In this document: positions 1 to 64,000 of the stretch, one piece after another
Layout of the letters: the number at the start of each line of letters is the position of its first letter
Position numbering within the stretch: the first letter of the stretch is position 1
Assembly (NCBI GenBank): GCA_018062205.1
Contig: JAGOSP010000003.1
Coordinates: 17,220 to 81,219, forward strand
Length of the DNA stretch: 64,000 nt
Origin: Candidatus Moraniibacteriota bacterium
GTDB taxonomy: Bacteria; Patescibacteriota; Minisyncoccia; Moranbacterales; UBA1568
Direction: 5' to 3'
Program-made: the position numbers and the translations under genes
Notes under the pieces: model-generated
The model's database searches: none
Seen by the model: only the letters and a program-made list of their open reading frames with translations
What the model was told of the DNA's origin: nothing

Positions 1-667
1 CCGTCGGAAAATCAGGACCCTTAATAAAGCCCATCAAATCATCAATAGTCGCTTCCGGATGATCAATCAGATGACAGATACCATCTACAAGTTCATTCAG
101 GTTGTGTGGTGGGATATTCGTTGCCATTCCAACTGCAATACCCACAGTACCGTTCAATAAAAGCTGCGGGAGTTTCGCTGGCAATACAGTTGGTTCTTCA
201 TGTACACCGTCAAAGTTCGGAATAAAATCAACCGTATCTTTCTCAATATCCAAAAGCATTTCTTCGGCAATTGGAGATAATTTTGCTTCTGTATAGCGGT
301 AAGCTGCAGCTCCGTCTCCATCCATTGAGCCGAAGTTCCCTTGTCCCCAAATAAGTGGGTACCGCAACGAAAAGTCCTGCGCCATGCGAACCATTGTGTC
401 GTACACTGCCGTATCACCATGTGGATGATATTTTCCCAGCACTTCACCGACAACCGTCGCTGATTTTCGAAATTTTGCGCTCGAACGAAGACCTGTTGAC
501 CACATGGAATACAGAATACGTCGATGTACTGGCTTTAATCCATCCCGAACATCAGGCAAAGCCCGAGCAACAATAACACTCATAGCATAATCAAGATAGG
601 ATTGTTGAACCTCATCTGTGATATTTCGTAGTTCTATTTTACCATCATGATAGTGTGAATCCGACAT
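1..667 (-). CDS. gyrA: DNA gyrase subunit A, N-terminal part (gene continues beyond window start)
   Basis: Reverse-strand translation from the ATG at 667 gives [50 protein letters not shown]...[10 protein letters not shown]...[11 protein letters not shown], i.e. the canonical GyrA N-terminus with the HPHGD motif and the catalytic-Tyr AAxRYTE motif. It is not in the ORF track because the reading frame runs off the window. Confidence 0.88.
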
Positions 668-719
668 AAATCTTCTCAATCAATTTAGCTAGTTTTCATT
701 ATTCTTATCTGTTCCCTCT

Positions 720-1073
720 CTAGTTTGCGGTCTTTTCCTCGCTGTCCCCCTGATTTTTTGTTCGCATCTCATTCTCAAAAAAATCTTCAACTGGGAGAGA
801 TTCGCTTCCCGCGTTGAGTTTTTCTCCTTTTTCAAGTAATTCTGAAAGAGATTTTGTTGTATCCGGAGAACTCGGGAGCACCGGCACGACCTGATTTTTT
901 ATATCTTCAATCCCATTTGTTTCTGCCATCGAGCGAAGTCCCTCCTGCACCGAAACAAACCAGATGCCCAAAATTAAAACCATGGTCACTGAAACATACC
1001 CAAACATATATCGACGACGAATATCTTCGGGTTTCTGACGAATTTCATCAATAGTGTCCCAGAGTGAGCGCAT
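720..1073 (-). CDS. hypothetical small membrane protein (single TM helix)
   Basis: 117-aa ORF with one hydrophobic helix (YMFGYVSVTMVLILGIWFVSV); sits between the MBL-like gene and gyrA on the same strand. Confidence 0.4.
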   Translation of the reverse strand: MRSLWDTIDEIRQKPEDIRRRYMFGYVSVTMVLILGIWFVSVQEGLRSMAETNGIEDIKNQVVPVLPSSPDTTKSLSELLEKGEKLNAGSESLPVEDFFENEMRTKNQGDSEEKTAN

Positions 1074-1083
1074 AAATACAAGT

Positions 1084-1743
1084 TTAGCTATTGCTCAAAA
1101 GAACGATTTCCACTGTTTTTCCTTCGAGATCCTTCTTTTTAACATTATATTTGAGAATAGCCTCTTCCGGGCAATTTCCCAACACATCGCAGAATTTCTT
1201 CACTTCGCCTAAAGATATCTTCATCCCTGGTAAGGCATAATGCATAGGAATGGTCACTTTCGGTTCAATTTTCCGAACAAGATCATCAATTTTATCTAAA
1301 TCTAAAGTATCCGTCCCGTCGACTGGCATAAAAAGAATGTCGACATCTCCTAGTTTTTCAATCGTAGATGGCTCCAGCTCATGCCCCAAGGAACCAAGGA
1401 AGCACAGCCGTATTTCTTCTGATTCAATCAAAAAAATAGTGTTTCTTCCTTTTTGAACACCTTTTGCATTGTCTTTAAAACTCGGAAGTCCTACCAAGGT
1501 AATTCCATTCACGGCATATTCGCCAGGAGCGTCTAGCACCAAAGGAGAGCCCTTTAAAGCAGAGTCCTCAGCAGTATCTCGTTTTTGATGAGACAAAACG
1601 ACTATATGGACCTCTCCTTGTGGGGCGCGAAGACCCGTTTCTTTATCAGGTATATCAGTAACAATAGTAATATCTTCTGTGGCTCGGCCATTCGGCTTTG
1701 TGTTTATTTTAAAGCAAAAATCACCGTAGTATTGGATATTCAT
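1084..1743 (-). CDS. MBL-fold (Lactamase_B_3/UPF0173-like) hydrolase-like protein, metal ligands apparently degenerate
   Basis: 219 aa. Overall resemblance to UPF0173 metallo-hydrolases (MxIxYxGxxxFxI start, DILFMPVDGTDTLD core), but the HxHxDH motif is not conserved. Confidence 0.5.
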   Translation of the reverse strand: MNIQYYGDFCFKINTKPNGRATEDITIVTDIPDKETGLRAPQGEVHIVVLSHQKRDTAEDSALKGSPLVLDAPGEYAVNGITLVGLPSFKDNAKGVQKGRNTIFLIESEEIRLCFLGSLGHELEPSTIEKLGDVDILFMPVDGTDTLDLDKIDDLVRKIEPKVTIPMHYALPGMKISLGEVKKFCDVLGNCPEEAILKYNVKKKDLEGKTVEIVLLSNS

Positions 1744-2063
1744 AACAGGAAAAGTAGTCGATTACTTTGGGATTGTAGCACAGAAAAATGGCACTGTCGA
1801 TACGTAAACAAGCCAAAAAAAAGATCCTTCGGCTTGTCAAAATAAGAAAGACCTGTTACACTGGTTTTGCTCGATGTAAAAAATACTTTTAAAACAATTG
1901 AATATCCGGGATGCTTTTAATCCCCCAGCTATCGACTTTCGATACGTTTTTTCTTTCATTTAAAGGCACCTCGCTTCGTTTGGGTGTTTTTTGTTTTTTA
2001 TCCTGAGTATTCGGTTTTAATTATTATTTTTCGCTACCGAACGAAATATCAAGTAAAATCTCT

Positions 2064-3224
2064 ATGTCCGAAGTAAAAAATACAGCCGAAGTAAGTCAAA
2101 TGGAAAGTCTTCTTGCGAAGCACCTCATTGAAATCCCCAGTGTTGGTGATGTTGTTCATGGCATCGTCATGAATGTTTCCTCAAACTATGCCTTAATTGA
2201 TTTGGGTGCGCTTGGAACAGGAATTGTTCTGGGAAAAGAAATGCGTGATGGGCTCGGCGCTGATGGAAAACTCAAAATAGGAGCTGAGGTCAATGCGACT
2301 TTAACAAGCTTTGAAACAGAAGAAGGCTATATTGAGCTTTCTATTCGTGAAGCCTCCTATGAAAAGTCTTGGGAAGATATCGAAGAAAAATTAAATGCTC
2401 GTGAAATCGTACAGACCAAGGTGACAGATGCCAATAAGGGCGGTCTCATGATTGAGGTGAATGGCATCAGCGGTTTCCTTCCGGTTTCCCAGCTTTCAAG
2501 TGAACATTATCCACGCGTTGAAGATGGGGACAAAAATAAAATTCTTGAATTATTGAAGAAGCTCATCGGGCAAGAAATGAGTGTTCGTATTCTTGACGCT
2601 GATCGGATTAGTGAAAAGCTGATTGTGAGCGAAAAAGCTGCTCAAAGTGAGAAGGAGCGAGAACTTATCAATCGACTTCAGGTAGGCGATATTATTGAGG
2701 GAGAAGTAAGCGGTGTTGTTGATTTTGGTGCTTTTGTGAAGTTTTCCGCTCCAGAAAATGAAACAGGGAGAAAGGCTACTGAGAAACTTGAAGGCTTGGT
2801 TCATATTTCCGAACTTGCTTGGCAACTTATCGATGATCCCCGAGAAATTATCAAGACTGGCGAGCATGTCTCAGCTAAAATTATCGGTATTGAAGATGCT
2901 CGAATTTCACTGTCCATCAAAGCACTCAAAAATGATCCTTGGGAAAAAGTGAGTGAAAAATACAAAATAGACGATGAAGTGCAAGGAAAAATCGATAAAA
3001 TCAATCACTTTGGAGCATTCGTGTATCTTGATAAAGACATCCACGGACTCGCACATGTCAGCGAGTTCTCCGATGTCTATCCAGGACGCAAAATGGAAGA
3101 GGTATTTTCTACCGGAGAAACCTATGCCTGGCGTATTCTTTCCATTGAGGCAAAGAGCCATCGACTCGGTCTCCTCCCAGTCAAAGTTGGCTCAAAAGTA
3201 AAAGAAGAAAAAGCCACTCTCTAA
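2064..3224 (+). CDS. rpsA: 30S ribosomal protein S1 (short, 4x S1-domain form)
   Basis: 386 aa with repeated S1 RNA-binding domains (GxVxGxVxxxxxFGAFVxL-type repeats, e.g. GDIIEGEVSGVVDFGAFVKF, VQGKIDKINHFGAFVYL). Confidence 0.8.
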   Translation: MSEVKNTAEVSQMESLLAKHLIEIPSVGDVVHGIVMNVSSNYALIDLGALGTGIVLGKEMRDGLGADGKLKIGAEVNATLTSFETEEGYIELSIREASYEKSWEDIEEKLNAREIVQTKVTDANKGGLMIEVNGISGFLPVSQLSSEHYPRVEDGDKNKILELLKKLIGQEMSVRILDADRISEKLIVSEKAAQSEKERELINRLQVGDIIEGEVSGVVDFGAFVKFSAPENETGRKATEKLEGLVHISELAWQLIDDPREIIKTGEHVSAKIIGIEDARISLSIKALKNDPWEKVSEKYKIDDEVQGKIDKINHFGAFVYLDKDIHGLAHVSEFSDVYPGRKMEEVFSTGETYAWRILSIEAKSHRLGLLPVKVGSKVKEEKATL

Positions 3225-3232
3225 ATCTGAAA

Positions 3233-3268
3233 GAAAACATCCCGTTTCATGTGCGGGATGTTTTCTTC
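3233..3268 (+). terminator. rho-independent terminator after rpsA
   Basis: Hairpin ACATCCCG-loop-CGGGATGT followed by TTTCTTCT. Confidence 0.6.
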
Positions 3269-3276
3269 TCAACCGT

Positions 3277-3858
3277 ATGGATACGACGCATATTTTTATT
3301 ATCTCTGGCCCAGCTGGTTCCGGGAAAGACAGCATCATAGAGTGCCTCGGAAAAAATCTTCCGCTCGAACGCTTTATCACCACTACTACCCGTGCTAAAC
3401 GTCCCGGTGAATCCGAGGGAAATCCGTACTACTTTGTTTCACAAAAAACATTTGATTCCTCCATACAACAAGGAGCTTTTATTGAGCATTCAATCAATGA
3501 GAATGGCGCATCTTATGGTATAAGCGCGACAGAACTTCACCGAGTTACTCAGAAGAAGGACTGTTTTGGTATTTGGCAAACAGATTGGAAAGGGGTTCAG
3601 AGTATCAAAAAAATCTTTCCTGGTATACCGGCGATTTTTATCAGCGCTCCCCTCAATATACTCGAAGAACGAATTCGCTCTCGAGATACCACCAAAGACG
3701 AATCCTACTTCCTTGAACGCATGAGTTACACCAAAGAATGGCTCAAATATATAGATATCTATGACTACGTTGTCACAAATGAACAAGGAAAGCTCGCTCA
3801 AGCCGTTGCAGACGTTGAGCAAATTCTCCGCAACCACACGGAAGTCTCTTCCCTTTAA
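3277..3858 (+). CDS. gmk: guanylate kinase
   Basis: P-loop ISGPAGSGKDS; TTTRAKRPGESEGNPYYFVS matches the Gmk signature (ATTRxxRxGExxGxxYxFV). Confidence 0.85.
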   Translation: MDTTHIFIISGPAGSGKDSIIECLGKNLPLERFITTTTRAKRPGESEGNPYYFVSQKTFDSSIQQGAFIEHSINENGASYGISATELHRVTQKKDCFGIWQTDWKGVQSIKKIFPGIPAIFISAPLNILEERIRSRDTTKDESYFLERMSYTKEWLKYIDIYDYVVTNEQGKLAQAVADVEQILRNHTEVSSL

Positions 3859-3880
3859 AGCAAGGCGCGTCTTAAAACAG

Positions 3881-4828
3881 GTGCAAAACTTTGCTTCAGA
3901 TACTCATCTTTTCGAAAAAAAAACATCTCTTCTTGTCGCGGTCTCAGGAGGACCAGACAGTGTTTGTCTCCTCGATATTTTAGATTTTCTTAAAAAAAAA
4001 TATTCGACAGCACTCGCTATTGCCCATGTCAATTATCAGCTCCGGGGGAAAGAAGCTTCTGGTGAAGAACTTTTTGTACGGAAGCTAGCCGAACGCTATC
4101 AAATTCCCTGTTTTGTGAAACGGTATCCAAAGAGTTCCACGAAACACGACGAAGAATCCCTAAGAAATTTCCGCTACAATTTTTTTTCCCTTCTCTCAGA
4201 AAAAAATGGTTTTCATGCTATTGCTCTTGGCCACCACAAAAACGACCAGGCCGAAACGCTTCTCATGAATCTTCTTCGGGGATCTGGCCCGCTCGGTCTC
4301 GCTGGTATGCTTCCAAAACATGGAAAATATATCCGCCCCTTATTGAATACTTCGAGAGAAGACATCATTCAGTATCTTACTTCTTGCAAACTTTCTTTTA
4401 TGCAAGATATGAGTAACACCGATAGTCACTACACGCGTAATCGTATCCGACAAGAGCTTATTCCTTTTTTGCAAGAACGATTCAATCCGAATATTATTTC
4501 CACTCTTGCTCGGTCAGCAACACTTTTTAGCGAAACTCCTCCCACACCAGAGAAACCAACGAGTACCTGCACTATTACCTACTCTCCCAGCGGTGCCAAC
4601 TTCTCTCATCTTGATTTCTGCACTCTTTCAAGTCTTGCACAAAAAACACTCCTTCGTGATATTACAAAAAATCTTTCAAGGGGCACGCATACTCCAACTC
4701 AAGCAGTGCTCAATGAATTCAGAAAAGTTATTATCGCTACAAAAACACATTCTCCTTCTATGACAGCCGGACCATTGAAATGTACCCGGAATCATGATAG
4801 AGTATTCCTGTTATATTCACTCTCTTAA
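3881..4828 (+). CDS. tilS: tRNA(Ile)-lysidine synthetase (PP-loop ATPase)
   Basis: PP-loop SGGPDS (LLVAVSGGPDSVCLL) plus conserved TilS regions (HVNYQLRG, GHHKNDQAETLLMNLLRG). The track ORF starts at 3761 but overlaps gmk; an in-frame GTG at 3881 just upstream of the PP-loop is the more plausible start. Confidence 0.75.
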   Translation: MQNFASDTHLFEKKTSLLVAVSGGPDSVCLLDILDFLKKKYSTALAIAHVNYQLRGKEASGEELFVRKLAERYQIPCFVKRYPKSSTKHDEESLRNFRYNFFSLLSEKNGFHAIALGHHKNDQAETLLMNLLRGSGPLGLAGMLPKHGKYIRPLLNTSREDIIQYLTSCKLSFMQDMSNTDSHYTRNRIRQELIPFLQERFNPNIISTLARSATLFSETPPTPEKPTSTCTITYSPSGANFSHLDFCTLSSLAQKTLLRDITKNLSRGTHTPTQAVLNEFRKVIIATKTHSPSMTAGPLKCTRNHDRVFLLYSLS

Positions 4829-4836
4829 ATATCCCT

Positions 4837-6648
4837 ATGGAAACACTACTCAAAAATTTTTGGACGATTCTTATCGTTTTTTTCGTAGTTTCTGGTGTTT
4901 TGATTCTCATTGAAACACCCCAGAATAAACCAACCAATATTTCGCTCAGCGAGCTTGTTGATCAAATCAACCAAGGAAAAGTGAAGACGGTCTCTATCAC
5001 TGGCAACGACCTCTCTATAACACTCAAAGACGACAAAAAAGAAAAGGCTTCCAAAGAGTCTGAAAGCTCTCTCACGGAAACCCTCTCTAACTATGGCGTC
5101 GACAAAGATCGACTCAAAGACGTCTCTCTCATCGTGGAAGATCCTTCCGGGGCCTCCTACTGGGCGACGCTTCTTATTCCGTTTCTTCTCCCAATTCTCC
5201 TTATCGCTGGATTTATCTGGTTTATGTTGAGACAAGCTCAGCGTGGTAATTCACAAGCTCTCTCTTTTGGAATGTCAAAAGCGCGTATCCTGGATCCGAA
5301 AGACAAGCGCAAGCGTGTTACGTTTAAAGATATCGCTGGTGCTATTGAAGCAAAGCAAGAGCTCGAAGAAATCGTTGAATTTTTGAAACATCCAAAGAAA
5401 TTTCTCGCTATGGGAGCCAAGATTCCTAAGGGAGTCCTTTTGCTTGGTCCTCCAGGAACAGGGAAAACCCTGATGGCAAAAGCAGTTGCTGGCGAAGCCG
5501 GAGTCCCCTTCTTCAATATCTCTGGATCAGAATTTGTGGAAATGTTCGTTGGTGTTGGAGCCTCCCGCGTACGAGACCTTTTCAAGCAAGCAAAGAAAAA
5601 TTCTCCCGCTATCGTATTTATCGATGAAATTGATGCTGTAGGTCGTCATCGTGGAGCCGGACTCGGTGGTGGTCACGACGAACGAGAACAGACTCTCAAT
5701 CAGATCCTCGTTGAAATGGATGGATTTGAAACAGAAACCAGCGTCATCGTTGTTGCTGCTACTAATCGCCCTGACGTTCTTGATCCTGCGCTCCTCCGTC
5801 CCGGACGATTTGATCGTCGCGTCACTATGGATTTACCCGACATCAACGAACGCGAACAAATACTCAAAATTCATTCCAAAGGAAAGCCCGTAGCAGAATC
5901 AGTCAATGTTCGACGACTTGCAGAGAGAACTTCAGGCTTTTCTGGAGCGGATTTGGCAAATCTTGTTAACGAAGCAGCTATTCTTGCCACGCGACGTGAT
6001 AAAAAAACTATTGATATGGATGAATTAATTCTGTCTATCGAGAAGGTCATTCTTGGCCCAGAACGAAAGAGTAGGGTCGTGAATCCAAAAGAAAAAGAGG
6101 TTGTTGCTTATCACGAAGGTGGCCACGCCCTCGTTGCTGCTTCGCTTCCACATGCTGATCCAGTTCACAAAGTCTCTATTGTATCCCGCGGTCACGCTGG
6201 AGGATACACGCTTGCTGTACCAAGTGAAGACAAATATCTCCACTCAGAGGCTTATTTTCTTGATGAATTAGCAACTCTCCTTGGCGGATATGCAAGTGAA
6301 AAATTAGTTTTCAATAATACTACGACAGGGCCATCCAATGATCTCGAGCGAGCAACACATATGGCACGAAGCATGGTTACTCGTTATGGAATGAGCCAGC
6401 TTGGTGCACGTACATTTGGGCATAAAGATGAGCTTGTTTTTCTTGGAAAAGAGCTCCACGAAGATCGAAACTACTCTGAAAAAACAGCCGAGCAGATCGA
6501 CAATGAAGTTACCCGTCTTATCGATGAATCCCTCAAGAAAGCCACTAGTATTCTTATTAAACGCCGCGAAACACTCAATGCCATCGCGACAACTCTCTTA
6601 GAAAAAGAAACTATAGAAAAAGATGAGTTTGAAGCGCTTGTAAAATAG
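4837..6648 (+). CDS. ftsH: ATP-dependent zinc metalloprotease FtsH
   Basis: N-terminal TM anchor, AAA+ Walker A GPPGTGKT, Walker B IVFIDEID, second-region-of-homology, and zinc-protease HEGGHA motif. Confidence 0.95.
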
Positions 6649-6776
6649 ACTCCCTCCTTTTTCTTCTATTACCGATGACTCTCACCTCTCTCTGTTACAC
6701 AGACTAAAGATTACTTCTCTTTATTTCTAGAAAGAGATACCTCCTATTTGCCAACTCTGATTTTTTCCATCTTTTT

Positions 6777-7670
6777 ATGTCACCCTTATTTCGAGTTCAA
6801 GCACTCATTTCTCGAACTTGGTATACAACATATGCCAACCCAAGTCTTTTAGTGTTTGGATTTTTAATTTCTATCATTACGCTCTCTCTTAATAGCTCTC
6901 TCTTCCCTTACACCGAAGCGCTTACCAATGGATTCTCGGAAAATATTTTTCGTATATTTTCTCCGTTTTTCCTCGCTTTTATTTTACTCGGACTCCTTTG
7001 TAAAACACTCGCTTCAAGCCAAATTTTTATTCTCGCGGCAAGCGAATTTCTTCAACGACCAACACTCCTCACCTTTCGTCATCGTTTCAGGAGTGCTTTT
7101 GTCTACGCGGGCATAGAGATATTCTACACGCTCCTTCTTATCTTCGCCTTTATCCTCCTCGCCCTTCCTTCGATATCAGAAAAAGAGCTGGCAGGACCCT
7201 TCTCTTCTATCATAATAAACATCTCTCTTGTCATTTTTTTTATCATAGCTATTTTTACCACAATCATAAAACACCTTGTTGTTGGATATTTCTTTCTTTC
7301 CCCTATTCGTTTACGTTCAAGTCTGCAGCTTTCCACTAAACTCTTCGTTCGATATCAATACTTCTCATTTTTTTCCTTCCTTTTCATTCTTCTTTTTTCT
7401 CTCCTCTTTACAATTCTTGAGAATCTCGTTATGCTTCAATACGTATTTATCGAGCGATTTTTACCCGGAATAGCACCGGAAACGTTCATTTATACAGCGC
7501 TCTTGTTCGCATACACCTTCGTATCAGTTTTTTCTGAGGTATTTTGGCTCCATTTCTTTCTTCTTCTAACCAATAAAAAACAGAAGTCTACAGATTCTCT
7601 ACCTCTTCTTCAAAAAGAACTCGGAGAAGTGTCGCCTATACCATCACAAAAAACCTTTCCGTTAGACTAA
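6777..7670 (+). CDS. hypothetical polytopic membrane protein
   Basis: 297 aa, ~7 hydrophobic helices, no recognisable motif. Confidence 0.45.
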   Translation: MSPLFRVQALISRTWYTTYANPSLLVFGFLISIITLSLNSSLFPYTEALTNGFSENIFRIFSPFFLAFILLGLLCKTLASSQIFILAASEFLQRPTLLTFRHRFRSAFVYAGIEIFYTLLLIFAFILLALPSISEKELAGPFSSIIINISLVIFFIIAIFTTIIKHLVVGYFFLSPIRLRSSLQLSTKLFVRYQYFSFFSFLFILLFSLLFTILENLVMLQYVFIERFLPGIAPETFIYTALLFAYTFVSVFSEVFWLHFFLLLTNKKQKSTDSLPLLQKELGEVSPIPSQKTFPLD

Positions 7671-7715
7671 ACAATCTTCAATACCCTACAATCAATCACT
7701 TCTCGTTATCTTTGT

Positions 7716-7789
7716 GAGTTCGTAGCTCAGCTGGTTAGAGCGCTACGTTGACATCGTAGAGGTCCCCAGTTCGAATCTGGGCGAACTCA
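7716..7789 (+). tRNA. tRNA-Val (anticodon GAC)
   Basis: Cloverleaf folded by hand: acceptor GAGTTCG/CGAACTC, D-arm GCTCAGCTGGTTAGAGC, anticodon stem CTACG/CGTAG with loop TTGACAT, T-loop TTCGAAT. No encoded CCA. Confidence 0.85.
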
Positions 7790-7887
7790 CAAAGATCATG
7801 AACTGTGACAATAGATTCGTTTTATTATTAAAAAGCACCTTTTTATGGGTGCTTTTTAATTTTCGCTTGTCTCTAAAAAATACCTCC

Positions 7888-8985
7888 TTAACGTCTACTC
7901 GATGAAAACGAATATCCGCTATCCTCACAAAAAATACATGATCCATCAGTAGCTCCCGTACTCGTCACTGTTTTTGACATTGAAACCGGTCTAGCTGCCT
8001 CTCTTTGTTGAGTTTCTCTTGAAAAAGCTGCCCCTATTCCCTCATTAGCAACATCATTTCCAACCTCCCTTGCAACCTGTACTCCAACATCTCCGAATTT
8101 ATTTCCAATTGTTCTTTCTACGCTCCCAAGACCCTGTTGAACAAGGCGATTTACGACCTGGTTCGCGTAAGAACCAATAACCCCAACCGCTAATTCTTCC
8201 GGATTTGATGCTGCCGTAATTACATCATCGGCCATTGTTTTTACCTTAACAACCATTCCTTCAAGCAATGCCGATGGAGCAACCACTTTCCCATCTTTTT
8301 CTTTTGGTATAAATCCAGATGCTTGTGCTTTTACTTTCTGTATTTCCTCTCTTTCTGAGAGCGTGGAATAATAAAGCTCCTTTGCCTGAAAGGAAGCACC
8401 TATAGAATTATTCATTGGGTTCGTCACCATTTGATTCAGATCACGCACCGAAATCCCTCCCCTTAAACTTGGATTCAAACTCCTTGAATCAAAATCAAAT
8501 CTTGGTGTCTCCTTCCGAACAGCCAGTTTCATAGATTGAGTTACCTCTGCGGCCACATTTGTTTGTCTACCAAGGCCACCTGAGAATGTTCCCACTATAC
8601 CACCCACCTCAACATAATTAGACACTGAAAATGTTCCACGCATCGATGTTGTAAAAAAATCATTCATCACATCGTTCGTGTAACTCTTCGATACTCCGTA
8701 AATATATTCTTTAAAATCCGTTACAAAAAGTGGTTCGTTTCCAGAACCTCCACCAAAAGCCTTGTCAATTTGCTTATCTAACATCTTAATAGCCGCGCTT
8801 TTCAACTGCGAAAGAAGGATGCCTTCAATATACCGATCTAATCTATCTAGCATTTTCTGGACCAGTGCCGCAATCATATTTGATCCCCACATATCAGCCT
8901 GAGCAGAATGAAGAGGAACACTAAAACCAATGGTGCAAACCATGAAAATCATCAGAATATTCAGACGAATTTTTTTCCACACCAT
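7888..8985 (-). CDS. hypothetical secreted protein (signal peptide)
   Basis: 365 aa. N-terminal signal peptide (MVWKKIRLNILMIFMVCTIGFSVPLHSAQA) and a Gly/Ser/Thr/Val/Asn-rich mature region. No identifiable catalytic motif. Confidence 0.5.
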   Translation of the reverse strand: MVWKKIRLNILMIFMVCTIGFSVPLHSAQADMWGSNMIAALVQKMLDRLDRYIEGILLSQLKSAAIKMLDKQIDKAFGGGSGNEPLFVTDFKEYIYGVSKSYTNDVMNDFFTTSMRGTFSVSNYVEVGGIVGTFSGGLGRQTNVAAEVTQSMKLAVRKETPRFDFDSRSLNPSLRGGISVRDLNQMVTNPMNNSIGASFQAKELYYSTLSEREEIQKVKAQASGFIPKEKDGKVVAPSALLEGMVVKVKTMADDVITAASNPEELAVGVIGSYANQVVNRLVQQGLGSVERTIGNKFGDVGVQVAREVGNDVANEGIGAAFSRETQQREAARPVSMSKTVTSTGATDGSCIFCEDSGYSFSSSRR

Positions 8986-9002
8986 ATACCATTCTTACTC
9001 AA

Positions 9003-9995
9003 CTACAAATCTACAGGTATCAAATCTATCCCAAGTTTTTTAAATTCAGCTTGTATATCGGATGCCAAGCTTGTAGCGAAACCAAGCAAACCTTGTACTT
9101 GTGAAAGTAATGAAATTTGTCCCATCGGATCGTTCCCAACCTCACCAAAAGCATCTGCCAATCCAATAGAAAAAAGCGCTAATTGCAAAGCTTTTACATG
9201 CGTTGAGACCATATTTTCTGGAACCTCAATATCCTTAACGTTATTCAAAAAAACTTCTGCCTTTCCCTTGTTTTTCAAAAGAACAGCGAAATTCCCCGTT
9301 GAAAGGGCACTCATAATATCGCTCACCATCGAAGATGCGGCTAAATCCAAATCTCCATTATTTTTTAAGGCAATTGGCGAGTTGTTTGCTACCAAATAAG
9401 ACAAGGCGGTAAGGTATTCTATTGTTGCATCCTTTTCCCTCTTTAAACATTTCTCTTCCTCTTCTGAATCCTTACATTTTATCTTTTTGATATGAATACT
9501 CTTAATATCCACCTCCGGAAATTCAACATTCACTCTTGACTGCTGGAGCAGTTGTTCAACTGAATCATTAATATCTTGCATTTTCACCGACGAATTTTCA
9601 CTGGAAACATTAGACAATATGCCCACCACCTCCCGCGATGCCGCTTCTGTAACATTTGTTGTTTTTGATTCCGTTGGCATATCATCATACCCACCTCTAC
9701 CAAGACCATCCTCAGGTGTACTTAATTTGTCTCCTGGCGCAGGCCTCAGTGGATCATACCCACTTTCAACTTCAATACCATCGTTATAACTATCACCATC
9801 AGTGTCTTTTACGAAAGGATCGGTGCCAAATATTCTTTCTTCCTCATCACTCAAACCATCTTGATCTGCATCACGAAAAAGAGAATATTCCTTTGTATCC
9901 TGCTCATCTGCAGAAACATAAAACCCTACTGACAAAGCCAGTAGAACAAAAAAAATAAAGCTTGTTTTTTGAGGAAAAGTAAAAATATTTTTCAC
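9003..9995 (-). CDS. hypothetical secreted protein with thrombospondin-type-3-like calcium-binding Asp repeats
   Basis: 330 aa. Signal peptide, then DADQDGLSDEEE...DPFVKDTDGDSYNDGIE (DxDxDG repeats). Lies 8 bp upstream of the preceding secreted-protein gene, so probably co-transcribed. Confidence 0.5.
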   Translation of the reverse strand: MKNIFTFPQKTSFIFFVLLALSVGFYVSADEQDTKEYSLFRDADQDGLSDEEERIFGTDPFVKDTDGDSYNDGIEVESGYDPLRPAPGDKLSTPEDGLGRGGYDDMPTESKTTNVTEAASREVVGILSNVSSENSSVKMQDINDSVEQLLQQSRVNVEFPEVDIKSIHIKKIKCKDSEEEEKCLKREKDATIEYLTALSYLVANNSPIALKNNGDLDLAASSMVSDIMSALSTGNFAVLLKNKGKAEVFLNNVKDIEVPENMVSTHVKALQLALFSIGLADAFGEVGNDPMGQISLLSQVQGLLGFATSLASDIQAEFKKLGIDLIPVDL

Positions 9996-10323
9996 AGTTT
10001 TCTTTTGAGTTATTATATCATGTCTGTTGCAAATTACGAATAGCGCAGCAGGTATCTATTTCATTTCCCTAAAAAAGTATCTTGATCTATTTTTTTTCTT
10101 TGCTGTTTTAACCTTACTCCACAAAGCATGTTAATCTCCTTATCTTTTTGTAAATATAAAATTTTGATGTCCCTTTTTTTATCTTAAGATTATATTCTTT
10201 GCTCTCCACAAAAGCACAAATAACACTTTTAGACTCTATAAACCACAGTTTCTCTTCCAAATTAAAAAACCTCTGCATTCAATATTGTTATTCAGAAAAC
10301 ATCCTACTGTTTTTCTATATAAT

Positions 10324-11209
10324 GTTCCACGTGGAACATTAATGAAGTAAATGGAAATTTTACACTGACTCTTGAAATTGTTCCACGTGGAAAATATAAT
10401 TTGTAATTGCTTGATAAAAACGGGAGTTCCTATCCATTCCACGTGGAACAATTTCCAATACAAGGATTCATTTGTTTACTAGATGCAATTTGTTCCACGT
10501 GGAAAAAATTGGTTCCTGACTGAAGATATCTCTCTTCCGGATATTCTTTTACCTTTTCCACGTGGAACAATTTTCGGTACATGTTTATGAGAGATGATAT
10601 TCTCTCTTTGTTCCACGTGGAAAAGAAAAGCGTTTAAATCAAAAACTCAGAAACAGACTTCTTTGTGATTTGTTCCACGTGGAACGTATAAGTTAGTCAT
10701 CCGGAATCAAATAGGCTGTTTAGGTCTTTTGAAGCCAGTTGTGACCCAAAAAAAGGATAAAAATTATTCTTGCCACAATCTTTGAATCCTTTTAAATCGT
10801 TTCACGTGGAACAATTCATGTATTTCGGACTGTCCTCATGAGGAATTATTCCACGTGGAACATTAATGAAGTAAATGGAAATTTTACACTGACTCTTGAA
10901 ATTGTTCCACGTGGAAAATATAATTTGTAATTGCTTGATAAAAACGGGAGTTCCTATCCATTCCACGTGGAACAATTTCCAATACAAGGATTCATTTGTT
11001 TACTAGATGCAATTTGTTCCACGTGGAAAAAATTGGTTCCTGACTGAAGATATCTCTCTTCCGGATATTCTTTTACCTTTTCCACGTGGAACAATTTTCG
11101 GTACATGTTTATGAGAGATGATATTCTCTCTTTGTTCCACGTGGAAAAGAAAAGCGTTTAAATCAAAAACTCAGAAACAGACTTCTTTGTGATTTGTTCC
11201 ACGTGGAAC
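10324..11209. repeat. array of 16 parS-like palindromes [T]GTTCCACGTGGAAC[A]; 15 intact, 1 degenerate TTTCACGTGGAAC
   Basis: Palindrome starts at about 10324, 10380, 10437, 10492, 10556, 10610, 10672, 10799 (degenerate), 10849, 10904, 10961, 11016, 11080, 11134, 11196. Centre-to-centre spacing is 54-64 bp within each 362-bp duplicated unit, with a ~127-bp gap to the degenerate site at 10799. The intervening sequences are unique within a unit. Core TTCCACGTGGAA is invariant. The site matches the Bacillus parS TGTTCCACGTGAAACA / consensus TGTTTCACGTGAAACA at 14-15 of 16 positions. Confidence 0.8.
10325..10686. repeat. direct repeat copy A (362 bp, contains 7 palindromes)
   Basis: Identical to 10849-11210 by eye (offset 524 bp); the ORF track shows identical artefactual peptides (MYWKLFHVEWIGTPVF...) from both copies. 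Confidence 0.85.
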
Positions 11210-11210
11210 A
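10849..11210. repeat. direct repeat copy B (362 bp, contains 7 palindromes)
   Basis: Perfect copy of 10325-10686. Confidence 0.85.
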
Positions 11211-11417
11211 CTAAATGTAGTCTAAAATTTGATTTTATTTTATTTTTATTTTATAATATCAATTAAATAGTCCGTTAGCTCTTCCTCTCTTCTCAAAAAA
11301 ATAATTATTCTCTTTCTATTTCAGAGAAAAACGATTCTCGTTACTCTTTTTATTAAAAACCTAAAAAGTTGACTCTTTGAGAAAGATTTGCCATATTGGT
11401 AATTGTCACAAACTACT

Positions 11418-11490
11418 GGGCCATTAGCTCATTTGGTAGAGCGCTCCCATGGCATGGGAGAGGTGACCGGTCCGAATCCGGTATGGTCCA
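11418..11490 (+). tRNA. tRNA-Ala (anticodon GGC)
   Basis: Acceptor GGGCCAT/ATGGTCC with the G3:U70 wobble pair (the alanine identity element), anticodon loop ATGGCAT, T-loop TCCGAAT. Confidence 0.8.
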
Positions 11491-11661
11491 CACCCAATAA
11501 TACCAATTTTTGGCTACATAAAGCCTTAAAATATAATTCCATACATCGTTGTTCTTACAAATGATGTCACTGGAAACAGAATTTTTCAGTTATTTATTAA
11601 GAAATGGTCTATTTCTAGCTACTAAAAGCGAAGGGTCCTCCCTAAAATATACCGTCTTTTT

Positions 11662-11736
11662 GCCTCCGTAGTTCAATGGATAGAACAAATCCGTCCTAAG
11701 GATGAAATAGAGGTTCGATTCCTCTCGAGGGCACCA
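11662..11736 (+). tRNA. tRNA-Arg (anticodon CCT), CCA encoded
   Basis: D-arm GTTCAATGGATAGAAC, anticodon loop GTCCTAA, T-arm AGAGGTTCGATTCCTCT, 3' CGAGGGC-A-CCA; one C:A mismatch in the acceptor stem. Confidence 0.65.
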
Positions 11737-11813
11737 CGTTGGAAAAGTATGCCTGGGTTAATCTTAAGGCATTTTAAAATAGGGTTTAGGGAAAAATTGA
11801 GCCGAAACATGTT

Positions 11814-12581
11814 TTGATTTCGGTGGAAGAAAATTTATCAATCATAATTTTGAATGAAATTTTCGATGTAGGCAAAACTATGAACCACGTATTTCCTCGT
11901 CCAATCTTTATCCCCCTTGTGATTAGTGTCCTGCTTCTTAATTGGTATTTCATTTTTATTGCTCATAGCCTCACCTTCCTCTATTATGTCCTTTGGCTGG
12001 GAGGATTCGGTATATTTTTCTTGAAGTACCGGAAAAATATAGTCGCTCACTTGGCAAACTGGAACATTAGCCATCCAATCAAGTTTATTCTTCTTGGATA
12101 TGCAGCGGTACTTACGGAAGAATTTACCGTTGCCCTCGTTCATTCTTTCACTGAAGGCTTTTCTCTGCCAGGATTTGGCCAACTCATCTTCCAATTCTGG
12201 GCGTTTAATCTTTTCGCTTTCACCGGCTTCATTTTAGGTTGGTATTTTCTCTTGAAACGCTACCGCTATTCCGCAACAGATCTCTTTTTCATCGTTGGTG
12301 CGTGGGGCCTGTTCTCTGAACACACTCTTACTTTTTTAAGAACGAATACTCTTGCGGCAATACTTTTGATTCTCCCAACAATGAGTACCTATAATTTGAT
12401 AATTACTCCAGCTATCGCCAGTATTTCTCAATTTGGAGAAAAAGAAATGAATCCGTGGAAAAAATATCCTTATTCTTTCCTTGTGATATTTGCCTTTTCT
12501 GTTATCCCTGTGTTAATCTTGGCACTGCTCCGATGGCAATTCCCGGGAGCATTTCCGCCATGTGAATATATTTCTTGTTAA
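11814..12581 (+). CDS. hypothetical polytopic membrane protein
   Basis: 255 aa with 6-7 hydrophobic helices; the true start may be the internal Met at ~11880. Confidence 0.45.
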   Translation: MISVEENLSIIILNEIFDVGKTMNHVFPRPIFIPLVISVLLLNWYFIFIAHSLTFLYYVLWLGGFGIFFLKYRKNIVAHLANWNISHPIKFILLGYAAVLTEEFTVALVHSFTEGFSLPGFGQLIFQFWAFNLFAFTGFILGWYFLLKRYRYSATDLFFIVGAWGLFSEHTLTFLRTNTLAAILLILPTMSTYNLIITPAIASISQFGEKEMNPWKKYPYSFLVIFAFSVIPVLILALLRWQFPGAFPPCEYISC

Positions 12582-12624
12582 ATGTATTCGTCTATCATAC
12601 AATGATTTTTTAAGTCTACCCCAC

Positions 12625-12975
12625 ATGACACATCGCATTGAAAAAATGAATAGCCTGGTAAGAGAAATCTTCAGTGAACTACTCGACCAAGAAATTTCAC
12701 TTAAACAAGGGGTCTTGGTGACTATCGCTAAGGTTGACACTACTCCAGATCTTCGGTACACTCGTGTATCGGTTTCTGTGTTTCCGGAACAGGAAGAAGG
12801 CTATGCTCTCGCTACGCTCCGACATGAACAAAGTCGTCTTCAAAAAGCACTCAACTCTAAGCTCTCAATGAAAATTCGCCCACGAATTCTAATAGAATCC
12901 GATCATACCGAACAGTCTGCGGATGTTATCGAAAAGCTTCTTCGAGAAATCAAGCGAGAAACAAGGGACAATTAA
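12625..12975 (+). CDS. rbfA: ribosome-binding factor A
   Basis: MTHRIEKMNSLVREIFSELL...VTIAKVDTTPDLRYTRVSVSVF matches the RbfA KH-like fold pattern; the track ORF (12562) carries an unlikely N-terminal extension. Confidence 0.75.
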   Translation: MTHRIEKMNSLVREIFSELLDQEISLKQGVLVTIAKVDTTPDLRYTRVSVSVFPEQEEGYALATLRHEQSRLQKALNSKLSMKIRPRILIESDHTEQSADVIEKLLREIKRETRDN

Positions 12976-13061
12976 AACCGACTCTTCTCTTCTGGCTCAT
13001 CGCTTTTTTGATACAGCTCTCCCTGATACGGTAAGACACAAAGCGAGAATCTCTTCTATCT

Positions 13062-14033
13062 ATGCGTGACTTCTCCAAGGAGTGGAAAACTCTCCGTTAT
13101 GTAACAAAAAATGCTTCTCGCGTGCTTCTTTTTGCCCATTCTCGACCAGACCCAGACACGGTAGGTGCGAACATAGCACTCAAATATTTTCTTGAACAAG
13201 AAGGAAAGAAGGTGGACATAGGCTGCTTTGATCATTTTCCGCCCAATCTCCGCCCTCTTTTTGACGAAAAATTCCTCCATCCCGACCTACTAGATCTTGC
13301 TTCTTATGATGCTGTCATCGCCTGCGACAGTGTCGACCGGGGTTTTGACAAGATAGCACCGCATCTTCAGCCAGAAACGGTCACCGTGCTTATTGATCAT
13401 CATCCAGACATCCTCCTTTCGGGAGACATTGTCATTATTGATCCTGAATATTCATCAAGCTCCGAACTGATCTATCTTTTCCTTCAATCGGCTGGCATAA
13501 CTCTAACGAAACCAGTAGCAACGGCGCTTCTTCTCGGACTTATGTTTGATACTGGAGCTTTTCAGCACGCCAATGTTACCGCTCAGGTCATGAGTATTGC
13601 TTCAGAACTCATGCAGCGTGGCGCTCCAGCCAATAGAATTGCCGAACTTATCTTTTCTAAAAAGAAAGTGGCCGCTCTGAAGCTCTGGGGGAAGGCCTTC
13701 GAGCGAGCGCGTCTTCATCCACAGAGTGGGCTTCTCACGACAGTAATTACTCAGCAAGACGTTGATGAATGTGAGGCACTTATTGATGATATCTATCAAG
13801 TCACTACTATCCTCAGCGCTGTGCCGGAAGCAAAGTATGTTTTGGTGCTTTCTGAACGAGAGAGTGGAATGGTACGTGGAAGTCTTCGCTCACTTGAACA
13901 TCACGCTATTGATGTATCAGCGATTGCAAAGACTCTGGGTGGTGGTGGGCACAAACTAGCTAGTGGATTTGAAGTTCCGGGAAAAATTATCGAAACGGAT
14001 TATGGCTGGCAAATAGTCCCAGAGTTTCATTAA
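13062..14033 (+). CDS. nrnA: DHH/DHHA1 phosphoesterase, NrnA-like (oligoribonuclease / pAp phosphatase)
   Basis: AHSRPDPDTVGA (DHH motif I), LIDHHPD (DHH), GGGGHKLASG (DHHA1 GGGH). Confidence 0.75.
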   Translation: MRDFSKEWKTLRYVTKNASRVLLFAHSRPDPDTVGANIALKYFLEQEGKKVDIGCFDHFPPNLRPLFDEKFLHPDLLDLASYDAVIACDSVDRGFDKIAPHLQPETVTVLIDHHPDILLSGDIVIIDPEYSSSSELIYLFLQSAGITLTKPVATALLLGLMFDTGAFQHANVTAQVMSIASELMQRGAPANRIAELIFSKKKVAALKLWGKAFERARLHPQSGLLTTVITQQDVDECEALIDDIYQVTTILSAVPEAKYVLVLSERESGMVRGSLRSLEHHAIDVSAIAKTLGGGGHKLASGFEVPGKIIETDYGWQIVPEFH

Positions 14034-14211
14034 AGTGTTGTTTTCAATAGTACTTTTTAGGATAGCTCATCTTTTTTTGTGATTATTTGTAGTTTTAAAG
14101 AATCATAAAATGAAAAGTTCATTCTCTTACTTCTCTCTTCCAAAAAAATAGATCTGCTACTCTTGAGACTTCTCTCTTCCAAAAAAAGAAAATAATTTTC
14201 GAAAAAGAGCC

Positions 14212-14799
14212 ATGGACAAGGAAAAGATGCTCGCAGAGATACACGCTCGCCATACGAATATTTGTACATGTGCTCTTCGCGAGACAGCTACTCGTGCGGT
14301 GTGGGGGAATGGAAGCGCTCAGGCTGACATTATTTTTATCGGTGAAGCACCCGGAAAGAAAGAAGATCAGGAAGGTATTCCTTTCATTGGATCGGCTGGA
14401 AAGTTTCTCAATGAACTGCTCGCTTCTATTTCTCTGAAGCGAGAGGACATCTATATTACCAATATCGTGAAGTATCGTCCGCCTAATAATCGAGATCCAC
14501 TCCCAGAAGAGAAGGTGGCCTGTAGAGAATGGCTTGTGGACGAAATTAAACTCATTCATCCGCGGCTTATCATTCCGCTTGGTCGACATGCTCTCGAGTA
14601 TTTCCTCCCAGACGCACGTATTTCAGATGTTCACGGACAGATTTTTCAGAAAACGTTTTCTGATCTCGGAAAACGATCCATCATCCCGCTCTACCATCCG
14701 GCAGCCGCACTCTACAATGGAGGCTTGCGAGTCACTCTCAAAGAAGACTTCGGCAAAATTCCAGCACTCCTTAAAACTCTCAAAAAAGTATCTTCGTAA
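14212..14799 (+). CDS. udg: uracil-DNA glycosylase, family 4
   Basis: GEAPGKKEDQEGIPFIGSAGKFL motif (GEAPG..E...G.PF.G.AG) and HPAAALYN near the C-terminus, typical of family-4 UDG. Confidence 0.8.
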   Translation: MDKEKMLAEIHARHTNICTCALRETATRAVWGNGSAQADIIFIGEAPGKKEDQEGIPFIGSAGKFLNELLASISLKREDIYITNIVKYRPPNNRDPLPEEKVACREWLVDEIKLIHPRLIIPLGRHALEYFLPDARISDVHGQIFQKTFSDLGKRSIIPLYHPAAALYNGGLRVTLKEDFGKIPALLKTLKKVSS

Positions 14800-14810
14800 A
14801 CTATTTTTTG

Positions 14811-14893
14811 TGGGCCAGGTGGGACTCGAACCCACATGCTTGTTCAGCACAACATTTTAAGTGTCGCGTGTATACCAATTCCACCACTGGCCC
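14811..14893 (-). tRNA. tRNA-Leu (anticodon TAA), type II with long variable arm
   Basis: Reverse complement folds as GGGCCAG-TG-GTGGAATTGGTATACAC-G-CGACA-CTTAAAA-TGTTG-long variable arm-GTGGGTTCGAGTCCCAC-CTGGCCC-A. Confidence 0.8.
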
Positions 14894-14968
14894 GGAGAGT
14901 ATTGGGGGATTCTATTGGGTTATACAAAGGATATCCCCACCAATACACCTGCATGACTTGAGATTTTG

Positions 14969-15039
14969 AGGTCCGAGGCGGAATTGAACCGCCGTAAAAG
15001 GTTTTGCAGACCTGTGCCTAACCACTCGGCCATCGGACC
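14969..15039 (-). tRNA. tRNA-Cys (anticodon GCA)
   Basis: Reverse complement: acceptor GGTCCGA/TCGGACC, anticodon loop CTGCAAA, T-loop TTCAATT, discriminator U73 (the Cys identity element). Confidence 0.75.
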
Positions 15040-15141
15040 AACTCCTCTAATGTTTAGTGTATCGAAAGGGAAGAGTTGCGTCAATAAAAGGAAAAGTCCT
15101 CCTGGAAAGGAAGACTTTTTCATCTCTTTATTTTTCCTCAC

Positions 15142-15702
15142 TTATTCAACAACATAGGCTTCTAATGTCCTTCGGCCAAAAGCGAATGCTTCATTTTTGG
15201 TTTGCATATAGATATCCACATGATTACCCTTAATAGCACCCCCACGATCTTCACAACGACGTTCACCAATTCCTTCGATGTATATCTTAGTCCCAAAAGG
15301 AAATGCTGGCGGACAGGCGAGTGTTCGGTTCTCTGTTACGTGAAGGCCCGAAGAGGTCACTCCGTTGCTTTTTCCGCATTCATCAGCGGCAGCTGTGTAT
15401 GCTGAAGCATTCACCGTGAATCGTTCTTTGGGCAAATTCGCCCATTTTTCAACCTGTTTTTCTTTCCAGCGATGCAACAATAATTCCTCTTTGCTCATTG
15501 TCTCTTCGGGAGCGGTAACCTCATTGCTATTGGTCACAATCCCAAAGCTCCATTGAAGCAGAAAAGGATCATCTGAAAATTGGTATTTTTTAAAAGATAT
15601 TTCTTCTTGATTTTTATTTTGATTGTTTGTTTGGGCGTGTACGGGGATTATCGGAGTTATCAACAGGATACTCAGGATAGTTCCCATGACCCAAATACGC
15701 AT
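15142..15702 (-). CDS. secreted 3D-domain protein (YuiC/MltA-C-like cell-wall-associated)
   Basis: Signal peptide; ASAYTAAADECGKSNGVTSSG...FPFGTKIYIEGIGERRCEDRGGAIKGNHVDIYM matches the 3D (three conserved Asp) domain. Confidence 0.7.
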   Translation of the reverse strand: MRIWVMGTILSILLITPIIPVHAQTNNQNKNQEEISFKKYQFSDDPFLLQWSFGIVTNSNEVTAPEETMSKEELLLHRWKEKQVEKWANLPKERFTVNASAYTAAADECGKSNGVTSSGLHVTENRTLACPPAFPFGTKIYIEGIGERRCEDRGGAIKGNHVDIYMQTKNEAFAFGRRTLEAYVVE

Positions 15703-15925
15703 AGATTACCGTTAGAATTTTATCCAGAGTCTCCCCTGAGAGCTGGGTTATCGCATTTGATAACTTACTATAATAGCATAATCTATTATTTCTGTCAATA
15801 ACAAATATCTATTTTTTGCTTACATAAAGCACATTGCTACAAGGTTTCATTAATTTTCCACAAAAAAATTCTATAATCAGTTAAAATTGTATCGGCTAAA
15901 AATTCTAACTCATACATTGGATAAG

Positions 15926-15960
15926 CAAAAAGAAAACGGCCCCTTAAAAGCGGGCCGTCA
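15926..15960 (-). terminator. rho-independent terminator (minus strand) downstream of ORF 15994-16407
   Basis: On the minus strand: GACGGCCC-loop-GGGCCGTT hairpin followed by TTCTTTTTGC. Confidence 0.55.
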
Positions 15961-15993
15961 TAACTGATCAAGAGTAGTTCTGGGACAATCAAT

Positions 15994-16407
15994 CTAGGCG
16001 AGCAACTTTATCAGACTCACCATCGGTTCAAGATCACGCGGATCAATGAGCCCGTTGCGACTCTTATAGGGGTGGTCACCAGCTGGTGGGTTCTCAATAA
16101 GAAACCACACCTTCCGAAGAAGAAGCTGTTCGCACTCCCGGCGAAAGGCACAGCGATAATCAGGATCACGAAGATCAAAGCTGGAAATACAACCCACCAT
16201 GACAGTCAGCTCATCATTGTAAGCAATCCTGAACTGCTGGCTGAAGCCAAGCCCCTGGACAGCGCTGATGACGTCACGGATTTGCCGCGCCTCCGCCCTA
16301 GTAATAGATCCGGCCCGGAGCATTTCTCCGATACTTAGCTTTGGCACAACAGCCTGTGTTGAATACAAACCGCACCAAGCGTGTAGAAATGAAGTAACTC
16401 TGTTCAC
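15994..16407 (-). CDS. hypothetical protein in a compositionally atypical (GC-richer) segment
   Basis: 137-aa ORF. Local GC is ~50% against a ~40% background. It has its own downstream terminator and an AT-rich upstream region; no recognisable motif. Confidence 0.45.
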   Translation of the reverse strand: MNRVTSFLHAWCGLYSTQAVVPKLSIGEMLRAGSITRAEARQIRDVISAVQGLGFSQQFRIAYNDELTVMVGCISSFDLRDPDYRCAFRRECEQLLLRKVWFLIENPPAGDHPYKSRNGLIDPRDLEPMVSLIKLLA

Positions 16408-16567
16408 GGCGCACCTCTCTTTTGTAGTTAAGTTAAAAAGTTTTTCTGGAAATTTCTTCGTTAAGAAAACGCCCAGAATAAATCCTTTAAAAAACTACTC
16501 GTGTTAAAAAATGCACTTAGGCTGATTGCGAACTAAAGATATTAGCATAAATTTTTACTTTTGTCCA

Positions 16568-16601
16568 TACAAAAAAGAGGCTTTGAATAGCCTCTTTTTA
16601 A
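16568..16601. terminator. bidirectional hairpin terminator at the end of the minus-strand tRNA cluster
   Basis: AAAAAAGAGGC-TTTGAAT-AGCCTCTTTTTA: perfect 7-bp stem flanked by A-run and T-run. Confidence 0.6.
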
Positions 16602-16607
16602 AACCTG

Positions 16608-16679
16608 AGCGAGTAACGGGAGTCGAACCCGTATCTAGTCCTTGGCAAGGACTCATAATAGCCGCTATACGATACCCGC
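16608..16679 (-). tRNA. tRNA-Gly (anticodon GCC)
   Basis: Reverse complement: GCGGGTA-TC-GTATAGCGGCTATTATG-A-GTCCT-TGCCAAG-GACTA...GGGTTCGACTCCC...TACTCGC-T. Confidence 0.75.
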
Positions 16680-16704
16680 TGTGTTTTCAATGGCACTCTA
16701 GATG

Positions 16705-16777
16705 TGGGACTGGTTGGGATCGGACCAACGACCAAGCGGTTATGAGCCGCGCGCTCTACCACTGAGCTACAGTCCCA
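16705..16777 (-). tRNA. tRNA-Met elongator (anticodon CAT; tRNA-Ile2/lysidine cannot be excluded)
   Basis: Reverse complement: GGGACTG-TA-GCTCAGTGGTAGAGC...anticodon loop CTCATAA...GTTGGTCCGATCCCAAC-CAGTCCC-A. G1:C72 pairs and there are no three G:C pairs in the anticodon stem, so it is not an initiator. Confidence 0.7.
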
Positions 16778-16793
16778 TCGTCAAACCCGTCAG

Positions 16794-16865
16794 TGCCGGA
16801 GGGCAGGATTGAACTGCCGACGCAAGGATTTTCAGTCCTTCGCTCTACCACTGAGCTACTCCGGC
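16794..16865 (-). tRNA. tRNA-Phe (anticodon GAA)
   Basis: Reverse complement: GCCGGAG-TA-GCTCAGTGGTAGAGC-G-AAGGA-CTGAAAA-TCCTT...GGCAGTTCAATCCTGCC-CTCCGGC-A. Confidence 0.85.
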
Positions 16866-16955
16866 CTCTCTATGCAAGCACTCTCTCTATTATCCACACC
16901 CTCTCCAAAAAATCAACTCTCCCGTTCAAAAACGCTAGACTCTCAAAAAGTCCTG

Positions 16956-17029
16956 TGGGCAATGGAGGACTCGAACCTCCGACCCTCTCGGTGTAAACGA
17001 GATGCTCTAACCAACTGAGCTAATTGCCC
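16956..17029 (-). tRNA. tRNA-Val (anticodon TAC)
   Basis: Reverse complement: GGGCAAT-TA-GCTCAGTTGGTTAGAGC-A-TCTCG-TTTACAC-CGAGA...GGAGGTTCGAGTCCTCC-ATTGCCC-A. Confidence 0.85.
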
Positions 17030-17121
17030 TTATATTTTCTCTTACAACCTTGTTTATTGTAAACGATACCGAGTAAAGAAGAAAGCTGGCTACCTTGCGA
17101 GTGAACCAGCTTTTTTTCTTG

Positions 17122-17205
17122 TGCCCAAGAGAGGACTTGAACCTCCAATCCCTTGCGGGAACTAGCACCTCAAGCTAGCGCGTATACCAATTCCGCCACC
17201 TGGGC
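17122..17205 (-). tRNA. tRNA-Leu (anticodon GAG), type II
   Basis: Reverse complement: GCCCAGG-TG-GCGGAATTGGTATACGC-G-CTAGC-TTGAGGT-GCTAG-long variable arm TTCCCGCAAGGGAT-TGGAGGTTCAAGTCCTC...CTTGGGC-A. Confidence 0.75.
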
Positions 17206-17226
17206 TCATGAAGGATTGCTCCTTCT

Positions 17227-17661
17227 CTATTCCACCACAACATCACTCACAGCCTCTACGGCTTCTCCTTTTTCTTCTTTCACGCTAGAGACTTCCTTCA
17301 CTTTCAGCTTCACTTCCTTCAATTTCTTGGAAAGCACTTTCACTGACTTATCACGAACAAAATACAATTTAGCGCGACGAGCACGGGTACGCTTGATGAA
17401 TTCAATACGGTCAATCTGTGGTGAATACAAAGGAAGAACCAATTCCACACCCACACCGAAGGAAACTTTCCGAACGGTTATCGTTGGGGAAGAGCTCTGT
17501 CCACCGCGCAAAGCGATAACTGATCCTTGAAAGGCCTGGAGACGTTCTTTGCTCCCTTCTTTGATTTTACGAAAAATCTTCACGACATCCCCAACATGGA
17601 TATCTGGAAATTGCTTCGTATCACGAATAACTTTATTAAAAGCGATAAGCTCTTGATGCAT
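17227..17661 (-). CDS. rplS: 50S ribosomal protein L19
   Basis: FPDIHVGDVVKIFRKIKEGSKERLQAFQGSVIALRGGQSSSPTITVRKVSFGVGVELVLPLYSPQIDRIEFIKRTRARRAKLYFVR matches the L19 signature; a Lys/Glu/Val-rich C-terminal tail is appended. Confidence 0.85.
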   Translation of the reverse strand: MHQELIAFNKVIRDTKQFPDIHVGDVVKIFRKIKEGSKERLQAFQGSVIALRGGQSSSPTITVRKVSFGVGVELVLPLYSPQIDRIEFIKRTRARRAKLYFVRDKSVKVLSKKLKEVKLKVKEVSSVKEEKGEAVEAVSDVVVE

Positions 17662-17753
17662 AGCCTTACAACAAAAATCGGTTTAGTGAGTTTTCCACAA
17701 CAGACGAAACCACGGTTTCAACCGTGATTCCAAGGTCTCACTAGCATAACGAA

Positions 17754-18725
17754 TTACTCGGAAACCGTCAAGCTCGCAATGAGGTTTGCGAAATCAGACG
17801 GGAGCGGGGCTTCGATATCATACATTTTCCCAAAAAGACTCAGGACAAGCCGTCCTGCGTGTAACATGTGACGAGATGCCGTCACGCTATTTGATTTTCG
17901 ACGAAATCCATACAGTCGGTCCCCGATAATCGGATGCTGTATTGCAGAGAAATGAATGCGGATTTGATGCGTTCGCCCCGTTTTTGGCTTCACCAGAACA
18001 AGATCACAATTTTCGAAGCGCGTCAGAAGTTGGAAATGAGTCAGGGCTGCCCGCGCTTCAGTGTCATGGGTTGCCCGGCGAACAGAACGCTTCTCGCTAT
18101 GAGGAATACGCGTAATAGGGAAGGAAATCTTTCCTGTTGGCTCAGAAAGATGCCCTTCTACAAGAGCGAAGTATGTTTTTTCTATTTCCCGCTCTTCAAA
18201 AAGCTGCTTGAGCCCAATGAAAGCCTCCTGCGTTTTCGCAATAACCAGTATCCCTGATGTCTCTTTGTCTAGACGATGTACAATACCCGGACGAAGCCGA
18301 TCTCCTCCTACCTGCATAACTTGTGGACAATGCGAAATAAGCCAATCTGTTAGGGATACATCCCCATCTTGAACAGCATGCGTCAAAAGACCAGCTGGCT
18401 TGTTTACAAAAAGCACCGCTTCATCCTCAAAAAGAATCTCTGGATCAAGAACTTGTTTTGGTAAAGCTTTTTTCTTAGGCTGAAGAGGGGATAATTCCAG
18501 AGAAACCGCGTCATTCATCAGGACTTTTTTGTCAGGCTTGGTTGTTTTCTCGCCATTGTGCAGGACTTGTCCACAGGATATCATTTCTGAAATCATCGCT
18601 CTTGAGAACATTCCTGGGTTTTCCTTGTGCAAAGAAGCTGCAAGAAAGTTGTCCAGACGGATTCCCTCGTCTCGATGCTTTGCTCTGTACATTTTTTGCT
18701 CTTTTGTTGATTCCATATTAAACAT
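17754..18725 (-). CDS. rluD: RluA-family 23S rRNA pseudouridine synthase (RluD/RluC-like) with N-terminal S4 domain
   Basis: S4-like RLDNFLAASL, catalytic HRLDKETSGILVIAKT motif. The track ORF extends to 18818; an internal Met (18725/18716/18692) is a more likely start. Confidence 0.75.
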   Translation of the reverse strand: MFNMESTKEQKMYRAKHRDEGIRLDNFLAASLHKENPGMFSRAMISEMISCGQVLHNGEKTTKPDKKVLMNDAVSLELSPLQPKKKALPKQVLDPEILFEDEAVLFVNKPAGLLTHAVQDGDVSLTDWLISHCPQVMQVGGDRLRPGIVHRLDKETSGILVIAKTQEAFIGLKQLFEEREIEKTYFALVEGHLSEPTGKISFPITRIPHSEKRSVRRATHDTEARAALTHFQLLTRFENCDLVLVKPKTGRTHQIRIHFSAIQHPIIGDRLYGFRRKSNSVTASRHMLHAGRLVLSLFGKMYDIEAPLPSDFANLIASLTVSE

Positions 18726-19066
18726 ATACCGTATATACCTCTTCCAGAAGGAAGGACGTTGATTATACCAGACAAATCTCTTTTTGTACAGAAAAGCTCT
18801 TCTTTTTGATCCCTCCAAAACTCACCAATAAATTCCTCAAAAAATACCTTTCCCTGTATTTTTTTCTTCTCTTTTTTTCTCTTGAAAATAAGGGCTTCTT
18901 GTGTGTATGGTTGATAAATTTATACCATATATAGTTTATTATCCTTGATTATTATTTATTCTCTATCATAATATAGAAAAAAAATGAGCCTCTTTTACGG
19001 ATGTTTGACAAGAAAAAATCCGGACGGTACTCTATATTAACCTCTAAAAAAATTAAAGAAAATTCT

Positions 19067-19675
19067 ATGCAAAATGATATGTGTTGTGGCGGAGAATGCA
19101 GCGAAAATGTCCTCCCGATTATCGGTCAGGAAGTTCCGGATCTCCAGTTTGAAATGTTTTATAAAAATGAATTCAAAAAAACACGCTTTTCTGAATTTCA
19201 AGGCAAGTGGATGGTACTTTTCTTCTACCCAGCCGATTTCACCTTTGTTTGTCCAACCGAACTCGAAGATCTCGCTCACCACTATGCAGAATTTCAACAG
19301 TTGGGTGTCGAGGTTTGCGGGGTAAGCACTGATACCGTTTTTACACACAAAGCCTGGCACGACCACTCTCCAGCTATTGCTCAGGTCACCTATCCGCTTA
19401 TTGCTGATCCAACCAGTCTTCTTGCCCGATCCTTTGGTGTCTATATCGAGGATGAGGGTCTGGCTCGTCGTGGCACGTTCGTTATTGATCCTGATGGAAT
19501 TTTGCAAGCCTACGAGGTCCACGCCAACAATATTGGTCGCAGTGTCGATGAACTTATCCGAAAAATAAAAGCTGCTCAATTTGTTCGCGAACACGGGGGT
19601 GAGGTTTGCCCAGCCAACTGGAAACCTGGAGCAAAAACTCTCACTCCAGGCATCGAACTTGTTGGAAAAATTTAA
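19067..19675 (+). CDS. peroxiredoxin (typical 2-Cys Prx, AhpC/TSA family) with short Cys-rich N-terminal extension
   Basis: Peroxidatic-Cys motif FTFVCPTE; VSTDTVFTHKAW; C-terminal resolving Cys (GEVCPANW); N-terminus MQNDMCCGGECSEN. The track ORF begins at 19001; start assignment is uncertain. Confidence 0.8.
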   Translation: MQNDMCCGGECSENVLPIIGQEVPDLQFEMFYKNEFKKTRFSEFQGKWMVLFFYPADFTFVCPTELEDLAHHYAEFQQLGVEVCGVSTDTVFTHKAWHDHSPAIAQVTYPLIADPTSLLARSFGVYIEDEGLARRGTFVIDPDGILQAYEVHANNIGRSVDELIRKIKAAQFVREHGGEVCPANWKPGAKTLTPGIELVGKI

Positions 19676-20259
19676 TGTCTATGACTCCATATACACCGAA
19701 AAATTTTTCTGCTCTCCTGGGAACATCGGGGTTATCAGACATATTGCTTACCAATCACTTCGCCCTTTATGAAGGCTACGTGAAGAACGTGAATATGCTC
19801 ATTGAGCTTCTCCCTGCCAAAACACCAGGCACTCCAGAGCATACCGAGCTCAAGCGTCGCTTTGGCTGGGAATGGAACGGGATGCGTCTTCATGAACTTT
19901 ATTTTGAAAATCTCAACAAAGAAGAGACTCTCTCTGATCCGTCTTCTGATCTCCGAGAGAAAATCACTGCGTCATTCGGTACTTTTGAGGCTTGGTCTGA
20001 AGAATTTTTCGGTATTGCACTCATGCGAGGTATCGGATGGGTAGTGCTCACTTTGGATGAGGCTACTGGGCAGCTCTTCAACACGTGGATCAATGAACAT
20101 GACGGGGGACATCTCGCTGGAAGCAAACCACTTCTCGTTTTAGACGTCTTTGAACACGCATATATCACTGATTATGGTATCAAGCGGGCTGACTATGTCA
20201 CTCTCTGCAAGACCCATATTAATTGGAAAGTAGTTTCAGAACGTATTGTTCGCTCATAA
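19675..20259 (+). CDS. sodA: Fe/Mn superoxide dismutase
   Basis: HH.KHH-region equivalent (LLTNHFALYEGYVKN), WEWNGMRLHELYF, C-terminal LDVFEHAYITDYGIKRADYV (DVWEHAYY metal-ligand motif). Start ATG overlaps the prx stop (TAATG). The track ORF (19606) has a frame-overlapping extension. Confidence 0.8.
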   Translation: MSMTPYTPKNFSALLGTSGLSDILLTNHFALYEGYVKNVNMLIELLPAKTPGTPEHTELKRRFGWEWNGMRLHELYFENLNKEETLSDPSSDLREKITASFGTFEAWSEEFFGIALMRGIGWVVLTLDEATGQLFNTWINEHDGGHLAGSKPLLVLDVFEHAYITDYGIKRADYVTLCKTHINWKVVSERIVRS

Positions 20260-20402
20260 AACAAGCAGTAAGAGTCAGGGATGTCTCAACTTAGGATGAG
20301 AAGCCCTGTTGAAATAAGAAGTTTGTAGTTACTTTCTCAGTATATTCTTTTTTGTGTCCGCAAAATAACTTTTAATGGCGCTCTGCCGTAATTCACAAAA
20401 CT

Positions 20403-23018
20403 ATGCCCATAGAAAAAATCCGACGACGCGATGGAGAAATCATTCCTTTTGATCGACAGCGCATTGAGCGGGCTATCGAATTGGCCTGTGATGCCATCGC
20501 TGTCACGGACAAGGCGTTTATTCCAAGTCTTACTGATGAAGTAATCCAGGATGTCGAGCGTGTCTATTCGGAAATTTTTGTCCATCGCGTCCCAACCGTT
20601 GAAGATATTCAGGATATTGTCGAACGAGAGCTCGTGAAATCCAACCGATTTGATCTGGCTAAAACATATATCCTCTACAGGGAAGAGCGAAAAAAAGAGC
20701 GAGAGGAACGTCATGAGCGTCTCGTGCGTGAGTTTGAAGAAAAGACCCTCAAGGTAATTAAGTCTGATGCATCAAGAGAATACTTCAATATTAAAAAACT
20801 GCGAGTTGTTTTTGATCGCGCCTCCAAAGGATACGAGGAAGAGTGTCGATTTGAAGACCTTATGGATTCTTTCAAAAAGAATCTCGTTGATGATATCAAG
20901 ACCTCCGATATCGAAACACTTCTCGTGAAAACCTGTATCGATTTGGTCACTGTTGAGAATATTGCCTGGCAAAATATTGCTGCCCGTATTCTTCTTGGAG
21001 GACTCTACAAAAAAGCCACCAAAAATCGAGGTCTTGCTCAAAAAGATATTTACTCAGCAGCAGCATACAAAGCACATTTTGATCATTATATTGAAAAAGG
21101 ACTCTATTATAAGGATTTCTACCAGTACTATTCTGAGGAAGATATTCTTGAGGCAGGAAAATGTCTCTCAAAAGAAACAGATGAAAATTACGAATACACC
21201 ACCATTGTTTCTTTTATTAAGCGCTATCTTCTCAATCCAAACAAGATTATTCGGGAGCTTCCGCAAGAAATGTATCTCTCAATAGCGCTTTTCCTCGCCA
21301 TTCCAGAAAAAAAAGAAGGGCGGCTTGCGCTTGCGCTTAAAATATATGAGCATTGCTCGAAACAGAGAATTTCTCTCCCGACTCCAACACTGCTTAACTC
21401 TCGTACGAACTATCATCAGCTTTCCAGCTGCTTCAAGATTAATGTCGATGATGATCTCCGCGGCATCTATCATGCTGTAGAAAATATGGCTCAGATTTCC
21501 AAGTTTGGAGGTGGAGTTGGGGTATATCTTGGAAATATTCGAGCGCGAGGCAGCTCAATTCGTGGTGTCAAAGGAATGTCTGGCGGTGTAAATCCCTGGA
21601 TAAAGATCGTCAACGATACCGCCATTGCCGTCAACCAACTCGGTTCTCGATTAGGTGCCATTTCTGTCACTCTCGATATTTGGCATCTTGATATCTATGA
21701 TTTTCTTGATCTTCAAACAGAGACAGGTGATATTCGAGCCAAAGCTTTTGATATTTTTCCAGCCGTTTCTATTCCAGATCTCTTTATGCGGCGTCTCCGC
21801 GAAGATCAAGATTGGACACTTTTTGATCCACGCGAGATAGAATCCCTTTACGGGAAATCACTTCAGAATCATTTTGAGAGTGACTTTGATCATTTTTACG
21901 AAGAACTCGAGCGAGATGATCGCCTCACCATGAAAAAAACAGTGAAAACGAAAGAGATATTCAAAAAATTTCTCAAAACAACTGTCGAAACTGGTATGCC
22001 TTATGTGTTTTTTCGGGATACCGTTAACCGACTCAACCCAAACAAACATGCTGGAAATATTTATTCCACGCAACTCTGTACAGAAATATGCCAAAACACT
22101 TCTGCTTCAAAATTTATTGAGGAAACCATCGAGGACGGGAAGATTGTCCTTCGTTATGAGCCAGGAGATCTCGTTGTTTGTAATCTCGCATCCATAAATA
22201 TTGCCACCGTTCATACGCCAGAGGTTATCGCTGATGTTTTCCCTGTACTCATGCGCGTGCTTGATAATGTCATCACTCTTAATTATTATCCTATCAAAGA
22301 GGCCGAGAGAACTGCCCTTCGCTATCGAAGCGTAGGGGTTGGATATCTCGGACTCGCTGAATATCTTGCTACACGAAAAATTGCCTACGATACCGAAGAA
22401 GCTCGGACGGAAACCGACCGTCTTTTTGAGCGCTATGCATTTCATACCTATCGCTCTTCAGTTGATCTTGCGAAAGAAAGGGGGAGTTATTCTCTTTTTA
22501 AGGGCAGCGAATATTCCAAAGGCCGTTTGCTTGGGCGCGAACTCTCCTGGTACGAACAAAATACCCCATTTGCAAAAGAATGGAAGGCGTTGTTTATCGA
22601 TATGAAACAGCATGGCGTTCGTTTTGCCTACCACACAGCTCCCGCTCCAAACACCTCAACTGCAGGTGTCGTTGGCACTACCGCCGCATTACTCCCAATC
22701 TATAAGCGATACTTCATCGAAACAAATCTTTCTGCGCCGACTATTCGAGTTGCACCAAAACTCTCCAAAGAGAACTTCTGGTTCTACAAAGAATACATTC
22801 ATGTTGATATGAGCGATGTCATTGATTTGATTGCTGTTGTCTACAAATGGGTTGACCAATCTATTAGTTTTGAGTGGATGATTGATCCTTCTCACGTCAG
22901 TCCGGCGCAACTCTACGGCTACTATATGCAGGCCTGGGAAAAAGAAATCAAAACAGTCTACTACGTGCGAAGTCTTTCTGGCGAAGTAAAAGATGATTGT
23001 GTTAGCTGTAGTGGTTAA
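20403..23018 (+). CDS. nrdA: ribonucleoside-diphosphate reductase class I alpha subunit (with ATP-cone)
   Basis: 871 aa. N-terminal ATP-cone (KIRRRDGEIIPFDRQRIERAI), catalytic-core-sized body, C-terminal CVSCSG redox-tail cysteines; immediately followed by nrdB. Confidence 0.85.
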   Translation: MPIEKIRRRDGEIIPFDRQRIERAIELACDAIAVTDKAFIPSLTDEVIQDVERVYSEIFVHRVPTVEDIQDIVERELVKSNRFDLAKTYILYREERKKEREERHERLVREFEEKTLKVIKSDASREYFNIKKLRVVFDRASKGYEEECRFEDLMDSFKKNLVDDIKTSDIETLLVKTCIDLVTVENIAWQNIAARILLGGLYKKATKNRGLAQKDIYSAAAYKAHFDHYIEKGLYYKDFYQYYSEEDILEAGKCLSKETDENYEYTTIVSFIKRYLLNPNKIIRELPQEMYLSIALFLAIPEKKEGRLALALKIYEHCSKQRISLPTPTLLNSRTNYHQLSSCFKINVDDDLRGIYHAVENMAQISKFGGGVGVYLGNIRARGSSIRGVKGMSGGVNPWIKIVNDTAIAVNQLGSRLGAISVTLDIWHLDIYDFLDLQTETGDIRAKAFDIFPAVSIPDLFMRRLREDQDWTLFDPREIESLYGKSLQNHFESDFDHFYEELERDDRLTMKKTVKTKEIFKKFLKTTVETGMPYVFFRDTVNRLNPNKHAGNIYSTQLCTEICQNTSASKFIEETIEDGKIVLRYEPGDLVVCNLASINIATVHTPEVIADVFPVLMRVLDNVITLNYYPIKEAERTALRYRSVGVGYLGLAEYLATRKIAYDTEEARTETDRLFERYAFHTYRSSVDLAKERGSYSLFKGSEYSKGRLLGRELSWYEQNTPFAKEWKALFIDMKQHGVRFAYHTAPAPNTSTAGVVGTTAALLPIYKRYFIETNLSAPTIRVAPKLSKENFWFYKEYIHVDMSDVIDLIAVVYKWVDQSISFEWMIDPSHVSPAQLYGYYMQAWEKEIKTVYYVRSLSGEVKDDCVSCSG

Positions 23019-23199
23019 TACTCTTTATACTCTCACAGAGACAAAGATTTCTTTTCTTTCGTCATTCGCGCAAAATATACGAAATGGTCTAATTTTAAGA
23101 GTCTTAGCATACTTCTTTTTTCGCTTATCTCAAGGACAATTTGATATATACCGCGAGAAATACAAAAAATCTTTTCTTCATTCATTCATTACCACTCAG

Positions 23200-24249
23200 A
23201 TGACTATGCCAGAAATACTCCACGCCAATAAGCTCTTCAACCCAAAAGGAAACGACGCTACTGAATGTCGAACTATCATTAAAGGTGCTACCACTGGGCT
23301 CTTCAACCTCAATGCCACAAAATACCCCTGGGCAAAATCGCTATACCAAGTCATGATTGGAAATTTTTGGGTTCCCGAAAAAGTTTCTGGGTTAAAAGAT
23401 GATGCACGTATGTTTCATAACGATCTTTCGGCTGAGGAACAACGCGCCTACAAAGGGATCCTCTCTTTTCTGATTTTTTTGGACTCCATCCAAACGGTCA
23501 ATCTCCCTCATTTTTCTGACTATATCACCTCACCGGAAGTCAATCTTATTCTTTCTATCCAGGCATACCAAGAAGCGATTCATTCGCAGTCCTACGCTAC
23601 CATACTCGAAACAGTTGTGGAGAGCAAAGAGCGAGATGAAATCTATTACTTTTGGCGAACCGACAGCATCCTCCTTCATCGCAATGAATACATCGGGCAA
23701 ATATACCAAGACTTCATCAACCAGCCTTCTGATAAGAACTTCTTTCGTGGTATTGTCGCTAATTTTCTTCTTGAATCAATTTATTTCTACAACGGGTTCG
23801 CCTTCTTTGATACCTTGGTATACCACATGAAGATGCTTGCTACTGGTCGTATGATTGCCTATATCCGTCGCGACGAGCTCACCCACGTCACTATATTTGC
23901 CAATATTATTCGTGATATCAAGAAAGAGTTCCCCGAACTCTATGACGAAGCGCTTATTCTCAGCATGATGGATGAAGCCGTAAAACAAGAAATTGAGTGG
24001 AGCCAACATATACTCGGAACAAAAATCCCCGGAATAAACGGCGAGACCACTGAAAACTACACGAAATGGCTCGCGAACAAGCGACTTGCTATGCTCAATA
24101 TTGACCCCCTTTATCCAGATACCATAGACAATCCCTACAAACATTTGGATCGACTTCAAGATGTCAACAGCGATAAGGGGAATTTCTTTGAGACAACCGT
24201 CGTCAATTATACGCAGTCGACAAGTATGAATGGCAGCTGGGACTTCTAA
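23200..24249 (+). CDS. nrdB: ribonucleoside-diphosphate reductase class I beta subunit (ferritin-like di-iron)
   Basis: Di-iron ligand regions SIQAYQEAIHSQSY (ExxH) and RRDELTHVTIF (ExxH), FLESIYFYNGF. The track ORF starts at 22993 inside nrdA; Met at ~23200/23206 is the likely start. Confidence 0.85.
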   Translation: MTMPEILHANKLFNPKGNDATECRTIIKGATTGLFNLNATKYPWAKSLYQVMIGNFWVPEKVSGLKDDARMFHNDLSAEEQRAYKGILSFLIFLDSIQTVNLPHFSDYITSPEVNLILSIQAYQEAIHSQSYATILETVVESKERDEIYYFWRTDSILLHRNEYIGQIYQDFINQPSDKNFFRGIVANFLLESIYFYNGFAFFDTLVYHMKMLATGRMIAYIRRDELTHVTIFANIIRDIKKEFPELYDEALILSMMDEAVKQEIEWSQHILGTKIPGINGETTENYTKWLANKRLAMLNIDPLYPDTIDNPYKHLDRLQDVNSDKGNFFETTVVNYTQSTSMNGSWDF

Positions 24250-24280
24250 AATTTCCTTTTGTCCATCATGACAATAAAAA

Positions 24281-24313
24281 AAGATACCTTACTGAAAAGG
24301 TATCTTTTTTTAT
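24281..24313 (+). terminator. rho-independent terminator after nrdB
   Basis: AAGATACCTT-ACTGAAA-AGGTATCTT followed by TTTTTTT. Confidence 0.65.
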
Positions 24314-24350
24314 TGGAAAACACTTTATGCTATACTGAGGAAAAATATCT

Positions 24351-25502
24351 ATGCGTTCAATACATTCTTCTTTCACTCTATTTTTTCTTGTTTTTTCATT
24401 TGGCTTCCTTGTGCTTACTTCAGATGTTCAAGCTGAGGTCTTTAGCCCCGATGAATGCAAGGCGGTGCTTGGGACATGCAAAAGATCTATTTTTTGGAGC
24501 AACTGTTCAGGAGAGGAAACTGAAGTGGCTAAATGCAATGTAAATGCCGAAAGCTGTTGTAAGATTATAAAAGATGCGGGCGGTACGGTTCTTTCCGGGG
24601 CAAGCGCTTTAACTCAATTCCAAAGAGATTTAGATGGGGGATATTATACCGCCGCCCTTGAAACGGCCCCTGTAAAATCTGGCGCTGGCATGGTCGCCTC
24701 TGGGCCGCCACCTTCATCTACCAGTGGCACTGGAGCAGGCAACTTCAACTACACATTGCTCGAAAAAATACCCGGGCAAGAGAGCGCCACGGGGAGCCTC
24801 CCTGGTTATCTGCAGGCGATTCTCAATGCCACTATGATGATTATTGTTCTCTCAGCTGTCTTTATGATTTCAGTTGGTGGTTTTCTTTATCTCACAAGCG
24901 CTGGAAATACTTCTCGAGCCGGGCAAGCCAAAAATATCATCACTGATGCCATTTTTGGTCTCATCCTTGCACTTGTTGCCTATCTCGTTCTCTATATTAT
25001 CAACCCAGATCTTATCACTCTTCGCCTTGATTCACTTTCGACTACTTCTGCTCCAAGCGGTACCTCTCCAACAGGCGCTCCTATACCAACTTCTGAGGAC
25101 GTCTACGCGCACGCAGATGCTGTTGCAGTACTCAGCGCAAAAGGGATTAACGTGACTAGCTCTGGAAGTTGTAGCGATCCAAAAAGAAAAGAGTGTACCA
25201 GCCTCGATGGCATCCCGAAAAGTACTATCGCCAACGTTATCGCCCTCAAAGAAAAATCTGGCTGCTCTTTCAATATAACCGGAGGGACCGAAACTGGGCA
25301 TGCGACTCATGGGGCAGGAAGATCCATTGTTGATGTCAGCGAGGCACCTTGTCTTGAAAATGTCTTTCGTAATCAAAAACCCTCCCTCGGTAGTCAATAC
25401 AATATTCAATCTATTTGCGCCGACTCTACTAGTCGTGAAGCAGCCTACGGGTGTAGTTATGTCGAACCTCAACCTCATTTTCATATTCAATTCACCACCT
25501 AG
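24351..25502 (+). CDS. secreted/membrane protein: Cys-rich N-domain, pilin-like hydrophobic hairpin domain, C-terminal M15-type (VanY-like) zinc peptidase domain
   Basis: Signal peptide, then an 8-Cys segment. A two-helix hydrophobic domain follows (NFNYTLLEKIPG...MMIIVLSAVFMISVGGFLYLTSAGN...ITDAIFGLILALVAYLVLYIINP), resembling T4SS/CPR-type pilin domains. The C-terminus carries GHATHGAGRSIVDV (SxHxxGxAxD-like) and EPQPHFHIQF (HxH), as in LAS/M15 D,D-peptidases. Confidence 0.5.
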   Translation: MRSIHSSFTLFFLVFSFGFLVLTSDVQAEVFSPDECKAVLGTCKRSIFWSNCSGEETEVAKCNVNAESCCKIIKDAGGTVLSGASALTQFQRDLDGGYYTAALETAPVKSGAGMVASGPPPSSTSGTGAGNFNYTLLEKIPGQESATGSLPGYLQAILNATMMIIVLSAVFMISVGGFLYLTSAGNTSRAGQAKNIITDAIFGLILALVAYLVLYIINPDLITLRLDSLSTTSAPSGTSPTGAPIPTSEDVYAHADAVAVLSAKGINVTSSGSCSDPKRKECTSLDGIPKSTIANVIALKEKSGCSFNITGGTETGHATHGAGRSIVDVSEAPCLENVFRNQKPSLGSQYNIQSICADSTSREAAYGCSYVEPQPHFHIQFTT

Positions 25503-25511
25503 CTTTATTTC

Positions 25512-26651
25512 ATGAAGATTTTCTTTGGTGTGAGTGTTGGAATTTTTTGTATTCTCCTTATTTTCTGGGGAGTGTATAATTTTGGTTTCAAAAATAATCC
25601 CAATGTAGCGACTGTTTCAGAATCGGGAACTATTATTAAGGAGGCATCTCCTCTGGATATCTTCAAGGCATCTACCAATATTACGCCGATAATTCAGGAG
25701 CGAGTTCTCAGCGCAGCTACAGATGGTCGTTCTCTCTTCTTTTATTCCCTTGACGAACAAGCCTTTAGGCAGGCCACCCTGAACGGAAAGGATAGAGAAA
25801 CCCTTCTTTCAAACTTACCCGGAATTCCTACTCGTATTGTGTGGTCACCTTCGAGAGAAAAAGCGCTGGTTCATATTAAACTTTCAGATAACTCCTCTCT
25901 CTGGCACACTGCTGATCTCACATTAAAAACGCTTATCCCTCTCAAGCCAGAGATGACGAGGGTGGTTTGGGATAATACGGGCAGTAAAATATTTTATCAA
26001 TATACTGATCCAAAAACAGGAGCAAGGAGTCTGAATATTGCTTCACCAGATGGAAAAGACTGGAAAAATATTACTGCTCTTGGTACCAAAGAATTTTTTC
26101 TTGCTCCGGTGCCATCTAGCGTGCTCGTGAGTTTCTGGCAGCGACCTGGTGCCCGAGAAAAGGGCTCTCTGAGTACCGTCGCTCTCACAGGTGGTATTTC
26201 TCAGACGATTCTCTCTGATCGGTTTGGCGCTGATTTTTTATGGTCTCCGACAGGGAATCAGGTCCTTGTGAGCACCACAGACTCCTCTCACCCAGAGAAA
26301 TCACTTCTCTCAATTATGAACGCTACCGGCGGGGAGTTACGAACACTTGAAAATGCTGTATCATTTATTGGAAAAGCGACCTGGTCAAAAAATGGACATA
26401 CTATTTATTATGCTCTCCCAGGATCTCTTCCTGAATCCACTATCCTGCCAAATGATTACTATGAAAAAAACCTTCACTCACAAGATTCTTTCTGGCGGAT
26501 AGACACTAAAAATAATAAGACCGAGCGATTAGTCGACCTGAAAGATCTCACAGAGGCTTATGATGCAAGCGAGCTCTTCTTGTCTTCCAAAGAAGATTCC
26601 CTTTATTTCATTGAACGGAAAAGTCAAAAGCTTTACCAGATTGAATTCTAA
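25512..26651 (+). CDS. membrane-anchored TolB-like beta-propeller (PD40/WD40-like) protein
   Basis: N-terminal TM anchor followed by repeated ~40-aa blades (IVWSPSREKALV, VVWDNTGSKIFY, FLWSPTGNQVLV, ATWSKNGHTIYY). Confidence 0.55.
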   Translation: MKIFFGVSVGIFCILLIFWGVYNFGFKNNPNVATVSESGTIIKEASPLDIFKASTNITPIIQERVLSAATDGRSLFFYSLDEQAFRQATLNGKDRETLLSNLPGIPTRIVWSPSREKALVHIKLSDNSSLWHTADLTLKTLIPLKPEMTRVVWDNTGSKIFYQYTDPKTGARSLNIASPDGKDWKNITALGTKEFFLAPVPSSVLVSFWQRPGAREKGSLSTVALTGGISQTILSDRFGADFLWSPTGNQVLVSTTDSSHPEKSLLSIMNATGGELRTLENAVSFIGKATWSKNGHTIYYALPGSLPESTILPNDYYEKNLHSQDSFWRIDTKNNKTERLVDLKDLTEAYDASELFLSSKEDSLYFIERKSQKLYQIEF

Positions 26652-26667
26652 AAAATTTTGCTTTTTC

Positions 26668-27873
26668 TTAGGAACAGCTCCCCTTCTTCCGAAGAAGCAT
26701 TCCTGAAAATAAGGCTAATTCTAGCCAGAAAAGAAAACAAAACTCAGCCCGAAAATAAGGAACATCAAATAATCCCGAAACAAAAAGCCCAAAGAAAAGC
26801 GCTCCCATGAGTGCTTTTTCTTTTTTTGAAGGTATTTCTTTTAATGCAGAAAAAAGAAAGAAGCAAAGCCAGATACTAGCAATCGCTCCTAAAATTCCAG
26901 AGGAAAGCCACAATGCGAAAAAGAGATTATGCGGATGAGGGACAGCCCACTCGAGATATGGTGGGTAAAAGCGCTGATATTCAAGATACGTTGACTGAAA
27001 ACGGCCTGGTCCGATACCAGTGGCAGGGGAGTCTTGCAACATTTTAATTGCCGCGCTCCAAATCATTTTTCTTGACGAAAACGACGAGCGCTCATCGCCC
27101 GTTATAAGCGACGTCCATTTTTCTGCTCCCCTTTCGCCATTCACAAACAAAAGCCCTCCTATGAAAAGAGCGCCTAATATCATTATTCTCAATGCTGGAC
27201 CCTTCCAATGCACATATTCACGAGATATCCACAAAAAAACCACTCCAGCCAGGAAAGCAGCCAAGAAAGCACTGTATGATTGCGTCGCCAGAAATGCTGT
27301 CATAACCACCCCCCACGAAATACCTTCAAAAAAAGAAGTCCTTTTTCTCTTCAAAACAAGAAATGCCGACCAAAGAATTACTCCGGGGAGGAGGAGCATC
27401 GCCAAAAGATTCGGCGAATCAAACCAGGCGTTCAAACGAGAGTCGTAAGTCAATCCGTGGGAAAACACAGAAAAGAGAGCGGTAGCTGCCACCGAAAAAA
27501 ACATCCAGCGAAGATGCCACAACAGACGGCTTCGACATTCAAACTCGCTCAAAGCAGATGTTGCGAAAAGCCAAAATAATACAGGAAAAAAGAAAAAGCT
27601 TTTTAATTGGCCAAGGCCAATCAACGTTCCAGGGTTGAAAAGAAAAGAAATCCCCGCTCCACAAAAGAGAATCAACGAAAAAATAGCAATTTTTTGAGTA
27701 AATTGCTCGCTAAAAATTTTGTATGTGTCTTTAGTAAACAAAAAAGGGAATGCTACTAACAAGATTATTTCTATTGGATACAGGGGTATCCCGAAAGGAA
27801 GCAGCTGCACCGAAGAAAATGGGAGCAACCAAACGCACGCTATAACGATAAAAAGAGGATTATTTTTGTTCAT
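26668..27873 (-). CDS. O-antigen ligase/polymerase-like polytopic membrane protein (Wzy_C family)
   Basis: 401 aa, ~10-12 TM helices with one larger loop; contextual with GT2 and flippase genes. Confidence 0.5.
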   Translation of the reverse strand: MNKNNPLFIVIACVWLLPFSSVQLLPFGIPLYPIEIILLVAFPFLFTKDTYKIFSEQFTQKIAIFSLILFCGAGISFLFNPGTLIGLGQLKSFFFFPVLFWLFATSALSEFECRSRLLWHLRWMFFSVAATALFSVFSHGLTYDSRLNAWFDSPNLLAMLLLPGVILWSAFLVLKRKRTSFFEGISWGVVMTAFLATQSYSAFLAAFLAGVVFLWISREYVHWKGPALRIMILGALFIGGLLFVNGERGAEKWTSLITGDERSSFSSRKMIWSAAIKMLQDSPATGIGPGRFQSTYLEYQRFYPPYLEWAVPHPHNLFFALWLSSGILGAIASIWLCFFLFSALKEIPSKKEKALMGALFFGLFVSGLFDVPYFRAEFCFLFWLELALFSGMLLRKKGSCS

Positions 27874-29173
27874 AAGACATATTTCCCAAGGCTAAAACAA
27901 AAAGAAGTATCGGCAAGATTTGGACAGAAAAAAGAGGCGTCTCGACCATCGAATGTCCAAAAAAAATCAACAATGAACAAAAAATGGCTAAAGAAAAGCC
28001 TTTCGGCCTCTGTTCGCTTTGAGTATACGCCAGAATTATAGTTCGAAGAAAGAAGAAAAGAAGGAAAAGCGTCCCGATAACCCCTATTTCAACAGCGAGA
28101 TCTAGCCAAAGATTGTGCACATAGATTGGATCGCGCCGATCCGCTGACGGCTTTACAATGAGTGGATAATTTCCTAATCCGACACCTGTCCAGAAATGCT
28201 CTCCTATATGCGTCACCGCTTCCTGATACAGGCTCATCCGGATAGAAACAGATGTGTCCTCTTGAGAAAAACTTGACCAAAAACGCTCACTAACAGGGTT
28301 CGGTAAAAAAAGGAAAACTCCAAGAAAACCCAGTCCTAAGAATAGTTTTCTTAAGTTCGTATTTTGCTGAGAAAGGAAATAAACCAGAAGCCCGAGAAGA
28401 GCGAATGTAAGACCGAGATATGCTCCGCGAGAGAATGTCAGAAGATCGGCAACAAAAATAATGCTGGCCGCCCACCGCCAAAGTGCTCTTTTTTCATTCC
28501 AAGCAAAGAATACTGCGAAAGGAAAGGCGATCCCTAAAAAAAATGCGTGCATATGCGGATCTGGGAAAAAAGCTGATGCACGCATTATTGTTTCCCCAGA
28601 AAGATTGGCGAGGAGACTCGGGTATTCCGCTACCACAGAGGAAAAGGCATCCCCCAAGAAAAAAGGGAGTAGGTTTTTTGTCCACCAGGAAAAAAGGGTT
28701 TCTGCGGAAACAAAAAATTGTAGTCCCACCTGCACACAACCGACTATCGCTGAAAAAAATGCCCCTAAAACAAAAGATTGGGCGAGAATAACACCTCGAT
28801 ACCGACTCACGGTTAACTTCTCAATAAACACGAGATAAAGGGGAAGAAATGAGATTAAAAAGAAGAGCTTTCTCCATGCCCACGATGTCTCATTCGCAAA
28901 AAACACAGACAATCCAAGAAAAAAACAGAAAGAGAGGAGCGCTGCTGTTTGCAAATCCCATGGAATTCGAAATGTTCTCCGAAAAATACCTCGAAAAAAC
29001 CATACCAGGAAAATTATCACCGCGGAGAACCGTGCCAAGGGGAGGTCTATTCCGGCCACGGGAGACAAGGCAAACTGAAACGGAAGGAAAAAAAGAAAAA
29101 ATCGCAGAATAAACATGTCTTTCAAGAAAAGAGTAATCGGCAGAATCGGCAGAATCGGAATACAGAAAGCCAT
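27860..29173 (-). CDS. O-antigen ligase/polymerase-like polytopic membrane protein (second copy)
   Basis: 437 aa polytopic; TFSRGAYLGLTFALLGLLVYF loop region typical of the Wzy_C family; start overlaps upstream gene by 14 bp. Confidence 0.5.
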   Translation of the reverse strand: MAFCIPILPILPITLFLKDMFILRFFLFFLPFQFALSPVAGIDLPLARFSAVIIFLVWFFRGIFRRTFRIPWDLQTAALLSFCFFLGLSVFFANETSWAWRKLFFLISFLPLYLVFIEKLTVSRYRGVILAQSFVLGAFFSAIVGCVQVGLQFFVSAETLFSWWTKNLLPFFLGDAFSSVVAEYPSLLANLSGETIMRASAFFPDPHMHAFFLGIAFPFAVFFAWNEKRALWRWAASIIFVADLLTFSRGAYLGLTFALLGLLVYFLSQQNTNLRKLFLGLGFLGVFLFLPNPVSERFWSSFSQEDTSVSIRMSLYQEAVTHIGEHFWTGVGLGNYPLIVKPSADRRDPIYVHNLWLDLAVEIGVIGTLFLLFFFLRTIILAYTQSEQRPKGFSLAIFCSLLIFFGHSMVETPLFSVQILPILLFVLALGNMSYEQK

Positions 29174-29949
29174 GCAGGACCATAGTATTTTTGAATATAA
29201 CGATCCTGCGAAGCGTAATAATACTTTTTCTGTTTTTCTTTTCCCTCAATATGGCTCGCTCCTCCACGATGTGAAAAATAAACCATATCATTTCGCCTTA
29301 TCTCCAGCCCTTTTCCTTTTGCCCGACGACAAAAATCGACATCCTCGTAATAAAGAAAATATTTTTCATCAAAACCATTGAGTGAATCGAAGTCTGTCTT
29401 TCGAATAGCAAACGCCGCGCCGCTCACCCATCCAAGAGACTTCCGGCTGAAAAAAGCCCATATTTTTGCAAAAGGAAATATATTTTGCAAAAATATCCCC
29501 CACGGGGAAACAATCCGCCCGCTACTCCACGGCTCTTCATGTCCATATCGAAGAAGAATCGGTGCCATAATTATTGGCTCATTTCCAAAAAAATCTTGCT
29601 TCCACGAAGAGGCGGGGGCTGCCGAAAGAAAACGCACATCTGGATTAAGAAAAAAGACAATATCACCTCGTGCCGCCTGAACACCGCGATTACACGCACA
29701 GGCAAACCCAATATTCTCTTTTGTTTCAAGAATACGAACAAAGCCTATCTTCTGAAACATTTTTTGGAGAAGGAGCGATTCTTCTTTGTCGTTATTTATA
29801 ATAATGAATTCTCCTTGTGTAAAAAAATCTGGTGGAAAACTCCGAAACATCCGCCCAAGCGCAGTGGCACTTCGATAATTCACGGTAATGAAAGAATATT
29901 TCGGATTAGCGCATTTTTTGGAAAAAATCCCCATAAGCCTGCCGTACAA
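29122..29949 (-). CDS. family-2 glycosyltransferase
   Basis: ITVNYRS...ACNRGVQAARGDIVFFLNPD (DxD region) typical of GT2. Confidence 0.7.
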   Translation of the reverse strand: MYGRLMGIFSKKCANPKYSFITVNYRSATALGRMFRSFPPDFFTQGEFIIINNDKEESLLLQKMFQKIGFVRILETKENIGFACACNRGVQAARGDIVFFLNPDVRFLSAAPASSWKQDFFGNEPIIMAPILLRYGHEEPWSSGRIVSPWGIFLQNIFPFAKIWAFFSRKSLGWVSGAAFAIRKTDFDSLNGFDEKYFLYYEDVDFCRRAKGKGLEIRRNDMVYFSHRGGASHIEGKEKQKKYYYASQDRYIQKYYGPAWLSVFRFCRFCRLLFS

Positions 29950-30766
29950 GAGCAGCTTCCTTTCCTCCCCAAAGCAAGCAATCTAGCCAATTTTTTAGTC
30001 TCCGTATTGTAGCATAAATTCTCATGTATCCCATCGTTACGCCAGATGCATGCTTGAAGAAGAAAAAAAGGCCGGAATAAACCAAATGATAGACTTTCTT
30101 TGGATGAATTTGGCTTACTTCTCCGTGATCAACAAGCGCTGCGGGAACCGCCAACAGCTGGAAACCTGCCTTTTTCGCTCTCACGCTGAAATCAGCGTCC
30201 TCATAATATAAGAAAAATTTCTCATCAAACCCCCCAATTATTCCCACGGCTTCCATGGGAATAAAAAGTGCACAGCCAGTGAGAAAGTCCTCGTTCCTCT
30301 TCTGTGGACATATTTTCTGCCGATGCAAAGCTCTCATGCGCCACCAAGAAAGACTTCCTCCTGAAAACCATACACCCCCAGCCTTATCAAAAATAATTGG
30401 CGAAAGAAGTGCCTTCGGCATATCTCTTGTCGCAAGAAGAAGCGCCCTTAAGGCATATTGTCTCGCTCGAGCGTCTGGGTTAAAAAGCCAAGCATGAGTC
30501 GCTTGTAATTCCTGCGCTTTTTTTAGTCCCTGATTAACCGCCCTTGCAAATCCAACATTCTCAGAATTACGGATAACAACAAGTTGGGGGAAATCTTTTT
30601 CTGCTAAACAGAGCGAGTCGTCCTGAGAAGCGTTATCGACTACAATTAATATATTTGGAGCCCTCTCAAGCTGTACTAAAGACCAGAGAGCACCCTGAAG
30701 ATCATCTCCGCTCTCATAGTTCACCAAAATAGCTGCCACCATCTCTGAGTAAATATTTTGTTCCAT
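29906..30766 (-). CDS. family-2 glycosyltransferase
   Basis: VAAILVNYES...IVVDNASQDDS...GFARAVNQG...YEDADFS typical of GT2. Confidence 0.7.
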   Translation of the reverse strand: MEQNIYSEMVAAILVNYESGDDLQGALWSLVQLERAPNILIVVDNASQDDSLCLAEKDFPQLVVIRNSENVGFARAVNQGLKKAQELQATHAWLFNPDARARQYALRALLLATRDMPKALLSPIIFDKAGGVWFSGGSLSWWRMRALHRQKICPQKRNEDFLTGCALFIPMEAVGIIGGFDEKFFLYYEDADFSVRAKKAGFQLLAVPAALVDHGEVSQIHPKKVYHLVYSGLFFFFKHASGVTMGYMRIYATIRRLKNWLDCLLWGGKEAALVRQAYGDFFQKMR

Positions 30767-30862
30767 ATTCTTCTTTCAAAATGCTCAACAAGGAAAAGAA
30801 AGGCTTTCGCCCTCCTCAAACCAAGGGTAATCATCAAATAAACACTGTGAGCTGCCAAAAAA

Positions 30863-32314
30863 TTAGGGGCTAACTGGTATTTCGGCTAAATCATCCTCTC
30901 CTTTCGAAAAAAGGCTCATCACTTCATCGGAAGAAATAGCGCGCGTTGTCCACAAAAGACCCGCATAAACGACCAAGGAGACACTCCCGGCGACAACAAA
31001 TGGTGCCCCAGAAAGAAAATACAAGGCAAGCGCCATACCACAAGCTGATAATAATACCTTGCCTATACCAGCAAATTGAGGAAAGAAGTGAAGGTTTCGG
31101 TATACCAAAAAGCCAGTCAGTGTCACGACAAGGCCTTCGGTTAGAACGGCGGCTGTTGCGGCTCCAAAATATGAATAACGAGAAACAATAAACAGATTAA
31201 AGATAATATTGAATGCTGCTACAAAAAGCAGGGCCTGCATAAGCTTTTTTTGCATATGTCCGACTATTAGTATCATATTAAAAAAGTGCCCGAAGAAAAT
31301 ACACGCTAGAGAAAAAACAAGGATGCGTAATACAGGAATTGAGGCAGAGAATTCAGGCCCGCTGATAATGTGTACAATATCCTTAGCCAAGAAAAAAGTG
31401 CCCAGCACAACAGGAAGCACAATAATCACGAATACTTTAAATGTTTTATTAGCTATCTCCCTAAATTTTTTCTTATCTGAGATAAAGTATCGAGCAAGTA
31501 AGGGGAGAATCAGGCCGGCAAGCATCGCAGGGAAGAAGACGAGATTTTCAATAATTTTATAAGCAACGTTGTAAATACCAACATCTGCACTTGTTTGAAA
31601 AAGAGAAAGGAGAATAGTATCAGTCTTAAAATAAGCAAATGTAATAATAGCGGTGGCCCCCATTGGTAAAGATTCCTTCAGAAAATCCTTCCAAAACAAA
31701 AGATTGAACTGCGGAACGAAATGTACGAATCTGCGACTAACGATTAATACTGTTACAATATTAAAGGCAAGCGCAACTAAAACAGAAAAAACTATCGGCA
31801 AAAAACCAAGGTCAAACTTCACGATAAGAGCAATCAGACTTACCTGAATAAGCTTGCCAACAAATTCTGCCATAGCAACTCTGTCCATAGCGATCCTCTT
31901 CTGGAATATACCATTCATTACAGAAGACATAGAGCTAAATAAGGACGCACAGGCCACGATAAGAATCCCCCATTTTACTTCAGTTGAATACTCAAAGAAG
32001 AAAATGATGGCTGGAGCTATTATTATGAGAATTGCCGAACTTATAAGCCGTAAACCAACAATATTTCCAAGAATTTTTTTTTCGTCAGCACCTTCTTTCG
32101 CTATTTCTCGAGCAGTTACCTGGCCAAGGCCAAGGTCTCCAATAGCGGAAAAAAATGAAAAAAAAGCCAACACTGTTGCGTATTTTCCAAACCCATCCTG
32201 TCCAAGATACCCGGTGATTAATCGCACAAGAAAAAGCGACAGTATCACTGTTGATACCACCTTAAGTACAGAATTAAAAATCACATTATAAGCGAGTTTG
32301 CGTACGATGGCCAT
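30863..32314 (-). CDS. polysaccharide biosynthesis protein / Wzx-like flippase (MOP superfamily)
   Basis: 483 aa, ~14 TM helices, overall pattern of oligosaccharide flippases. Confidence 0.65.
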   Translation of the reverse strand: MAIVRKLAYNVIFNSVLKVVSTVILSLFLVRLITGYLGQDGFGKYATVLAFFSFFSAIGDLGLGQVTAREIAKEGADEKKILGNIVGLRLISSAILIIIAPAIIFFFEYSTEVKWGILIVACASLFSSMSSVMNGIFQKRIAMDRVAMAEFVGKLIQVSLIALIVKFDLGFLPIVFSVLVALAFNIVTVLIVSRRFVHFVPQFNLLFWKDFLKESLPMGATAIITFAYFKTDTILLSLFQTSADVGIYNVAYKIIENLVFFPAMLAGLILPLLARYFISDKKKFREIANKTFKVFVIIVLPVVLGTFFLAKDIVHIISGPEFSASIPVLRILVFSLACIFFGHFFNMILIVGHMQKKLMQALLFVAAFNIIFNLFIVSRYSYFGAATAAVLTEGLVVTLTGFLVYRNLHFFPQFAGIGKVLLSACGMALALYFLSGAPFVVAGSVSLVVYAGLLWTTRAISSDEVMSLFSKGEDDLAEIPVSP

Positions 32315-32328
32315 GCGTCTAGGATACC

Positions 32329-32832
32329 TTATTCTGCAGTTTCTGGCACGTCATCAGAAGAAATCTTCGGACGGATAAAAATTTTTCTTTGGTCTCCCGT
32401 CCCAACACTTTCTGTTTTTACTTTTGGATGCCCAGAGAGATATCGATGTACCAGCTTCCTTTCGAAAGAAAACATCGGCCGCAATGCTACAGAAGCATTT
32501 TGTGAAAGTGTCTCTACGACGGCCTTATCTACATCCTGGAAAAGAAGTACTTCTTTTTCCTTCATATAATCGTTAATATCAAGCGTCACTCCGGATACAG
32601 TGCTGCCATTTTTTCGATACAAAGCCCGGAAAAGATGCTGGAGAGCAGCTAAATTCGCCCCTCTTTGCCCAATCAAGAAATGCTGGTCTTCTTTTACTGA
32701 AAACGCAACCCGAAGAGCGCCCTCTTCAAGAATATCTTCAGAAATAGTCACTTCAGCTTGAAAACCAAGTTTTTGCGCTAATTCCACTGCTAACTCTCGA
32801 ATATTCTTCATATCTTCTGATGTTGCTTGCAT
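32329..32832 (-). CDS. jag: RNA-binding protein KhpB/Jag (KH + R3H domains)
   Basis: LIGQRGANLAALQHL (KH GxxG) and ERKLVHRYL (R3H); conserved position downstream of yidC. Confidence 0.75.
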   Translation of the reverse strand: MQATSEDMKNIRELAVELAQKLGFQAEVTISEDILEEGALRVAFSVKEDQHFLIGQRGANLAALQHLFRALYRKNGSTVSGVTLDINDYMKEKEVLLFQDVDKAVVETLSQNASVALRPMFSFERKLVHRYLSGHPKVKTESVGTGDQRKIFIRPKISSDDVPETAE

Positions 32833-32857
32833 AGATGTGCTTTCATTACGCGATTAT

Positions 32858-33589
32858 CTATTTCTTTGCCTTCTGAAGGTTGAGTATATACTGTTGCTGC
32901 CCGATCATAAAGAGTGTTGAGACAAGCCAATATAAAGTCAGCGCCGAAGCCAACTTGATACCAAAGATAAGGATCATGGCTGGCATAATAATCAACATCT
33001 GCTTATTCATTATTGACGCAATGTCTGGCTCTCCTGTAGTATCCTTTTCTGTTTGTTTTGGCTGAGCCGCAATCATCATTTTTAGTTGAAAATACTGGGC
33101 AACAGCGGTCATCACAGCGAGAACAACGCTCGGAGCTGTTAAATCAAGAAAGTGGAGAAAAAAATGGTTGATAGATTCTGGATACGAAACAAATGAATAC
33201 ATATCAGCTCCATTCACCATGAAGCCACCCCCCGATGTGTTAAAGATAATCCGATAAATAGCGAAAAAGAAGAACATTTGAATAATCAAAGGCAGACACC
33301 CCCCAAACGGGTTCACCTTGTTCTCCTTATAAAAATTCATAATCTCCCGTGTCTGCTTTTCCTTATCATCTTTGTATTTCTTTTGCAAAGCCTTAATTTT
33401 TGGCTGGACTTCTTGTAATTTTTTTTGTGATTCGATTTGCTTGTTTGTAAGCGGGATAAGAACCGTTTTCAGCAAAACTGTTGTCAAAATAATCGCAATA
33501 CCAAAATCATGCCACGCAACATCATAGAAAAAAATGATGATGTTATATAGTGGCTTATAAAATATTTCGTGAAAAAAATCGCTAAACAT
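32858..33589 (-). CDS. yidC: membrane protein insertase YidC (short form)
   Basis: 243 aa, 5 TM, GGCLPLIIQMFFFFAIYRII motif; rnpA-yidC synteny. Confidence 0.85.
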   Translation of the reverse strand: MFSDFFHEIFYKPLYNIIIFFYDVAWHDFGIAIILTTVLLKTVLIPLTNKQIESQKKLQEVQPKIKALQKKYKDDKEKQTREIMNFYKENKVNPFGGCLPLIIQMFFFFAIYRIIFNTSGGGFMVNGADMYSFVSYPESINHFFLHFLDLTAPSVVLAVMTAVAQYFQLKMMIAAQPKQTEKDTTGEPDIASIMNKQMLIIMPAMILIFGIKLASALTLYWLVSTLFMIGQQQYILNLQKAKK

Positions 33590-33609
33590 ACTCTATTAAT
33601 ACCCTTAAC

Positions 33610-33939
33610 TTAATAAATTTTCCTGAAAATCAAAGACAAAGAAACTTCCAATGCTTCCTGAGAAAATCGTATTGGTTTCTTTGTTACAAAAACAACTACA
33701 TTATACCCTTCTGGCCACTTTTTTTGAAGCGACCGTGTTGCTTCTCGCGCCAAACGCTTAAATCGGTTTCGATTACTCGCCTTTTTTGCGTACTTTTTTG
33801 CGATAAGAAACGAGAATTTTGTCTCCTTAAGATTATTTTTTTGGAAACGAACACCAATATCCATGACAAAAAGAGGCTTCCCTTTGCGGAAAACCTCGTC
33901 AATATCTTCTTTGTGTAGCCGATTTGCTGACGGAAGCAT
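33610..33939 (-). CDS. rnpA: ribonuclease P protein component
   Basis: MLPSANRLHKEDIDEVFRKGK...SNRNRFKRLAREATR (RNR..KR..RE motif); follows rpmH. Confidence 0.85.
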   Translation of the reverse strand: MLPSANRLHKEDIDEVFRKGKPLFVMDIGVRFQKNNLKETKFSFLIAKKYAKKASNRNRFKRLAREATRSLQKKWPEGYNVVVFVTKKPIRFSQEALEVSLSLIFRKIY

Positions 33940-33947
33940 ACGGTTTT

Positions 33948-34085
33948 TTAGACCATGGTTAGTCTCTTTCGCCCAATGCGCCGTCGATTCTTAATGACGT
34001 TTCGACCATCAGAAGTATTCATGCGCTTCAAAAAGCCATGACGACGAGTTCTCCGACGAGTTTTCGGCTGATATGTACGCTTCAT
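33948..34085 (-). CDS. rpmH: 50S ribosomal protein L34
   Basis: Reverse-strand translation [45 protein letters not shown] (45 aa). It is not in the ORF track because it is under 60 aa. Confidence 0.9.
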
Positions 34086-34108
34086 AGCCAATACCTTAAT
34101 TCAAGCAC

Positions 34109-35743
34109 TTGACAACTCTATCAGTCTTTCAAAAAAAAATCAAGTCTCCTGTTATCCACTATAAACTCCCATTAATCCACATCATCAAAGACCGTGTTCT
34201 CTGGAAAAGGAAAAAACTACGTGCTATAATAGCATTTACTCACAAAAATACCCTCGTCAAACCAGTCGCAAGCGCTTCTTATACTATAAAATGTGCATTT
34301 GTGGATAATTCGAATCTCATCCCGTTTGAAGCGCTTTGGAAAGCTGTCCTTGATCAGATTGAACTTTCAATCTCTCGAGCAAATTTTGTCACTTGGTTTA
34401 AAAACACTTCTATTCTCTCTTTAGAAAACGGGAAAGTTATTATTGGCGTCCCAAATGGTTTTGCAAAAGAGTGGCTAGAAAATAAATACAATCACTACCT
34501 TCTTCGTGCCTTCCACTCCGTACAAAGTGAGGTTTCTGAAATTCATTGCCAAATTACCCCTGATAAACCAATCACACCCGCACTCCCTCGCGAACCCATA
34601 CGTTCTCTTGATATGATACAACGGCCGTCTCTTGATGGTTTTTTGCGAAAAAAACTCACTGGATCACCTTCTGTTCGGCCACAACTTGAGTTTTCGCAAG
34701 AAAAGCCACACAACAATAATCTTAATACACGCTACCTTTTTGAAAATTTCATCGTAGCTGAAAATAATGAGCTCGCAAAAGCAGCCTGTTATGCTGTTTC
34801 TCAAAATCTTGGAACTACTTACAACCCACTTTTTATTTACGGAGGGGTTGGACTCGGAAAAACACACCTTCTTCAATCAATCGGTAATGAAATATCCCAA
34901 CATTTTCCGGAAAAGAAAATAAAATATATCACATCCGAGCGCTTTACTACCGAACTTATCGACTCAATAAAAACTCAAAAAACCGACCAATTTAAGGAAT
35001 ATTACCAACAAATGGATCTTCTTATCATTGATGATGTCCAATTTCTTTCTGGAAAAGAAAAAACCCAAATAGAATTCTTTCATATTTTTAATGCTCTCTA
35101 TCAGTTGAACAAACAAATTGTTATTTCAAGCGATCGCCCACCAAAGGCGATCGCCACCCTTGAGGATCGTCTTCGGTCTCGATTTGAGGGAGGTATGATT
35201 ACCGATATTAGTCGCCCAAACCTCGAAACCCGTATCGCTATTCTTGAAGCAAAGGCTCATGAGCGAAATATTTCTATTGATGAACATTCAATACGGTTTA
35301 TTGCTGAACATATCACCCAAAATATCCGAGAGCTCGAAGGTGCCCTCAATAGAATTCATGCTTTTTCTGAATTCCACAAAATACCCACTACCCTTGCTGT
35401 AACAACAAGAGTATTAGAGCAATTAATAGAAAATAATAGAAAAAGTATTAAATCTGAAGATATATTTCGTGTCATAATTGATTACTATGGCGTATCCGAA
35501 GAAAGCCTCATTAAAAAAGGACGTAAAAAAGAAATTGTTCATTCTCGACAAATGACAATGTATCTTCTTCGAAATGAGCTCCAAATGTCACTTGCTTCTA
35601 TTGGTACAGCTTTAGGAGGAAGAGATCACACAACAGTGCTTCATGCTTGTGAAAAAATAGAAAAAGGCCTCCACGAAAACATCCGCCTAAAAGAAGAGCT
35701 CAACACCCTTAAAGAGCGCCTTTATTATGCTACCTGTGGATAA
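34109..35743 (+). CDS. dnaA: chromosomal replication initiator protein DnaA
   Basis: Walker A GGVGLGKTHLL, IIDDVQFL (Walker B), sensor/arginine-finger region, C-terminal DNA-binding domain (SLASIGTALGGRDHTTVLHA). The N-terminus probably starts at in-frame GTG 34301 (…VDNSNLIPFEALWKAVLDQ). Confidence 0.92.
   Translation: MTTLSVFQKKIKSPVIHYKLPLIHIIKDRVLWKRKKLRAIIAFTHKNTLVKPVASASYTIKCAFVDNSNLIPFEALWKAVLDQIELSISRANFVTWFKNTSILSLENGKVIIGVPNGFAKEWLENKYNHYLLRAFHSVQSEVSEIHCQITPDKPITPALPREPIRSLDMIQRPSLDGFLRKKLTGSPSVRPQLEFSQEKPHNNNLNTRYLFENFIVAENNELAKAACYAVSQNLGTTYNPLFIYGGVGLGKTHLLQSIGNEISQHFPEKKIKYITSERFTTELIDSIKTQKTDQFKEYYQQMDLLIIDDVQFLSGKEKTQIEFFHIFNALYQLNKQIVISSDRPPKAIATLEDRLRSRFEGGMITDISRPNLETRIAILEAKAHERNISIDEHSIRFIAEHITQNIRELEGALNRIHAFSEFHKIPTTLAVTTRVLEQLIENNRKSIKSEDIFRVIIDYYGVSEESLIKKGRKKEIVHSRQMTMYLLRNELQMSLASIGTALGGRDHTTVLHACEKIEKGLHENIRLKEELNTLKERLYYATCG
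34150..34182 (+). promoter_or_regulatory. DnaA boxes upstream of dnaA (TTATCCACT, TTAATCCACA)
   Basis: 9-mer matches to TTATCCACA at 34152-34160 and 34172-34181, upstream of the likely GTG start at 34301. Confidence 0.55.
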
Positions 35744-36024
35744 TTATGTATAAACACGCTTTTTACCTGGACATCGCCTCTATAATTCCATTTTATCTGT
35801 GGAAAAAATAGAATACTTTTTATTCACATTCCTCTATGATTAATTATCCTCGTTTTTATCCCACTCAATATTCAAATAAACTAACTCGTATTTCCTTCCA
35901 AAGAAGGAAGAAACAGACTTATCAACTTATCCACACTCCTAATAATAATAAGACTTTTTTTAAAAAATGGATTAATTCTTACTAAAGAAAAATCTCCCTT
36001 AATTCAAATTGTTTAAATATTTCT
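35744..36024. promoter_or_regulatory. candidate oriC (dnaA-dnaN intergenic): DnaA boxes plus AT-rich unwinding element
   Basis: Perfect TTATCCACA at 35927-35935, TGTGGAAAA (reverse TTTTCCACA) at 35798-35806, TTATCCCAC at ~35856-35864. An AT-rich stretch follows at 35936-36020 (AATAATAATAAGACTTTTTTTTAAAAAATGG...). Confidence 0.6.
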
Positions 36025-37155
36025 ATGAAACTTATTTGTACCCAAGAAAATCTTTCCCGATCAATCACTTACCTTGAGCGTATCACAGGGAAACAATCAA
36101 CATTACCTATATTGAGTAATATTCTTATTGAGGCTGAAAATGGGCGATTAAAACTCTCAGCAACTAATCTTGAGATTGGGGTAATTGTTAATATTGGTGC
36201 AAAAATAGAAGAAGAGGGAAAGATAACTATTCCAGCTAAACTTATAGGAAGTTTTATACATAATCTTCCTTCTGGGGATATTTTAAATCTTCAAACGGAA
36301 CAATCATCCCTTGTTATTCAAAGCACACAATATGAGGGGAAAATTAAAGGTATGGATGGAAAGGATTTTCCTATCATCCCTTGTTTTCAGGGCGAAGAAT
36401 ACCCATTTGTTTTTCCAGCTCAGTTTTTTAAAAACGCTCTTTCACAGATACTTTTTTGTGTAAGTCAAAATGAATCGCGAATGGAATTAACAGGGGTGAA
36501 TGTTTCTTTTGAAGAGAAATTCCTTTATTTAGCCGCCACAGATAGTTTTCGATTGGCTGAACAGACGTTTGAGCTTCCTTATGAAACACCGTCTACGCAG
36601 TCATTTATTATTCCAAGTGCAACATGTCAGGAGTTGCTTCGGATTATCACCCAGGAGAGCAAGGAGGTATTTGTAGCAATTGAAGAAAATCAGGCATTTT
36701 TTGAGGTGGATGGAGTAAAGATTGTTTCTCGGCTTATACATGGGAAATATCCTGATTATAAACAAATTATACCCATATCATTTCTTTCAACGTATCAAAT
36801 AAAAAGGGAGGAGCTTGTTCGCGCTGTAAAAATAACCAGCGTACTCTCTTCATATAATGCAGGAGAAATAACAATACGATTTACGGCTGGTTCTTCGGAG
36901 TGTAGTATTGAAGCGGTTTCTCAGGAAGTAGGTCAAAATAAAGCTCGTGTTCGTATTGAAAATCAATCAGGTGAAGATTTAGAACAAATTTTTACTTTTA
37001 ATCCGCGGTATGTTCTCGAGGGTTTAAACGCTTTTAAAGGAGAGTATGTTGTTTTTCATATAAACAATGCAACATCACCGGTAGTGTTGCGAGAAAAAGA
37101 GGGAGAGAAAGAAAAGGCACAATACTTCTATATCATGATGCCGGTACGAAAGTAG
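36025..37155 (+). CDS. dnaN: DNA polymerase III beta subunit (sliding clamp)
   Basis: 376 aa; MKLICTQENLSRSITYLERITG...LSATNLEIG, three-domain clamp size; follows dnaA. Confidence 0.9.
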   Translation: MKLICTQENLSRSITYLERITGKQSTLPILSNILIEAENGRLKLSATNLEIGVIVNIGAKIEEEGKITIPAKLIGSFIHNLPSGDILNLQTEQSSLVIQSTQYEGKIKGMDGKDFPIIPCFQGEEYPFVFPAQFFKNALSQILFCVSQNESRMELTGVNVSFEEKFLYLAATDSFRLAEQTFELPYETPSTQSFIIPSATCQELLRIITQESKEVFVAIEENQAFFEVDGVKIVSRLIHGKYPDYKQIIPISFLSTYQIKREELVRAVKITSVLSSYNAGEITIRFTAGSSECSIEAVSQEVGQNKARVRIENQSGEDLEQIFTFNPRYVLEGLNAFKGEYVVFHINNATSPVVLREKEGEKEKAQYFYIMMPVRK

Positions 37156-37163
37156 CAGAATAT

Positions 37164-37457
37164 ATGCGTTCACTAAAGGATTTGACAGTCAAGAGTGGGG
37201 GGTGGATTCAAGAGGAGCGGAAACTTGATGATAAGACCGTGTTTTTTGCGTTTGAGAAGGTGATTGGAGAGTGGTACGGAATGAAAGGAAGAGAGAATAT
37301 TTTTCCAGAACACTGGACTGATGGAGCTCTGCTTATTCGAGTTCGAAGTTCACTTTGGTTGAACGAACTTCTTTTAGAGAAAGAAAAACTTCAACGGGCA
37401 GTGAACGTTTTTTTGGGAGGAGAACCGGTAAAACAAATCACTTTTAAACGGGGATAA
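37164..37457 (+). CDS. DUF721-domain protein (DciA-like candidate helicase-loading factor)
   Basis: 97 aa; C-terminal ALLIRVRSSLWLNELLLEKEKLQRAVNVFLGGEPVKQITFKRG matches the DUF721 pattern (L.v.v.s..w..EL......l...ln..lG...v..i.fk.g); located immediately after dnaN. Confidence 0.45.
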   Translation: MRSLKDLTVKSGGWIQEERKLDDKTVFFAFEKVIGEWYGMKGRENIFPEHWTDGALLIRVRSSLWLNELLLEKEKLQRAVNVFLGGEPVKQITFKRG

Positions 37458-37497
37458 AAAAGAGGTGTAAAAAAATCTCTCTAAAATACGTATTTTT

Positions 37498-40089
37498 TTA
37501 GAAGTTCGCTTGAATTTTTCCGGAATCCGAAGCGGTGTTCCCGTTTTGATCAGTCACTTCTACGGAGACGGTTAAATCTGAACCATTTTTATCGATTGGG
37601 ACTGAATAAGAAATTGAATAAGGCTTCGATGAAGTTGACCCAATCTCATTTCCATTAATAGAATATCGGACCGATTTAATTCCGTAGGCTGCGTCAACAG
37701 AAACGGTGAGGCTAATGTTTTGTGAATTGTGAGAGCCAGCGGACGTGAAGCGAATTTTTGGTTCAAAACCACTAAAATCACTTGCTTTACAATCATCCTT
37801 TGGGGGTTCATCAAGAATAACCCCTTTTTTGTCAGAGTAATAATCTTTTACCCCTTTCTCCCAGTTTTTATATTGAGAATCTCGGTCGGGTTTGTCGGGA
37901 ATTGGTCCGCGCGGATCATCTCGGTTGATATAGAAGAGAATATCATGAGGGCTGATAAAATCTTTTTTTTCAACATCTTTGCTCCGGCAGTATTTATTGG
38001 CTTTACAATACTTATTTTTTTCTCCAGGAATTTCGCATACCTTAAGGCCTTCTTTTTGCTCCAGTTTTCCGGCAAGCATCGATTTATTTGTTTGCCCTTC
38101 ACCATCACCGATTTCATCATCAGGATTATATTTTGGAAATTCTTCGGTAGCAGTGTTTACCAGAATTTTTTCTAGAAAAGCGCGCCAAATTGGAGCAGCG
38201 ACATTTACTCCATCAGCACCTTCAGTCATGGGGCTATTATCGTTGTTTCCTGCCCAGACGCCAACCGCAATTGATGGAGTGTATCCAATGGTCCATCCAT
38301 CACGAAATTCATTTGTAGTACCTGTTTTTGCTGCTACAAGACGATCTTTAAAGGTAAGTGGGCTATTTTCTCCAAATACCCAAGCCCGATTTTCATTGTT
38401 AGACATGACTGAATCAAGCATCGCAATATATTTTTGGTCGACCACCTGTTCGCCCGGATTTTCTTGGTGTTCTTCAAGAACCGTTCCTTTTGAGTTTTCA
38501 ACCCGGAGAATAGCGGTTTTCTCATGCTTAATTCCATTGTTAGCAAGGGTTGCGTATGCACTAACATGATCAAGAAGGGTAACTTCGCCGCCACCAAGTA
38601 CCAAAGAGAGCCCGAGTTGGTCGGGATGGTTAAGTGTTGTAATTCCGAGGTTTTTGGCGAGGGCGATAGCGTCTTTTACTCCGACGAGGTAGAGGGTTTT
38701 AACTGCTGGAACATTAAGCGATCCACCAAAAGCTCTCATGAGCGAAATGGGTCCATGAAATTTACCGTCGTAGTTATTTGGCTGATAGCTCTTCCCTTCA
38801 GCGGTTTCAAACTCCGTCTTTGTATCATAAATAAGGGTTTCGGGAAGGTATCCCTTAATGAAGGCGGTGAGATAGACGTAGGGTTTAAAAGATGATCCTG
38901 GTTGTCGTTTAGAAATAGCGACATTAAAATTTGGTTCAAATGTACAGCTTTTTCCAGAAATACAGCCGGCTGGTTCTGACGCACCAAAGTAATCTTTTGA
39001 TCCAACAAAAGAGAGGATTTGACCGGTTCGAGGATCTATAGCAACAAGAGCTGCATTTGCAGCCTTCCAGCGCTTATTTTTTTCAGTATTAGTACGGATC
39101 GCTTCTTCAGCGGCCATTTGTTTGTCCCAGTCGAGTGTGGTGATGACCTTCATACCATTTTGTTCAATAGCCTGATTTCCATATTTATTTTCAAGGTATT
39201 CCTTGATGTACATGACAAAATGTGGAGCAGCGATAATGTTTTTTTGTGGCTTAATTTTTTGGAGAGTATCAATAGCAATCGCTTCATTGGCTTGATCGTC
39301 TGTAATATAGCCAATTTTAGCCATTTGTTTGAGAGCATAATCTTTGCGTGTCACGACTCGATCTGGGCGTGATCCATAGGGAGAATAGAAGGCAGTACCA
39401 CGCGGGAGAGAAGCAAGAAGTGCAGCTTCATCAAGAGTGAGCTCTCTGGCGGATTTACTAAAAAAAGTTTGAGCAGCGGATTCGATACCATAAGCATTTG
39501 ACCCATAGGGAATTTCATTGAGATACATAGCTAAAATTTCATCTTTAGTGAACTTTGCCTCAATCTCTAAAGAAAGGATAACCTCTTTCACTTTACGGGT
39601 AAGAGTTCTCTCGTTAGTGAGGAGAGAATTTTTAACAAATTGCTGGGTAATGGTTGAGGCGCCCTGCGCAGCATCTAGGGTAATGATATCTTTGAGAGCG
39701 GCGCGAAGGATGGCTTTTGGCTGGATACCAAAGTGCTGATAGAAGCCCTGATCTTCAAGAGAGAGGGTGGCGGCGCGCACTGATTCTGGGATATCTTTGA
39801 AATCAATAATAGTACGCTTTTCTTCACCGTGCACCTCATAGAGAAGATGGGTGCCGGTTCGGTCGTAAATCTTGGTGGATTCGATGATAAAGCGTTTATT
39901 AACATTGTTTGGACTTGGGAGGTCCTTCGCAATAAAAGCAAAAAGAGCGACCGTCGCGAGGAAGCCGAGGACAAAAAGCGCCGCAAAAATCTTGAGAGCA
40001 ATCCGGAGCACCTTTTGAGTTCGAGGCGAAGAGAGACCCTCCTCTGGATTTTTACGGCTTTTTTTCCGTAGAAATAAAGGATTTCGCAT
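37498..40089 (-). CDS. mrcA: class A penicillin-binding protein (PBP1A: GT51 transglycosylase + transpeptidase) with C-terminal beta-sandwich extension
   Basis: N-terminal TM anchor. GT51 motifs (EDQGFYQHFGI, GASTITQQ), transpeptidase SxxK (GSSFKP), SxN and KTG (AAKTGTT) motifs. A ~230-aa Ser/Thr/Asn-rich C-terminal domain follows. Confidence 0.85.
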   Translation of the reverse strand: MRNPLFLRKKSRKNPEEGLSSPRTQKVLRIALKIFAALFVLGFLATVALFAFIAKDLPSPNNVNKRFIIESTKIYDRTGTHLLYEVHGEEKRTIIDFKDIPESVRAATLSLEDQGFYQHFGIQPKAILRAALKDIITLDAAQGASTITQQFVKNSLLTNERTLTRKVKEVILSLEIEAKFTKDEILAMYLNEIPYGSNAYGIESAAQTFFSKSARELTLDEAALLASLPRGTAFYSPYGSRPDRVVTRKDYALKQMAKIGYITDDQANEAIAIDTLQKIKPQKNIIAAPHFVMYIKEYLENKYGNQAIEQNGMKVITTLDWDKQMAAEEAIRTNTEKNKRWKAANAALVAIDPRTGQILSFVGSKDYFGASEPAGCISGKSCTFEPNFNVAISKRQPGSSFKPYVYLTAFIKGYLPETLIYDTKTEFETAEGKSYQPNNYDGKFHGPISLMRAFGGSLNVPAVKTLYLVGVKDAIALAKNLGITTLNHPDQLGLSLVLGGGEVTLLDHVSAYATLANNGIKHEKTAILRVENSKGTVLEEHQENPGEQVVDQKYIAMLDSVMSNNENRAWVFGENSPLTFKDRLVAAKTGTTNEFRDGWTIGYTPSIAVGVWAGNNDNSPMTEGADGVNVAAPIWRAFLEKILVNTATEEFPKYNPDDEIGDGEGQTNKSMLAGKLEQKEGLKVCEIPGEKNKYCKANKYCRSKDVEKKDFISPHDILFYINRDDPRGPIPDKPDRDSQYKNWEKGVKDYYSDKKGVILDEPPKDDCKASDFSGFEPKIRFTSAGSHNSQNISLTVSVDAAYGIKSVRYSINGNEIGSTSSKPYSISYSVPIDKNGSDLTVSVEVTDQNGNTASDSGKIQANF

Positions 40090-40189
40090 ACCAAAACCAC
40101 TTAATAAGTAAGTGGAGTATAGCTTAAAAAGCGGGAAAATTCAAGGATTCTTTTGATGAGATAAGGAGAGGCCTTGTTTTGGGAGGCAG

Positions 40190-41143
40190 TTAGAGCTCTT
40201 TGCTAGAAGCGAGTTTTTCTAGACCATCCAGAAGACCATCGATAAAGGCTGGATACTGAGACATGTTTTCTTGAGGAAATCCGATTTGGTCATTGAGTTC
40301 AAAGACAAAGGGGGTATTTTGATTCTGAATGCCAAAATCGATAGAATAGAGAGGAAAGTTGAAAGTGGTATCGACAAGAGATTGAATTTTTTGAGCAGTA
40401 TTTTTAATGAAGTGAGGAATATTTTCTAATCGTATTTCCTGAAGAGAGCCTCCTTGCGCGACATTAGCTAACAAGGAGCCTTCTTTGGGGGTTCTTACGT
40501 GAGCCAGAGTCATTTTTCCGTTGACGATAATGATACGGAGATCATGATGACCCATGACTATATTCGGGATTCCTTTCGCGGTGTCAACAAATTCTTGGAG
40601 CACATATTCCATTTTTGGATTGAGCTCGGTTTGTTTCAGATTTGTCGGAAAATCAATAATAATTCCTTTCCCACACATACCGCGAGTCGGTTTTAAAACG
40701 ACGCGCGTATTTATTGGAAAGTTTTTAAGAGAGGATTGTAGCTCTGCTTGATTTCGAATAAGGACACTTTTTGGCATGAAGTCAGAAAGAAGTTCTTGCG
40801 TGGCATATTTATCATTACAAAGAAGCTTGAATGCTCGGCAGTTGAGCGTTTTTTGGCTCATTTGAGGAGAGGGAAAACTTGTCCCACCACTTCGATCATA
40901 AATAGCATCGGCGATAATCGGTTGATCGTGATATTGGAAAGATATTCCATCATACAGATAAGTATGAGCAAAAACATAATTACCAAGGCAATTTTCTTTC
41001 CCGCTTGCTAAGTGCATTTGGTAACCGCGGGCGATTCCTTTTTGAAATAAGCGGTGATAAACAGCGCGTTTCTTTCCAAAAGATGCGAAGGGATCTTGAT
41101 TGAGCATGAGTTTATGATAATAGATGACTATTTTTTTTCGCAT
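40190..41143 (-). CDS. ATP-grasp family protein (third ATP-grasp of the cluster)
   Basis: 317 aa; VVLKPTRGMCGKGIII (ATP-grasp Lys/Gly-rich loop), LQEFV, downstream acidic-loop region; start overlaps upstream gene by 16 bp. Confidence 0.55.
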   Translation of the reverse strand: MRKKIVIYYHKLMLNQDPFASFGKKRAVYHRLFQKGIARGYQMHLASGKENCLGNYVFAHTYLYDGISFQYHDQPIIADAIYDRSGGTSFPSPQMSQKTLNCRAFKLLCNDKYATQELLSDFMPKSVLIRNQAELQSSLKNFPINTRVVLKPTRGMCGKGIIIDFPTNLKQTELNPKMEYVLQEFVDTAKGIPNIVMGHHDLRIIIVNGKMTLAHVRTPKEGSLLANVAQGGSLQEIRLENIPHFIKNTAQKIQSLVDTTFNFPLYSIDFGIQNQNTPFVFELNDQIGFPQENMSQYPAFIDGLLDGLEKLASSKEL

Positions 41144-41997
41144 AGTATAAGGTAATTTGAAAGAGATCTTATTTCTGGAGAAATGATTTCGTCGAGTGTG
41201 AATGCTGGGCAGCTATTAACCTCAAAAACTATCGGAATACCAGAGCTATTTTCGATGACGTCGATGCCAGCTATTTGGATATTTGTTACCCGCGCGGCTA
41301 ATTCGGCGGTATCCTTTACTGTAGACGGGACTTGCTGAAGAGAGATGAATTCTTCTTTTGCCCCGAGGTGAACATTGTTTCGAAACTCCTCATCCTGAGA
41401 GCGAATTTTTTTCTCCGCGACAGCACTCTTATCTCCCATGACAAGAATACGATATTCAAAGGTATTTGGAATAAATTCCTGAAGAAATATTTCTCTTCCT
41501 ACTTTGGTAAGAGACCGCTCTTGTAGAATTTGCTGGAGTGATTCAATTGTTTTTGCAAGAAAAACACCGGATCCTTGAGAGGTATTCGTTTCTTTTACCA
41601 CTAGAGGCAGTCCGAGGTAAGCAACAGCATTCTTAATCTGTTTTTTTGTGTAGGTGGCCGAGACATACGTTTTTGGGATAGAGACATGATTGAGCGCCAG
41701 ATGAAACATTTGTAATATTTTTGCGACATCGGAGGAATCTTTCGTGTGAGTATGAAATCGATCAATAAAAAAAATATTATTTTTTATTGAAAGATGAGCA
41801 AGCATATGAGCGAGCCCTCGATACTTTCCGACCTTCCTCGGGTAAACCGTCGTCCACTTTTGAAGCGGAACGCCGGCTATATTCATTCGGACATCTCCTT
41901 TTTGGATAAAAACCTCAATTTCTTCAAAGTTCGATACGGAAAAGTCAAGAGATTTTTTATCGAGATGATTCTTAAGAAGGAGTAAAAATGTTTTCAT
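41128..41997 (-). CDS. RimK-like ATP-grasp ligase (alpha-L-glutamate ligase family)
   Basis: LVVKETNTSQGSGVFL, FLQEFIP...EYRILVMGDK, NVHLGA, IAGIDVI, VFEVNSCPAF: the RimK motif set in order. The track ORF starts at 42039; Met at 41997 (MKTFLLL) is likely. Confidence 0.7.
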   Translation of the reverse strand: MKTFLLLLKNHLDKKSLDFSVSNFEEIEVFIQKGDVRMNIAGVPLQKWTTVYPRKVGKYRGLAHMLAHLSIKNNIFFIDRFHTHTKDSSDVAKILQMFHLALNHVSIPKTYVSATYTKKQIKNAVAYLGLPLVVKETNTSQGSGVFLAKTIESLQQILQERSLTKVGREIFLQEFIPNTFEYRILVMGDKSAVAEKKIRSQDEEFRNNVHLGAKEEFISLQQVPSTVKDTAELAARVTNIQIAGIDVIENSSGIPIVFEVNSCPAFTLDEIISPEIRSLSNYLILCEKK

Positions 41998-42050
41998 TTT
42001 ACTTCCAATTTGTTTTTTGCTGGTTAGGATGAGAAGCATAGTTTTGATGA

Positions 42051-43445
42051 TTATTTATTCGTATCAATAAGAAATTTTGCAAGATTTTTTCGTCCAATAA
42101 TAATTGGGTAGCCAAGACGGGATCTGTCAATAACTGAAATTTTTGCGGGAAATTGAGTGGTATCCATAATGATTTCGATTTGAATCATAGGCCGGTAAGA
42201 AAAACCATGAGAAGAAGCAACTTTAGTTGTATCGGCGAGGTCCGGAATTCCTAAAAAGAGATTTTCTCGTTCTTCTTTGGAGAGCTCTTTAATGACATCG
42301 CGATCACCTATGCGATTTTGAAATTCATCGAGTACGGCTTCGAATCCAAGTTCTTTGGCAAGTTCGGTGTCGATAGCGGTGGAGTCAGCACCAGTATCGA
42401 TTTTGGCCTCGACTTCAATTTCCCTTCCATTTTTTCCGATGAGTGTTACTTTCTCGATGCAGCCAACAACTCTTCGCCCAGAGATTTCCTCAATTTCTTC
42501 TTCAATCTCTCCACCAAAAAGGTTGCGTCCGAGGCGCACGCCGCGTTCGGTGGTTTTGATATTGACGCCGCGTACGCGATCGAGTCGTTCTTTTAGCCCA
42601 GCAAAATTTGCGAGCTGGATGGAAAGACCGGGCCTGGCATTGAGTTCAAGGATGACAGGCCCTTGATCGCGGTCAATGGCGATATCAGCACCCAGAAAAC
42701 CGAGCGAGGAGATCGACTGTGCTTCAACAGCCATCGTGAGAATTTGTTTCCAGTAGGGGATTTTGATTCCCGAAAGAGGAAGACGTGTTCCTGGAACAGA
42801 CTCGATGATTTGTCCTTTCCCTATGATAGCTGAAGTGGTGGTACCCGTAGCGAGGTCGATACCAACGCCGATAGCACCTTGCTGGAGATTGGCTTTACCA
42901 TCGGAAGCACGAGTGGGGAGACGAAGCATCGCCATAACGGGGATACGGTTGAAAACAATAACGCGAATGTCGGGGATGCCTTTGTAGCTGTAGGGCTTGA
43001 AAAGTTTTAAGAGCTTGAGACGTTCTTCAAAGAAAGCAATGTCTGGAGTATTGGACAAAGAGAAAGACCCATCGAGAATGTTTTCGATATGCGTTTTCAG
43101 ATCATCAATAGTGACAAGACTCCCGTTCGCCTTGATCCATGCATCAGGGCGATTTTTTTTACGGGCATAGACGACGAGTATCCCTTCACCACCAAATCCG
43201 CGATTTGGTTTGAGAGCAAAGCTTGCTGGGAGCGCGGTCCAGTCAAAATTTTCAAGCTCTTCTCGCGAACGGATTTTTCCGATAAGAGCGGAGACAGGAA
43301 GTTTGGCCCGAATAAGCGTATGCTTGCAAAGTAGTTTTTGATCGGCGATTTTCATACCGCGACGACGGTTAAATGGGCGCACAAAATCAAGATTTCGGGC
43401 GTTCATTCCAAGAAGCTTCCGGCTATTTTTCCAGTATTCAAACAT
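42051..43445 (-). CDS. fusion protein: N-terminal ATP-grasp (alpha-L-glutamate-ligase-related, LGMNARN start) + C-terminal retropepsin-like putative protease (DUF785/'Zn_protease'-type)
   Basis: N-terminus KLLGMNARNLDFVRPFNRR...DQKLLCKHTL...FALKPNRGFGGEGILVV (ATP-grasp). C-terminal ~150 aa carries IEVEAKIDTGADSTAID...ISVIDRSRLGYPIIIGRKNL (aspartyl DTGA motif). Confidence 0.65.
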   Translation of the reverse strand: MFEYWKNSRKLLGMNARNLDFVRPFNRRRGMKIADQKLLCKHTLIRAKLPVSALIGKIRSREELENFDWTALPASFALKPNRGFGGEGILVVYARKKNRPDAWIKANGSLVTIDDLKTHIENILDGSFSLSNTPDIAFFEERLKLLKLFKPYSYKGIPDIRVIVFNRIPVMAMLRLPTRASDGKANLQQGAIGVGIDLATGTTTSAIIGKGQIIESVPGTRLPLSGIKIPYWKQILTMAVEAQSISSLGFLGADIAIDRDQGPVILELNARPGLSIQLANFAGLKERLDRVRGVNIKTTERGVRLGRNLFGGEIEEEIEEISGRRVVGCIEKVTLIGKNGREIEVEAKIDTGADSTAIDTELAKELGFEAVLDEFQNRIGDRDVIKELSKEERENLFLGIPDLADTTKVASSHGFSYRPMIQIEIIMDTTQFPAKISVIDRSRLGYPIIIGRKNLAKFLIDTNK

Positions 43446-43609
43446 ATGTTTTGTTCAGATGCACCTGAAGTACGTCTGGTTGAGAATATTTTGAAGAGTC
43501 TAAAAGATGCTTTCCAAGAGACAGAATGGACTTTTTCTTTGCTGTATGTTCGGAAACATGGGGCATCAGAAAAAGTCCATTCTGTCTCTTGATTGAGGGC
43601 CAATCGAGA

Positions 43610-44311
43610 TTAGAGATGTTTGAAGACTTGGCGGAAACGCCAGTATTCCGAGAGACGAAGTCCAGACCATTTCCCCAGTGTGATATTGATGATGAAGGTG
43701 AGTACTATAATCCACAGCGGGTAGGTCAAAAGAAGATCCGTCACAAAAGTAGACTTGATAAGAAAGTACCCAACCGTAGAAATGATGAGCGTTTCTGCAG
43801 CGAGGATGAGCGCAATACGTGTACCTTTCTCAATTTGAGTGGAGACAAATTTCTCGGCGAGAGTAATCATAATCAGAAGCGGAAAGACGGAAGCGCCAGC
43901 AAAACCGGTGCGATTGTTGTGCCCTCCAATAAGAAGCAGGAGGAGTATAGCGAGAGAAATAATGGAAAGAGTAATGGCGACGCGCGGGAGATAGAGAAGG
44001 CGGAATCGCTTGAGACCGAAGCGCGAAAGCATGCCGACGATAATAATGGAAACAAAAACAGCGACGCCATATTTCAGCTCACCCATAGCGAAGAGGGCGA
44101 ACGTGATAATAGAAGGTGTATAAATACCGAAGGCTTTAATCCCAATAACTTGACGGAAAATGGCGACGAGAGTTGCAATGAGAGGAAGCATCAGAAGAAG
44201 AGTGACCGTGAGAAGGGGGACTCCTTCGGAAGCAAAATATTGTACAAGTGGATGATAATTCATAGCGCCATGATGAAAAAAATAAACCTCGAAATAACAC
44301 GAAATTTTCAA
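43610..44311 (-). CDS. 7-transmembrane protein (7TM partner of ATP-grasp/RimK-associated systems)
   Basis: 233 aa, ~7 hydrophobic helices, no soluble domain; located at the head of the ATP-grasp operon on the same strand. Confidence 0.55.
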   Translation of the reverse strand: MKISCYFEVYFFHHGAMNYHPLVQYFASEGVPLLTVTLLLMLPLIATLVAIFRQVIGIKAFGIYTPSIITFALFAMGELKYGVAVFVSIIIVGMLSRFGLKRFRLLYLPRVAITLSIISLAILLLLLIGGHNNRTGFAGASVFPLLIMITLAEKFVSTQIEKGTRIALILAAETLIISTVGYFLIKSTFVTDLLLTYPLWIIVLTFIINITLGKWSGLRLSEYWRFRQVFKHL

Positions 44312-44326
44312 AAAAGAATGGGCTTT

Positions 44327-44818
44327 TTACTGATTATGCAGAGCCTCTACTTTCCGTCGACTGGCATGACAGAGGGCGATGGCAAGCGCATCGGCGGTAT
44401 CATCGGGCTTTGGAATGGCAGCAAGTTTCAGAATTGCCTTGACCATAAGCTGCACCTGAGTTTTGTCAGCGCGGCCGTAGTTTGTCAGGGCTTGTTTCAC
44501 TTCAAGCGGAGTGTAACCAGAGATACTAACACGTAAACGCTCTAAAGTCAAGAGTATTGCACCGCGGGCTTGGGCCACAGAGATAACCGTTTTTTGGTTA
44601 TTAAAAAAGAAAAGTTCTTCAACGCCAGCCTCTTCTGGCTGGTAGAGTTCGACAATTTGCTTGATATTGTCTGCAATTTCAGCGAGACGCTTTTCAAGAG
44701 GGAGATCTTTGGAAGTAGAGATGTGTCCATAAGCCACAGAAAGTGTTTCTGCTCCATGGAGCTCGATAACTCCCCAGCCAACGGTCGCCGTGCCAGGATC
44801 AATGCCAAGAATGCGCAT
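44327..44818 (-). CDS. ruvC: crossover junction endodeoxyribonuclease RuvC
   Basis: MRILGIDPGTATVGWGVIE...catalytic Asp/Glu pattern (DPG, EELFF, DDTADALAIALCH). The track ORF extends to 44944; Met at 44818 is the likely start. Confidence 0.85.
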   Translation of the reverse strand: MRILGIDPGTATVGWGVIELHGAETLSVAYGHISTSKDLPLEKRLAEIADNIKQIVELYQPEEAGVEELFFFNNQKTVISVAQARGAILLTLERLRVSISGYTPLEVKQALTNYGRADKTQVQLMVKAILKLAAIPKPDDTADALAIALCHASRRKVEALHNQ

Positions 44819-45099
44819 ATGAATACCAGTGTTACTAACTAATCCGCAATTCAGACTTTGCCAGCCGAAACCAACGAGAGTTGATTTAGAATGAGTAATT
44901 ATTTTCCATAAACAAAAGCACCTCAACAATAAATATCCTTTCAATATGACCCTCTAAATAAAGTATAGAACAAAAACTGGATAGTGTATTGTGAGAATTA
45001 TGAAGCAGGGAAGATTATTCTTATAAAGAAGAGAGAAATCAAAAAAAAGAGTGGATGCATATTTTTTCACCCACTTTTTTCTTTTGGGTCTTTTCCTGT

Positions 45100-45816
45100 C
45101 TAGGCCAAGTTGTCCCAGACGGTTTGAACATCTTGGTGGTCTTCGAGAAGTTCTTTGAGTTTTTCGTATTTCTCTAAATCAGCCGGGGAGAGGGAGATGG
45201 TTTGGGTGGGGAGGTAGCCGAGCTCAGCGCTCTCAGGTTCGAAATTTCTGGAAACGAAATAGGTGCGGACTGCTTGGAGATTTTCGGGATGAGTAATAAC
45301 CAGAAACACTTCTTCTTCGAGGCGAAAGTCATCAGCGCCAGAGTCGAGCGTTTCGAGTTCGAGCGTTTCGGCGGAATACTTCTCCAAAGCAAAGACGATA
45401 ATTCCAACATGACGGAACATAAAGGAAACTGAGCCGGTTGGAACAAACTTACCACCATTTTTTGTGAGAATTGTTTTGACATCACCGACGCTGCGGTTTT
45501 TGTTGTCAGTGAGGCCTTCAATCAAGAGCGCAACTTGATTGGGGCCATAGGCTTCGTAGAGGACGGAATCAATAACGGTACCATCTTTTAGTTCGCCGCT
45601 CCCGGCCTTAATGGCGCGATCAATATTCTCCTTGGGCATGTTCATACTTCGCGCGGTATCAACAGCGAGACGGAGCTTGAAGTTCATGGCGGGGTCTATC
45701 CCTTCACGAGCGGCGATGGTGATGAGGCGGCCATGTTTGGTAAAAATAGCGCCACGCTTGGCGTCATTAATGCCTTTTTTGTGTCGAATACCGGCCCAGT
45801 GAGAATGTCCTGACAT
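45100..45816 (-). CDS. yebC: YebC/PmpR family DNA-binding transcriptional regulator
   Basis: MSGHSHWAGIRHKKGINDAKRGAIFTK signature N-terminus, 238 aa. Confidence 0.85.
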   Translation of the reverse strand: MSGHSHWAGIRHKKGINDAKRGAIFTKHGRLITIAAREGIDPAMNFKLRLAVDTARSMNMPKENIDRAIKAGSGELKDGTVIDSVLYEAYGPNQVALLIEGLTDNKNRSVGDVKTILTKNGGKFVPTGSVSFMFRHVGIIVFALEKYSAETLELETLDSGADDFRLEEEVFLVITHPENLQAVRTYFVSRNFEPESAELGYLPTQTISLSPADLEKYEKLKELLEDHQDVQTVWDNLA

Positions 45817-45909
45817 AGAAAAAGAAAAAAAGAAGTATCAAACAAAGCCTAGACAGAAAAACAAAAAAAATCAAGAGAGATAGCCTTTCTGATTTTGTTG
45901 ACGATTGGA

Positions 45910-46491
45910 CTAGGCGATGTATTTCCCGACGTTGATTTTTTCGTTGATTTTACGCGCTTCTTCGGGAGTGCTTGATCGTGAGAGCTGCATGACCATATCT
46001 TTGATGGTGTAGGGATCGGGAATCTGCCGGAAAACAAAACGCTCTTCTTCAGCTGCAGTTTGCACGTAGACATCACCAAAATTGAGAATGGTTGGGATGA
46101 AGCCATCGACAACAGAGGTAACGTCTTGAATGCGTGAAAACTGGAGTTCACTCACTTCGCGATTAAAAAGACCTTTCTGCTCAATGTTCACTATGCGCTG
46201 ACTGGTGATAATCCATACGTCAAAATAATAGTCCACCCAAACAAGAAATGCATAGAGCCAAATAAAAAGAAGAAAGGTATTCAGGAGAAAGGCAAGAAAG
46301 GCGGGCTGGAGTGCGTCTGAAGAGAGCTGGGCCATTTGCGGGAGAAGAGAGAAAACCACGATAAGGAGGAGTGTGGTGCACCAGATGCCTACGTACTGAA
46401 GGAAAATATTAAACCAATGCCGGTGAATGATGCGGAGCAGCTCTTCATTTTCACGCTGACCTTGGAAATGGTATCGAGAGAATCGAGACAT
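45910..46491 (-). CDS. membrane protein with bacterial PH-like (YdbS/YdbT-type) domain
   Basis: Two TM helices followed by a ~100-aa soluble domain; start uncertain (track 46542; Met at 46491). Confidence 0.4.
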   Translation of the reverse strand: MSRFSRYHFQGQRENEELLRIIHRHWFNIFLQYVGIWCTTLLLIVVFSLLPQMAQLSSDALQPAFLAFLLNTFLLFIWLYAFLVWVDYYFDVWIITSQRIVNIEQKGLFNREVSELQFSRIQDVTSVVDGFIPTILNFGDVYVQTAAEEERFVFRQIPDPYTIKDMVMQLSRSSTPEEARKINEKINVGKYIA

Positions 46492-46792
46492 AGCGAAATA
46501 ATTAGAAACCACCGGATTGAGGAAACACCATGCTGCCGCCAAGGAGCGTGTCGAGAGGGAGACTCGAAAAAAGAGAAAGGTTTATGAGGAAGAAAAGGCC
46601 GAATACAATAAGAAAAAACGAAACACCGAAGAGGGCATTCGTGCGACAGAGTGAGTAGCGGAGGATATGAAATACAATAAACCCAGCCGAAGCGAGATAG
46701 GTCACGATGAGGACGGAATAGAAGGCCCAAGCGATAAGTTGCATGAAAATGTATTTGTTTTATGACCCCAGTATACTGCTTCGGCGTAGTTT

Positions 46793-47797
46793 TCAAAAGA
46801 GGTAAGCACTATCGGGAGGGATAAGTCCGAGGTGTTTGTAGCCATCAGGAGTGACGACGCGGCCACGGGGGGTACGGGCGATGAAGCCAAGTTGGATAAG
46901 ATAGGGTTCATATACATCTTCAATTGTTTGTTCTTCTTCGCCAATGACAGAGGCAACGGCACGGATGCCAGCGGGGCCACCGCGGAACTTCTCGATAATT
47001 GCGCGGAGCATGTGGCGATCGGTGGGCTCAAGGCCAAGTGGGTCGATTTCAAAGAGAGCGAGTGCCTCTTTGGCTGAGACTGCGTCAATTTTATTTTCAC
47101 GATGGACTTGGGCATAGTCTCGAACCCGTTTCAGTATACGGTTAGCAACTCGTGGTGTTTGGCGGCTTGAGTGAGCAATAATCTCAGCACCAGCATCATT
47201 GAGTTCGACACCAAGAATACGAGCAGAGCGAAGAACGATGCGTTTGATTTCTGCCGGAGTGTAAAATTCTAAACGATGAGTGGAGCCAAAGCGATTGCGG
47301 AGCGGATTGGAAAGCGAACCGAGCTTGGTGGTCGCGCCAATGAGGGTAAATTTGGGGAGATCAAGTTGAATCGTGCGTGCCGAAGGGCCTTTGCCAATAA
47401 TGATGTCGAGCTTGTAGTCCTCCATAGCCGGATAGAGCACCTCCTCGATGGATTTGTTGAGACGATGGATTTCGTCTATAAACAACACGTCACCGGGCTC
47501 AAGATTGGTGAGAATAGAGCCGAGGTCACCGACTTTTTCAATCGCTGGACCAGAGGTAATGCGAATATTTACCCCCATTTCTTTTGCGATAATATGGGAG
47601 AGAGTTGTTTTGCCGAGGCCAGCCGATCCGTAGAGAAGAACGTGTTCGATATTTTCCCCACGATGTTTAGCTGCTTCGATGAAGATATGAAGGTTTCGTT
47701 TGATTTTTTCTTGGCCAACATAATCAGCGAATGCCTGTGGGCGCAGGGTGTTGTCGAAAATTTCTTCTTCAGGGAGGGATTGTTCTGTGGTAAGCAT
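46793..47797 (-). CDS. ruvB: Holliday junction branch migration ATPase RuvB
   Basis: Walker [11 protein letters not shown], Walker [12 protein letters not shown], sensor motifs, 334 aa. Confidence 0.92.
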
Positions 47798-48029
47798 AAA
47801 AAAAGAGGATTCGTAGACTGATGGTTTACTTGCAGGGAGAGTGATATGTAGCGGTTAAAACGAAAGAGGGGTCTTTGGAAGAAGTGTGGATAGTTTTGGC
47901 TTCAATAAAAGGAAAAGAATGCTCTTCCTGCTACAGAATACCACGACTTGACAAGAAATCAAAGCTATGCTAACATAAAAAGTCGTTGTGCTGTGAGGCT
48001 CTTCGGCACAGTCCTGTAGTTTTGTTTTT

Positions 48030-48350
48030 ACAAAAGAAAGATCACTTGATCTGTAGACAATCGGAGGTCTCTATCTTTGCCTCTGATCTCGGGAACTTTT
48101 TGTCCCGCACCTATTTGGGATCGGTTTTCCTCTTTGGAAGAGGAAAATCTTTTTGTGTGAACTCTAAAATGGGTTCATATCTCAAAGAGGCGCGGGATTT
48201 GCCCAGATCGGGTAGTGTGGTTTCGGCTGCGCTATTCCTCGACACTGTTCCTTTCCTCTCGCTCCCATGTGAGAGGCCTGTCTACAGATCAAGATATCTT
48301 TCTTCAAAATAAATCTCGTCTCGCATAAAGTGAGGCGTTTTTTGTTTTTT
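48030..48350 (+). ncRNA. candidate structured non-coding element (unassigned family)
   Basis: GC-richer intergenic segment. A 15-nt perfect long-range pairing joins CTTGATCTGTAGACA (48045-48059) with TGTCTACAGATCAAG (48279-48293). Internal features are a 10-bp perfect hairpin TTTTCCTCTT-TGG-AAGAGGAAAA (48137-48159) followed by TCTTTTT, a further hairpin at 47992-48020, and a T-rich 3' end (48340-48350). Confidence 0.3.
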
Positions 48351-48412
48351 CTTAAAAAACTCTCGGTGTTTTCCGGAGTAGTTTTTAGGAAGAGTCCCGC
48401 CTGTGAGTAGGG

Positions 48413-51400
48413 TTAGATCTCGGTGACTCGTTTGACTTCTTCAAATGAAGTATGGCCCTCAAGTACAGCCAAAATTCCATCTTGTGTCATGGTGATCATC
48501 CCGAGTTTGATAGCGCGTTCTTCAATCTCATGTACGAGAGCACCTCTTCCAATAAGCTCCTGAATCTCAGTCTCCACAGGAAGGGCTTCGGTAAGAGTTA
48601 TTCGTCCAATGTATCCTGTACCATTACAAGATGGGCATCCGGTTGCGCGCCAAATTGTTCGAGAGCTTGGAATATCAATACCAGCAGCCGGTGAAATGGA
48701 CTGAACGACTAATTCGATAAGAGCAAGCTCTTCGGCGGCGGGAGTCGATTCTTGTTTGCAATGAGTACAGAGTTGGCGAACGAGTCTTTGTGCCATAAAG
48801 AGATTGCTTGCATTAGCAAGATCATCCGGCGAGGTATTCATTTTGAGTAAACGTGAAACCGTTCCGGCTGCGGAATTAGCATGGAGCGTGGAAAGAACAA
48901 GGTGCCCGGTTGAGGCAGCTTGAATGGCCGCTTCAGCGGTTTCGTTGTCACGGATTTCACCAATCATAATAATATCTGGATTTTGGCGCATCAATGACCG
49001 AAGAGCGGTAGCGAATGTGTAGCCAGCTTCCTCGTTGGTTTGTGTTTGGAGAAGGCCAGCTATTTGATATTCGATCGGGTCTTCAACGGTGATGATTTTA
49101 ATTTCTGGTTTGTTGAGACGAGCGAGAACACTATACAGGGTGGTTGTTTTTCCAGATCCAGTTGGGCCAGTATTGAGTATCATGCCGTATGGTTTTTCGA
49201 TAGCCACAAGGAGCTTATCGAGACTTTGTTGGCGGATATGGAGCGATGTGAGATCGAGTTTTGTGACAGACTGGTTGAGAAGTCTCATGACGACTGTTTC
49301 GCCGAAGCCACCAAGAATGATAGAGAGACGAATGTCCACCTTATTTCCGGTAATATTTTCATTTTCTTTTTCCAAATTGACAGAGAACCGGCTATCAGTA
49401 ATACCGGCAGCCTCTCCAGATTTGAGACCACCAAGAAGTTTAATCTCACCAATAAAACTAGGGTATTCATTGAGAGGAAATGAGGCAACGGTTTGAAGTA
49501 TGCCATCAATCCGGAAGCGGACTTCGAATGTGGCTTCGTTTGGCTCGATATGAATGTCTCCGGCCTTCATGATAATAGCAGCTGCAAATAGAGTAGAGAG
49601 TCGCAAATGAGAATCTTGTTTTTCAGCGAATTCCGCGAAACTTTGAAGTGAAATTAAAGACTGTTTTGTTTCTGCGAAGAGGGCTTCCGTGATGAGTGAG
49701 GCGCGAGAAAGCGAACTTGGCATGAGCTTGGCATAGATGTTTTGGAGAATCTCAGTTTGGTCGGCAACTCTCCAGACCTCATCAAGAGTGGTAATACCCT
49801 CGAGCGCCTTGAGAATACCATCTTGAGTCATGGTGATCATGCCGTTTTCGAGAGCGACTTTGAAAATTTCTTCTTCGCTCCCCATATTGCTGATGATTTC
49901 TGAAATCTCAGGAGTTATAGTGAGCACCTCAAAAATACCGATTCGTCCTTTATATCCTGTCATGTGACAATGCTGGCAACCTTTTATCTGCCAAAGCCCC
50001 TCGATATTTTTTGGAAGAGAAACCTTTGCTTTTGGTGAAATAATAGAAATGAGTCGGGTAATAGAGCTGAATGTTTCTTTGGCAGGCACGTAGGATACGC
50101 GACAGTGCGTGCAGAGTTTCCGAACAAGACGCTGGGCGATGATAATGTTTATGGCCGAAGTAATAAGCGAGGGCTTGACACTGAGCTCAACGAGTCGTGG
50201 TACTGCAGCTGCGGCAGAGTTGGCATGGATAGTCGAAAAGAGAAGATGCCCCGTGAGGGCAGCATTAATAGCAATGTCTGCTGTTTCGTCATCTCGAATC
50301 TCACCGACTAATACGATATCTGGGTCTTGACGAACAATAGCGCGGAGGGCAGTCGCAAAGGTGTAGCTTCGATCCTTAGCAACTTCGGTCTGGACTATCC
50401 CTGGGAGTGAGTATTCAATCGGATCTTCGATGGTGATGATTTTTGTGCCGGCATTATTCAGCGTTGAGAGAAGCGTATACAACGTTGTTGTTTTCCCGGA
50501 TCCAGTTGGGCCGGCATTGAGTATCATGCCATGTGGCTTTCGGATTTCTTTGAGGACTTGTTCGTTGGCGAGACCGCGGAGGCCAAGGTCATTCACATTA
50601 ACGATGATGTCATCGCTTGATAACAGTCGCATATTGATACTCTCGCCGTACTTTCCGGGAATCGAGTTTACGCGGATATCAATACGCTTTCCGTCGATAT
50701 CGATGTAAAAATGTCCATCTTGAGCCTCTTTTCTGATATTTAGTCGCATTTTCCCGAGCATTTTGACGCGAGAGAGGAGAAGATGATAGACAGCTTCCGG
50801 TAAATTACCAATGTCCTGAAGAACGCCATCAATACGAAAACGAAGTCGGGTGGTAGCCTCCTCTGTTTCGAAGTGGATGTCGCTGGCATCGAGTTTTTTG
50901 GCTCCAGCTAAGATGATTTCCATAGCACGAGAGGTATTAATCTCACGGCTGTCTTTCAAAGAAAGGAGCTGAGCAAAATCTTGATCAAATTGTTCGAGAT
51001 CTTGACCGTTTAACGAAACACGAACCAGGTCAAGATTATCAATGAACGTACGACGTTTATATTGCTCGATAGCCCGATTGAAAGATGGTTGTGAGACGAC
51101 GTATATCTCACTTTCCCACCCGTGTTGTTCGCTGATTTCAGCGATAAAATCCAGTGTAGCTTGATTGTTTGGATTAAGAATAGCAAAACGTACCTCGAGT
51201 GTTTTTTTGTGGAAAAGAACGACGTTGAGTTCGAGAGATTTCTTTTCTGGTATCAGGAGTACATCTTCAGAACCGATAGGAAAGATATGGAGGTCGATAT
51301 AGGGATAGCCAGAATTTTGAGCAAGCTGTGAGGCAACCTCTTCAATAGAATCATTTCTGAGTTTTTTGAGAATCAGCGCAGTCTTTTCGATTTTTGGGTC

Positions 51401-51472
51401 AATGCTCCCGCCATTTTGGACAACTGTGACCATAATTTTTTTGTTTATGATTACGTTTATTTTAGCGCACAA
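48413..51472 (-). CDS. pilB: type IV pilus/type II secretion ATPase (GspE/PilB family), tandem-duplicated: two complete N2+ATPase modules in one polypeptide
   Basis: 1019 aa. Module 1: Walker A ILNAGPTGSGKTTT, Asp box, Walker B DPDIVLVGEIRD, His box GHLLFSTIHAN, CxxC...CxxC. Module 2: ILNTGPTGSGKTTT, DPDIIMIGEIRD, GHLVLSTLHAN, CTHC...CPSC. Each module is preceded by an N2-like domain (DIHFETEEATTRLRFRIDGVLQ / DIHIEPNEATFEVRFRIDGILQ). A single GSPII_E_N-like domain sits at the N-terminus. Confidence 0.85.
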   Translation of the reverse strand: MCAKINVIINKKIMVTVVQNGGSIDPKIEKTALILKKLRNDSIEEVASQLAQNSGYPYIDLHIFPIGSEDVLLIPEKKSLELNVVLFHKKTLEVRFAILNPNNQATLDFIAEISEQHGWESEIYVVSQPSFNRAIEQYKRRTFIDNLDLVRVSLNGQDLEQFDQDFAQLLSLKDSREINTSRAMEIILAGAKKLDASDIHFETEEATTRLRFRIDGVLQDIGNLPEAVYHLLLSRVKMLGKMRLNIRKEAQDGHFYIDIDGKRIDIRVNSIPGKYGESINMRLLSSDDIIVNVNDLGLRGLANEQVLKEIRKPHGMILNAGPTGSGKTTTLYTLLSTLNNAGTKIITIEDPIEYSLPGIVQTEVAKDRSYTFATALRAIVRQDPDIVLVGEIRDDETADIAINAALTGHLLFSTIHANSAAAAVPRLVELSVKPSLITSAINIIIAQRLVRKLCTHCRVSYVPAKETFSSITRLISIISPKAKVSLPKNIEGLWQIKGCQHCHMTGYKGRIGIFEVLTITPEISEIISNMGSEEEIFKVALENGMITMTQDGILKALEGITTLDEVWRVADQTEILQNIYAKLMPSSLSRASLITEALFAETKQSLISLQSFAEFAEKQDSHLRLSTLFAAAIIMKAGDIHIEPNEATFEVRFRIDGILQTVASFPLNEYPSFIGEIKLLGGLKSGEAAGITDSRFSVNLEKENENITGNKVDIRLSIILGGFGETVVMRLLNQSVTKLDLTSLHIRQQSLDKLLVAIEKPYGMILNTGPTGSGKTTTLYSVLARLNKPEIKIITVEDPIEYQIAGLLQTQTNEEAGYTFATALRSLMRQNPDIIMIGEIRDNETAEAAIQAASTGHLVLSTLHANSAAGTVSRLLKMNTSPDDLANASNLFMAQRLVRQLCTHCKQESTPAAEELALIELVVQSISPAAGIDIPSSRTIWRATGCPSCNGTGYIGRITLTEALPVETEIQELIGRGALVHEIEERAIKLGMITMTQDGILAVLEGHTSFEEVKRVTEI

Positions 51473-51543
51473 TAGAGAATTGTGGAATGAAAAAAAACAG
51501 CCCTGTCGGCTGATGGAGTAAAAAAATCCTTTCTTCGGGATGT

Positions 51544-52695
51544 TTAGTTCTCAGTTTGTTCGAGAAGGGGAATCAAACAAGATTGGATGTGTGAAGTTGC
51601 TATTTCAAGCGAGGTTGCTGCAATAGGAAAGACAAGAATATCTCCTTGGATTTCTGATTCGGGGAGAGCGAGGTGTATTTTCTGGAGCATCTCGGTATTT
51701 TGACACTTGAGTAAACCCCGGATAGCTATTGGACTTTCTTGGAAGAAGACGACAAATGTTGTGGCAAGAGAAAAACTTCCGCGGATTTTTTCGAGTACAA
51801 GCGAGAGATCATGCGTGTGGGCCCGAGACTGCACGAGATCCTCGAGTGATATGGGAGCGAGTATGAGTTTGTATTTTTCATCCCATTGGATATGAGAAAG
51901 TGCTCTCCCCCAAAGCTTGAGAAGTGGGAGTGGTTCGGTTCGATAAAGTGCGCGAACGATTTTTTGCTGGTCGGCACCATGCCCGATGAGTTCAGCTGCA
52001 GCCTTGAGTGCTTTTGGCGTGGTATTCTTCTTTTGGAAGCTTTCAGTAGCAGACATAATACCAGCAAGGAGCGCCTCGGCAATTGATTCGGTAATAAATG
52101 TGGGGACGGTCCGCTCGAGAAGTTCTGTGAGAATTTCTGATTTCGATGAAGCAGTGATATCAACCAGATTAATCTGGCCGAACAATTCATTTTGTGAACT
52201 GGTATCGATATTAATGAGTGGTACTTCGTAAAAAATATCGGGGTTATCTTCGAAAATTTTTCCGAGATGCTCTTTATCGGGAGCGCCGATGATGATAGCT
52301 ACGTCGAACCGATAGTGTGCTGGGATAAACGAAAAGTCGCGCGGGTCGATAGTTCCCTTTTCGGGAGTGAGGTAGATGCGGTATTCGTCTCCTTCTTGTG
52401 CGGTACGAACACCCAGAACTTTGTTGTAACTCGTGTTGAAAGAGAGGACAAAATCGCGCGCTCCAGAAAGAGCCGGGAGTACTTCTTTTGGATGAGTGAT
52501 AAAGGCGAGCGTTTCAAGGGAAACATCGATACGATCAGCAGCGAGAGTGACTGATTTTCCGAGGCGTTCAATGAAAAGCGAAAGAGCAAGAGCGGTTGCT
52601 ATGTCATCGCGACTGGGATAGGGAGTCAGCAATACAAGGGGATGTGAAGATTTTTTGATGAGATCGTGGAATTGTTGATCAGGAGAAAGGGACAT
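51544..52695 (-). CDS. DHH-family phosphoesterase-like protein with degenerate motifs
   Basis: 383 aa; N-terminal layout resembles the NrnA DHH domain (LVLLTPYPSRDDIATALAL...) but no intact DHH/GGGH motifs. Confidence 0.35.
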   Translation of the reverse strand: MSLSPDQQFHDLIKKSSHPLVLLTPYPSRDDIATALALSLFIERLGKSVTLAADRIDVSLETLAFITHPKEVLPALSGARDFVLSFNTSYNKVLGVRTAQEGDEYRIYLTPEKGTIDPRDFSFIPAHYRFDVAIIIGAPDKEHLGKIFEDNPDIFYEVPLINIDTSSQNELFGQINLVDITASSKSEILTELLERTVPTFITESIAEALLAGIMSATESFQKKNTTPKALKAAAELIGHGADQQKIVRALYRTEPLPLLKLWGRALSHIQWDEKYKLILAPISLEDLVQSRAHTHDLSLVLEKIRGSFSLATTFVVFFQESPIAIRGLLKCQNTEMLQKIHLALPESEIQGDILVFPIAATSLEIATSHIQSCLIPLLEQTEN

Positions 52696-52880
52696 AATTC
52701 GTACAAGCAGATAAGCAGTGAGAGAGCATGAGATAAGAAACTAGCCTAGCAGGGGAATCCTGAAACGTCAAATGGACGGCTGTTTCTTCGGGGGAAAGCA
52801 GGGGCTCCTTCTGTGAGAGAGGGTCTCGTTCGACGAGGAGCTCTTTTTTTGGTATAGCTAGAGTAAGAAGAGAAACGCTT

Positions 52881-53336
52881 ATGTCTACAGAAAAACACTT
52901 TTTTTCCCCGAGCGCGGAAGAAACTCGCCGTGCGGGGCTGGAATTCGGGAAGACGCTTTCGCCAGGAACCCTCGTGTGTTTTCGAGGTGACCTTGGGGCT
53001 GGAAAGACTACGTTTATTCAAGGAGTGCTCACTGCTTGCGGAGCGGCATTGCCATTCGTAAGTCCAACGTTTGTGCTGATGAAAGAATATTGTTTGGTGC
53101 AGTCGACCGAGAGCGGTATATGGCGTGTCTATCATGCGGATGCCTATCGTATGGAGACGGCTGAAGATTTTGAAAAAATTGGTTTCTCTGAGTGGTGTGC
53201 TGATAGAGATGGCGTCGTTCTTCTTGAATGGCCAGGGCGAGTTGAGAGCTTGCTTCCAGAAAACCGAATCGAAATTCAATTGAATCTTGAAGAAGGAAAA
53301 GAAGAAACGCGTAGTATATCCATCCGTGTTTTATAA
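52881..53336 (+). CDS. tsaE: tRNA threonylcarbamoyladenosine biosynthesis protein TsaE
   Basis: Walker A FRGDLGAGKTTFIQG, overall 151-aa YjeE-like size. Confidence 0.8.
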   Translation: MSTEKHFFSPSAEETRRAGLEFGKTLSPGTLVCFRGDLGAGKTTFIQGVLTACGAALPFVSPTFVLMKEYCLVQSTESGIWRVYHADAYRMETAEDFEKIGFSEWCADRDGVVLLEWPGRVESLLPENRIEIQLNLEEGKEETRSISIRVL

Positions 53337-53389
53337 ACAAGTATTTTTGCCGTATACTGTGTAGCAATGGGTGCCATTACGTATCTCAC

Positions 53390-53761
53390 ATGAAATTAAC
53401 GATAAAATCAGTCCTTCCTGTGTCGCTTGCCTTTCTTGGTATCCTTTTCATATTGGCATGGTTTTGTGAAGAAATATTCCGTGCCATTTTGTCTGATGAA
53501 AGTACGCAGATGCTCTTTCAGGAATATGTGTGGGATATTTCTGCTATAGCTATCGGTTCACTCTTTTTGGTTGGGTTTTCGGTGGCAGGGGTGGTCTATT
53601 GGTTTTCCGTTCGTCCTTTAGAGAAGCTTTGTTTAGCGGCGAAAAAAATGAGTGAAGGAAATTTTGAAGAAGAAATACAGGGAGGCTCTTCGGATGAAAT
53701 TGGAGAGCTTGCTTCCCTACTTGAAAAAATTCGTCTCAACGTAAAAACACTCTCGAAATAG
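53390..53761 (+). CDS. small membrane protein with HAMP domain (2 TM + HAMP, no output domain)
   Basis: Two TM helices then RPLEKLCLAAKKMSEGNFEEEIQGGSSDEIGELASLLEKI, a typical HAMP amphipathic pattern. Confidence 0.5.
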   Translation: MKLTIKSVLPVSLAFLGILFILAWFCEEIFRAILSDESTQMLFQEYVWDISAIAIGSLFLVGFSVAGVVYWFSVRPLEKLCLAAKKMSEGNFEEEIQGGSSDEIGELASLLEKIRLNVKTLSK

Positions 53762-53855
53762 ATCGCTTGGGGTGTGATGAAGTCACTCGCATTGGGAGAA
53801 TCTGAAGAGAAAAAAAGAACCACTGCTTGTGGGCAGTGGGTGAAGAACGGAGAGT

Positions 53856-54272
53856 TCACTTCGAGGAGGGCTTGCTGAGCAATTTTGGTTTTCCGCTGTT
53901 CTGTTTGAGGAGGGCTTGAAAATAGAGTAGAATGCTCCAGAGGAGAAGCGCATAAAGGACGAGCAAAAAGTGGTTTCTCTGCCACGTTAAGCATGCTCCA
54001 GAGAATAAAAACATAACGGACAAGGAGGGAATTGTCAGGAAAATCCCTTCGCGGACGACCCAGTGTTGTCTAAAATGAGCACGAGGGATTTGTATCCAGT
54101 AGATGGAAGCAAAGTAGCCAATGCACGCTAGAAACATGAGGGCGGTATCTGTCATTCGCACAAAGGGCAAATGGGAAAGGAGTTGTACCCCTACGCTGAC
54201 GATGAAGATGTGAAGTATCCCCTTTGCGATTGAGAGGGAAAAGACACAGAACTTCCAAATGGTAGATTGCAT
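53856..54272 (-). CDS. hypothetical 4-TM membrane protein
   Basis: 138-aa hydrophobic ORF, no motif. Confidence 0.35.
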   Translation of the reverse strand: MQSTIWKFCVFSLSIAKGILHIFIVSVGVQLLSHLPFVRMTDTALMFLACIGYFASIYWIQIPRAHFRQHWVVREGIFLTIPSLSVMFLFSGACLTWQRNHFLLVLYALLLWSILLYFQALLKQNSGKPKLLSKPSSK

Positions 54273-54419
54273 GAGACCCTCCGAGTTGAAGATTCGCTTG
54301 TAAACGATCAGTACAGAGTATCATTCATTACGAGAACGATATATCAATATGAAAGCATAGAATAGGCATAAAAGCAAGAGCGAGGTGTGATTTTTTGCGT
54401 GACGCGCTATACTGGTTCT

Positions 54420-57044
54420 ATGGAAAATAAGCCGAAAACCTTGATTCTCTTGGATGGGAATGCGCTGATTCATCGGGCGTATCATGCTTTGCCGCCTTTG
54501 ACGACGAAAAAAGGAGAGACGGTGCAAGCCGTGTATGGATTTACGATGACACTTCTTTCAGTCTTGGAGAAATTTCGTCCGGACTATATTGCTGCGTCGT
54601 TTGACTTGGCTGGCCCAACTTTCCGAGATGAGCTCTACGCTGATTACAAGGCAACGAGACAAAAAGCCCCAGATGATTTGTATGCGCAAATTCCGAAGGT
54701 CAAGGAAATGACACAAGCATTCAATATCCCTATTTATGAACTTGCTGGATATGAAGCGGATGACTGTGTGGGGAGTATCGCCAAACAGGCAGGAGCGGCA
54801 GGCGTAGAGGTAATTATCGTGACGGGTGACAATGATGCCCTCCAGCTGGTGGATGAGCGTATCAGCGTTTTTTCTATTCGGAAGGGACTCAAAGATCTCG
54901 TGTTGTATGATCGAACGGCTGTCGAAGCAAAATATGGATTCGGACCAGAACTCCTTCCGGATTATAAAGGTTTGGCTGGGGATACCTCGGATCATATTCC
55001 AGGCGTGCCTGGCATTGGCGCGAAGGGAGCCACCGATCTGCTTCGGGAATTCGGGACTCTGGAGAACATCTATGTGCATCTCGGAGATGTGAAGGAATCG
55101 CTGCAGAAAAAATTAGAGGCAGGACGGGAGAGCGCCATTCTTTCCAAAAAATTAGGGACGATTGATACGGCGGCACCCGTGACTCTTGTGCTCGCTGACT
55201 GCGTAACACATGATTTCGAACAAGAAAAAGTAGCTGCTTTGTTACGCGAGTGTGAATTCTTCAGCCTTCTCAAGAAAATACCCGGTCAGAGCATAGTCCG
55301 AATCGAAGAAAGCGCCGGAAGAACCCGATCTACCAAGGTCGTTCAGAAGAAGATGAAGAAGGGAATGGAGATCTCAGCTTGGCTAGAAGAAGTGAAAGGT
55401 CGTGGTGTTGCCCTCGTTCTTTCTGATGAGACGGACTCGCTGTTTGGCGGAATAGGTATCACAGAAATTGAATTTGCAGCGGATGAGAATACGCAGGTGA
55501 CTGTTGAATGGAATGAGGAAACCAAAGAAATCCTCACGGCATTTTTTGAACATCCCAAGCGTCCGAAAATAGTATTCGATTCTAAAGCTGCGATGCATCG
55601 TTTGATGCGGGAAGGAATACTTTTGGCTGGAGTGGCGCGCGATGTGTCACTTATGGATTATCTTTTGGATGCGGGTAGTCGGCAAAGTTTTTCGGATCTC
55701 ATTTCGCGCGAACTGGGTGAAGAAAATAGCAAGGCACGCGCAGCAGCACTCTACCAAATCAACGCTGTTCTTGGACAAAGACTCAAGGATATTTCCGCCA
55801 CGCAAAAATCCCAACAGACACTCCTTGATGTCTATGCGTCGCTCGACCTTCCTTTGATCCCGATTCTTTTTCGGATGGAAAAAAAAGGTATCCGTCTCAA
55901 TACGGGGACGCTGCGCAATATGTCCGATGATGTGACGCAAGAAATTGTTGTTTTGGAGAAAAAAATTTGGGATGTGGCTGGCAGGGAATTCAATATTAAT
56001 TCACCTAAGCAGCTTGCAGATATTCTCTTTGTGGATCTCGGGATTCCGACGAAAAATATCAAGAAGAATAAGACGGGTATCTCGACCGCTTCGACGGAGT
56101 TAGAGAAGTTGCGTGCCGAGTACCCGATTGTTGCTCTCGTAGAACAGTACCGCGAATTATTCAAACTCAAAACAACATATCTTGATGCGCTGCCGTCTGT
56201 GGTTGATACACATTCTCGTATACACACGACATATCATCAGACTATCGCAGCAACAGGACGACTCTCCTCTTCTGATCCAAACCTACAGAATATTCCTGCA
56301 CGGCAGTCCTGGAGTAAGCAAATACGAGGGGCTTTCGAGGCTGAGTCAGGGTATGTTCTGGTTGGGGCAGACTACTCGCAGATCGAGCTTCGAGTCGCGG
56401 CGCATCTCTCAAATGATACCAATATGATTGAGGCTTTCCAGCGAGGAGAGGATATTCATCAGAAGACAGCCGCTGTGGTCTTCGGGGTTGAGCCAGAAGC
56501 AGTGACCACTGATATGCGTCGACAGGCTAAGGTGTTTAATTTTGGCATTCTTTATGGTATGGGAGCATTTGGATTGGCGCAGGCGGCTGATATTGACCAG
56601 AAAGAAGCAGGGAAATTTATCGAAGCATATTTCTCTCGTTTTGCGGGTGTAGCGAAGTATCTTGAGGCGTCAAAGGCATTCGCTCGTGAGCATGGATATG
56701 TCGAAACCGAGCTTGGACGACGACGAAGTGTGCCGGAAATTCAGAGTCAGAATGTGCAGGTTGCGCGTTCTGGAGAGCGCATGGCCGTCAATATGCCTGT
56801 GCAGGGATTGGCCGCAGATATTATGAAGCTCGCGATGATTGCTGCCGATCAGCTCGTGACTGAAAAGTACAGTGAAACAGCCACGATGCTTCTGCAGGTG
56901 CATGATGAAATTATTTTTGAAGTGCGCGAAGAAGCGGTGGCGGACTTTACGAAGGATTTGAAACAAGTAATGGAAACGGTCTATACTCTCAAGGTGCCAC
57001 TCACTGTTGAAATAGCTTCAGGGAAAAATTGGGGAGAGGTGTAA
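54420..57044 (+). CDS. polA: DNA polymerase I
   Basis: 5'-3' exonuclease N-domain (LILLDGNALIHRAYHA), central 3'-5' exo-like domain, polymerase motifs A (LVGADYSQIELRVAAHLS), B (RRQAKVFNFGILYG) and C (LQVHDEIIFE). The track ORF starts at 54387; Met at 54420 is likely. Confidence 0.92.
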   Translation: MENKPKTLILLDGNALIHRAYHALPPLTTKKGETVQAVYGFTMTLLSVLEKFRPDYIAASFDLAGPTFRDELYADYKATRQKAPDDLYAQIPKVKEMTQAFNIPIYELAGYEADDCVGSIAKQAGAAGVEVIIVTGDNDALQLVDERISVFSIRKGLKDLVLYDRTAVEAKYGFGPELLPDYKGLAGDTSDHIPGVPGIGAKGATDLLREFGTLENIYVHLGDVKESLQKKLEAGRESAILSKKLGTIDTAAPVTLVLADCVTHDFEQEKVAALLRECEFFSLLKKIPGQSIVRIEESAGRTRSTKVVQKKMKKGMEISAWLEEVKGRGVALVLSDETDSLFGGIGITEIEFAADENTQVTVEWNEETKEILTAFFEHPKRPKIVFDSKAAMHRLMREGILLAGVARDVSLMDYLLDAGSRQSFSDLISRELGEENSKARAAALYQINAVLGQRLKDISATQKSQQTLLDVYASLDLPLIPILFRMEKKGIRLNTGTLRNMSDDVTQEIVVLEKKIWDVAGREFNINSPKQLADILFVDLGIPTKNIKKNKTGISTASTELEKLRAEYPIVALVEQYRELFKLKTTYLDALPSVVDTHSRIHTTYHQTIAATGRLSSSDPNLQNIPARQSWSKQIRGAFEAESGYVLVGADYSQIELRVAAHLSNDTNMIEAFQRGEDIHQKTAAVVFGVEPEAVTTDMRRQAKVFNFGILYGMGAFGLAQAADIDQKEAGKFIEAYFSRFAGVAKYLEASKAFAREHGYVETELGRRRSVPEIQSQNVQVARSGERMAVNMPVQGLAADIMKLAMIAADQLVTEKYSETATMLLQVHDEIIFEVREEAVADFTKDLKQVMETVYTLKVPLTVEIASGKNWGEV

Positions 57045-57099
57045 AGTGAGGAAGAGAAGAATGTATTTTGAATAATTTTTTGAATTTTATTAGAACAGT

Positions 57100-57468
57100 A
57101 TGGAGAGGATGTTTCCACAGCGCGAGACAACTGAAGCCGAACCAGTCAATATGTTCAGGGAAGCTGCTCAAGATCTGGGGCTCAGGGGTATCATATTCCC
57201 AGAAGTTGGAACGGAAGCTTACAGAAGACTTATGCTTGCTTGTCAGAATTATTCGCAGGAGGTTTTTTTAGAAATGACTTCATCGCCGCACAGAAGAGAT
57301 ATCACAACGAGTCAGTCAAAAAGAAGAAGGTTGCATAATCAGCTTTGTATTATGATGCTTGGCTTAGAACATGCGGCAGTGGCAAAGAGAGACCCAAAGG
57401 ATTTGCAGCGCATTGCTAATGTGGCGCATAGTATCAGTGGGCGTGAACAATATATTGAGCATGTATAA
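57100..57468 (+). CDS. hypothetical protein
   Basis: 122-aa ORF in a slightly GC-richer segment; no motif recognised. Confidence 0.3.
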   Translation: MERMFPQRETTEAEPVNMFREAAQDLGLRGIIFPEVGTEAYRRLMLACQNYSQEVFLEMTSSPHRRDITTSQSKRRRLHNQLCIMMLGLEHAAVAKRDPKDLQRIANVAHSISGREQYIEHV

Positions 57469-57512
57469 AAAAAGCGGTGACTCAGATTCGAGCCACCACA
57501 GAACGAGAGTCT

Positions 57513-57731
57513 CTAGGACTCTTCCACGAGAAGGAAGGTGTTCCCTTCGAAAATGACTTGTGTGATGACGGTGCCGTCTCCACGATCTTCTGTCCCTTGT
57601 ACTTCAAACAAACCAGCATTTTTGCCAGCGGAGAATTCTTCCGGATACAGGAGATAAGCCTCCTTTTTTCCGAATTCAGTGACCCTCACTCGGAGAGCCT
57701 GTCGCACTTCCTCTGGTGTCATCCTAAACAT
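57513..57731 (-). CDS. hypothetical small protein
   Basis: 72-aa ORF convergent with 57100-57468; no motif recognised. Confidence 0.25.
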   Translation of the reverse strand: MFRMTPEEVRQALRVRVTEFGKKEAYLLYPEEFSAGKNAGLFEVQGTEDRGDGTVITQVIFEGNTFLLVEES

Positions 57732-57818
57732 CCTCCTTGTTGATTTGTTATTCTATTATAACATATTTATATTTATTTGTAAATAGCTCACTTTACTCGC
57801 CTTTTAAATGGACTTTGT

Positions 57819-58670
57819 ATGCCAGAGTTGCCAGAGGTGCAAACCGTCGTAACGCAATTGGGACAGAAATTGGTAGGGAAAACCTTTGCTGGTTTTTGGA
57901 GTGATTGGGATCGGAAAACACTACCTTCTTCCGCGGCCATCCTCTGTGGAATACAAGGGGCGGTCGTTTGTGGGGCACGACGAATGGGCAAACATATCGT
58001 CATTGATTTAAGCAATGAACGCTCGCTCGTGATTCATCTCAAAATGACCGGGCATCTGCTCTACAAAACAGACGAGAATCGCATGAGCTATGCTTTTACC
58101 AAAGATCGATACAATGGATATATCCATCATATTTTTACCTTTTCCGATACATCGACGCTTGAGTTTTCAGATATGCGAAAGTTTGGCTGGGTGATGCTCG
58201 TGGAGACGGATCAGGTGGAGCGACTTCCAAGTATCTCTCTTTTGGGTATAGATGCTCTGTCTCTCAAATTCACCCCAGATTTTTTTGCAAAACTTCTGTT
58301 ACAGAGAGGGCAGCGGGTTATTGGAGAAATACTTCTTGATCAATCACTTATCGCAGGTATTGGGAATATTTATCGGAGCGAGGCACTTTTTCTTTCGGGC
58401 GTGCAACCGAGGCGTCGGGGTGAAACAGTGACTCAAGAAGAACAAGAGAGGCTCGTGAAATCAATTCGCCACGTTTTGAGACAAGCCTCTCGTCTGGGTG
58501 GTATGTCGGATGGGGATTTTCGTGATACAGATGGTTTACCAGGGCGATTTGAGAAAAATCTTTTCGTGTATGGTCAAGTCGGTAAAGGATGTAAGAAATG
58601 TGATACAATCATACAGAGAATCAAAATCGGACAGAGAAGTGCGTTTTTTTGTCCGCAGTGTCAGATATAA
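57819..58670 (+). CDS. fpg: formamidopyrimidine-DNA glycosylase
   Basis: N-terminal MPELPEV catalytic Pro2/Glu3, H2TH region, C-terminal zinc finger CKKC...CPQC. Confidence 0.88.
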   Translation: MPELPEVQTVVTQLGQKLVGKTFAGFWSDWDRKTLPSSAAILCGIQGAVVCGARRMGKHIVIDLSNERSLVIHLKMTGHLLYKTDENRMSYAFTKDRYNGYIHHIFTFSDTSTLEFSDMRKFGWVMLVETDQVERLPSISLLGIDALSLKFTPDFFAKLLLQRGQRVIGEILLDQSLIAGIGNIYRSEALFLSGVQPRRRGETVTQEEQERLVKSIRHVLRQASRLGGMSDGDFRDTDGLPGRFEKNLFVYGQVGKGCKKCDTIIQRIKIGQRSAFFCPQCQI

Positions 58671-58709
58671 TACAACGAAGGGGAAATAAGATGTAATAAA
58701 GTTGAGGTT

Positions 58710-59885
58710 ATGCAAACAAGACAGAAAATAGTTATCGCATTGATGGCGTTCGCTTTGGTGGGTTTGGGGGGGTATTTTTTCAGTCAAAATAGCGAGAAGC
58801 GTCAGCCAATCCAGCTTGATAACGATATGAAATCAGTGACCCCTGCGGAAACAGCGGGCCCGCTGAATCAAGGAGATGTGAGTCCGATATCAGGTGTGGC
58901 ATGTGAACACTGGGATCGTCGTCCGGTTGCTGTGATGCAGCCAGCTGACGCTTCAGCGCGTCCAGCAGCAGGATTTTCTTCAGCGGATATCGTTTTTGAA
59001 ATGCCCGTATTTACAAATTCAAATACTCGTCTTATGGGAATATATCTTTGTGATATCCCAAATGATATTGGATCGATGCGGAGCGCCCGACACGATTATC
59101 TTCCTCTAGCGAAGAGTTTTGACGCGGTCTTTGTGCATTGGGGGTATTCGAAATTTGCTGAAACACTTCTTTCTCAGAAAGTTATTGATAATATCAATTG
59201 CCTCACCACTTCTTTTTGCCCACGTTGGACGCAGACAGGAAAGATGAAATATGAAGATACTGGGCATATCACCCGAGAAGGTATTGAGCAAGCAATGGAC
59301 AAATATGGATATCGGAAAACAGGAAATTTTTCTGGCTATCCACATCAGGCTGAGGCGGCTTTAGATGATCGGCCGCAGGGTGGGCATCTTCGAATTGCTT
59401 TTCCAACTCCGTATGATGTGTCGTATGACTATGATCGAAAGAGTAATACGTATCTTCGTACCTGGGATGATGCTCCTGATACCGATAAAAATAATCAAAC
59501 GCGTGTTGCTCCGAAGAATGTTGTCGTAGCAATAGCGGAATCAGAACAAATCAAGCTGTCAACTAATTATGTGGCACGCGGGGTACAAAATCCATGGGAA
59601 TTGGTGCCAGAAGAGGATCGACAGGGACTCGATTATGGGGGAGTAGGACGCTATAATAATATTGAGATGGGTGATCCATGGTTTGATACCAAAGATACCG
59701 GCGATGCATTTTTCTACATGAACGGAAAAGAGACAAAGGGTATTTGGAAAAAAGATAAGAGCAAGCTTGAAAGTAAGTTGACTTTTTATCAGGCCGATGG
59801 AAGCGAAGTTCAGTTTGTTCCTGGACAGATCTGGGTAGATATCGTTGAGCCTGGGTATGGGATCAAATGGGAACCAGCTAGCTAG
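58710..59885 (+). CDS. DUF3048-domain protein (YerB-like secreted/lipoprotein)
   Basis: N-terminal TM/signal anchor; RPVAVMQPADASARPAAGFSSADIVFEMPV is characteristic of DUF3048 N-domains. Confidence 0.55.
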   Translation: MQTRQKIVIALMAFALVGLGGYFFSQNSEKRQPIQLDNDMKSVTPAETAGPLNQGDVSPISGVACEHWDRRPVAVMQPADASARPAAGFSSADIVFEMPVFTNSNTRLMGIYLCDIPNDIGSMRSARHDYLPLAKSFDAVFVHWGYSKFAETLLSQKVIDNINCLTTSFCPRWTQTGKMKYEDTGHITREGIEQAMDKYGYRKTGNFSGYPHQAEAALDDRPQGGHLRIAFPTPYDVSYDYDRKSNTYLRTWDDAPDTDKNNQTRVAPKNVVVAIAESEQIKLSTNYVARGVQNPWELVPEEDRQGLDYGGVGRYNNIEMGDPWFDTKDTGDAFFYMNGKETKGIWKKDKSKLESKLTFYQADGSEVQFVPGQIWVDIVEPGYGIKWEPAS

Positions 59886-60063
59886 GGCGTATCGTAAACT
59901 TCTTGTTTTTCTTCGTGAAAGCACATCAATAGCTTTTCTTGGCGGCAAAGTCTGAGGTCGACTGGCGTTAGAAAAAGTAAGTAGATGTGCTTTTCGTTTT
60001 CAGAGGAAGATCGGCTTTGGCGGAAGAGGCAAGAAAACATGGTTCTTGGTATACTAGATTCGC

Positions 60064-61056
60064 TTGAGAGAACATAAAATACGTATGCTGTATTTCCTAC
60101 ACGGTGAAGATGAGGTGCGCGTCGGTGATCGGCGACGGGAACTCATGGATGGTTTTCGGAAAAAGTATCCAACGGGTGAGATACAAATTTTTGATTTTGA
60201 GGATACGGGAACTCCGGAGGCAATTCGCTTTGCTTGTTCGGCCTGTGATCAGGGCTTGTTTGCAACGCCAAAATTAGTTGTCTGGCTTCATCCATTCGTG
60301 CTCAAAGAAGGAGAAGAGGCATTGAAGAAGTTTTTGGCACGTTTTGTAAAGGAGCCGCCCGTTGATATTTCTCTCCTCCTTATTGCTCCAGGAAAGATAA
60401 AGAAAACACATCCAATAGCCACGTTCCTTCTCAAAAAGTCTGATCGGATTGAGGGAATCGATCTCCTTTCGGGTATGCAATTAGAACGGTATGTTGTTTC
60501 ATTGCTCAGAGATTTTGAAAAAAATCTTTCTATAAATCACTCGGCATTGAGAACGCTTTTGAAGGCAGTAGGAAGTGATATGCTCCTCTTAAAGCAGGAG
60601 GTCGCTCGACTGGCAACGTATCGTGGTACTGGAATGATTACGAACGAGGATGTGACACTTTTTCTTCGTCCAAGCGTGGAGACGAGTGTATTTCAAGCAT
60701 TGGACGCGATGTCTCGGGGCGAGAAGGAGAAAGCCTTACTTCTTTTTGCACAAGAACAAGCTGGCACATCAAAACAAGACGCCGTGTACGGACTTCTTTC
60801 GATGTGTGCCTGGCAACTTCGTCGACTAATTCAGATTCGTGAGGTTTTCGATCGAGGTATTCGTGATAGTGCTGGTATCGCCCGTGAGACAAAGTTACCA
60901 TCGTTTGCCATACAAAATACCCTCCGTTCTTTGGGAAATCTGCCACTCTCTCGACTAACAGCCGGACTCATTCTGTTGGCCGACATGGACGCAGCTTTGA
61001 AAATCGGGACACTTGATCCTGGCGTTGCGCTGGATACGTTTGTGTGGAAATTTTAG
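60064..61056 (+). CDS. holA: DNA polymerase III delta subunit
   Basis: 330 aa; N-terminal LYFLHGEDEV, general delta-subunit layout (LLKQEVARLATY, helical C-terminus). The true start may be Met at 60088. Confidence 0.6.
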   Translation: MREHKIRMLYFLHGEDEVRVGDRRRELMDGFRKKYPTGEIQIFDFEDTGTPEAIRFACSACDQGLFATPKLVVWLHPFVLKEGEEALKKFLARFVKEPPVDISLLLIAPGKIKKTHPIATFLLKKSDRIEGIDLLSGMQLERYVVSLLRDFEKNLSINHSALRTLLKAVGSDMLLLKQEVARLATYRGTGMITNEDVTLFLRPSVETSVFQALDAMSRGEKEKALLLFAQEQAGTSKQDAVYGLLSMCAWQLRRLIQIREVFDRGIRDSAGIARETKLPSFAIQNTLRSLGNLPLSRLTAGLILLADMDAALKIGTLDPGVALDTFVWKF

Positions 61057-61077
61057 TGGAGACTTCTCGTTTGTCTC

Positions 61078-61118
61078 AAAAAAAAACTCTCCCAATGGGA
61101 TGTCGGGAGAGTTTTTGT
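61078..61118. terminator. bidirectional rho-independent terminator between holA (+) and rpsT (-)
   Basis: AAAAAAAA-CTCTCCC-AATGGGATGTC-GGGAGAG-TTTTTG. Confidence 0.65.
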
Positions 61119-61140
61119 TATTGAGCAGAGCGATGAAATC

Positions 61141-61527
61141 TTAGGCCGAAACCTTCGCTACCTTCTTAGGAGCAGTTTTCTTTTTCGGGGCCGCTTCCTT
61201 TTTCACAGCTACCTTCTTAGGGGCAACTTTCTTGCCAGTGGTTTTCTTTGGTTCATCTTTACTCAAGAAGGCTTTTTTCACAAAAGCGTTGAGACGAGAT
61301 TTCTTATTAGCCGCAGTATTCTTCTTGATGATATTTTTTTCAGCTGCTTTATCGAGAGCTTTCTGTGCTTCTTTGTAGAATTTTTGTGCGTCATCAAATT
61401 TTCCGGTTGCAACGGCTTCGCGTGTTTTTTTGATGGCGCTTTTCACAACACCCTTCACGATTTTATTCTTTTCGGTTTTGCGAGCGGTGACTCGCATATA
61501 TTTGATAGCGTTCTTCTTGATTGGCAT
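61141..61527 (-). CDS. rpsT: 30S ribosomal protein S20 with lysine/alanine/proline-rich C-terminal extension
   Basis: N-terminal S20 fold (AIKYMRVTARKTEKNKIVKGVVKSAIKK...) plus a ~45-aa tail KKTTGKKVAPKKVAVKKEAAPKKKTAPKKVAKVSA. Confidence 0.8.
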   Translation of the reverse strand: MPIKKNAIKYMRVTARKTEKNKIVKGVVKSAIKKTREAVATGKFDDAQKFYKEAQKALDKAAEKNIIKKNTAANKKSRLNAFVKKAFLSKDEPKKTTGKKVAPKKVAVKKEAAPKKKTAPKKVAKVSA

Positions 61528-61738
61528 AGTGATGCACGTTATGATTGTTGCTGAGACAGGTCAGAGAGAGCCTTATTTACAGCCTGATTAATATGTTTAC
61601 TAACAAACCTGGAATTTGAGACAGATTATTTCTAACAGAAAAATGATTTTTTGACAAGGGTTTTTCAAATTTGACAACGTGCCAAGCGAGAATAAAACAG
61701 GTACTATAGAGAAAATGGCTATTTGATAAAAGGACGTT

Positions 61739-62311
61739 ATGATAGGACTTTTAGAAGGAGAGTTGCGAGGAATGAAAAATGGAACAGCTCTTATTGTCTG
61801 TGGAGGAGTGGGCTATAAGGTGGCGGTGTCCGCCTATACACTTGGGAAGATTGCCGGGGCAGAGTCAGTACTTCTTTATATTCATACGCATGTGCGAGAG
61901 GACCAGCTCACGCTCTATGGTTTTCTTAATGATGATGAACTTGAGATGTTTGAGCTGCTCATTTCTATTTCTGGTATTGGGCCGAAGGTGGCTCTGGGGA
62001 TTCTTTCGATTGCCGATCCAAACACGATTCGTACTGCTATTGTACACAAAGACGCTTCCCTTCTGACGCGTGTTTCAGGAGTTGGAAAGAAAACAGCCGA
62101 GCGAGTGATTGTTGAGCTCCAGAATAAAGTGAAAGAAACTGAGTTGCATGGTACTGCGCAAGCACTGGCTGATCAGGATGCACTTGAGGCATTGGTTGCT
62201 ATGGGGTATTCGGTTACTGACGCACGAGAAGCACTTAAGCTCGTAGCACCCGATATCAAAGACGTCGGTGCTCGTATCACACAGGCATTAAAAAAACTTG
62301 GAAAGAAATAA
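61739..62311 (+). CDS. ruvA: Holliday junction DNA helicase RuvA
   Basis: MIGLLEGEL...GVGYKV (OB domain), HhH motifs (ISGIGPKVALGIL, VSGVGKKTAERVI), C-terminal domain III. Confidence 0.88.
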   Translation: MIGLLEGELRGMKNGTALIVCGGVGYKVAVSAYTLGKIAGAESVLLYIHTHVREDQLTLYGFLNDDELEMFELLISISGIGPKVALGILSIADPNTIRTAIVHKDASLLTRVSGVGKKTAERVIVELQNKVKETELHGTAQALADQDALEALVAMGYSVTDAREALKLVAPDIKDVGARITQALKKLGKK

Positions 62312-62320
62312 TTATTTCGT

Positions 62321-63304
62321 ATGAGTAGTTTTCTTCAATCAAAAGAATGGGCGCGTTTTCAGGAAATGAGCGGGCATGAAGTAGTGCAGCTCAAAGATGG
62401 GATGCATGGTTTTGTTCATGTTCTTCCGATGGTGGGCGCTTATGTATACACGCCAAGATTCCCTGAGGAGAAAACTTCAGATCAAGAGATTTTCTTTAGA
62501 GACCTCTTTTTGCAGGCAAAGAACAAAAAATGCGGATGGGTACGTATCGAACCGGAGACCGTCGCTGTTTTGCAAGCATGGGAGCGTATATGCTCTGAAC
62601 AAGGAAATGAAAAATTGCGGCTGATAAAATCACCGAACGATATGCAACCACGAGAGAATCTTGTGATTGATGTTTCGAAGCCAGAGGAGACGCTTCTTTT
62701 CGAAATGAAAGCAAAAACACGTTACAATATGCGCCTTGCTGCGAAGAAGGAAGTAAGAGTTTTTGTGACACGCGAGAAAAAATATCAAGAGATTTTTTTT
62801 CAACTCATCGAAGCAACAGCAAAACGACAGCATATTCTTCCTCATCCAAAATCGTATTATCAGAGCATGTTCACTGTTTTTTCAGAAGAACAACTGTTAT
62901 TGTTTGTTGCTGAATATAAGGGAGAGGTACTTGCGGCCAATCTAGTCCTCTTTTCGGGAGATACGGCCACCTATTTGCATGGGGGGACGAATGATATCCA
63001 TCGTGAAGTAATGGCACCAATACTCCTTCAGTGGGAGCAGATACGAGCGGCGAAGCGTCGTAGTTGTCGATGGTATGATTTTGGCGGCGTAAGCACTGCT
63101 TCTTTAGCAAAAAAACAAGAATTGGTGATGAGTGCCTGGGAAGGAATTACCCGTTTTAAGAGAGGATTTTCTCCAGGGACGGCACCGGTGGTGTTTCCGG
63201 GATGCTATGATATCGTTGTTGATTGGAGTCGCTATGGGCTTTACTTGCGACTTCGTTTTTTGCAGAAAAGTCTTTCGGTGATGAGGAAATTTTTGAGAAG
63301 ATAA
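62321..63304 (+). CDS. FemAB/MurM-family peptidyltransferase (peptidoglycan interpeptide-bridge formation)
   Basis: FLQSKEWARFQE N-terminus and overall two-GNAT-lobe size (327 aa) typical of the FemX/FemAB family; adjacent to murE. Confidence 0.55.
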   Translation: MSSFLQSKEWARFQEMSGHEVVQLKDGMHGFVHVLPMVGAYVYTPRFPEEKTSDQEIFFRDLFLQAKNKKCGWVRIEPETVAVLQAWERICSEQGNEKLRLIKSPNDMQPRENLVIDVSKPEETLLFEMKAKTRYNMRLAAKKEVRVFVTREKKYQEIFFQLIEATAKRQHILPHPKSYYQSMFTVFSEEQLLLFVAEYKGEVLAANLVLFSGDTATYLHGGTNDIHREVMAPILLQWEQIRAAKRRSCRWYDFGGVSTASLAKKQELVMSAWEGITRFKRGFSPGTAPVVFPGCYDIVVDWSRYGLYLRLRFLQKSLSVMRKFLRR

Positions 63305-63310
63305 AAAAAT

Positions 63311-64000
63311 ATGTTGCATGCTTGTTCACGGTTTGTGCCGCAGTCTTTAAAGAATATTTTGTATCATTTCCCATTGGCTGTTTTTGCAGCGGTGTATTTT
63401 GGTTTTCCGGCGAGGCAGCTAAAGGTAATTGGTATTACCGGAACGAATGGCAAAACAACAACAACACAATTTATTACAAGAATTCTTCAAAAAGCAGGAA
63501 AGAAAGTCGCTATGACCTCGACTATTAACTTTGAAATTGGTGATCGAAAGTGGACAAATGTATCCAAATTCACAACACTTTCATCGTGGAAATTACAGAA
63601 ATTTTTGCGCGAAGCGGTGCGTTCTGGTTGTGAGTATGCTGTTCTCGAAACATCATCACATGCGCTTGATCAGTATCGGGTTTGGGGCATTAGCTATGAA
63701 ATTGTGGTCATGACGAACGTAACGCATGAGCATCTGGATTATCATTTGACCATGAAAGAATATCGACGAGCCAAAAAACGTCTTTTTAAGAATGCTCAGA
63801 TGGCGGTTGTTAATCTTGATATGGAAAATCCGAAGGAATATCTGAATGCAAAATCGTTTACAAGGTCTCTCTCATATAGCACTAAAAAAAGAGTGGCAGA
63901 TATGTACACGGAAGAGCTTGTCCTTGATACCTTAGAGACTTCGTTTCTGGTGCAAGGGAGAATGTTTCATATACATTTGCCGGGTCGGTATAACGTTGAA
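63311..64000 (+). CDS. murE: UDP-N-acetylmuramoyl-tripeptide ligase MurE, N-terminal part (runs off window end)
   Basis: Mur-ligase ATP-binding GITGTNGKTTT, then VLETSSHALDQ and VMTNVTHEHLDYH motifs; open to the window end. Confidence 0.8.
   Translation, partial: MLHACSRFVPQSLKNILYHFPLAVFAAVYFGFPARQLKVIGITGTNGKTTTTQFITRILQKAGKKVAMTSTINFEIGDRKWTNVSKFTTLSSWKLQKFLREAVRSGCEYAVLETSSHALDQYRVWGISYEIVVMTNVTHEHLDYHLTMKEYRRAKKRLFKNAQMAVVNLDMENPKEYLNAKSFTRSLSYSTKKRVADMYTEELVLDTLETSFLVQGRMFHIHLPGRYNVE

Follow-up and report, generated by a model that had tools for sequence, protein, structure and literature searches.

The array of palindromes located between a secreted-protein gene and a tRNA gene in this Candidatus Moranbacteria genome is probably its chromosomal centromere, a parS cluster at which ParB is predicted to load. 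The window, that is, the whole stretch of 64,000 nucleotides analysed, contains this array about 23 kb from dnaA. The original prediction had proposed a centromere-like ParB platform near oriC, and it is upheld by the identity of the site with a validated parS sequence, the proximity to the origin, the linkage of the motif to parAB across phyla, and the conservation of the locus with a footprint confined to the sites. The canonical parS site is well known; the tight packing, the repeat-of-repeats layout and the conservation in relatives are unusual. ParB is probably encoded elsewhere in this genome and would bind these sites, with CTP-dependent loading and roles for ParA and SMC likewise presumed.

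Site sequences

The core TTCCACGTGGAA is exact in 14 of the 15 sites and the remaining one, at 10800, shows TTTCACGTGGAA. No other core match is found in the 64-kb window, where 0.15 are expected by chance, at least 15 sites are reached in none of 100 shuffles, and the motif count outside the array is zero in the 64 kb plus 17 kb of flanks. Fifteen of the 16 CACGTG hexamers of the window fall within the array. The array is thus real, lies where it had been predicted and is far beyond chance, but it contains 15 copies and not the 16 first counted. Its sites had also been described as perfect palindromes of 14-16 bp, and only two of them are perfect at 16 bp (Table 1), one at 14 bp (10671-10686) and 11 over the 12-bp core only: nine of these show one mismatched pair in the 16-mer, and the other two, at 10435 and 10959, show both outer pairs mismatched. 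In all 15 sites one or both of the 8-bp half-sites are a perfect TGTTCCAC.

The sites agree with the chromosomal parS 16-mer, represented by the consensus TGTTNCACGTGAAACA or by its validated variant TGTTCCACGTGGAACA: two match TGTTCCACGTGGAACA perfectly, nine have one mismatch and four have two. That 13 of the 15 sites are one or two bases off the perfect 16-mer is a point against the centromere reading. The site had been placed one or two substitutions away from known parS, but TGTTCCACGTGGAACA is identical to parS2 and parS3 of Pseudomonas aeruginosa, to which the ParB of that species binds, and is thereby more than parS-like. It also contains GTTCCACGTGGAAC, the sequence bound in vitro by Myxococcus xanthus ParB in EMSA (PMC3899335, PMC3778016).

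Table 1. Features of the parS array and its surroundings (positions in the window; a dot indicates no strand).
Feature	Position	Strand	Remarks
Gene at the left boundary, encoding a secreted protein of 330 aa with a bacterial TSP3 repeat	9003..9995	-	Borders the array in all relatives examined
Whole parS array	10323..11210	.	15 sites in 888 bp, no ORF of at least 80 aa
Perfect 16-bp parS TGTTCCACGTGGAACA	10323..10338	.	Identical to P. aeruginosa parS2/parS3 (PMC4368675)
Block A, sites 1-7	10325..10685	.	16-mer starts 10323, 10379, 10435, 10491, 10554, 10609, 10671
Linker joining blocks A and B	10687..10846	.	Contains degenerate site 8 and the conserved 28-bp element
Conserved 28-bp linker element AAAATTATTCTTGCCACAATCTTTGAAT	10760..10787	+	One copy per repeat unit
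Site 8, degenerate, CGTTTCACGTGGAACA	10798..10813	.	Keeps the canonical GTTTCAC half-site
Block B, sites 9-15	10849..11209	.	16-mer starts 10847, 10903, 10959, 11015, 11078, 11133, 11195
Perfect 16-bp parS TGTTCCACGTGGAACA	11195..11210	.	Site sequence
Right boundary tRNA-Ala(GGC)	11418..11491	+	Followed by tRNA-Arg(CCT) at 11662-11736
Replication origin region, dnaA	34109..36025	+	Cumulative GC-skew minimum, DnaA-box clusters

Repeat structure and assembly support

Sites inside a block are spaced 56, 56, 56, 63, 55 and 62 bp apart, and degenerate site 8 is preceded by a gap of 127 bp and followed by 49 bp; these values (55-63 bp and 127 bp) agree with the 54-64 bp and about 127 bp given earlier. 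The spacers, of about 44-51 bp, are unique and mutually unrelated inside one unit, as had also been reported. The earlier description of a duplicated 362-bp unit holds as far as the duplication is concerned, since 10325-10685 and 10849-11209 show 100% identity, but not in its layout: the two are offset by 524 bp and the array is a 524-bp unit present 1.69 times. A tandem repeat whose unit has 504-525 bp and eight sites is seen in the window and in the two relatives closest to it (L274 and L276), and the number of units differs between the genomes (1.7, 2.7 and 3.45). The periodicity was measured by script, and Tandem Repeats Finder returned nothing because periods of 504-525 bp exceed its 500-bp limit. 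In the same three genomes each unit has one copy of the 28-bp linker element, with 0-3 mismatches, and the spacers around it have diverged. With 15 sites in 0.9 kb, and up to 30 in 1.8 kb in a sister species, the arrays are the densest among the 241 loci sampled. Rfam detects only tRNAs over the window and no RNA family in the array.

The NCBI MAG scaffold GCA_017991955.1 is identical to the array except for a 100-N gap in the left block, and five further short-read contigs end at or inside the array. There is no doubt about the sites themselves, but exactly how many 524-bp units are present depends on the assembly, because contigs often break here, and this dependence is a point against the centromere reading. 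In practice, such arrays break short-read Moranbacteria assemblies at a predictable place.

Genomic context and conservation in related Moranbacteria

The array lies in a gene-free interval, 9996-11417, between the TSP3-repeat secreted-protein gene and tRNA-Ala, in agreement with the original prediction. The GC-skew minimum, dnaA-dnaN and the DnaA-box clusters (34152-34308 and 35735-35935, none elsewhere) are all at 34-36 kb, and the end of the array is 22.9 kb from the dnaA start, close to the 23 kb estimated before; the array is thus origin-proximal, like chromosomal parS. In the relative L280 the distance between array and origin is 9.5 kb.

The same locus, from the TSP3 gene to rbfA, is found in four related Moranbacteria species and contains 9-30 sites: 23 in L274, 30 in L276, nine in L278 and 16 in L280, whose FtsH identities to the window are 93, 92, 86 and 77%, respectively. 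A further contig, L113, shows at least three sites at its end, with three perfect sites just upstream of the orthologous tRNA-Arg. The comparison across genomes that had been suggested thus shows a vertically conserved locus. Three-way identity across three species is 84% in site columns and 17% in spacer columns, and the order of the spacings is kept. Across 112 half-sites, position 1 is T in 89% and position 2 is G in 82%, although neither belongs to the core used for the search; therefore, the full 16-bp parS is the conserved element. This pattern points to purifying selection on the sites themselves.

Linkage of the motif to parAB and search for ParA and ParB

A genome scan shows closely spaced core pairs in at least 120 fixed 8-kb blocks, from many phyla. 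Among the matches listed, the ParB motif GERRxRA is present in 47 of 120 blocks (39%) and the ParA motif KGGVGKTT in 58 of 120, with the sites usually 100-400 bp upstream of parA; by our estimate, well under 1% of random 8-kb blocks would contain parB. A metagenome scan shows, again among the matches listed, GERRxRA in 25 of 120 and the ParA Walker motif in 49 of 120. The co-occurrence with parAB that characterises chromosomal parS is seen in phyla other than CPR, and the scans show chromosomal parS clusters in hundreds of genomes. Viral contigs provide 16 loci, mostly with two or three sites and at most five over 4.4 kb, with no dense array and no ParB motif in any of the 16.

The window contains neither ParA nor ParB according to Pfam scans of all ORFs of at least 120 aa and motif regexes, nor ParB according to a local HMM built from 72 ParB ORFs, as the original prediction had stated. 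Both are also absent from 7 kb of flanking sequence on the left and 10 kb on the right, so that the part of this genome covered by the window, L121 and L126, about 81 kb in all, has no parB. The flanks of the CPR-type array loci examined show no ParA or ParB either, and adjacency to parAB is 0 of about 15 in CPR array loci. Adjacency to parAB, as observed in other phyla, is thus missing at this array, which is a point against the centromere reading. Literature searches on parS and ParB in Patescibacteria, CPR and Saccharibacteria returned nothing relevant.

Comparison with known centromeres

The chromosomal parS cluster of M. xanthus contains 22-24 sites in about 3 kb and lies about 4 kb upstream of parA (PMC3899335, PMC3778016). 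Both clusters show the same site sequence, GTTCCACGTGGAAC, and many sites in one origin-near block. The M. xanthus cluster is bound by ParB in vitro; it has one site per about 139 bp, against one per 59 bp here (about 2.3 times denser), and the Myxococcus locus L003 shows no periodicity comparable to the tandem multi-site unit. In addition, it is near parAB in a 9-Mb genome, whereas the present array is not, in a CPR genome that is probably below 1 Mb. In P. aeruginosa, four origin-proximal sites, parS1-parS4, are found near oriC and one is sufficient (PMC4368675, PMC5098823). The likeness here extends to the identical 16-mer of parS2 and parS3, the position near the origin and the presence of imperfect sites, with one or two mismatches, alongside perfect ones; however, those four sites are not in one sub-kilobase array, and here 15 are within 0.9 kb.

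Tight arrays had been taken as a hallmark of plasmids and phages, a generalisation contradicted by the 22 sites in 3 kb of M. xanthus and by the clusters in hundreds of genomes. The sopC locus of the F plasmid consists of a 43-bp repeat present 12 times in tandem, and each copy includes a 16-bp inverted repeat to which SopB/ParB-F binds. It shares with the present array a dense, regular series of 16-bp inverted repeats for loading of a ParB-family CTPase, but there the tandem repetition is simple and extends to the spacers, the site sequence is another one, and the locus lies beside sopAB on a plasmid. The present array, in contrast, has spacers unique within the unit, repeats a 524-bp unit, and is chromosomal and vertically inherited.

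An analogy with alpha-satellite higher-order repeats, the satellite centromeres of eukaryotes with their CENP-B box, can also be drawn. In both cases a short conserved protein-binding box lies in fast-evolving monomers, multi-monomer units are arranged in tandem, and copies are homogenised within a genome, divergent between species and variable in unit number. There is no homology between them, the array is a thousandfold smaller, and it is defined by sequence and not epigenetically.

In Bacillus subtilis a parS site lies inside the coding gene spo0J. In other CPR genomes a parS cluster is found in frame inside a Wzy-like membrane-protein gene. As in spo0J, the sites are embedded in an ORF without disrupting the gene, but known in-gene parS are single sites, whereas the Wzy-like genes of CPR contain 7-13 sites, in all three frames, in one ORF. 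The present array was also considered as a decayed Wzy gene, and this was rejected: tblastn matched only peptide words encoded by the palindrome, with no Wzy core motifs.

Alternative explanations

The cognate protein might be a non-canonical user of the sites, either a Noc- or KorB-like ParB paralogue or, in a lineage that has lost ParB, a protein unrelated to it, with a role in nucleoid organisation or membrane anchoring. No parB is near any CPR array examined, the clusters inside a membrane-protein gene of other CPR hint at unusual biology, and literature searches gave no match on ParB/parS in CPR bacteria. The Noc-binding site is told apart from parS by positions 1-2 and the CACGTG centre. 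In both features the sites here are exact canonical parS, unlike the Noc-binding site, and a 16-bp site conserved across phyla is most simply read by a conserved protein, which leaves this explanation unlikely. An operator array, at which a CACGTG-binding transcription factor controls the divergent secreted-protein operon, the tRNA genes or both, is very unlikely. The position between divergently oriented genes would suit it, and so would a sigma-70-like promoter match of 11/12, TTGAAA-N17-TATAAT, which occurs both at 10372-10400 and at 10896-10924 and whose 17-bp spacer exactly accommodates a site. Such promoter-like matches are not enriched (nine found, 6.7 expected), and this one is treated as chance because its context is not kept in the sister species L274 and L276, whereas the sites are. 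Furthermore, the motif corresponds to the pan-bacterial parS, which other phyla show linked to parAB. The 15 sites form a single block, no promoter elsewhere in the 64 kb carries the motif, and 9-30 operators for a single operon would be unprecedented.

The capture of a plasmid or phage partition site, or membership of an integrated element, had been offered as a variant of the centromere prediction and is extremely improbable. The dense short inverted repeats do recall plasmid centromeres such as F sopC, and the GC content falls to 0.34-0.36 over the region, but such a dip is ordinary for an intergenic region. No integrase, rep, partition or other mobile-element genes flank the array, so that it lacks the own partition operon on a mobile replicon that defines centromeres of the sopC, P1 parS and parC types. 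BLAST against 72,556 plasmid and 50,697 phage records gives no extended match, and it excludes extended similarity only, since a 16-bp site is too short to pass the E-value threshold. The viral contigs contain mostly pairs or triples and no dense array, and the locus is kept in species down to 77% FtsH identity with a chromosomal-type parS sequence. An iteron-type secondary origin or a DnaA-titrating locus has a negligible probability: repeated sites in an AT-rich non-coding block and the weak likeness of the half-site TTCCAC to the DnaA-box core TCCAC would fit it, but no DnaA box (with at most one mismatch) is present between 8,982 and 13,714, there is no rep or other initiator gene, and the GC skew shows a single minimum at dnaA and no inflection at 10-11 kb, contrary to that earlier suggestion. 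Hardly more credible are CRISPR-like or TIGR-like guide-RNA arrays and mobile palindromic elements of the REP/MITE kind. Short conserved palindromes with unique spacers of about 44-51 bp do resemble repeat-spacer arrays, and TIGR arrays occur in CPR bacteria. However, a TIGR unit spans 36 nt and combines two repeats of 10 nt with spacers of 8-12 nt, and the units here have 55-63 bp with one palindrome of 12-16 bp; the window ORFs include no cas gene or tas gene with a Nop domain, the supposed spacers are duplicated along with the repeats, no Rfam family other than tRNAs is found, and the element is not dispersed in the 64-kb window.

Proposed function and evolution

As a chromosomal centromere, the array would act through nucleation and loading of one dimer of the chromosomal ParB CTPase at each 16-bp site. 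Binding to parS would lead to CTP-dependent clamp closure, and the clamps would then slide to neighbouring DNA. With fifteen sites at a spacing of about 57 bp, ParB would load at a very high rate and a single large complex would form about 23 kb from oriC. This complex may be the handle by which the origin is segregated, through ParA if the genome encodes it, and probably also a platform for SMC loading. The array may grow and shrink by unequal recombination of the 504-525-bp, eight-site unit, which would make the copies identical within a genome and the spacers divergent between species.

It is possible, and is put forward tentatively, that the centromeres of Moranbacteria and related CPR evolve like miniature satellite centromeres, with Wzy ancestry and relocation. 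The ancestral form would be a parS cluster of 7-13 sites, in frame in a Wzy-like gene beside gyrA and read as FHVE, STWN or PRGT. The clade of the window, where no Wzy remnant is found beside gyrA, would have lost the gyrA-side form, and a non-coding array about 10 kb away would have replaced the Wzy cluster. Amplification of the 504-525-bp, eight-site unit would then have led to three sister species with 15, 23 and 30 sites, the copies evolving in concert, and decayed in-gene sites (FHMK, CSAWN and VPSGT, at the same positions) would mark lineages whose centromere has moved.

Implications

The locus raises several questions: how CTP-gated clamps load and escape with loading sites only about 57 bp apart, why the spacing is conserved and why parB is not adjacent. 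It provides a small bacterial example of centromere turnover: multi-site units are homogenised within a genome, their number is variable, spacers diverge fast between species, and the centromere seems to have shifted between a gene-embedded and a non-coding form. If this is true, a centromere in a polytopic membrane-protein gene could anchor the origin region at the membrane by the coupling of transcription, translation and membrane insertion. The parS/ParB system is the most widespread bacterial chromosome-segregation system, and the CPR, with tiny cells and genomes, make up a considerable part of bacterial diversity; at this locus the canonical site is seen among them.

Array structure and assembly support

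The window array contains 15 sites with the core TTCCACGTGGAA between 10323 and 11210, 14 of them exact and one, at 10800, showing the variant TTTCACGTGGAA. No further core copy was found elsewhere in the 64 kb; the chance expectation is 0.15, and none of 100 shuffles gave a count of 15. The array also contains 15 of the 16 CACGTG hexamers of the window. The original prediction had counted 16 sites, one too many, and had described the copies as perfect palindromes of 14-16 bp, with copy 8 degenerate. Only the sites at 10323 and 11195 are perfect 16-bp palindromes, one is perfect over 14 bp, 11 over the 12-bp core only, and site 8 (10798-10813) is degenerate, while each of the 15 retains at least one perfect half-site TGTTCCAC. 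The segment 10849-11209 is a 100% identical copy of 10325-10685, so the predicted duplication stands, with a unit of 524 bp repeated 1.69 times and not of 362 bp. Sites inside one block are spaced at 56, 56, 56, 63, 55 and 62 bp, and the spacers of one unit show no mutual relatedness, as had been proposed. The array occupies the gene-free interval 9996-11417. It shows the highest density among 241 loci sampled, with 15 sites per 900 bp (runner-up, 10), and the duplication accounts for half of this density. L274 and L276, two Moranbacteria relatives outside the 241, contain longer arrays of similar density, their densest 900-bp stretches having 15 and 16 sites, respectively.

Since the NCBI MAG scaffold GCA_017991955.1 is identical to the array except for a 100-N gap in the left block, and the array is the end point (at or inside) of five independent short-read contigs, the sites are certain and the number of units is assembly-dependent. 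Contigs end at the array in L124, L146-L150, L275, L279 and L281, and gaps of 100 N are found there in L121:1193-1292 (left flank of this genome) and L277:16114-16213. In this Moranbacteria clade, assemblies built from short reads either stop at the parS array or bridge it with a gap, and its size is probably under-reported in published MAGs.

Positions and properties of the features (window coordinates unless a locus is named; FtsH, identity to the window)
Feature	Position	Strand	Properties
Left neighbour of array		-	330-aa secreted protein with TSP3 repeat
Right neighbours of array			tRNA-Ala and tRNA-Arg
dnaA	34109-35743		dnaA and dnaN come after yidC and jag
DnaA-box clusters	34152-34308; 35735-35935		the only such clusters
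Two T2SSE (PilB-like secretion ATPase) regions	48413-51472	-	1,019-aa ORF, unusual tandem fusion
Array, L274			FtsH 93%; 23 sites in 1.4 kb; unit 525 bp x about 2.7
Array, L276			FtsH 92%, 605-kb contig; 30 sites in 1.8 kb; unit 504 bp x 3.45, 1,237 bp perfectly periodic
Array, L278			FtsH 86%; 9 sites
Array, L280			FtsH 77%, 652-kb contig; 16 sites, 9.5 kb from dnaA
28-bp element, L274	16275; 16800
28-bp element, L276	16020; 16524; 17028
Wzy_C gene	L015:6192-8000	-	603 aa; 10 sites
Wzy_C gene	L017:6843-8000	-	10 sites
Wzy_C gene (L220/L237)	L220:2298-4550	+	751 aa; 10 sites
Wzy_C gene	L221:3-1343	+	8 sites
Wzy_C gene	L205:217-1878	-	7 sites
Wzy_C gene	L061:724-2262	-	8 sites
Wzy_C gene	L271:10001-11518	+	9 sites

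Site identity and genomic context

The perfect 16-mer TGTTCCACGTGGAACA matches P. aeruginosa parS2 and parS3 at every base (PMC4368675), and is not one or two substitutions away from known parS as originally suggested; in EMSA, M. xanthus ParB binds the oligonucleotide GTTCCACGTGGAAC (PMC3899335). One genome per GTDB species was scanned for two cores 35-65 nt apart, giving at least 120 fixed 8-kb blocks, and the matches listed include Acidobacteriota, Myxococcota, Bacteroidota, Planctomycetota, Verrucomicrobiota, Bacillota, Actinomycetota and CPR groups. Among the matches listed, 47 of 120 pair-bearing blocks encode the strict ParB motif GERRxRA and 58 of 120 the ParA Walker motif KGGVGKTT, with parA typically 100-400 bp downstream of the sites; the matches listed from metagenomes, many on short contigs, show 25/120 and 49/120, respectively. 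By our estimate, parB is present in well under 1% of random 8-kb blocks. This parAB linkage shows that paired cores of this sequence are genuine chromosomal parS across bacteria, among which parS clustering is common.

At NCBI, the FtsH of this genome is listed under Candidatus Moranbacteria bacterium. From the positions of dnaA, the DnaA-box clusters and the single minimum of the cumulative GC skew (35-37 kb), the array lies 22.9 kb from oriC, in agreement with the predicted ~23 kb. In the segment 34109-34330, four DnaA boxes (34152-34308) fall inside the opening 200 nt of the longest dnaA ORF, which has a TTG start and a DnaA_N domain starting at residue 75. Translation probably begins further downstream, and the four internal boxes would then be part of oriC. 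As the original prediction had noted, the window shows no ParA or ParB by Pfam on all ORFs of at least 120 aa, motif regex or a local ParB HMM, and none was found in 7 kb of left flank (L121) or 10 kb of right flank (L126), the parB search covering about 81 kb of this genome.

Conservation and repeat structure in relatives

In the neighbourhoods fetched from relatives via FtsH homologues, the array occupies the position orthologous to that in the window, with the TSP3 gene on one side and rbfA on the other, in L274, L276, L278 and L280, and the Moraniibacteriota contig L113 shows three perfect sites at its end, immediately upstream of the orthologous tRNA-Arg. Of the two outcomes the original prediction had foreseen for such a comparison, the locus is conserved and not insertion-like. 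When one unit each from the window, L274 and L276 is aligned, sites correspond one to one, identity across the three species is 84% in site columns vs 17% in spacer columns, and the spacing order is kept (48/49, 56, 54-56, 54-56, 53-65, 55-60, 61-62). In five species with 56 distinct sites (112 half-sites), the outer two half-site positions, which lay outside the search pattern, are T in 89% and G in 82% of half-sites. The site/spacer difference, the kept spacing and the outer-position bias show that selection acts on the full 16-bp parS and its spacing, and not on the intervening sequence. In L274, L276 and L278, a central CATGTG or CACATG replaces CACGTG at many sites, e.g. TGTTCCATGTGGAACA, and this CG-to-TG/CA change, which recurs in the middle of the dyad, appears to be tolerated in sister species.

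A multi-site unit is repeated near-perfectly in the window, L274 and L276, and such repetition was found neither in the more distant L278 and L280 nor in Myxococcus, Hyalangium or other dense clusters sampled. An ancestral array of ~8 sites was likely amplified in tandem in this subclade, the copies likely being kept homogeneous within each genome and divergent between species. A 28-bp linker element, AAAATTATTCTTGCCACAATCTTTGAAT (window 10760-10787), is conserved in each of the three species at one copy per unit, between diverged adjacent spacers. It precedes the next site by 10-13 bp; this next site is degenerate site 8 in the window, whereas in L274 and L276 it is the one that opens the following unit. 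The element may act as a weak promoter or provide another site for protein binding.

parS clusters inside Wzy_C genes

Other CPR genomes show the parS cluster within one long ORF encoding a Wzy_C (O-antigen-ligase-like) membrane protein. The palindrome is stop-free in all frames and is translated as FHVE, STWN or PRGT, which fall in loops right after transmembrane helices, and one in-gene site forms the conserved motif YLNVSRGT. Homologues annotated as 'O-antigen ligase family protein' belong to Moranbacteria, Parcubacteria and Patescibacteria; the best 120 of 693 contain 198 FHVE, 170 STWN and 296 PRGT, with ~0.2 of each expected from composition, in a retrieval biased toward these tetrapeptides because the query contains them. 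Homologues without them show decayed relics at matching positions.

The gyrA-MBL-S1-kinase-tilS-ftsH block is syntenic across Moranbacteria (L017 and L271-L273 vs window 1-7670 and L121). The parS-bearing Wzy gene follows gyrA immediately in L017 and L271, whereas in the clade of the window rpsO-NYN-pnp takes this place, no Wzy-gene remnant is detectable beside gyrA, and the non-coding array is ~10 kb from the gyrA side, beyond ftsH. A parS-like core with one mismatch is found at L271:13926, inside the gyrA coding region and next to the Wzy-embedded cluster. The Wzy-embedded cluster after gyrA in some lineages vs the non-coding array in the clade of the window suggests, tentatively, that the centromere may have moved within Moranbacteria.

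Function of the array

The array is best explained, with good confidence, as a chromosomal centromere, a reading drawn from site identity, cross-phylum parAB linkage, origin proximity, orthologous conservation and the footprint. An operator array for a transcription factor, one of the alternatives originally offered, is disfavoured by a motif confined to one locus in the 64 kb and identical to pan-bacterial parS. The promoter-like context that would suit it, an 11/12 sigma-70 match (TTGAAA-N17-TATAAT) at 10372-10400 and 10896-10924 (+) with the spacer exactly filled by parS, is probably due to chance, because it is absent from sister species. The earlier proposal of a captured plasmid or integrated-element centromere, or one of phage origin, does not agree with a vertically inherited locus without mobile-element genes or extended similarity to plasmid or phage records; viral contigs contain mostly pairs or triples of sites, and none a dense array. 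An iteron-type secondary origin, also suggested, would call for DnaA boxes, a rep gene or a skew change, all absent at the array. The units are not built like those of a CRISPR or TIGR array, cas and tas genes are absent, and Rfam shows no RNA family. It is improbable that a non-ParB protein binds the sites.

As a centromere, and following established ParB biology, each parS would nucleate ParB dimers closing as CTP-dependent clamps, which would slide outward and together form a single large partition complex close to oriC, serving origin segregation and probably SMC loading too. The site, its function and chromosomal parS clusters are already known: that of M. xanthus has 22 sites in 3 kb (PMC3899335), whereas the window array has 15 per 900 bp. 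No literature on parS/ParB in CPR was found. What appears to be new is the density of the array, its repeat-of-repeats structure with concerted evolution, its location apart from parAB, the CPR setting, and the difference from the clusters carried inside a coding gene.

What the first reader, a model, noticed from the sequence alone, without database searches (positions are those of the whole stretch)
40190..44311. Four-gene operon: 7TM membrane protein + ATP-grasp::retropepsin-like fusion + RimK-like ATP-grasp + third ATP-grasp; a predicted peptide-ligase/peptide-tagging system
Seen in sequence: on the minus strand, in order, there is a 233-aa 7-helix membrane protein; a 464-aa protein with an N-terminal ATP-grasp (LGMNARN...KPNRGFGGEGI) and a C-terminal DTGA aspartyl-protease-like domain; a RimK-motif ATP-grasp (start 11 bp after the previous stop); and a third ATP-grasp overlapping the previous gene by 16 bp. 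Established knowledge: comparative-genomics work on amidoligases predicted conserved operons that link RimK-like 'alpha-L-glutamate ligase-related' ATP-grasps with a DUF785 retropepsin-like 'putative ATP-dependent zinc protease' and a 7TM protein (often fused to an inactive transglutaminase). These were proposed to make and process poly-amino-acid (for example poly-alpha-glutamate) tails on a protein or metabolite, coupled to a membrane sensor. Essentially none has been characterised experimentally. Inference: this locus encodes such a system in a compact form (protease fused to ligase, 7TM without transglutaminase) and adds a third ligase, suggesting a multi-step peptide product. In a reduced genome, three dedicated ATP-grasp ligases is a striking investment.
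Basis: partly seen in the sequence, partly recalled or inferred. Interest (0 to 1): 0.75.

Follow-up and report, generated by a model that had tools for sequence, protein, structure and literature searches.

The report
Rlo-like ligase–protease operon, CPR variant
A Moranbacteria (CPR) operon encodes a membrane protein, an amino-acid ligase fused to a retrovirus-type protease, and two extra strain-variable ligases; it is a compact, rearranged relative of the Pseudomonas Rlo stress-tolerance system described in 2025, whose chemical product is still unknown.

Summary
They are 7TM_transglut without the transglutaminase domain, ATPgrasp_ST/RloC-like ligase fused to a DUF785/RloA-like retropepsin, a RimK-like ATP-grasp, and a divergent GshB/RimK-like ATP-grasp. 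The C-domain models as a retropepsin. Three corrections apply.

1. The system type is no longer uncharacterised: rloABC of P. aeruginosa and RimB/RimK were studied in 2025.
2. Only the 7TM + fusion pair is conserved (54 of 54 loci, across several Patescibacteria lineages). The two extra ligases are a swappable cassette. In the closest relatives (89% fusion identity) they are replaced, exactly between the fusion stop codon and the PBP1a promoter, by one unrelated ATP-grasp gene. Other cassettes hold MATCAP peptidases, DUF3541, or GT4.
3. The protease is cytoplasmic here, not secreted.

New observation: the linker LFGGEIEEEIEE is the most conserved stretch of the fusion. AF2 models it with low confidence, stand-alone RloC lacks it, and it resembles the Glu-rich substrates of RloA/RimB.

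Best reading: a membrane-associated cycle that builds and trims an acidic peptide, with strain-specific elaboration. The product and acceptor are unknown. This is a new variant of a known kind and is moderately interesting.

The parts
43610..44263 (-). 7TM membrane protein (RloB-type 7TM module, no transglutaminase domain). Probable start is the ATG at 44263 (217 aa); the mechanical ORF extends to a TTG at 44311.
   Evidence: PF14402 scores 3.7e-24 (86 bits, cut-off 25). NF052267 RloB matches only model positions 313-507 of 508. It aligns to the C-terminal 7TM part of Legionella RloB. Seven hydrophobic segments with K/R-rich loops and tail give N-out/C-in topology. Start inferred from orthologues.
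43513..43593 (-). Long hairpin (24-bp stem) in the 164-nt 7TM-fusion spacer. It has no U-tract and its role is unknown; possibilities include an attenuator, a processing or stability element, or a palindromic insertion.
   Evidence: Perfect 20-nt inverted arms at 43517-43536 and 43570-43589, unique in the window. RNA MFE is -55.7 kcal/mol, z = -7.3. It is kept in L001/L002 with one compensatory pair change. No Rfam family matches it.
42531..43445 (-). RloC-like ATP-grasp ligase domain of the fusion (residues 1-305).
   Evidence: PF14397 ATPgrasp_ST 1.9e-69; TIGR02291 6.8e-87. About 40% identical to Legionella and Aeromonas RloC over residues 1-307. K79, E267 and N269 (the ELN Mg/ATP motif) are invariant. 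Best fold matches are ArgX, RimK and cyanophycin synthetase.
42486..42521 (-). Invariant acidic linker LFGGEIEEEIEE (residues 309-320). Candidate built-in substrate, pseudosubstrate, or docking element.
   Evidence: It is the longest run of >=90% conserved columns in the whole protein, even among lineages only 41-52% identical overall. AF2 gives pLDDT <50 for 311-324. It is absent from stand-alone RloC and from the fusions paired with long-form 7TM proteins. It generalises to GGE-x-E-x-E-x-E.
42054..42470 (-). RloA/RimB-like retropepsin (DUF785) domain of the fusion (residues 326-464). The catalytic DTGA is at 42387-42398.
   Evidence: PF05618 scores 2.8e-7 (30.9 bits, cut-off 27); NF052264 RloA3 scores 1e-9. 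phmmer hits the RloA crystal structures 9g58 and 9g59. The AF2 C-domain model (pLDDT 79.7) gave 49 PDB matches at E <=1e-3, and every listed match is a retropepsin-fold protease: DUF785 2pma, HTLV/HIV proteases, RloA, APRc, Ddi1. Equivalents of the polyGlu-coordinating residues are K348, R418 and R441, all invariant.
41128..42039 (-). Accessory ATP-grasp ligase 1 (RimK-like).
   Evidence: PF08443 scores 2.7e-25. TIGR00768 gives 93 bits against a cut-off of 143, and the S6-Glu ligase equivalog gives 57 against 331, so it is RimK-like but not an equivalog. The best solved relative is Pseudomonas RimK 7qys at 1.4e-15, with the RxNxHxG and EVN motifs kept.
40190..41143 (-). Accessory ATP-grasp ligase 2 (divergent, GshB/RimK-like).
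   Evidence: PF08443 2e-10, PF02955 4e-10, PF14397 2e-9. The only solved relative is GshB 1gsa at E 2e-3. Only 214 word-sharing homologues were found, and identity falls quickly to about 50%.
40157..42042 (-). Swappable accessory cassette (both extra ligases), bounded by the fusion stop codon and the PBP1a promoter region.
   Evidence: blastn homology to the closest relatives L001-L003 stops at window 42043-42050 and resumes at 40145-40156. Those loci carry one unrelated ATP-grasp gene there instead.
40097..40115 (-). Terminator-like hairpin plus T-run after the last ligase gene, 8 nt before the PBP1a start codon.
   Evidence: It is the only minus-strand terminator-like site in 39900-45100. 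This is a consensus match only.

Best explanation
This is the Patescibacteria (CPR) form of the Rlo-type system. Its conserved core is two genes: a 7TM membrane protein (the RloB membrane module without the periplasmic inactive transglutaminase) and one cytoplasmic polypeptide that joins an RloC-type ATP-grasp amino-acid ligase to an RloA/RimB-type homodimeric retropepsin.

Proposed mechanism:
- The ligase domain works at the inner face of the membrane with the 7TM partner. It uses ATP to add L-amino acids, most probably glutamate, to a carboxylate acceptor and so builds an acidic alpha-linked peptide or tail.
- The fused protease has a basic, Glu-coordinating cleft. It cleaves such acidic stretches, so synthesis and trimming are held at 1:1 stoichiometry in the same compartment.
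- The two downstream ATP-grasp ligases (RimK-like and GshB-like) belong to a strain-variable accessory cassette that primes, extends, or caps the product with further residues.
- By analogy with Pseudomonas, the physiological output is probably envelope or osmotic homeostasis.

Shown here: domain identities, the retropepsin fold, intact catalytic motifs in all four enzymatic domains, cytoplasmic location of the enzymes, invariant 7TM-fusion linkage, cassette exchange, and Rosetta-stone fusions.

Inferred: glutamate as the substrate, the nature of the acceptor, physical coupling to the 7TM protein, and the physiological role.
For: - HMM assignments are as described. Over residues 1-307 the fusion is about 40% identical to RloC in the canonical Legionella rloA-rloB-rloC operon.
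- The C-domain has a retropepsin fold and gives sequence hits to the RloA crystal structures.
- DTGA and the equivalents of RloA K46/R114/R137 (K348, R418, R441) are invariant. Those RloA residues bind polyGlu and are needed in vitro and in vivo (PMC12239564).
- The ATP-grasp K and E-x-N motifs are intact in all three ligases.
- The 7TM gene lies directly upstream in 54 of 54 loci, and the two genes often overlap by 1-20 nt. These loci span Moranbacteria, Paceibacteria, Parcubacteria and Dojkabacteria/WS6.
- Accessory enzymes are physically fused to the core in other lineages: ATPgrasp_ST::retropepsin::MATCAP::ATP-grasp::YdjC.
- In 40 of the 45 loci where downstream genes were called, at least one gene after the fusion clusters with, or scores in Pfam as, an ATP-grasp ligase.
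- In Pseudomonas, deleting rloB or rloC rescues the triple protease mutant. This means the ligase and membrane protein make something the protease must process (PMC12239564).
Against: - No product or acceptor is identified here or in any organism.
- TIGR02291 falls just below its trusted cut-off (291 vs 314 bits).
- Glutamate specificity is extrapolated from RimK/RimB/RloA, whose enzymes need >=5-8 contiguous Glu.
- The protease sits in a different compartment from RloA (cytoplasm vs periplasm), so the logic of the Pseudomonas system may not transfer.
- The 164-nt spacer with a strong hairpin between the 7TM and fusion genes could uncouple their expression in this genome.
- The accessory ligases are not universal. 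Some Paceibacteria and Dojkabacteria loci have none nearby, so they may serve a separable function.
Confidence: 0.6

Rival explanations
1. Self-processing or self-priming enzyme. The invariant GGEIEEEIEE linker is the protease's own target or pseudosubstrate. The dimeric retropepsin either cuts the linker, as a retroviral protease cuts itself out of a polyprotein, or is auto-inhibited by it. Cleavage would free the two domains and leave a C-terminal Glu tail on the ligase that ATP-grasp ligases could then extend.
For: - The linker is the most conserved 12 residues of the protein, ahead of the catalytic motifs, yet AF2 models it with low confidence.
- It lies 5 residues before the protease domain.
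- It is missing from stand-alone RloC.
- Six of its 8 core residues are Glu, and RloA/RimB cleave internal Glu-rich stretches through an eight-residue cleft (PMC12239564, PMC11957791).
- RimK naturally extends a C-terminal Glu-Glu.
Against: - Characterised RimB and RloA need >=5-6 and >=8 contiguous Glu respectively, and bulky residues inside the run abolish cleavage (PMC11957791 Table 1; PMC12239564). EIEEEIEE has at most 3 contiguous Glu.
- Variants EIEQEIEE and EIEREIEE exist.
- Triple fusions have no second acidic motif at the next domain junction.
- Fusions lacking the motif keep DTGA and the basic residues.
- No multimer model or biochemical test was possible.
Confidence: 0.15
2. Envelope glycopolymer or peptidoglycan decoration. 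The ligases attach amino acids or short peptides to a sugar-linked or lipid-linked cell-wall precursor, with the 7TM protein acting as membrane scaffold or translocator. The variable cassette would then diversify surface chemistry.
For: - The core ligase belongs to the 'sugar-transfer associated' ATP-grasp family.
- Some cassettes carry a GT4 glycosyltransferase, and one fusion carries a YdjC-type sugar deacetylase.
- In Moranbacteria the locus always sits next to the PBP1a gene.
- Pseudomonas rlo mutants have cell-shape, beta-lactam, and hypo-osmotic phenotypes (PMC12239564).
- Cassette hypervariability is typical of surface-structure loci.
Against: - PBP1a linkage is absent outside Moranbacteria, so it may simply be synteny near oriC.
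- GT4 and YdjC occur in a minority of loci.
- The protease's basic cleft and the MATCAP partners point to peptide tails rather than glycans.
- No Mur, Fem, or flippase genes lie in the operon.
Confidence: 0.15
3. The two downstream ligases are unrelated housekeeping enzymes (RimK for ribosomal protein S6 and a glutathione-synthetase-like enzyme) that merely sit next to a two-gene Rlo-like module.
For: - The best solved relative of gene 3 is RimK and that of gene 4 is GshB.
- Both genes are missing from the closest relatives, which keep the core.
Against: - Both score far below the equivalog cut-offs: 57 vs 331 bits for S6-Glu ligase and 41 vs 272 bits for glutathione synthase.
- Housekeeping genes would not be replaced by non-homologous ATP-grasp genes at the same slot in 80%-identical genomes, nor diverge to 35% identity while the flanking genes stay at 69-75%.
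- Gene spacing is 11 nt and a 16-nt overlap.
- ATP-grasp and MATCAP domains are fused to the core protein elsewhere.
Confidence: 0.07
4. A graspetide/RiPP maturation cluster or an anti-phage defence cassette.
For: - ATP-grasp enzymes mature graspetides; gene 3 gives weak hits to ATP-grasp RiPP maturases at 1e-5.
- The cassette is hypervariable.
Against: - Those hits score 25 bits against a cut-off of 350.
- There is no room for a precursor-peptide gene: the only intergenic gaps are 11 nt, the hairpin spacer, and the PBP1a promoter.
- No PADLOC model matches any of the four proteins.
- The core is a single-copy gene pair at a fixed position near oriC.
Confidence: 0.03

Closest known systems
RloABC operon of Pseudomonas aeruginosa (retropepsin RloA, 7TM + inactive transglutaminase RloB, ATP-grasp RloC; PMC12239564). 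A canonical example was fetched here from a Legionella adelaidensis plasmid (L062).
   Same: All three protein modules are homologous: RloC-type ATP-grasp (about 40% identity), the RloB 7TM module, and a DUF785 retropepsin with DTG and the basic polyGlu-binding residues. The 7TM gene immediately precedes the ligase gene in both.
   Different: Here the protease is fused to the C-terminus of the ligase and has no signal peptide, so it is cytoplasmic rather than periplasmic. The 7TM protein lacks the roughly 300-aa periplasmic transglutaminase-like domain. An invariant acidic linker is present. A variable cassette of extra ligases and peptidases follows. The host is a CPR bacterium rather than a gammaproteobacterium; the paper reports 96% of RloB hits in Proteobacteria.
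RimB-RimK and the RimBK hybrid of Desulfotalea psychrophila (PMC11957791)
   Same: A Glu-specific retropepsin is paired with, or fused to, an ATP-grasp alpha-L-glutamate ligase in the cytoplasm, so the ligase and its opposing endopeptidase are in one system. Gene 3 of this locus is RimK-like.
   Different: In RimBK the protease is N-terminal and the ligase is a true RimK. Here the protease is C-terminal and the ligase belongs to the RloC/ATPgrasp_ST family. No 7TM partner is described for Rim in that paper. The Rim target, ribosomal protein S6, is known, whereas no target is known here.
Amidoligase operons predicted by comparative genomics (Iyer, Abhiman, Burroughs & Aravind 2009, Mol Biosyst 5:1636; cited from memory and via the reference list of PMC12096838; full text not held)
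   Same: These operons link RimK-like/ATPgrasp_ST ligases, the DUF785 peptidase, 7TM-transglutaminase proteins, and DUF1704/MATCAP-type peptidases, and were proposed to build and trim peptide tails.
   Different: I could not read the paper, so I cannot say whether the CPR fusion, the acidic linker, or the cassette exchange were described there.
Eukaryotic tubulin-tail code (TTL/TTLL ATP-grasp ligases with MATCAP/VASH and CCP peptidases)
   Same: This is a functional analogy. ATP-grasp ligases that add Glu or other residues to an acidic C-terminal tail are opposed by dedicated peptidases. MATCAP-family domains occur in the cassettes and are fused to the core protein in relatives.
   Different: No MATCAP gene is in this window, no tubulin-like acceptor is identified, and homology is at the domain-family level only.

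Membership tests
Rlo system (RloA-RloB-RloC) | RloC-type ATP-grasp ('alpha-L-glutamate ligase-like', TIGR02291 / PF14397) | tested here: met
   PF14397 scores 234 bits (cut-off 31). TIGR02291 scores 291 bits, just under its 314 cut-off, because the model's C-terminal 26 positions are replaced by the linker. About 40% identity to Legionella and Aeromonas RloC.
Rlo system (RloA-RloB-RloC) | RloB: seven-TM module fused to a periplasmic inactive transglutaminase domain | tested here: not met
   The 7TM module is present (PF14402, 86 bits), but only RloB model positions 313-507 of 508 are matched. The protein is 217-233 aa against 508 aa for RloB, so there is no transglutaminase domain.
Rlo system (RloA-RloB-RloC) | RloA: secreted (signal-peptide-bearing) retropepsin with DTG and basic polyGlu-binding residues | tested here: inconclusive
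   The fold, DTGA, and K348/R418/R441 are present. However, the domain is fused behind a cytoplasmic ATP-grasp with no signal peptide or TM segment, so the 'secreted' criterion fails.
Rlo system (RloA-RloB-RloC) | The three functions are encoded in one operon | tested here: met
   The 7TM gene is directly upstream of the fusion in 54 of 54 loci. No minus-strand terminator-like site lies inside the operon, though a strong hairpin sits in the spacer.
Rlo system (RloA-RloB-RloC) | Role in hypo-osmotic tolerance, cell shape and antibiotic tolerance; protease loss is rescued by ligase or 7TM loss | not testable with these tools
   This requires genetics in the host or a surrogate.
Clan AA retropepsin / DUF785 (PF05618) | Retropepsin fold with catalytic D-T/S-G; active as a homodimer | tested here: met
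   PF05618 scores 30.9 bits (cut-off 27). Foldseek gave 49 matches at E <=1e-3, and every listed match is a retropepsin-fold protease; TM-score normalised to the target is 0.5-0.7. DTGA is invariant. Dimerisation was not testable.
RimK (ribosomal protein S6--L-glutamate ligase) | Score above the RimK family or equivalog cut-offs (TIGR00768 143 bits; PRK10446 331 bits) | tested here: not met
   Gene 3 scores 93 and 57 bits. Gene 4 scores 50 bits on TIGR00768. The fusion scores 34 bits. Only the Pfam RimK-like domain is met.
RimBK hybrid | N-terminal RimB protease fused to a C-terminal true RimK | tested here: not met
   The domain order is reversed (ligase 1-305, protease 326-464) and the ligase is the RloC/ATPgrasp_ST type.
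   Ddl scores <=32 bits (cut-offs 243-246). Cyanophycin synthetase scores <=38 bits (cut-offs 850-877). Glutathione synthase scores <=41 bits (cut-off 272).
Known anti-phage defence systems (PADLOC) | Any PADLOC model hit | tested here: not met
   No hits for any of the four proteins at E <=0.01.

The most novel reading that the evidence does not exclude
The invariant GGEIEEEIEE linker is a built-in substrate. The fused retropepsin dimer cuts its own polyprotein there, as a retroviral protease does. This frees the protease and leaves a C-terminal oligo-Glu stub on the ligase, which the RloC-like and accessory ATP-grasp ligases then extend and the protease re-trims. The result would be a self-primed, self-limiting polyglutamylation switch at the membrane. 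The strain-variable ligase cassette would write a lineage-specific peptide tail.
Probability: 0.12. Interest if true: 0.85.

Novelty: new variant of a known kind. Interest (0 to 1): 0.58.

Why it matters
The Rlo system affects osmotic tolerance, biofilm formation, cell shape, and beta-lactam tolerance in Pseudomonas, but its product and substrate are unknown.

The CPR version packs the ligase and the opposing protease into one soluble 52-kDa protein with only a small 7TM partner. It also carries a conserved Glu-rich segment that is an obvious candidate substrate. That makes it a simpler object for in-vitro reconstitution and mass spectrometry than the three-compartment Pseudomonas system.

Its fixed presence in minimal CPR genomes across several classes argues for a basic cellular role. 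The rapidly exchanged ligase and peptidase cassette suggests the product is diversified between strains. That is relevant to how these episymbionts build or vary their envelope.

The MATCAP and ATP-grasp fusions add bacterial examples of the ligase-versus-peptidase logic known from the tubulin code.

Tried and rejected
- Foldseek with the full-length model returned only ATP-grasp matches and masked the C-domain. I therefore modelled the C-domain separately.
- I looked for a second acidic motif at the protease-MATCAP or protease-ATP-grasp junction of triple fusions, as a test of polyprotein-style processing. None was found.
- I looked for natural split genes that end or start at the linker. Most short hits are contig-end fragments, so this was uninformative.
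- Rfam search of the operon: the hairpin gives only sub-threshold miRNA-precursor matches, which are chance hits.
- PADLOC: no hits, so the defence reading was dropped.
- Graspetide/RiPP reading dropped: scores are far below cut-off and there is no room for a precursor gene.
- The Iyer et al. 2009 amidoligase paper (PMC3268129) is not held, so the comparison with it rests on memory.
- Literature searches for a CPR/Patescibacteria description of this fusion found nothing.
- The repeat finder was rejected for a minus-strand region and replaced by the DNA search plus folding.
- Promoter scan: 15 sigma-70-like sites against 8.7 ± 3.1 expected. This is not informative, and CPR promoters are not covered.

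Full report
**1. Observation**

The four minus-strand ORFs are at the stated coordinates with the stated lengths and spacings:
- 43610-44311 (233 aa, TTG start)
- 42051-43445 (464 aa)
- 41128-42039 (303 aa, 11 nt after the previous stop)
- 40190-41143 (317 aa, 16-nt overlap)

The first protein has seven hydrophobic segments. Its K/R-rich loops and tail give N-out/C-in topology. The three ligases have no TM segment or signal peptide. Orthologues of the 7TM protein are 213-230 aa long and begin at the equivalent of M17, so its real start is probably the ATG at 44263, giving 217 aa.

Context: YidC, DnaA and DnaN lie at 32.9-37.2 kb, where the GC skew changes sign. The locus is therefore 4-8 kb from the replication origin. 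It sits between the PBP1a gene (37498-40089) and ruvC (44327-44944). The closest homologues are all Candidatus Moranbacteria, in the CPR/Patescibacteria.

**2. Family assignment**

- 7TM protein: 7TM_transglut at 86 bits. It matches only positions 313-507 of the 508-position RloB model, so it has the membrane module but not the transglutaminase-like domain.
- Fusion protein: ATPgrasp_ST at 234 bits and TIGR02291 'alpha-L-glutamate ligase-like' at 291 bits (cut-off 314) over residues 8-293. Zn_protease/DUF785 scores 30.9 bits (cut-off 27) and RloA3 scores 1e-9 over residues 323-460.
- Gene 3: RimK-like (PF08443, 89.5 bits), but below the RimK family and S6-ligase equivalog cut-offs. Its nearest solved relative is Pseudomonas RimK.
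- Gene 4: a divergent ATP-grasp at about 40 bits to RimK, GSH-S and ATPgrasp_ST. Its only solved relative is GshB at E = 2e-3.

**3. The protease domain is a retropepsin**

phmmer finds the RloA crystal structures 9g58 and 9g59. An AF2 model of residues 300-464 (pLDDT 79.7) gave 49 PDB matches at E <=1e-3. Every listed match is a retropepsin-fold protease: DUF785 Lpg0085, HTLV-1 and HIV-1 proteases, RloA, Rickettsia APRc, and Ddi1.

DTGA (residues 350-353) is invariant. So are K348, R418 and R441, the equivalents of RloA K46, R114 and R137. In RloA those residues coordinate a polyGlu substrate and are needed for activity in vitro and in vivo (PMC12239564). Compared with RloA, the domain carries a helical insertion of about 40 residues after the DTGA strand.

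The full-length model (pLDDT 75.9) matches ArgX/LysX, RimK and cyanophycin synthetase best in its N-domain. All are ATP-grasp ligases that extend peptide or protein carboxylates.

**4. What is already known**

- In P. aeruginosa the rloA-rloB-rloC operon was studied in 2025. RloA proteases are secreted retropepsins that cleave stretches of >=8 Glu. The triple protease mutant dies in hypo-osmotic medium and has defects in shape, biofilm formation, and beta-lactam tolerance. Deleting rloB or rloC rescues it (PMC12239564).
- RimB is the cytoplasmic homologue. It trims the polyGlu tail that RimK adds to ribosomal protein S6. A RimB-RimK hybrid with the protease at the N-terminus exists (PMC11957791).
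- The product of RloC and the substrate of RloA remain unknown.
- A canonical rloABC operon from a Legionella plasmid was fetched for comparison. Stand-alone RloC (314 aa) ends exactly where the linker of the window's fusion begins.

**5. Conservation: a two-gene core**

A scan of one genome per species found 61 loci encoding the fusion. They come from Moranbacteria, Paceibacteria, Parcubacteria, Dojkabacteria/WS6, and a few MAGs with doubtful labels.

In all 54 loci with enough upstream DNA, the 7TM gene lies directly upstream. The spacer is usually between -20 and +60 nt.

In the window itself the spacer is 164 nt and holds a 24-bp-stem hairpin (z = -7.3). The two closest relatives keep this hairpin with one compensatory change. 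It has no U-tract and its function is unknown.

**6. The extra ligases are an exchangeable cassette**

In Moranbacteria the gene order is RuvB-YebC-RuvC-7TM-fusion-[1-4 variable genes]-PBP1a.

The closest relatives have about 80% nucleotide identity to the window. Their protein identities are fusion 89%, RuvC 95%, 7TM 94% and PBP1a 86%. They lack both of the window's extra ligases. Nucleotide homology stops at the fusion stop codon (window 42043-42050) and resumes at 40145-40156, in the PBP1a promoter region. A single ATP-grasp gene of another class fills the gap.

Where homologues of the two ligases do occur, they are far more diverged than their neighbours. In L005, for example, the fusion is 75% and PBP1a 69% identical, but the ligases are 35-36%.

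Across loci the cassette contains:
- ATP-grasp ligases of at least three classes
- RimK::DUF3541 fusions
- MATCAP/DUF1704 carboxypeptidase homologues
- GT4 glycosyltransferases
- proteins of about 600 aa with no Pfam match

Functional linkage to the core is supported by Rosetta-stone proteins found with the C-domain as query:
- ATPgrasp_ST::retropepsin::MATCAP (five representatives)
- ATPgrasp_ST::retropepsin::ATP-grasp
- retropepsin::ATP-grasp
- ATPgrasp_ST::retropepsin::YdjC

**7. The acidic linker**

Between the two domains lies LFGGEIEEEIEE(I/L)SG(K/R). It is the longest run of >=90% conserved columns in the protein. It is more conserved than NARPGL, GKANL or DTGA, even among lineages only 41-52% identical overall. 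AF2 gives it pLDDT below 50.

It is absent from stand-alone RloC. It is also absent from a distant subgroup of fusions whose 7TM partners carry an extra signal/TM segment and a Pro/Thr/Ser-rich extracellular stretch. That subgroup mostly keeps DTGA and the basic cleft residues; L059, whose protease is degenerate, is the exception.

More distant representatives generalise the motif to GGE-x-E-x-E-x-E. This is an alternating pattern that would put all the Glu side chains on one face of an extended strand.

It resembles, but does not equal, the contiguous-Glu substrates of RimB (>=5-6 Glu) and RloA (>=8 Glu). Possible roles are self-cleavage site or primer, auto-inhibitory pseudosubstrate, dimer-interface strand, or docking element for the basic cytoplasmic loops and tail of the 7TM protein. 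I could not discriminate between these. The one test I could run, for a second acidic motif at the next junction of triple fusions, was negative.

**8. Most likely mechanism (confidence about 0.6)**

The system is a membrane-associated, cytoplasmic cycle that builds and trims a peptide.

- The RloC-like domain builds an acidic alpha-peptide or tail, probably Glu-rich.
- The fused retropepsin trims it, at fixed 1:1 stoichiometry with the ligase.
- The 7TM protein anchors, regulates, or exports.
- The accessory ligases (and peptidases in other strains) elaborate the product in a strain-specific way.

The Pseudomonas epistasis data fit this logic: loss of the ligase or the membrane protein rescues loss of the protease.

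The main differences from Rlo are the compartment of the protease, the missing transglutaminase-like domain, the linker, and the cassette.

Rivals:
- self-processing or self-priming (0.15; a refinement rather than a contradiction)
- glycopolymer or peptidoglycan decoration (0.15)
- unrelated housekeeping neighbours (0.07)
- RiPP or defence system (0.03; no PADLOC hits and no room for a precursor gene)

**9. Verdict**

It is out of date on the state of knowledge, and it is wrong to treat the four genes as one conserved unit.

This is a new variant of a known kind. I found no description of the CPR fusion, its linker, or the cassette exchange in the held literature. I could not read the 2009 amidoligase survey.

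Interest is moderate. The family is known and partly characterised. The compact fused form, the invariant substrate-like linker, and the swappable ligase cassette give concrete, testable handles on the open question of what Rlo-type systems make.

Noticed in passing
window 43513-43593 (minus strand): A 24-bp-stem hairpin with perfect 20-nt arms lies in the 7TM-fusion spacer. It is unique in the window (z = -7.3) and has no U-tract. L001 and L002 keep it with one compensatory pair change. It matches no Rfam family.
   Followed up: partly
L001:2735-2988 and L002:5622-5809: In the two closest relatives the same spacer carries an extra long palindromic insert of about 190-255 nt that folds into one giant hairpin. 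It looks like a MITE-type insertion that the window lacks.
   Followed up: partly
window 32858-52695: This is the replication-origin region: YidC (-), DnaA (34109-35743, +) and DnaN (36025, +), with the GC-skew sign change at about 34-36 kb. By skew, the next roughly 15 kb of genes to the right (PBP1a, this operon, ruvC, yebC, ruvB, the pilB-like gene) all lie on the lagging strand, head-on to replication.
   Followed up: partly
window 48413-51472 (minus strand): A 1019-aa protein contains two complete T2SSE/PilB-type secretion ATPase domains in tandem (737 bits, two stretches) plus an MshEN domain. This is an internally duplicated pilus/secretion ATPase.
   Followed up: partly
window 26668-32314 (minus strand): A surface-polysaccharide cluster holds two adjacent Wzy_C (O-antigen ligase/polymerase-like) genes and a Wzx-type flippase. 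It lies in a stretch with unusually high AT skew (+0.19 to +0.21).
   Followed up: no
window 43526-44536 (plus strand): A 336-aa ORF runs antisense to the 7TM gene and ruvC. Its low-complexity, charged composition suggests a shadow ORF rather than a gene.
   Followed up: no
L053:728-3538; P0202: In one Patescibacteria MAG the slot after the fusion holds a single 936-aa protein with at least two ATP-grasp modules, in place of separate genes. Separately, one homologue of the third ligase is fused to a GNAT acetyltransferase domain (463 aa).
   Followed up: partly
L040:4292-4702, L041:7427-7840, L042:11794-12207, L039:9034-9447: In Paceibacteria-type loci a 137-aa RNase H-like (RVT_3) gene and a roughly 480-aa protein with no Pfam match lie downstream of the fusion. 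In L040 and L041 they follow it directly, where Moranbacteria have ligases.
   Followed up: no
L059:5983-7260; L048:5989-7476: Some distant fusions have a degenerate protease domain (NTS instead of DTG in L059; loss of the Arg equivalents in L048). This suggests the protease has been inactivated in those lineages while the ligase motifs are kept.
   Followed up: partly
L001-L003, L006, L010 and L050-L057 (record titles): Many MAG records carrying this Moranbacteria-syntenic locus are titled 'uncultured Bdellovibrionales' or 'uncultured Gammaproteobacteria'. Given the gene content and synteny, the Bdellovibrionales labels on the Moranbacteria-syntenic loci look like taxonomic mislabels; the Gammaproteobacteria-labelled loci lack that synteny, so their labels are merely doubtful.
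   Followed up: no
window 45910-46542 (minus strand): A 210-aa membrane protein with a bacterial PH domain (bPH_2) lies between yebC and ruvB. It belongs to the conserved syntenic block and its function is unknown.
   Followed up: no

Follow-up and report, generated by a model that had tools for sequence, protein, structure and literature searches.

A gene that encodes two motor modules of the PilB/GspE family in a single chain raises several questions: whether the duplication is genuine, where it came from, and how such a chain would fit the ring-shaped assemblies of this family. Here, we analyzed a gene of this kind, found in a 64-kb stretch of DNA (the window) from a Candidatus Moraniibacteriota bacterium, an uncultured, ultra-small member of the Patescibacteria (CPR).

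Two motor modules in one reading frame

The original prediction described a single two-module polypeptide, and this was borne out: one open reading frame runs uninterrupted over positions 48413-51472, on the minus strand (a detail absent from that prediction), and neither a stop codon nor a frameshift separates the halves in the present sequence. Read from an upstream TTG at 51472, this longest frame encodes 1019 aa. The ATG at 51433, which gives 1006 aa, is the most likely true start, however, because homologs begin at the equivalent methionine, because the near-identical P0001 (100% identical in one comparison, with at least one substitution in another) was also called at 1006 aa in the public annotation, and because a terminator-like hairpin and a promoter-like site lie upstream, the latter overlapping the TTG (Table 1). 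Among approximately 41 species-level loci, the frame was intact in 36, cut by contig ends in 3, and disrupted inside module 2 in the other 2; none of these loci showed a disruption at the module junction.

Table 1. Features of the tandem ATPase gene and its surroundings, in positions of the window and residues of the 1006-aa protein.
Feature	Position	Strand	Details
Tandem PilB/GspE-family ATPase CDS	48413..51433	-	1006 aa; stop 48413-48415
Terminator-like hairpin of upstream gene	51512-51498	-	consensus match only
Sigma-70-like promoter site for ATPase gene	51486-51459	-	consensus match only
N1 domain, Pfam MshEN/GSPII_E_N (PF05157)	51053..51310	-	aa 42-127; once only
Module 1 N2D	50579..50923	-	aa 171-285; RLRFRIDG, QDGH, IDIRVNS
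Module 1 ATPase domain (CTD)	49760..50578	-	aa 286-558
Module 1 Walker A GPTGSGKT	50489-50512	-	aa 308
Module 1 Asp box	50411-50440	-	aa 332-341
Module 1 Walker B ...GEIRD	50291-50332	-	aa 368-381
Module 1 His box	50219-50254	-	aa 394-405
Module 1 CxxC...CxxC	49967-50113	-	C441/C444/C486/C489
Inter-module linker	49598..49759	-	aa 559-612, ~54 aa
Module 2 N2D	49235..49597	-	aa 613-733; EVRFRIDG, DSRF, VDIRLSI
Module 2 ATPase domain (CTD)	48416..49234	-	aa 734-1006
Module 2 Walker A GPTGSGKT	49145-49168	-	aa 756
Module 2 Asp box	49067-49096	-	aa 780-789
Module 2 Walker B ...GEIRD	48947-48988	-	aa 816-829
Module 2 His box	48875-48910	-	aa 842-853
Module 2 CxxC...CxxC	48626-48769	-	C889/C892/C933/C936
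DHH/NrnA-like protein	51544..52695	-	383 aa; conserved upstream neighbor; DHH Pfam matches in orthologs
ruvB	46793..47797	-	conserved downstream neighbor
Small-RNA candidate	47948..48346	+	conserved, structured; core 48043-48295
Small-RNA candidate promoter TTGACA-17-TAACAT	47948-47976	+	
Small-RNA candidate terminator and T run	48317-48337	+	

Two stretches of the protein together scored 737 bits against the T2SSE domain (PF00437; cut-off 24.9), which places it in the PilT/VirB11-like superfamily. As originally described, each half carries the full motif set of Walker A, Asp box, Walker B, His box, and four zinc-site cysteines. The N2D arginines are likewise found in each half. A check for the loss of catalytic residues in one half found none, the Walker B glutamate and the other motifs being intact in both. 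The strings LYTLLSTLN and LYSVLARLN, which had been quoted to illustrate the divergence of the halves, are both present in the translation, and the halves align to each other with 44% identity over 415 aa (E 1e-122). They differ in the N2D, where module 1 reads QDGH, with a histidine in place of the arginine of the QDGR of PilB, while the DSRF of module 2 keeps the arginine. The single N-terminal N1 domain of the original prediction was recovered as one match to PF05157 (31.6 bits; cut-off 23.1), as in the PilB/GspE subgroup, and its fold is seen in the AF2 model. The c-di-GMP-binding MshEN motif consists of 24 residues (RLGxx(L/V/I)(L/V/I)xxG...); it was not seen on reading aa 1-60 by eye. 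Conservation is lowest in the linker (mean identity 0.39), which contains a conserved helix (..IY..LM...LSR) and a low-confidence hinge around aa 571-580, followed by helices leading into the N2D of module 2.

More specific NCBIfam models were matched below their cut-offs by both the N-terminal and the C-terminal half: TIGR02538 (PilB) at 456.2 and 406.3 bits (cut-off 675.65), TIGR02533 (GspE) at 452.1 and 420.8 bits (cut-off 630.25), NF041000 (ComGA) at 235.9 and 229.9 bits (cut-off 300), and TIGR01420 (PilT/PilU) at 189.2 and 164 bits (cut-off 319.1). Geobacter PilB (5tsg) matched module 2 at 285 bits, and PilF and GspE matched module 1. In the AF2 single-chain model (mean pLDDT 79), the modules superimpose on PilB and PilF chains with TM scores of 0.88-0.91. 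By sequence and predicted fold, both modules are PilB-type.

The closest parallels are instructive in their differences as well. PilB of Geobacter metallireducens (PDB 5TSG/5TSH/6OLJ) shares the N2D and ATPase fold of each module (TM 0.88-0.89, 45-46% identity), all catalytic motifs, the four-cysteine zinc site, and the N-terminal N1. The present protein differs from it in having two motor modules per chain with one N1, in the QDGH of module 1, in scoring below the PilB cut-off, and in being encoded outside a pilus operon. Thermus thermophilus PilF (PDB 6F8L, 5IT5, 5OIU) also shows an internal domain duplication, and module 1 aligns with it over aa 15-554 (TM 0.91). PilF multiplies its N-terminal GSPII domain, however, whereas in the present protein the motor itself is duplicated. 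Similarity to GspE/EpsE (PDB 1P9R, 4KSR, 4PHT) extends to scores near those for PilB, the zinc site, and an N1 of the GspL-binding kind, while the GspE cut-off is not reached. A classical type II secretion system is unlikely, because CPR bacteria have been reported to be without an outer-membrane secretin (PMC6744442).

Conservation, gene context, and origin of the duplication

More than 115 clusters of full-length tandem homologs were found at 90% identity, and the tandem form is carried by approximately 40 GTDB species, belonging to the Moranbacteria and related Patescibacteria. The rarity claimed for it holds, at some 13-14 of 13,617 family representatives. The literature searched, including a 2024 PilB review and a CPR protein-family paper, made no mention of a tandem or duplicated PilB/GspE motor, an absence that is not proof, nor did it contain a natural tandem PilT/VirB11-like motor. 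One relative, P0011, is 1460 aa long and has three modules.

Across 117 tandem homologs, the Walker A, EDPIEY, GEIRD, TGH..H.N, and R.R.DG motifs and the four cysteines hardly vary in either module. The four putative zinc-site cysteines of each module, corresponding to the zinc insert of PilB/GspE proteins, were invariant in a set of 64 homologs; in some relatives, the first cysteine pair of module 2 is CxC. Nonsynonymous divergence is low (dN 0.03-0.09 in module 1 and 0.08-0.14 in module 2, where it is approximately 1.6-2.8 times that of module 1), dS is saturated, and omega is below 0.1 in both modules wherever it could be estimated. Both modules are under strong purifying selection, as is the sequence across their junction. 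Because all nucleotide-binding and catalytic motifs are kept under this constraint, both modules most likely bind and hydrolyze ATP.

These data leave next to no room for an artefact, be it a region duplicated during assembly or a sequencing error that merged two neighboring genes: identity between the modules is just 44%, assemblies made independently from numerous samples and species contain the same single frame, and purifying selection spans the junction. The duplication is old, as had been proposed. In neighbor-joining (NJ) trees of the modules, the N-modules form one clade in 100% of bootstraps and the C-modules one in 95%.

The gene is part of a conserved block consisting of the DHH-like gene, the ATPase gene, the small-RNA candidate, ruvB, yebC, and ruvC, with polA nearby; in the window, the genes after ruvB are a small ORF, a bPH_2 gene, yebC, and ruvC. 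The block is retained down to 42-46% protein identity, with 400-650 nt between the ATPase gene and ruvB. The DHH/NrnA-like neighbor is probably not catalytic, since its DHH motif reads IDTS, and outside the Moranbacteria clade an HMM search found a DHH-like partner at one locus only (L069). No Rfam family matched either strand of the small-RNA candidate at E values of up to 10, and RNase P, SRP, 6S, and 5S RNA, considered on resemblance by eye, were rejected as its identity. The same element occurs at L079, between a single-module PilB-like gene and ruvB. No pilC, pilM/N/O, pilin, or pilT gene was found within 10 kb in approximately 45 loci, and the 64-kb window contains no pilus gene except the tandem ATPase gene itself. 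The tandem ATPase belongs to a PilB-like lineage that adjoins ruvB or tsaE and is not located in pilus operons.

In Harrison-, Adler-, and Yanofskybacteria, Paceibacterota, and others, single-module genes of this lineage (560-585 aa) immediately precede ruvB. Those at L059, L066, L071, L074, L079, and L083 share the position of the tandem gene and are 42-52% identical to module 1, differing from the tandem gene in having one module; they are likely its unduplicated orthologs. Identity to the single-module ruvB-linked genes is 46.6% for the N-modules and 41.9% for the C-modules. Given the shared position and the closer similarity of the N-modules, the tandem form most likely goes back to an in-place duplication in a single-module gene of the ruvB- or tsaE-adjoining lineage, after which module 1 would have stayed conservative while module 2 diverged faster. 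Alternatively, the tandem gene may be a fusion of two older paralogs, in line with the N and C clades not being sisters in the NJ trees (1% bootstrap). Bootstrap support for the operon PilBs as a separate clade was only 33%. In a first NJ tree, N and C modules grouped as sisters in P0125 and P0129, but independent duplications in these proteins were rejected; for P0125, gene conversion between the modules is likelier, because this gene also sits upstream of ruvB. P0135 is a separate, non-CPR protein. Three loci considered as an unfused two-gene version (L090-L092) turned out to be ordinary pilB and pilT pairs.

Proposed ring assembly and candidate functions

On balance, we think it probable that the gene encodes a PilB/GspE-type motor ATPase in which the N2D and ATPase domain were duplicated behind a single N1, and which forms a ring of three chains that acts in filament assembly. 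In this reading we infer three things, namely how many chains make up the ring, that both modules are active, and that the motor acts in filament assembly; the architecture, intact motifs, selection, age, rarity, and distribution of the gene are shown by the data. Judged by the homohexameric rings known from this family, the most economical assembly would be three chains in a six-module ABABAB ring, a plausible arrangement in which each N2D would pack on the ATPase domain of the following module, the usual six N1 domains would be reduced to three, and the ring would drive a membrane platform protein to build a pilus-like filament. Hetero-hexameric or covalently linked ring ATPases are represented by F1 alpha3beta3, Pex1/Pex6, and engineered linked ClpX. 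Although these belong to other ATPase families, they offer an analogy for a six-site ring with two alternating, diverged paralogous modules. The original prediction had further held that a covalent dimer hard-wires the C2 two-state asymmetry of these motors. All PilB structures are indeed C2, with a CCOCCO pattern of period 3 (PMC6858323). On geometric grounds, however, an ABABAB ring would place different modules at positions i and i+3, which would permit C3 but not C2 symmetry, and the claim is not supported in that form. The three-module P0011 would fit C2.

The modules need not lie in one plane. Six chains could instead form a stacked double ring, with the first modules in one hexamer and the second modules in another, coaxial with it. 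Tandem P-loop ATPase modules elsewhere commonly stack in this way (KaiC, p97, ClpB), and the linker of ~54 aa with its flexible hinge permits either topology. AF2 gave no preferred packing: the single-chain model contained no confident inter-module arrangement (pTM 0.46), and a construct spanning CTD-1, the linker, and N2D-2 reached a pLDDT of 64 and a pTM of 0.38 with only 16 sequences. We nevertheless regard stacking as unlikely, as none of the PilT/VirB11-like structures retrieved is a stacked double ring, and family rings are built of inter-subunit N2D(n)+CTD(n+1) packing units (PMC6858323), which suit a single plane. The three-module P0011 would moreover require three stacked rings; a single-plane ring is favored because this protein exists and both 2 and 3 divide 6. 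A division of labor within the ring was considered as well. On the model of F1 alpha3beta3, ATP turnover might be confined to one module while the other binds nucleotide as a scaffold, a possibility suggested by the faster divergence of module 2, by the QDGH of module 1 where module 2 and other PilBs have arginine, and by degenerate motifs in more divergent proteins (a Walker A K-to-T change in P0135, ENPIEY, or loss of RxRIDG in P0132). Yet neither module of the present protein or of its 117 closest relatives has lost the Walker A lysine, the Asp-box and Walker B glutamates, or the His box, and both modules are strongly constrained, making such a pairing rather improbable. Even less can be said for the proposed split into extension and retraction, with one module replacing a separate PilT. 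Bifunctional motors do occur in the wider family, such as CpaF (PMC12019362), and the window indeed lacks a pilT, as the original prediction stated; this absence is uninformative, however, in a window without any other pilus gene. Scores, zinc site, and motifs place both modules with PilB/GspE, far above their PilT scores, and both keep the zinc cysteines and GEIRD. CPR PilT proteins, in contrast, have GEMRD and no cysteine pairs, and those at L090-L092 carry AIRNMIRE or AVRNMIRE, while a motif of the AIRNLIRE type is absent from both modules. In a search for co-occurrence with pilT, with a CPR PilT as query, the best 120 matches were all at least 75% identical and all from other orders, none of them with a Moranbacteria name. 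Related CPR lineages have ordinary pilM-pilO-pilB-pilT-pilC operons as well. This split is very improbable.

The three-chain filament motor must also be weighed against a role away from pili, as a PilB-derived ring ATPase that acts on DNA in uptake or processing together with its recombination neighbors. Conservation of the block from the DHH-like gene to ruvC, with polA nearby, down to low protein identity points in this direction. That members of the superfamily can act on DNA is shown by a weak match to PINA, a Holliday-junction ATPase of archaea, and the second type IV pilus locus of Saccharibacteria includes recA-recX (PMC12206443). Against this, the N1 and the zinc site, both typical of filament-assembly ATPases, are kept, the PINA match amounts to only 28 bits (cut-off 800), and gene order in small CPR genomes may be mere inheritance. 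In addition, the ATPase gene has promoter-like and terminator-like sites of its own and stands well apart from ruvB. A DNA-directed function is therefore improbable, too.

Implications for PilB-type motors and Patescibacteria

Taken jointly, the covalent dimers and the trimer may fix ring composition, and the ruvB-linked lineage may serve a process other than the canonical type IV pilus; we put this forward as a tentative and unlikely combination. If true, the dimers of ~1006 aa would form ABABAB rings of three chains with at most C3 symmetry, while the 1460-aa trimer would form ABCABC rings of two chains, compatible with C2, and the pair would serve as a natural experiment on whether C2 symmetry is obligatory for the cycling of PilB-type motors. 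The separate process could then be, for example, DNA uptake feeding recombination or nucleotide salvage, with the DHH-like pseudo-enzyme and the small RNA taking part.

The ring-motor model cannot be cleanly tested with six identical subunits. With distinguishable modules, one type of site can be mutated at a time, module order is fixed, and the number of N1 domains is halved, so that a natural two- or three-module chain would open symmetry, site cooperativity, and partner stoichiometry to direct tests. Patescibacteria appear to need pili and DNA uptake in order to live as epibionts (PMC6744442, PMC12206443), and the analysis brings to light a widespread PilB-like lineage in these bacteria that lies outside pilus operons and adjoins recombination genes.

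Domain make-up and type of the tandem ATPase

The open reading frame of the tandem ATPase encodes 1019 aa when counted from its first TTG. Translation likely starts at the ATG at 51433 instead, since the equivalent methionine begins the homologs, the near-identical database protein P0001 (listed at 100% identity, yet with at least one substitution) is annotated publicly at 1006 aa, and the TTG overlaps a promoter-like site that, together with a terminator-like hairpin, lies just upstream. Pfam detected one MshEN/GSPII_E_N domain (aa 42-127) and T2SSE in two stretches, together scoring 737 bits. No stop or frameshift separates the halves, which align with 44% identity over 415 aa (E 1e-122). 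Both carry Walker A (GPTGSGKT), Asp box (EDPIEY), Walker B (...GEIRD), and His box (TGH..ST.H.N) motifs. Each also has two CxxC pairs and, in its N2D, the motifs R.R.DG and D.R.S. The original prediction of two complete modules in one chain was thus confirmed, with no catalytic motif lost from either half. The N2Ds of the two modules show one fixed difference: module 1 reads QDGH, its His being nearly invariant across the family, while module 2 keeps an Arg (DSRF), as in ordinary PilBs (QDGR).

By sequence and predicted structure, both modules are of the PilB/GspE type. Among solved structures, module 2 matched Geobacter PilB (285 bits) and module 1 matched Thermus PilF and Vibrio GspE, while PilT structures reached only about 105-114 bits. 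An AF2 model of the single chain (mean pLDDT 79) contained two PilB-like units of N2D and ATPase domain (CTD), with TM scores of 0.88-0.91 to PilB and PilF chains. NCBIfam scores for modules 1 and 2 were 456/406 bits for PilB, 452/421 for GspE, 236/230 for ComGA, and 189/164 for PilT. Neither module reached any of these four equivalog cut-offs, and the protein was therefore filed under the PilB/GspE subgroup rather than under a single equivalog. PilT proteins of Patescibacteria (CPR) have GEMRD and lack the cysteine pairs, whereas each tandem module has GEIRD and two CxxC pairs. Likewise, the AIRNMIRE or AVRNMIRE motif of the PilTs at loci L090-L092, or any AIRNLIRE-like motif, is absent from both modules. 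The suggestion that one half had become a retraction motor is therefore unsupported.

Features of the window and of retrieved loci (L-numbers)
Feature	Location	Strand	Remark
Tandem ATPase, full ORF	48413..51472	-	from first TTG
Tandem ATPase, likely gene	48413..51433	-	1006 aa
Module 1 N2D site	50708-50722	-	aa 238-242
Module 2 N2D site	49385-49399	-	aa 679-683
Structured small-RNA candidate	47948-48346	+	core 48043-48295; between ATPase gene and ruvB
RNA candidate copies	L004:13098-13236; L079:1496-1636		>20 further loci
DHH/NrnA-like protein	51544-52695	-	383 aa; DHH motif reads IDTS
Canonical DHH-DHHA1 protein	13062-14033
ATP-grasp cluster	40190-44311	-
Protein with weak T4SS_pilin match	24351-25502	+	383 aa
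dnaA and dnaN	34109-37155	+	adjacent
Disrupted tandem genes	L034:1051-4125; L049:4448-7776		two species
P0135	L012:10001-13144		two modules
P0011	L006:10001-14383		1460 aa; 77-kb contig

Conservation, rarity, and origin of the duplication

Apart from two shorter proteins and P0011, the best 120 database matches were 1003-1022 aa long and shared 53-91% identity with the query; their names include Moranbacteria, Moraniibacteriota, Patescibacteria, or Minisyncoccota "GspE/PulE family protein". When a single genome was scanned for each species, about 41 loci with a gene of approximately 3 kb were obtained, 36 of them intact and 3 truncated by contig ends. Of the 2 disrupted genes, one has an in-frame stop and the other a frameshift; both breaks lie within module 2, never at the module junction, and may be sequencing errors or pseudogenes. 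Across 117 homologs, each catalytic motif was nearly invariant in both modules, and mean pairwise identity was 0.60-0.69 in the modules, 0.42 in N1, and 0.39 in the linker. Against close relatives, dS was saturated in both modules and dN was low (module 1, 0.03-0.09; module 2, 0.08-0.14). These values indicate that both modules are under strong purifying selection, module 2 changing about twice as fast. In neighbor-joining (NJ) trees, N-modules formed a clade with 100% bootstrap and C-modules a separate one with 95%, and the duplication is therefore older than the radiation of the family. Together with the intact reading frames of many species, this bears out the original view of an old duplication rather than an artifact.

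The form is rare. When the C half was searched against 1.84 billion 50%-identity representatives, 13,617 matches were obtained at E up to 1e-30, and only some 13-14 of the proteins listed among them were two-module chains of 980-1050 aa, as checked by motif. Parcubacteria and Paceibacterota are among the named members, which means that public databases have contained the form for years under the label "general secretory pathway protein E". No tandem PilB/GspE motor was described in the literature searched, including a 2024 PilB review and the CPR protein-family paper, and none of the solved structures matched by sequence or fold has two modules in one chain. One of the two-module chains, P0135 from a non-CPR genome, is a separate T2SSE protein in which the Walker A Lys of module 1 is changed to Thr; its N-terminus has precomputed T2SSF matches, and its neighbors encode sulfatases, an ECF sigma factor, and BatA/MoxR. 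P0011 has three Walker A sites and three modules, the middle one C-module-like up to about aligned position 240 and N-module-like thereafter, as would be expected if two tandem genes had undergone unequal crossing-over.

Single-module PilB-like genes (560-585 aa) lie directly upstream of ruvB in Harrison-, Adler-, and Yanofskybacteria, Paceibacterota, and others. Such ruvB-adjoining T2SSE genes were seen at L059, L066, L071, L074, L079, L080, L083, and L084, spanning several Patescibacteria classes, and lie outside pilus operons; a further group of genes of about 615 aa lies beside tsaE/tsaD. The canonical CPR pilus operon (pilM, pilO, pilB, response regulator, pilT, pilC) is quite unlike the tandem locus. 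As it shares the ruvB-linked setting of the single-module genes, which is unlike the pilus operon, the tandem gene is a member of an "orphan" PilB-like lineage; most likely, it was duplicated in place. Identity to the single-module relatives is higher for N-modules (46.6%) than for C-modules (41.9%), and N- to C-module identity is 43.8%. In the NJ trees, N- and C-modules were not sister clades (1% bootstrap), which leaves room for a fusion of older paralogs; operon PilBs as a separate clade were weakly supported (33%). Taking trees and identities together, we prefer asymmetric divergence after duplication over such a fusion.

Proposed ring assembly

Motors of this ATPase family form rings of six packing units, in each of which the N2D of a subunit pairs with the ATPase domain of the following one. 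Such rings follow the C2 pattern CCOCCO in every PilB structure, whereas the C3 pattern OCOCOC is also accessible to PilT, FlaI, and DotB (PMC6858323). Three two-module chains would give a six-module ABABAB ring with three N1 domains rather than the usual six, and two three-module chains would give an ABCABC ring, compatible with C2. In the ABABAB geometry, the two-fold-related positions i and i+3 are occupied by different modules. The original prediction that a covalent dimer would "hard-wire" the C2 state therefore does not hold; such a ring would be compatible with C3 alternation or with no exact symmetry. Since multiplicities of two and three both occur and both divide six, rings in one plane are favored over stacked rings. 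The AF2 single chain had a low-confidence hinge at approximately aa 571-580 and placed the modules relative to each other without confidence (pTM 0.46), and a construct of CTD-1, linker, and N2D-2 gave a poor model.

Genomic neighborhood and possible function

The conserved block, kept down to 42-46% protein identity, comprises tsaE (opposite strand), the DHH/NrnA-like gene, the tandem ATPase and, after a spacer of 400-650 nt, ruvB, a small ORF, a bPH_2 gene, yebC, and ruvC; polA is close by. Both Moranbacteria-type loci and L069 have the DHH/NrnA-like gene immediately upstream of the ATPase; because IDTS replaces the DHH motif, its product is probably non-catalytic. Many TPA_asm MAG records with the block (L014, L017, L022-L026, and others) have the title "uncultured Bdellovibrionales" or "Gammaproteobacteria", which looks like a mislabel.

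The spacer contains a conserved structured small-RNA candidate in which the core is conserved and an insertion varies. A stem of about 16 bp closes the element, with invariant CUGUAGACA / UGUCUACAG and an outer part with many compensatory changes. The stem-delimited element (115-254 nt) was retrieved from 27 loci (22 distinct sequences), one of them with a single-module ATPase, and matched no Rfam 15 family on either strand. We favor the + strand, on which a conserved promoter-like site (TTGACA-17-TAACAT) and a terminator-like site are found, the consensus fold is better (-36.4 vs -19.9 kcal/mol), and G-U pairs are invariant.

Elsewhere in the window, three ATP-grasp (RimK/ATPgrasp_ST-like) genes and a 7TM transglutaminase-like gene form a conserved cluster, found after ruvC here and in L004, L007, and L010, that looks like a peptide-modification system. 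A protein with weak matches to T4SS_pilin (PF18895, 30 bits) and an Mbov_0395-family conjugal pilin-like model may be part of a Patescibacteria type IV secretion system; an adjoining 379-aa ORF had no match. As dnaA adjoins dnaN, the region of the chromosomal replication origin probably lies within the window. The window's only Rfam matches were ten tRNA genes.

The 64-kb window holds no second T2SSE ATPase, in line with the earlier remark that it has no separate pilT, and no pilC, pilM, pilin, or prepilin peptidase was found among its scanned ORFs or the gene calls of a near-identical contig. Since the N1 domain and the zinc site of filament-assembly ATPases are kept, a role in pilus-like assembly would be the default reading. 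A DNA-linked role is a possible alternative, suggested by the conserved recombination-gene neighborhood and by the second T4P locus of Saccharibacteria, which also holds recA-recX (PMC12206443).
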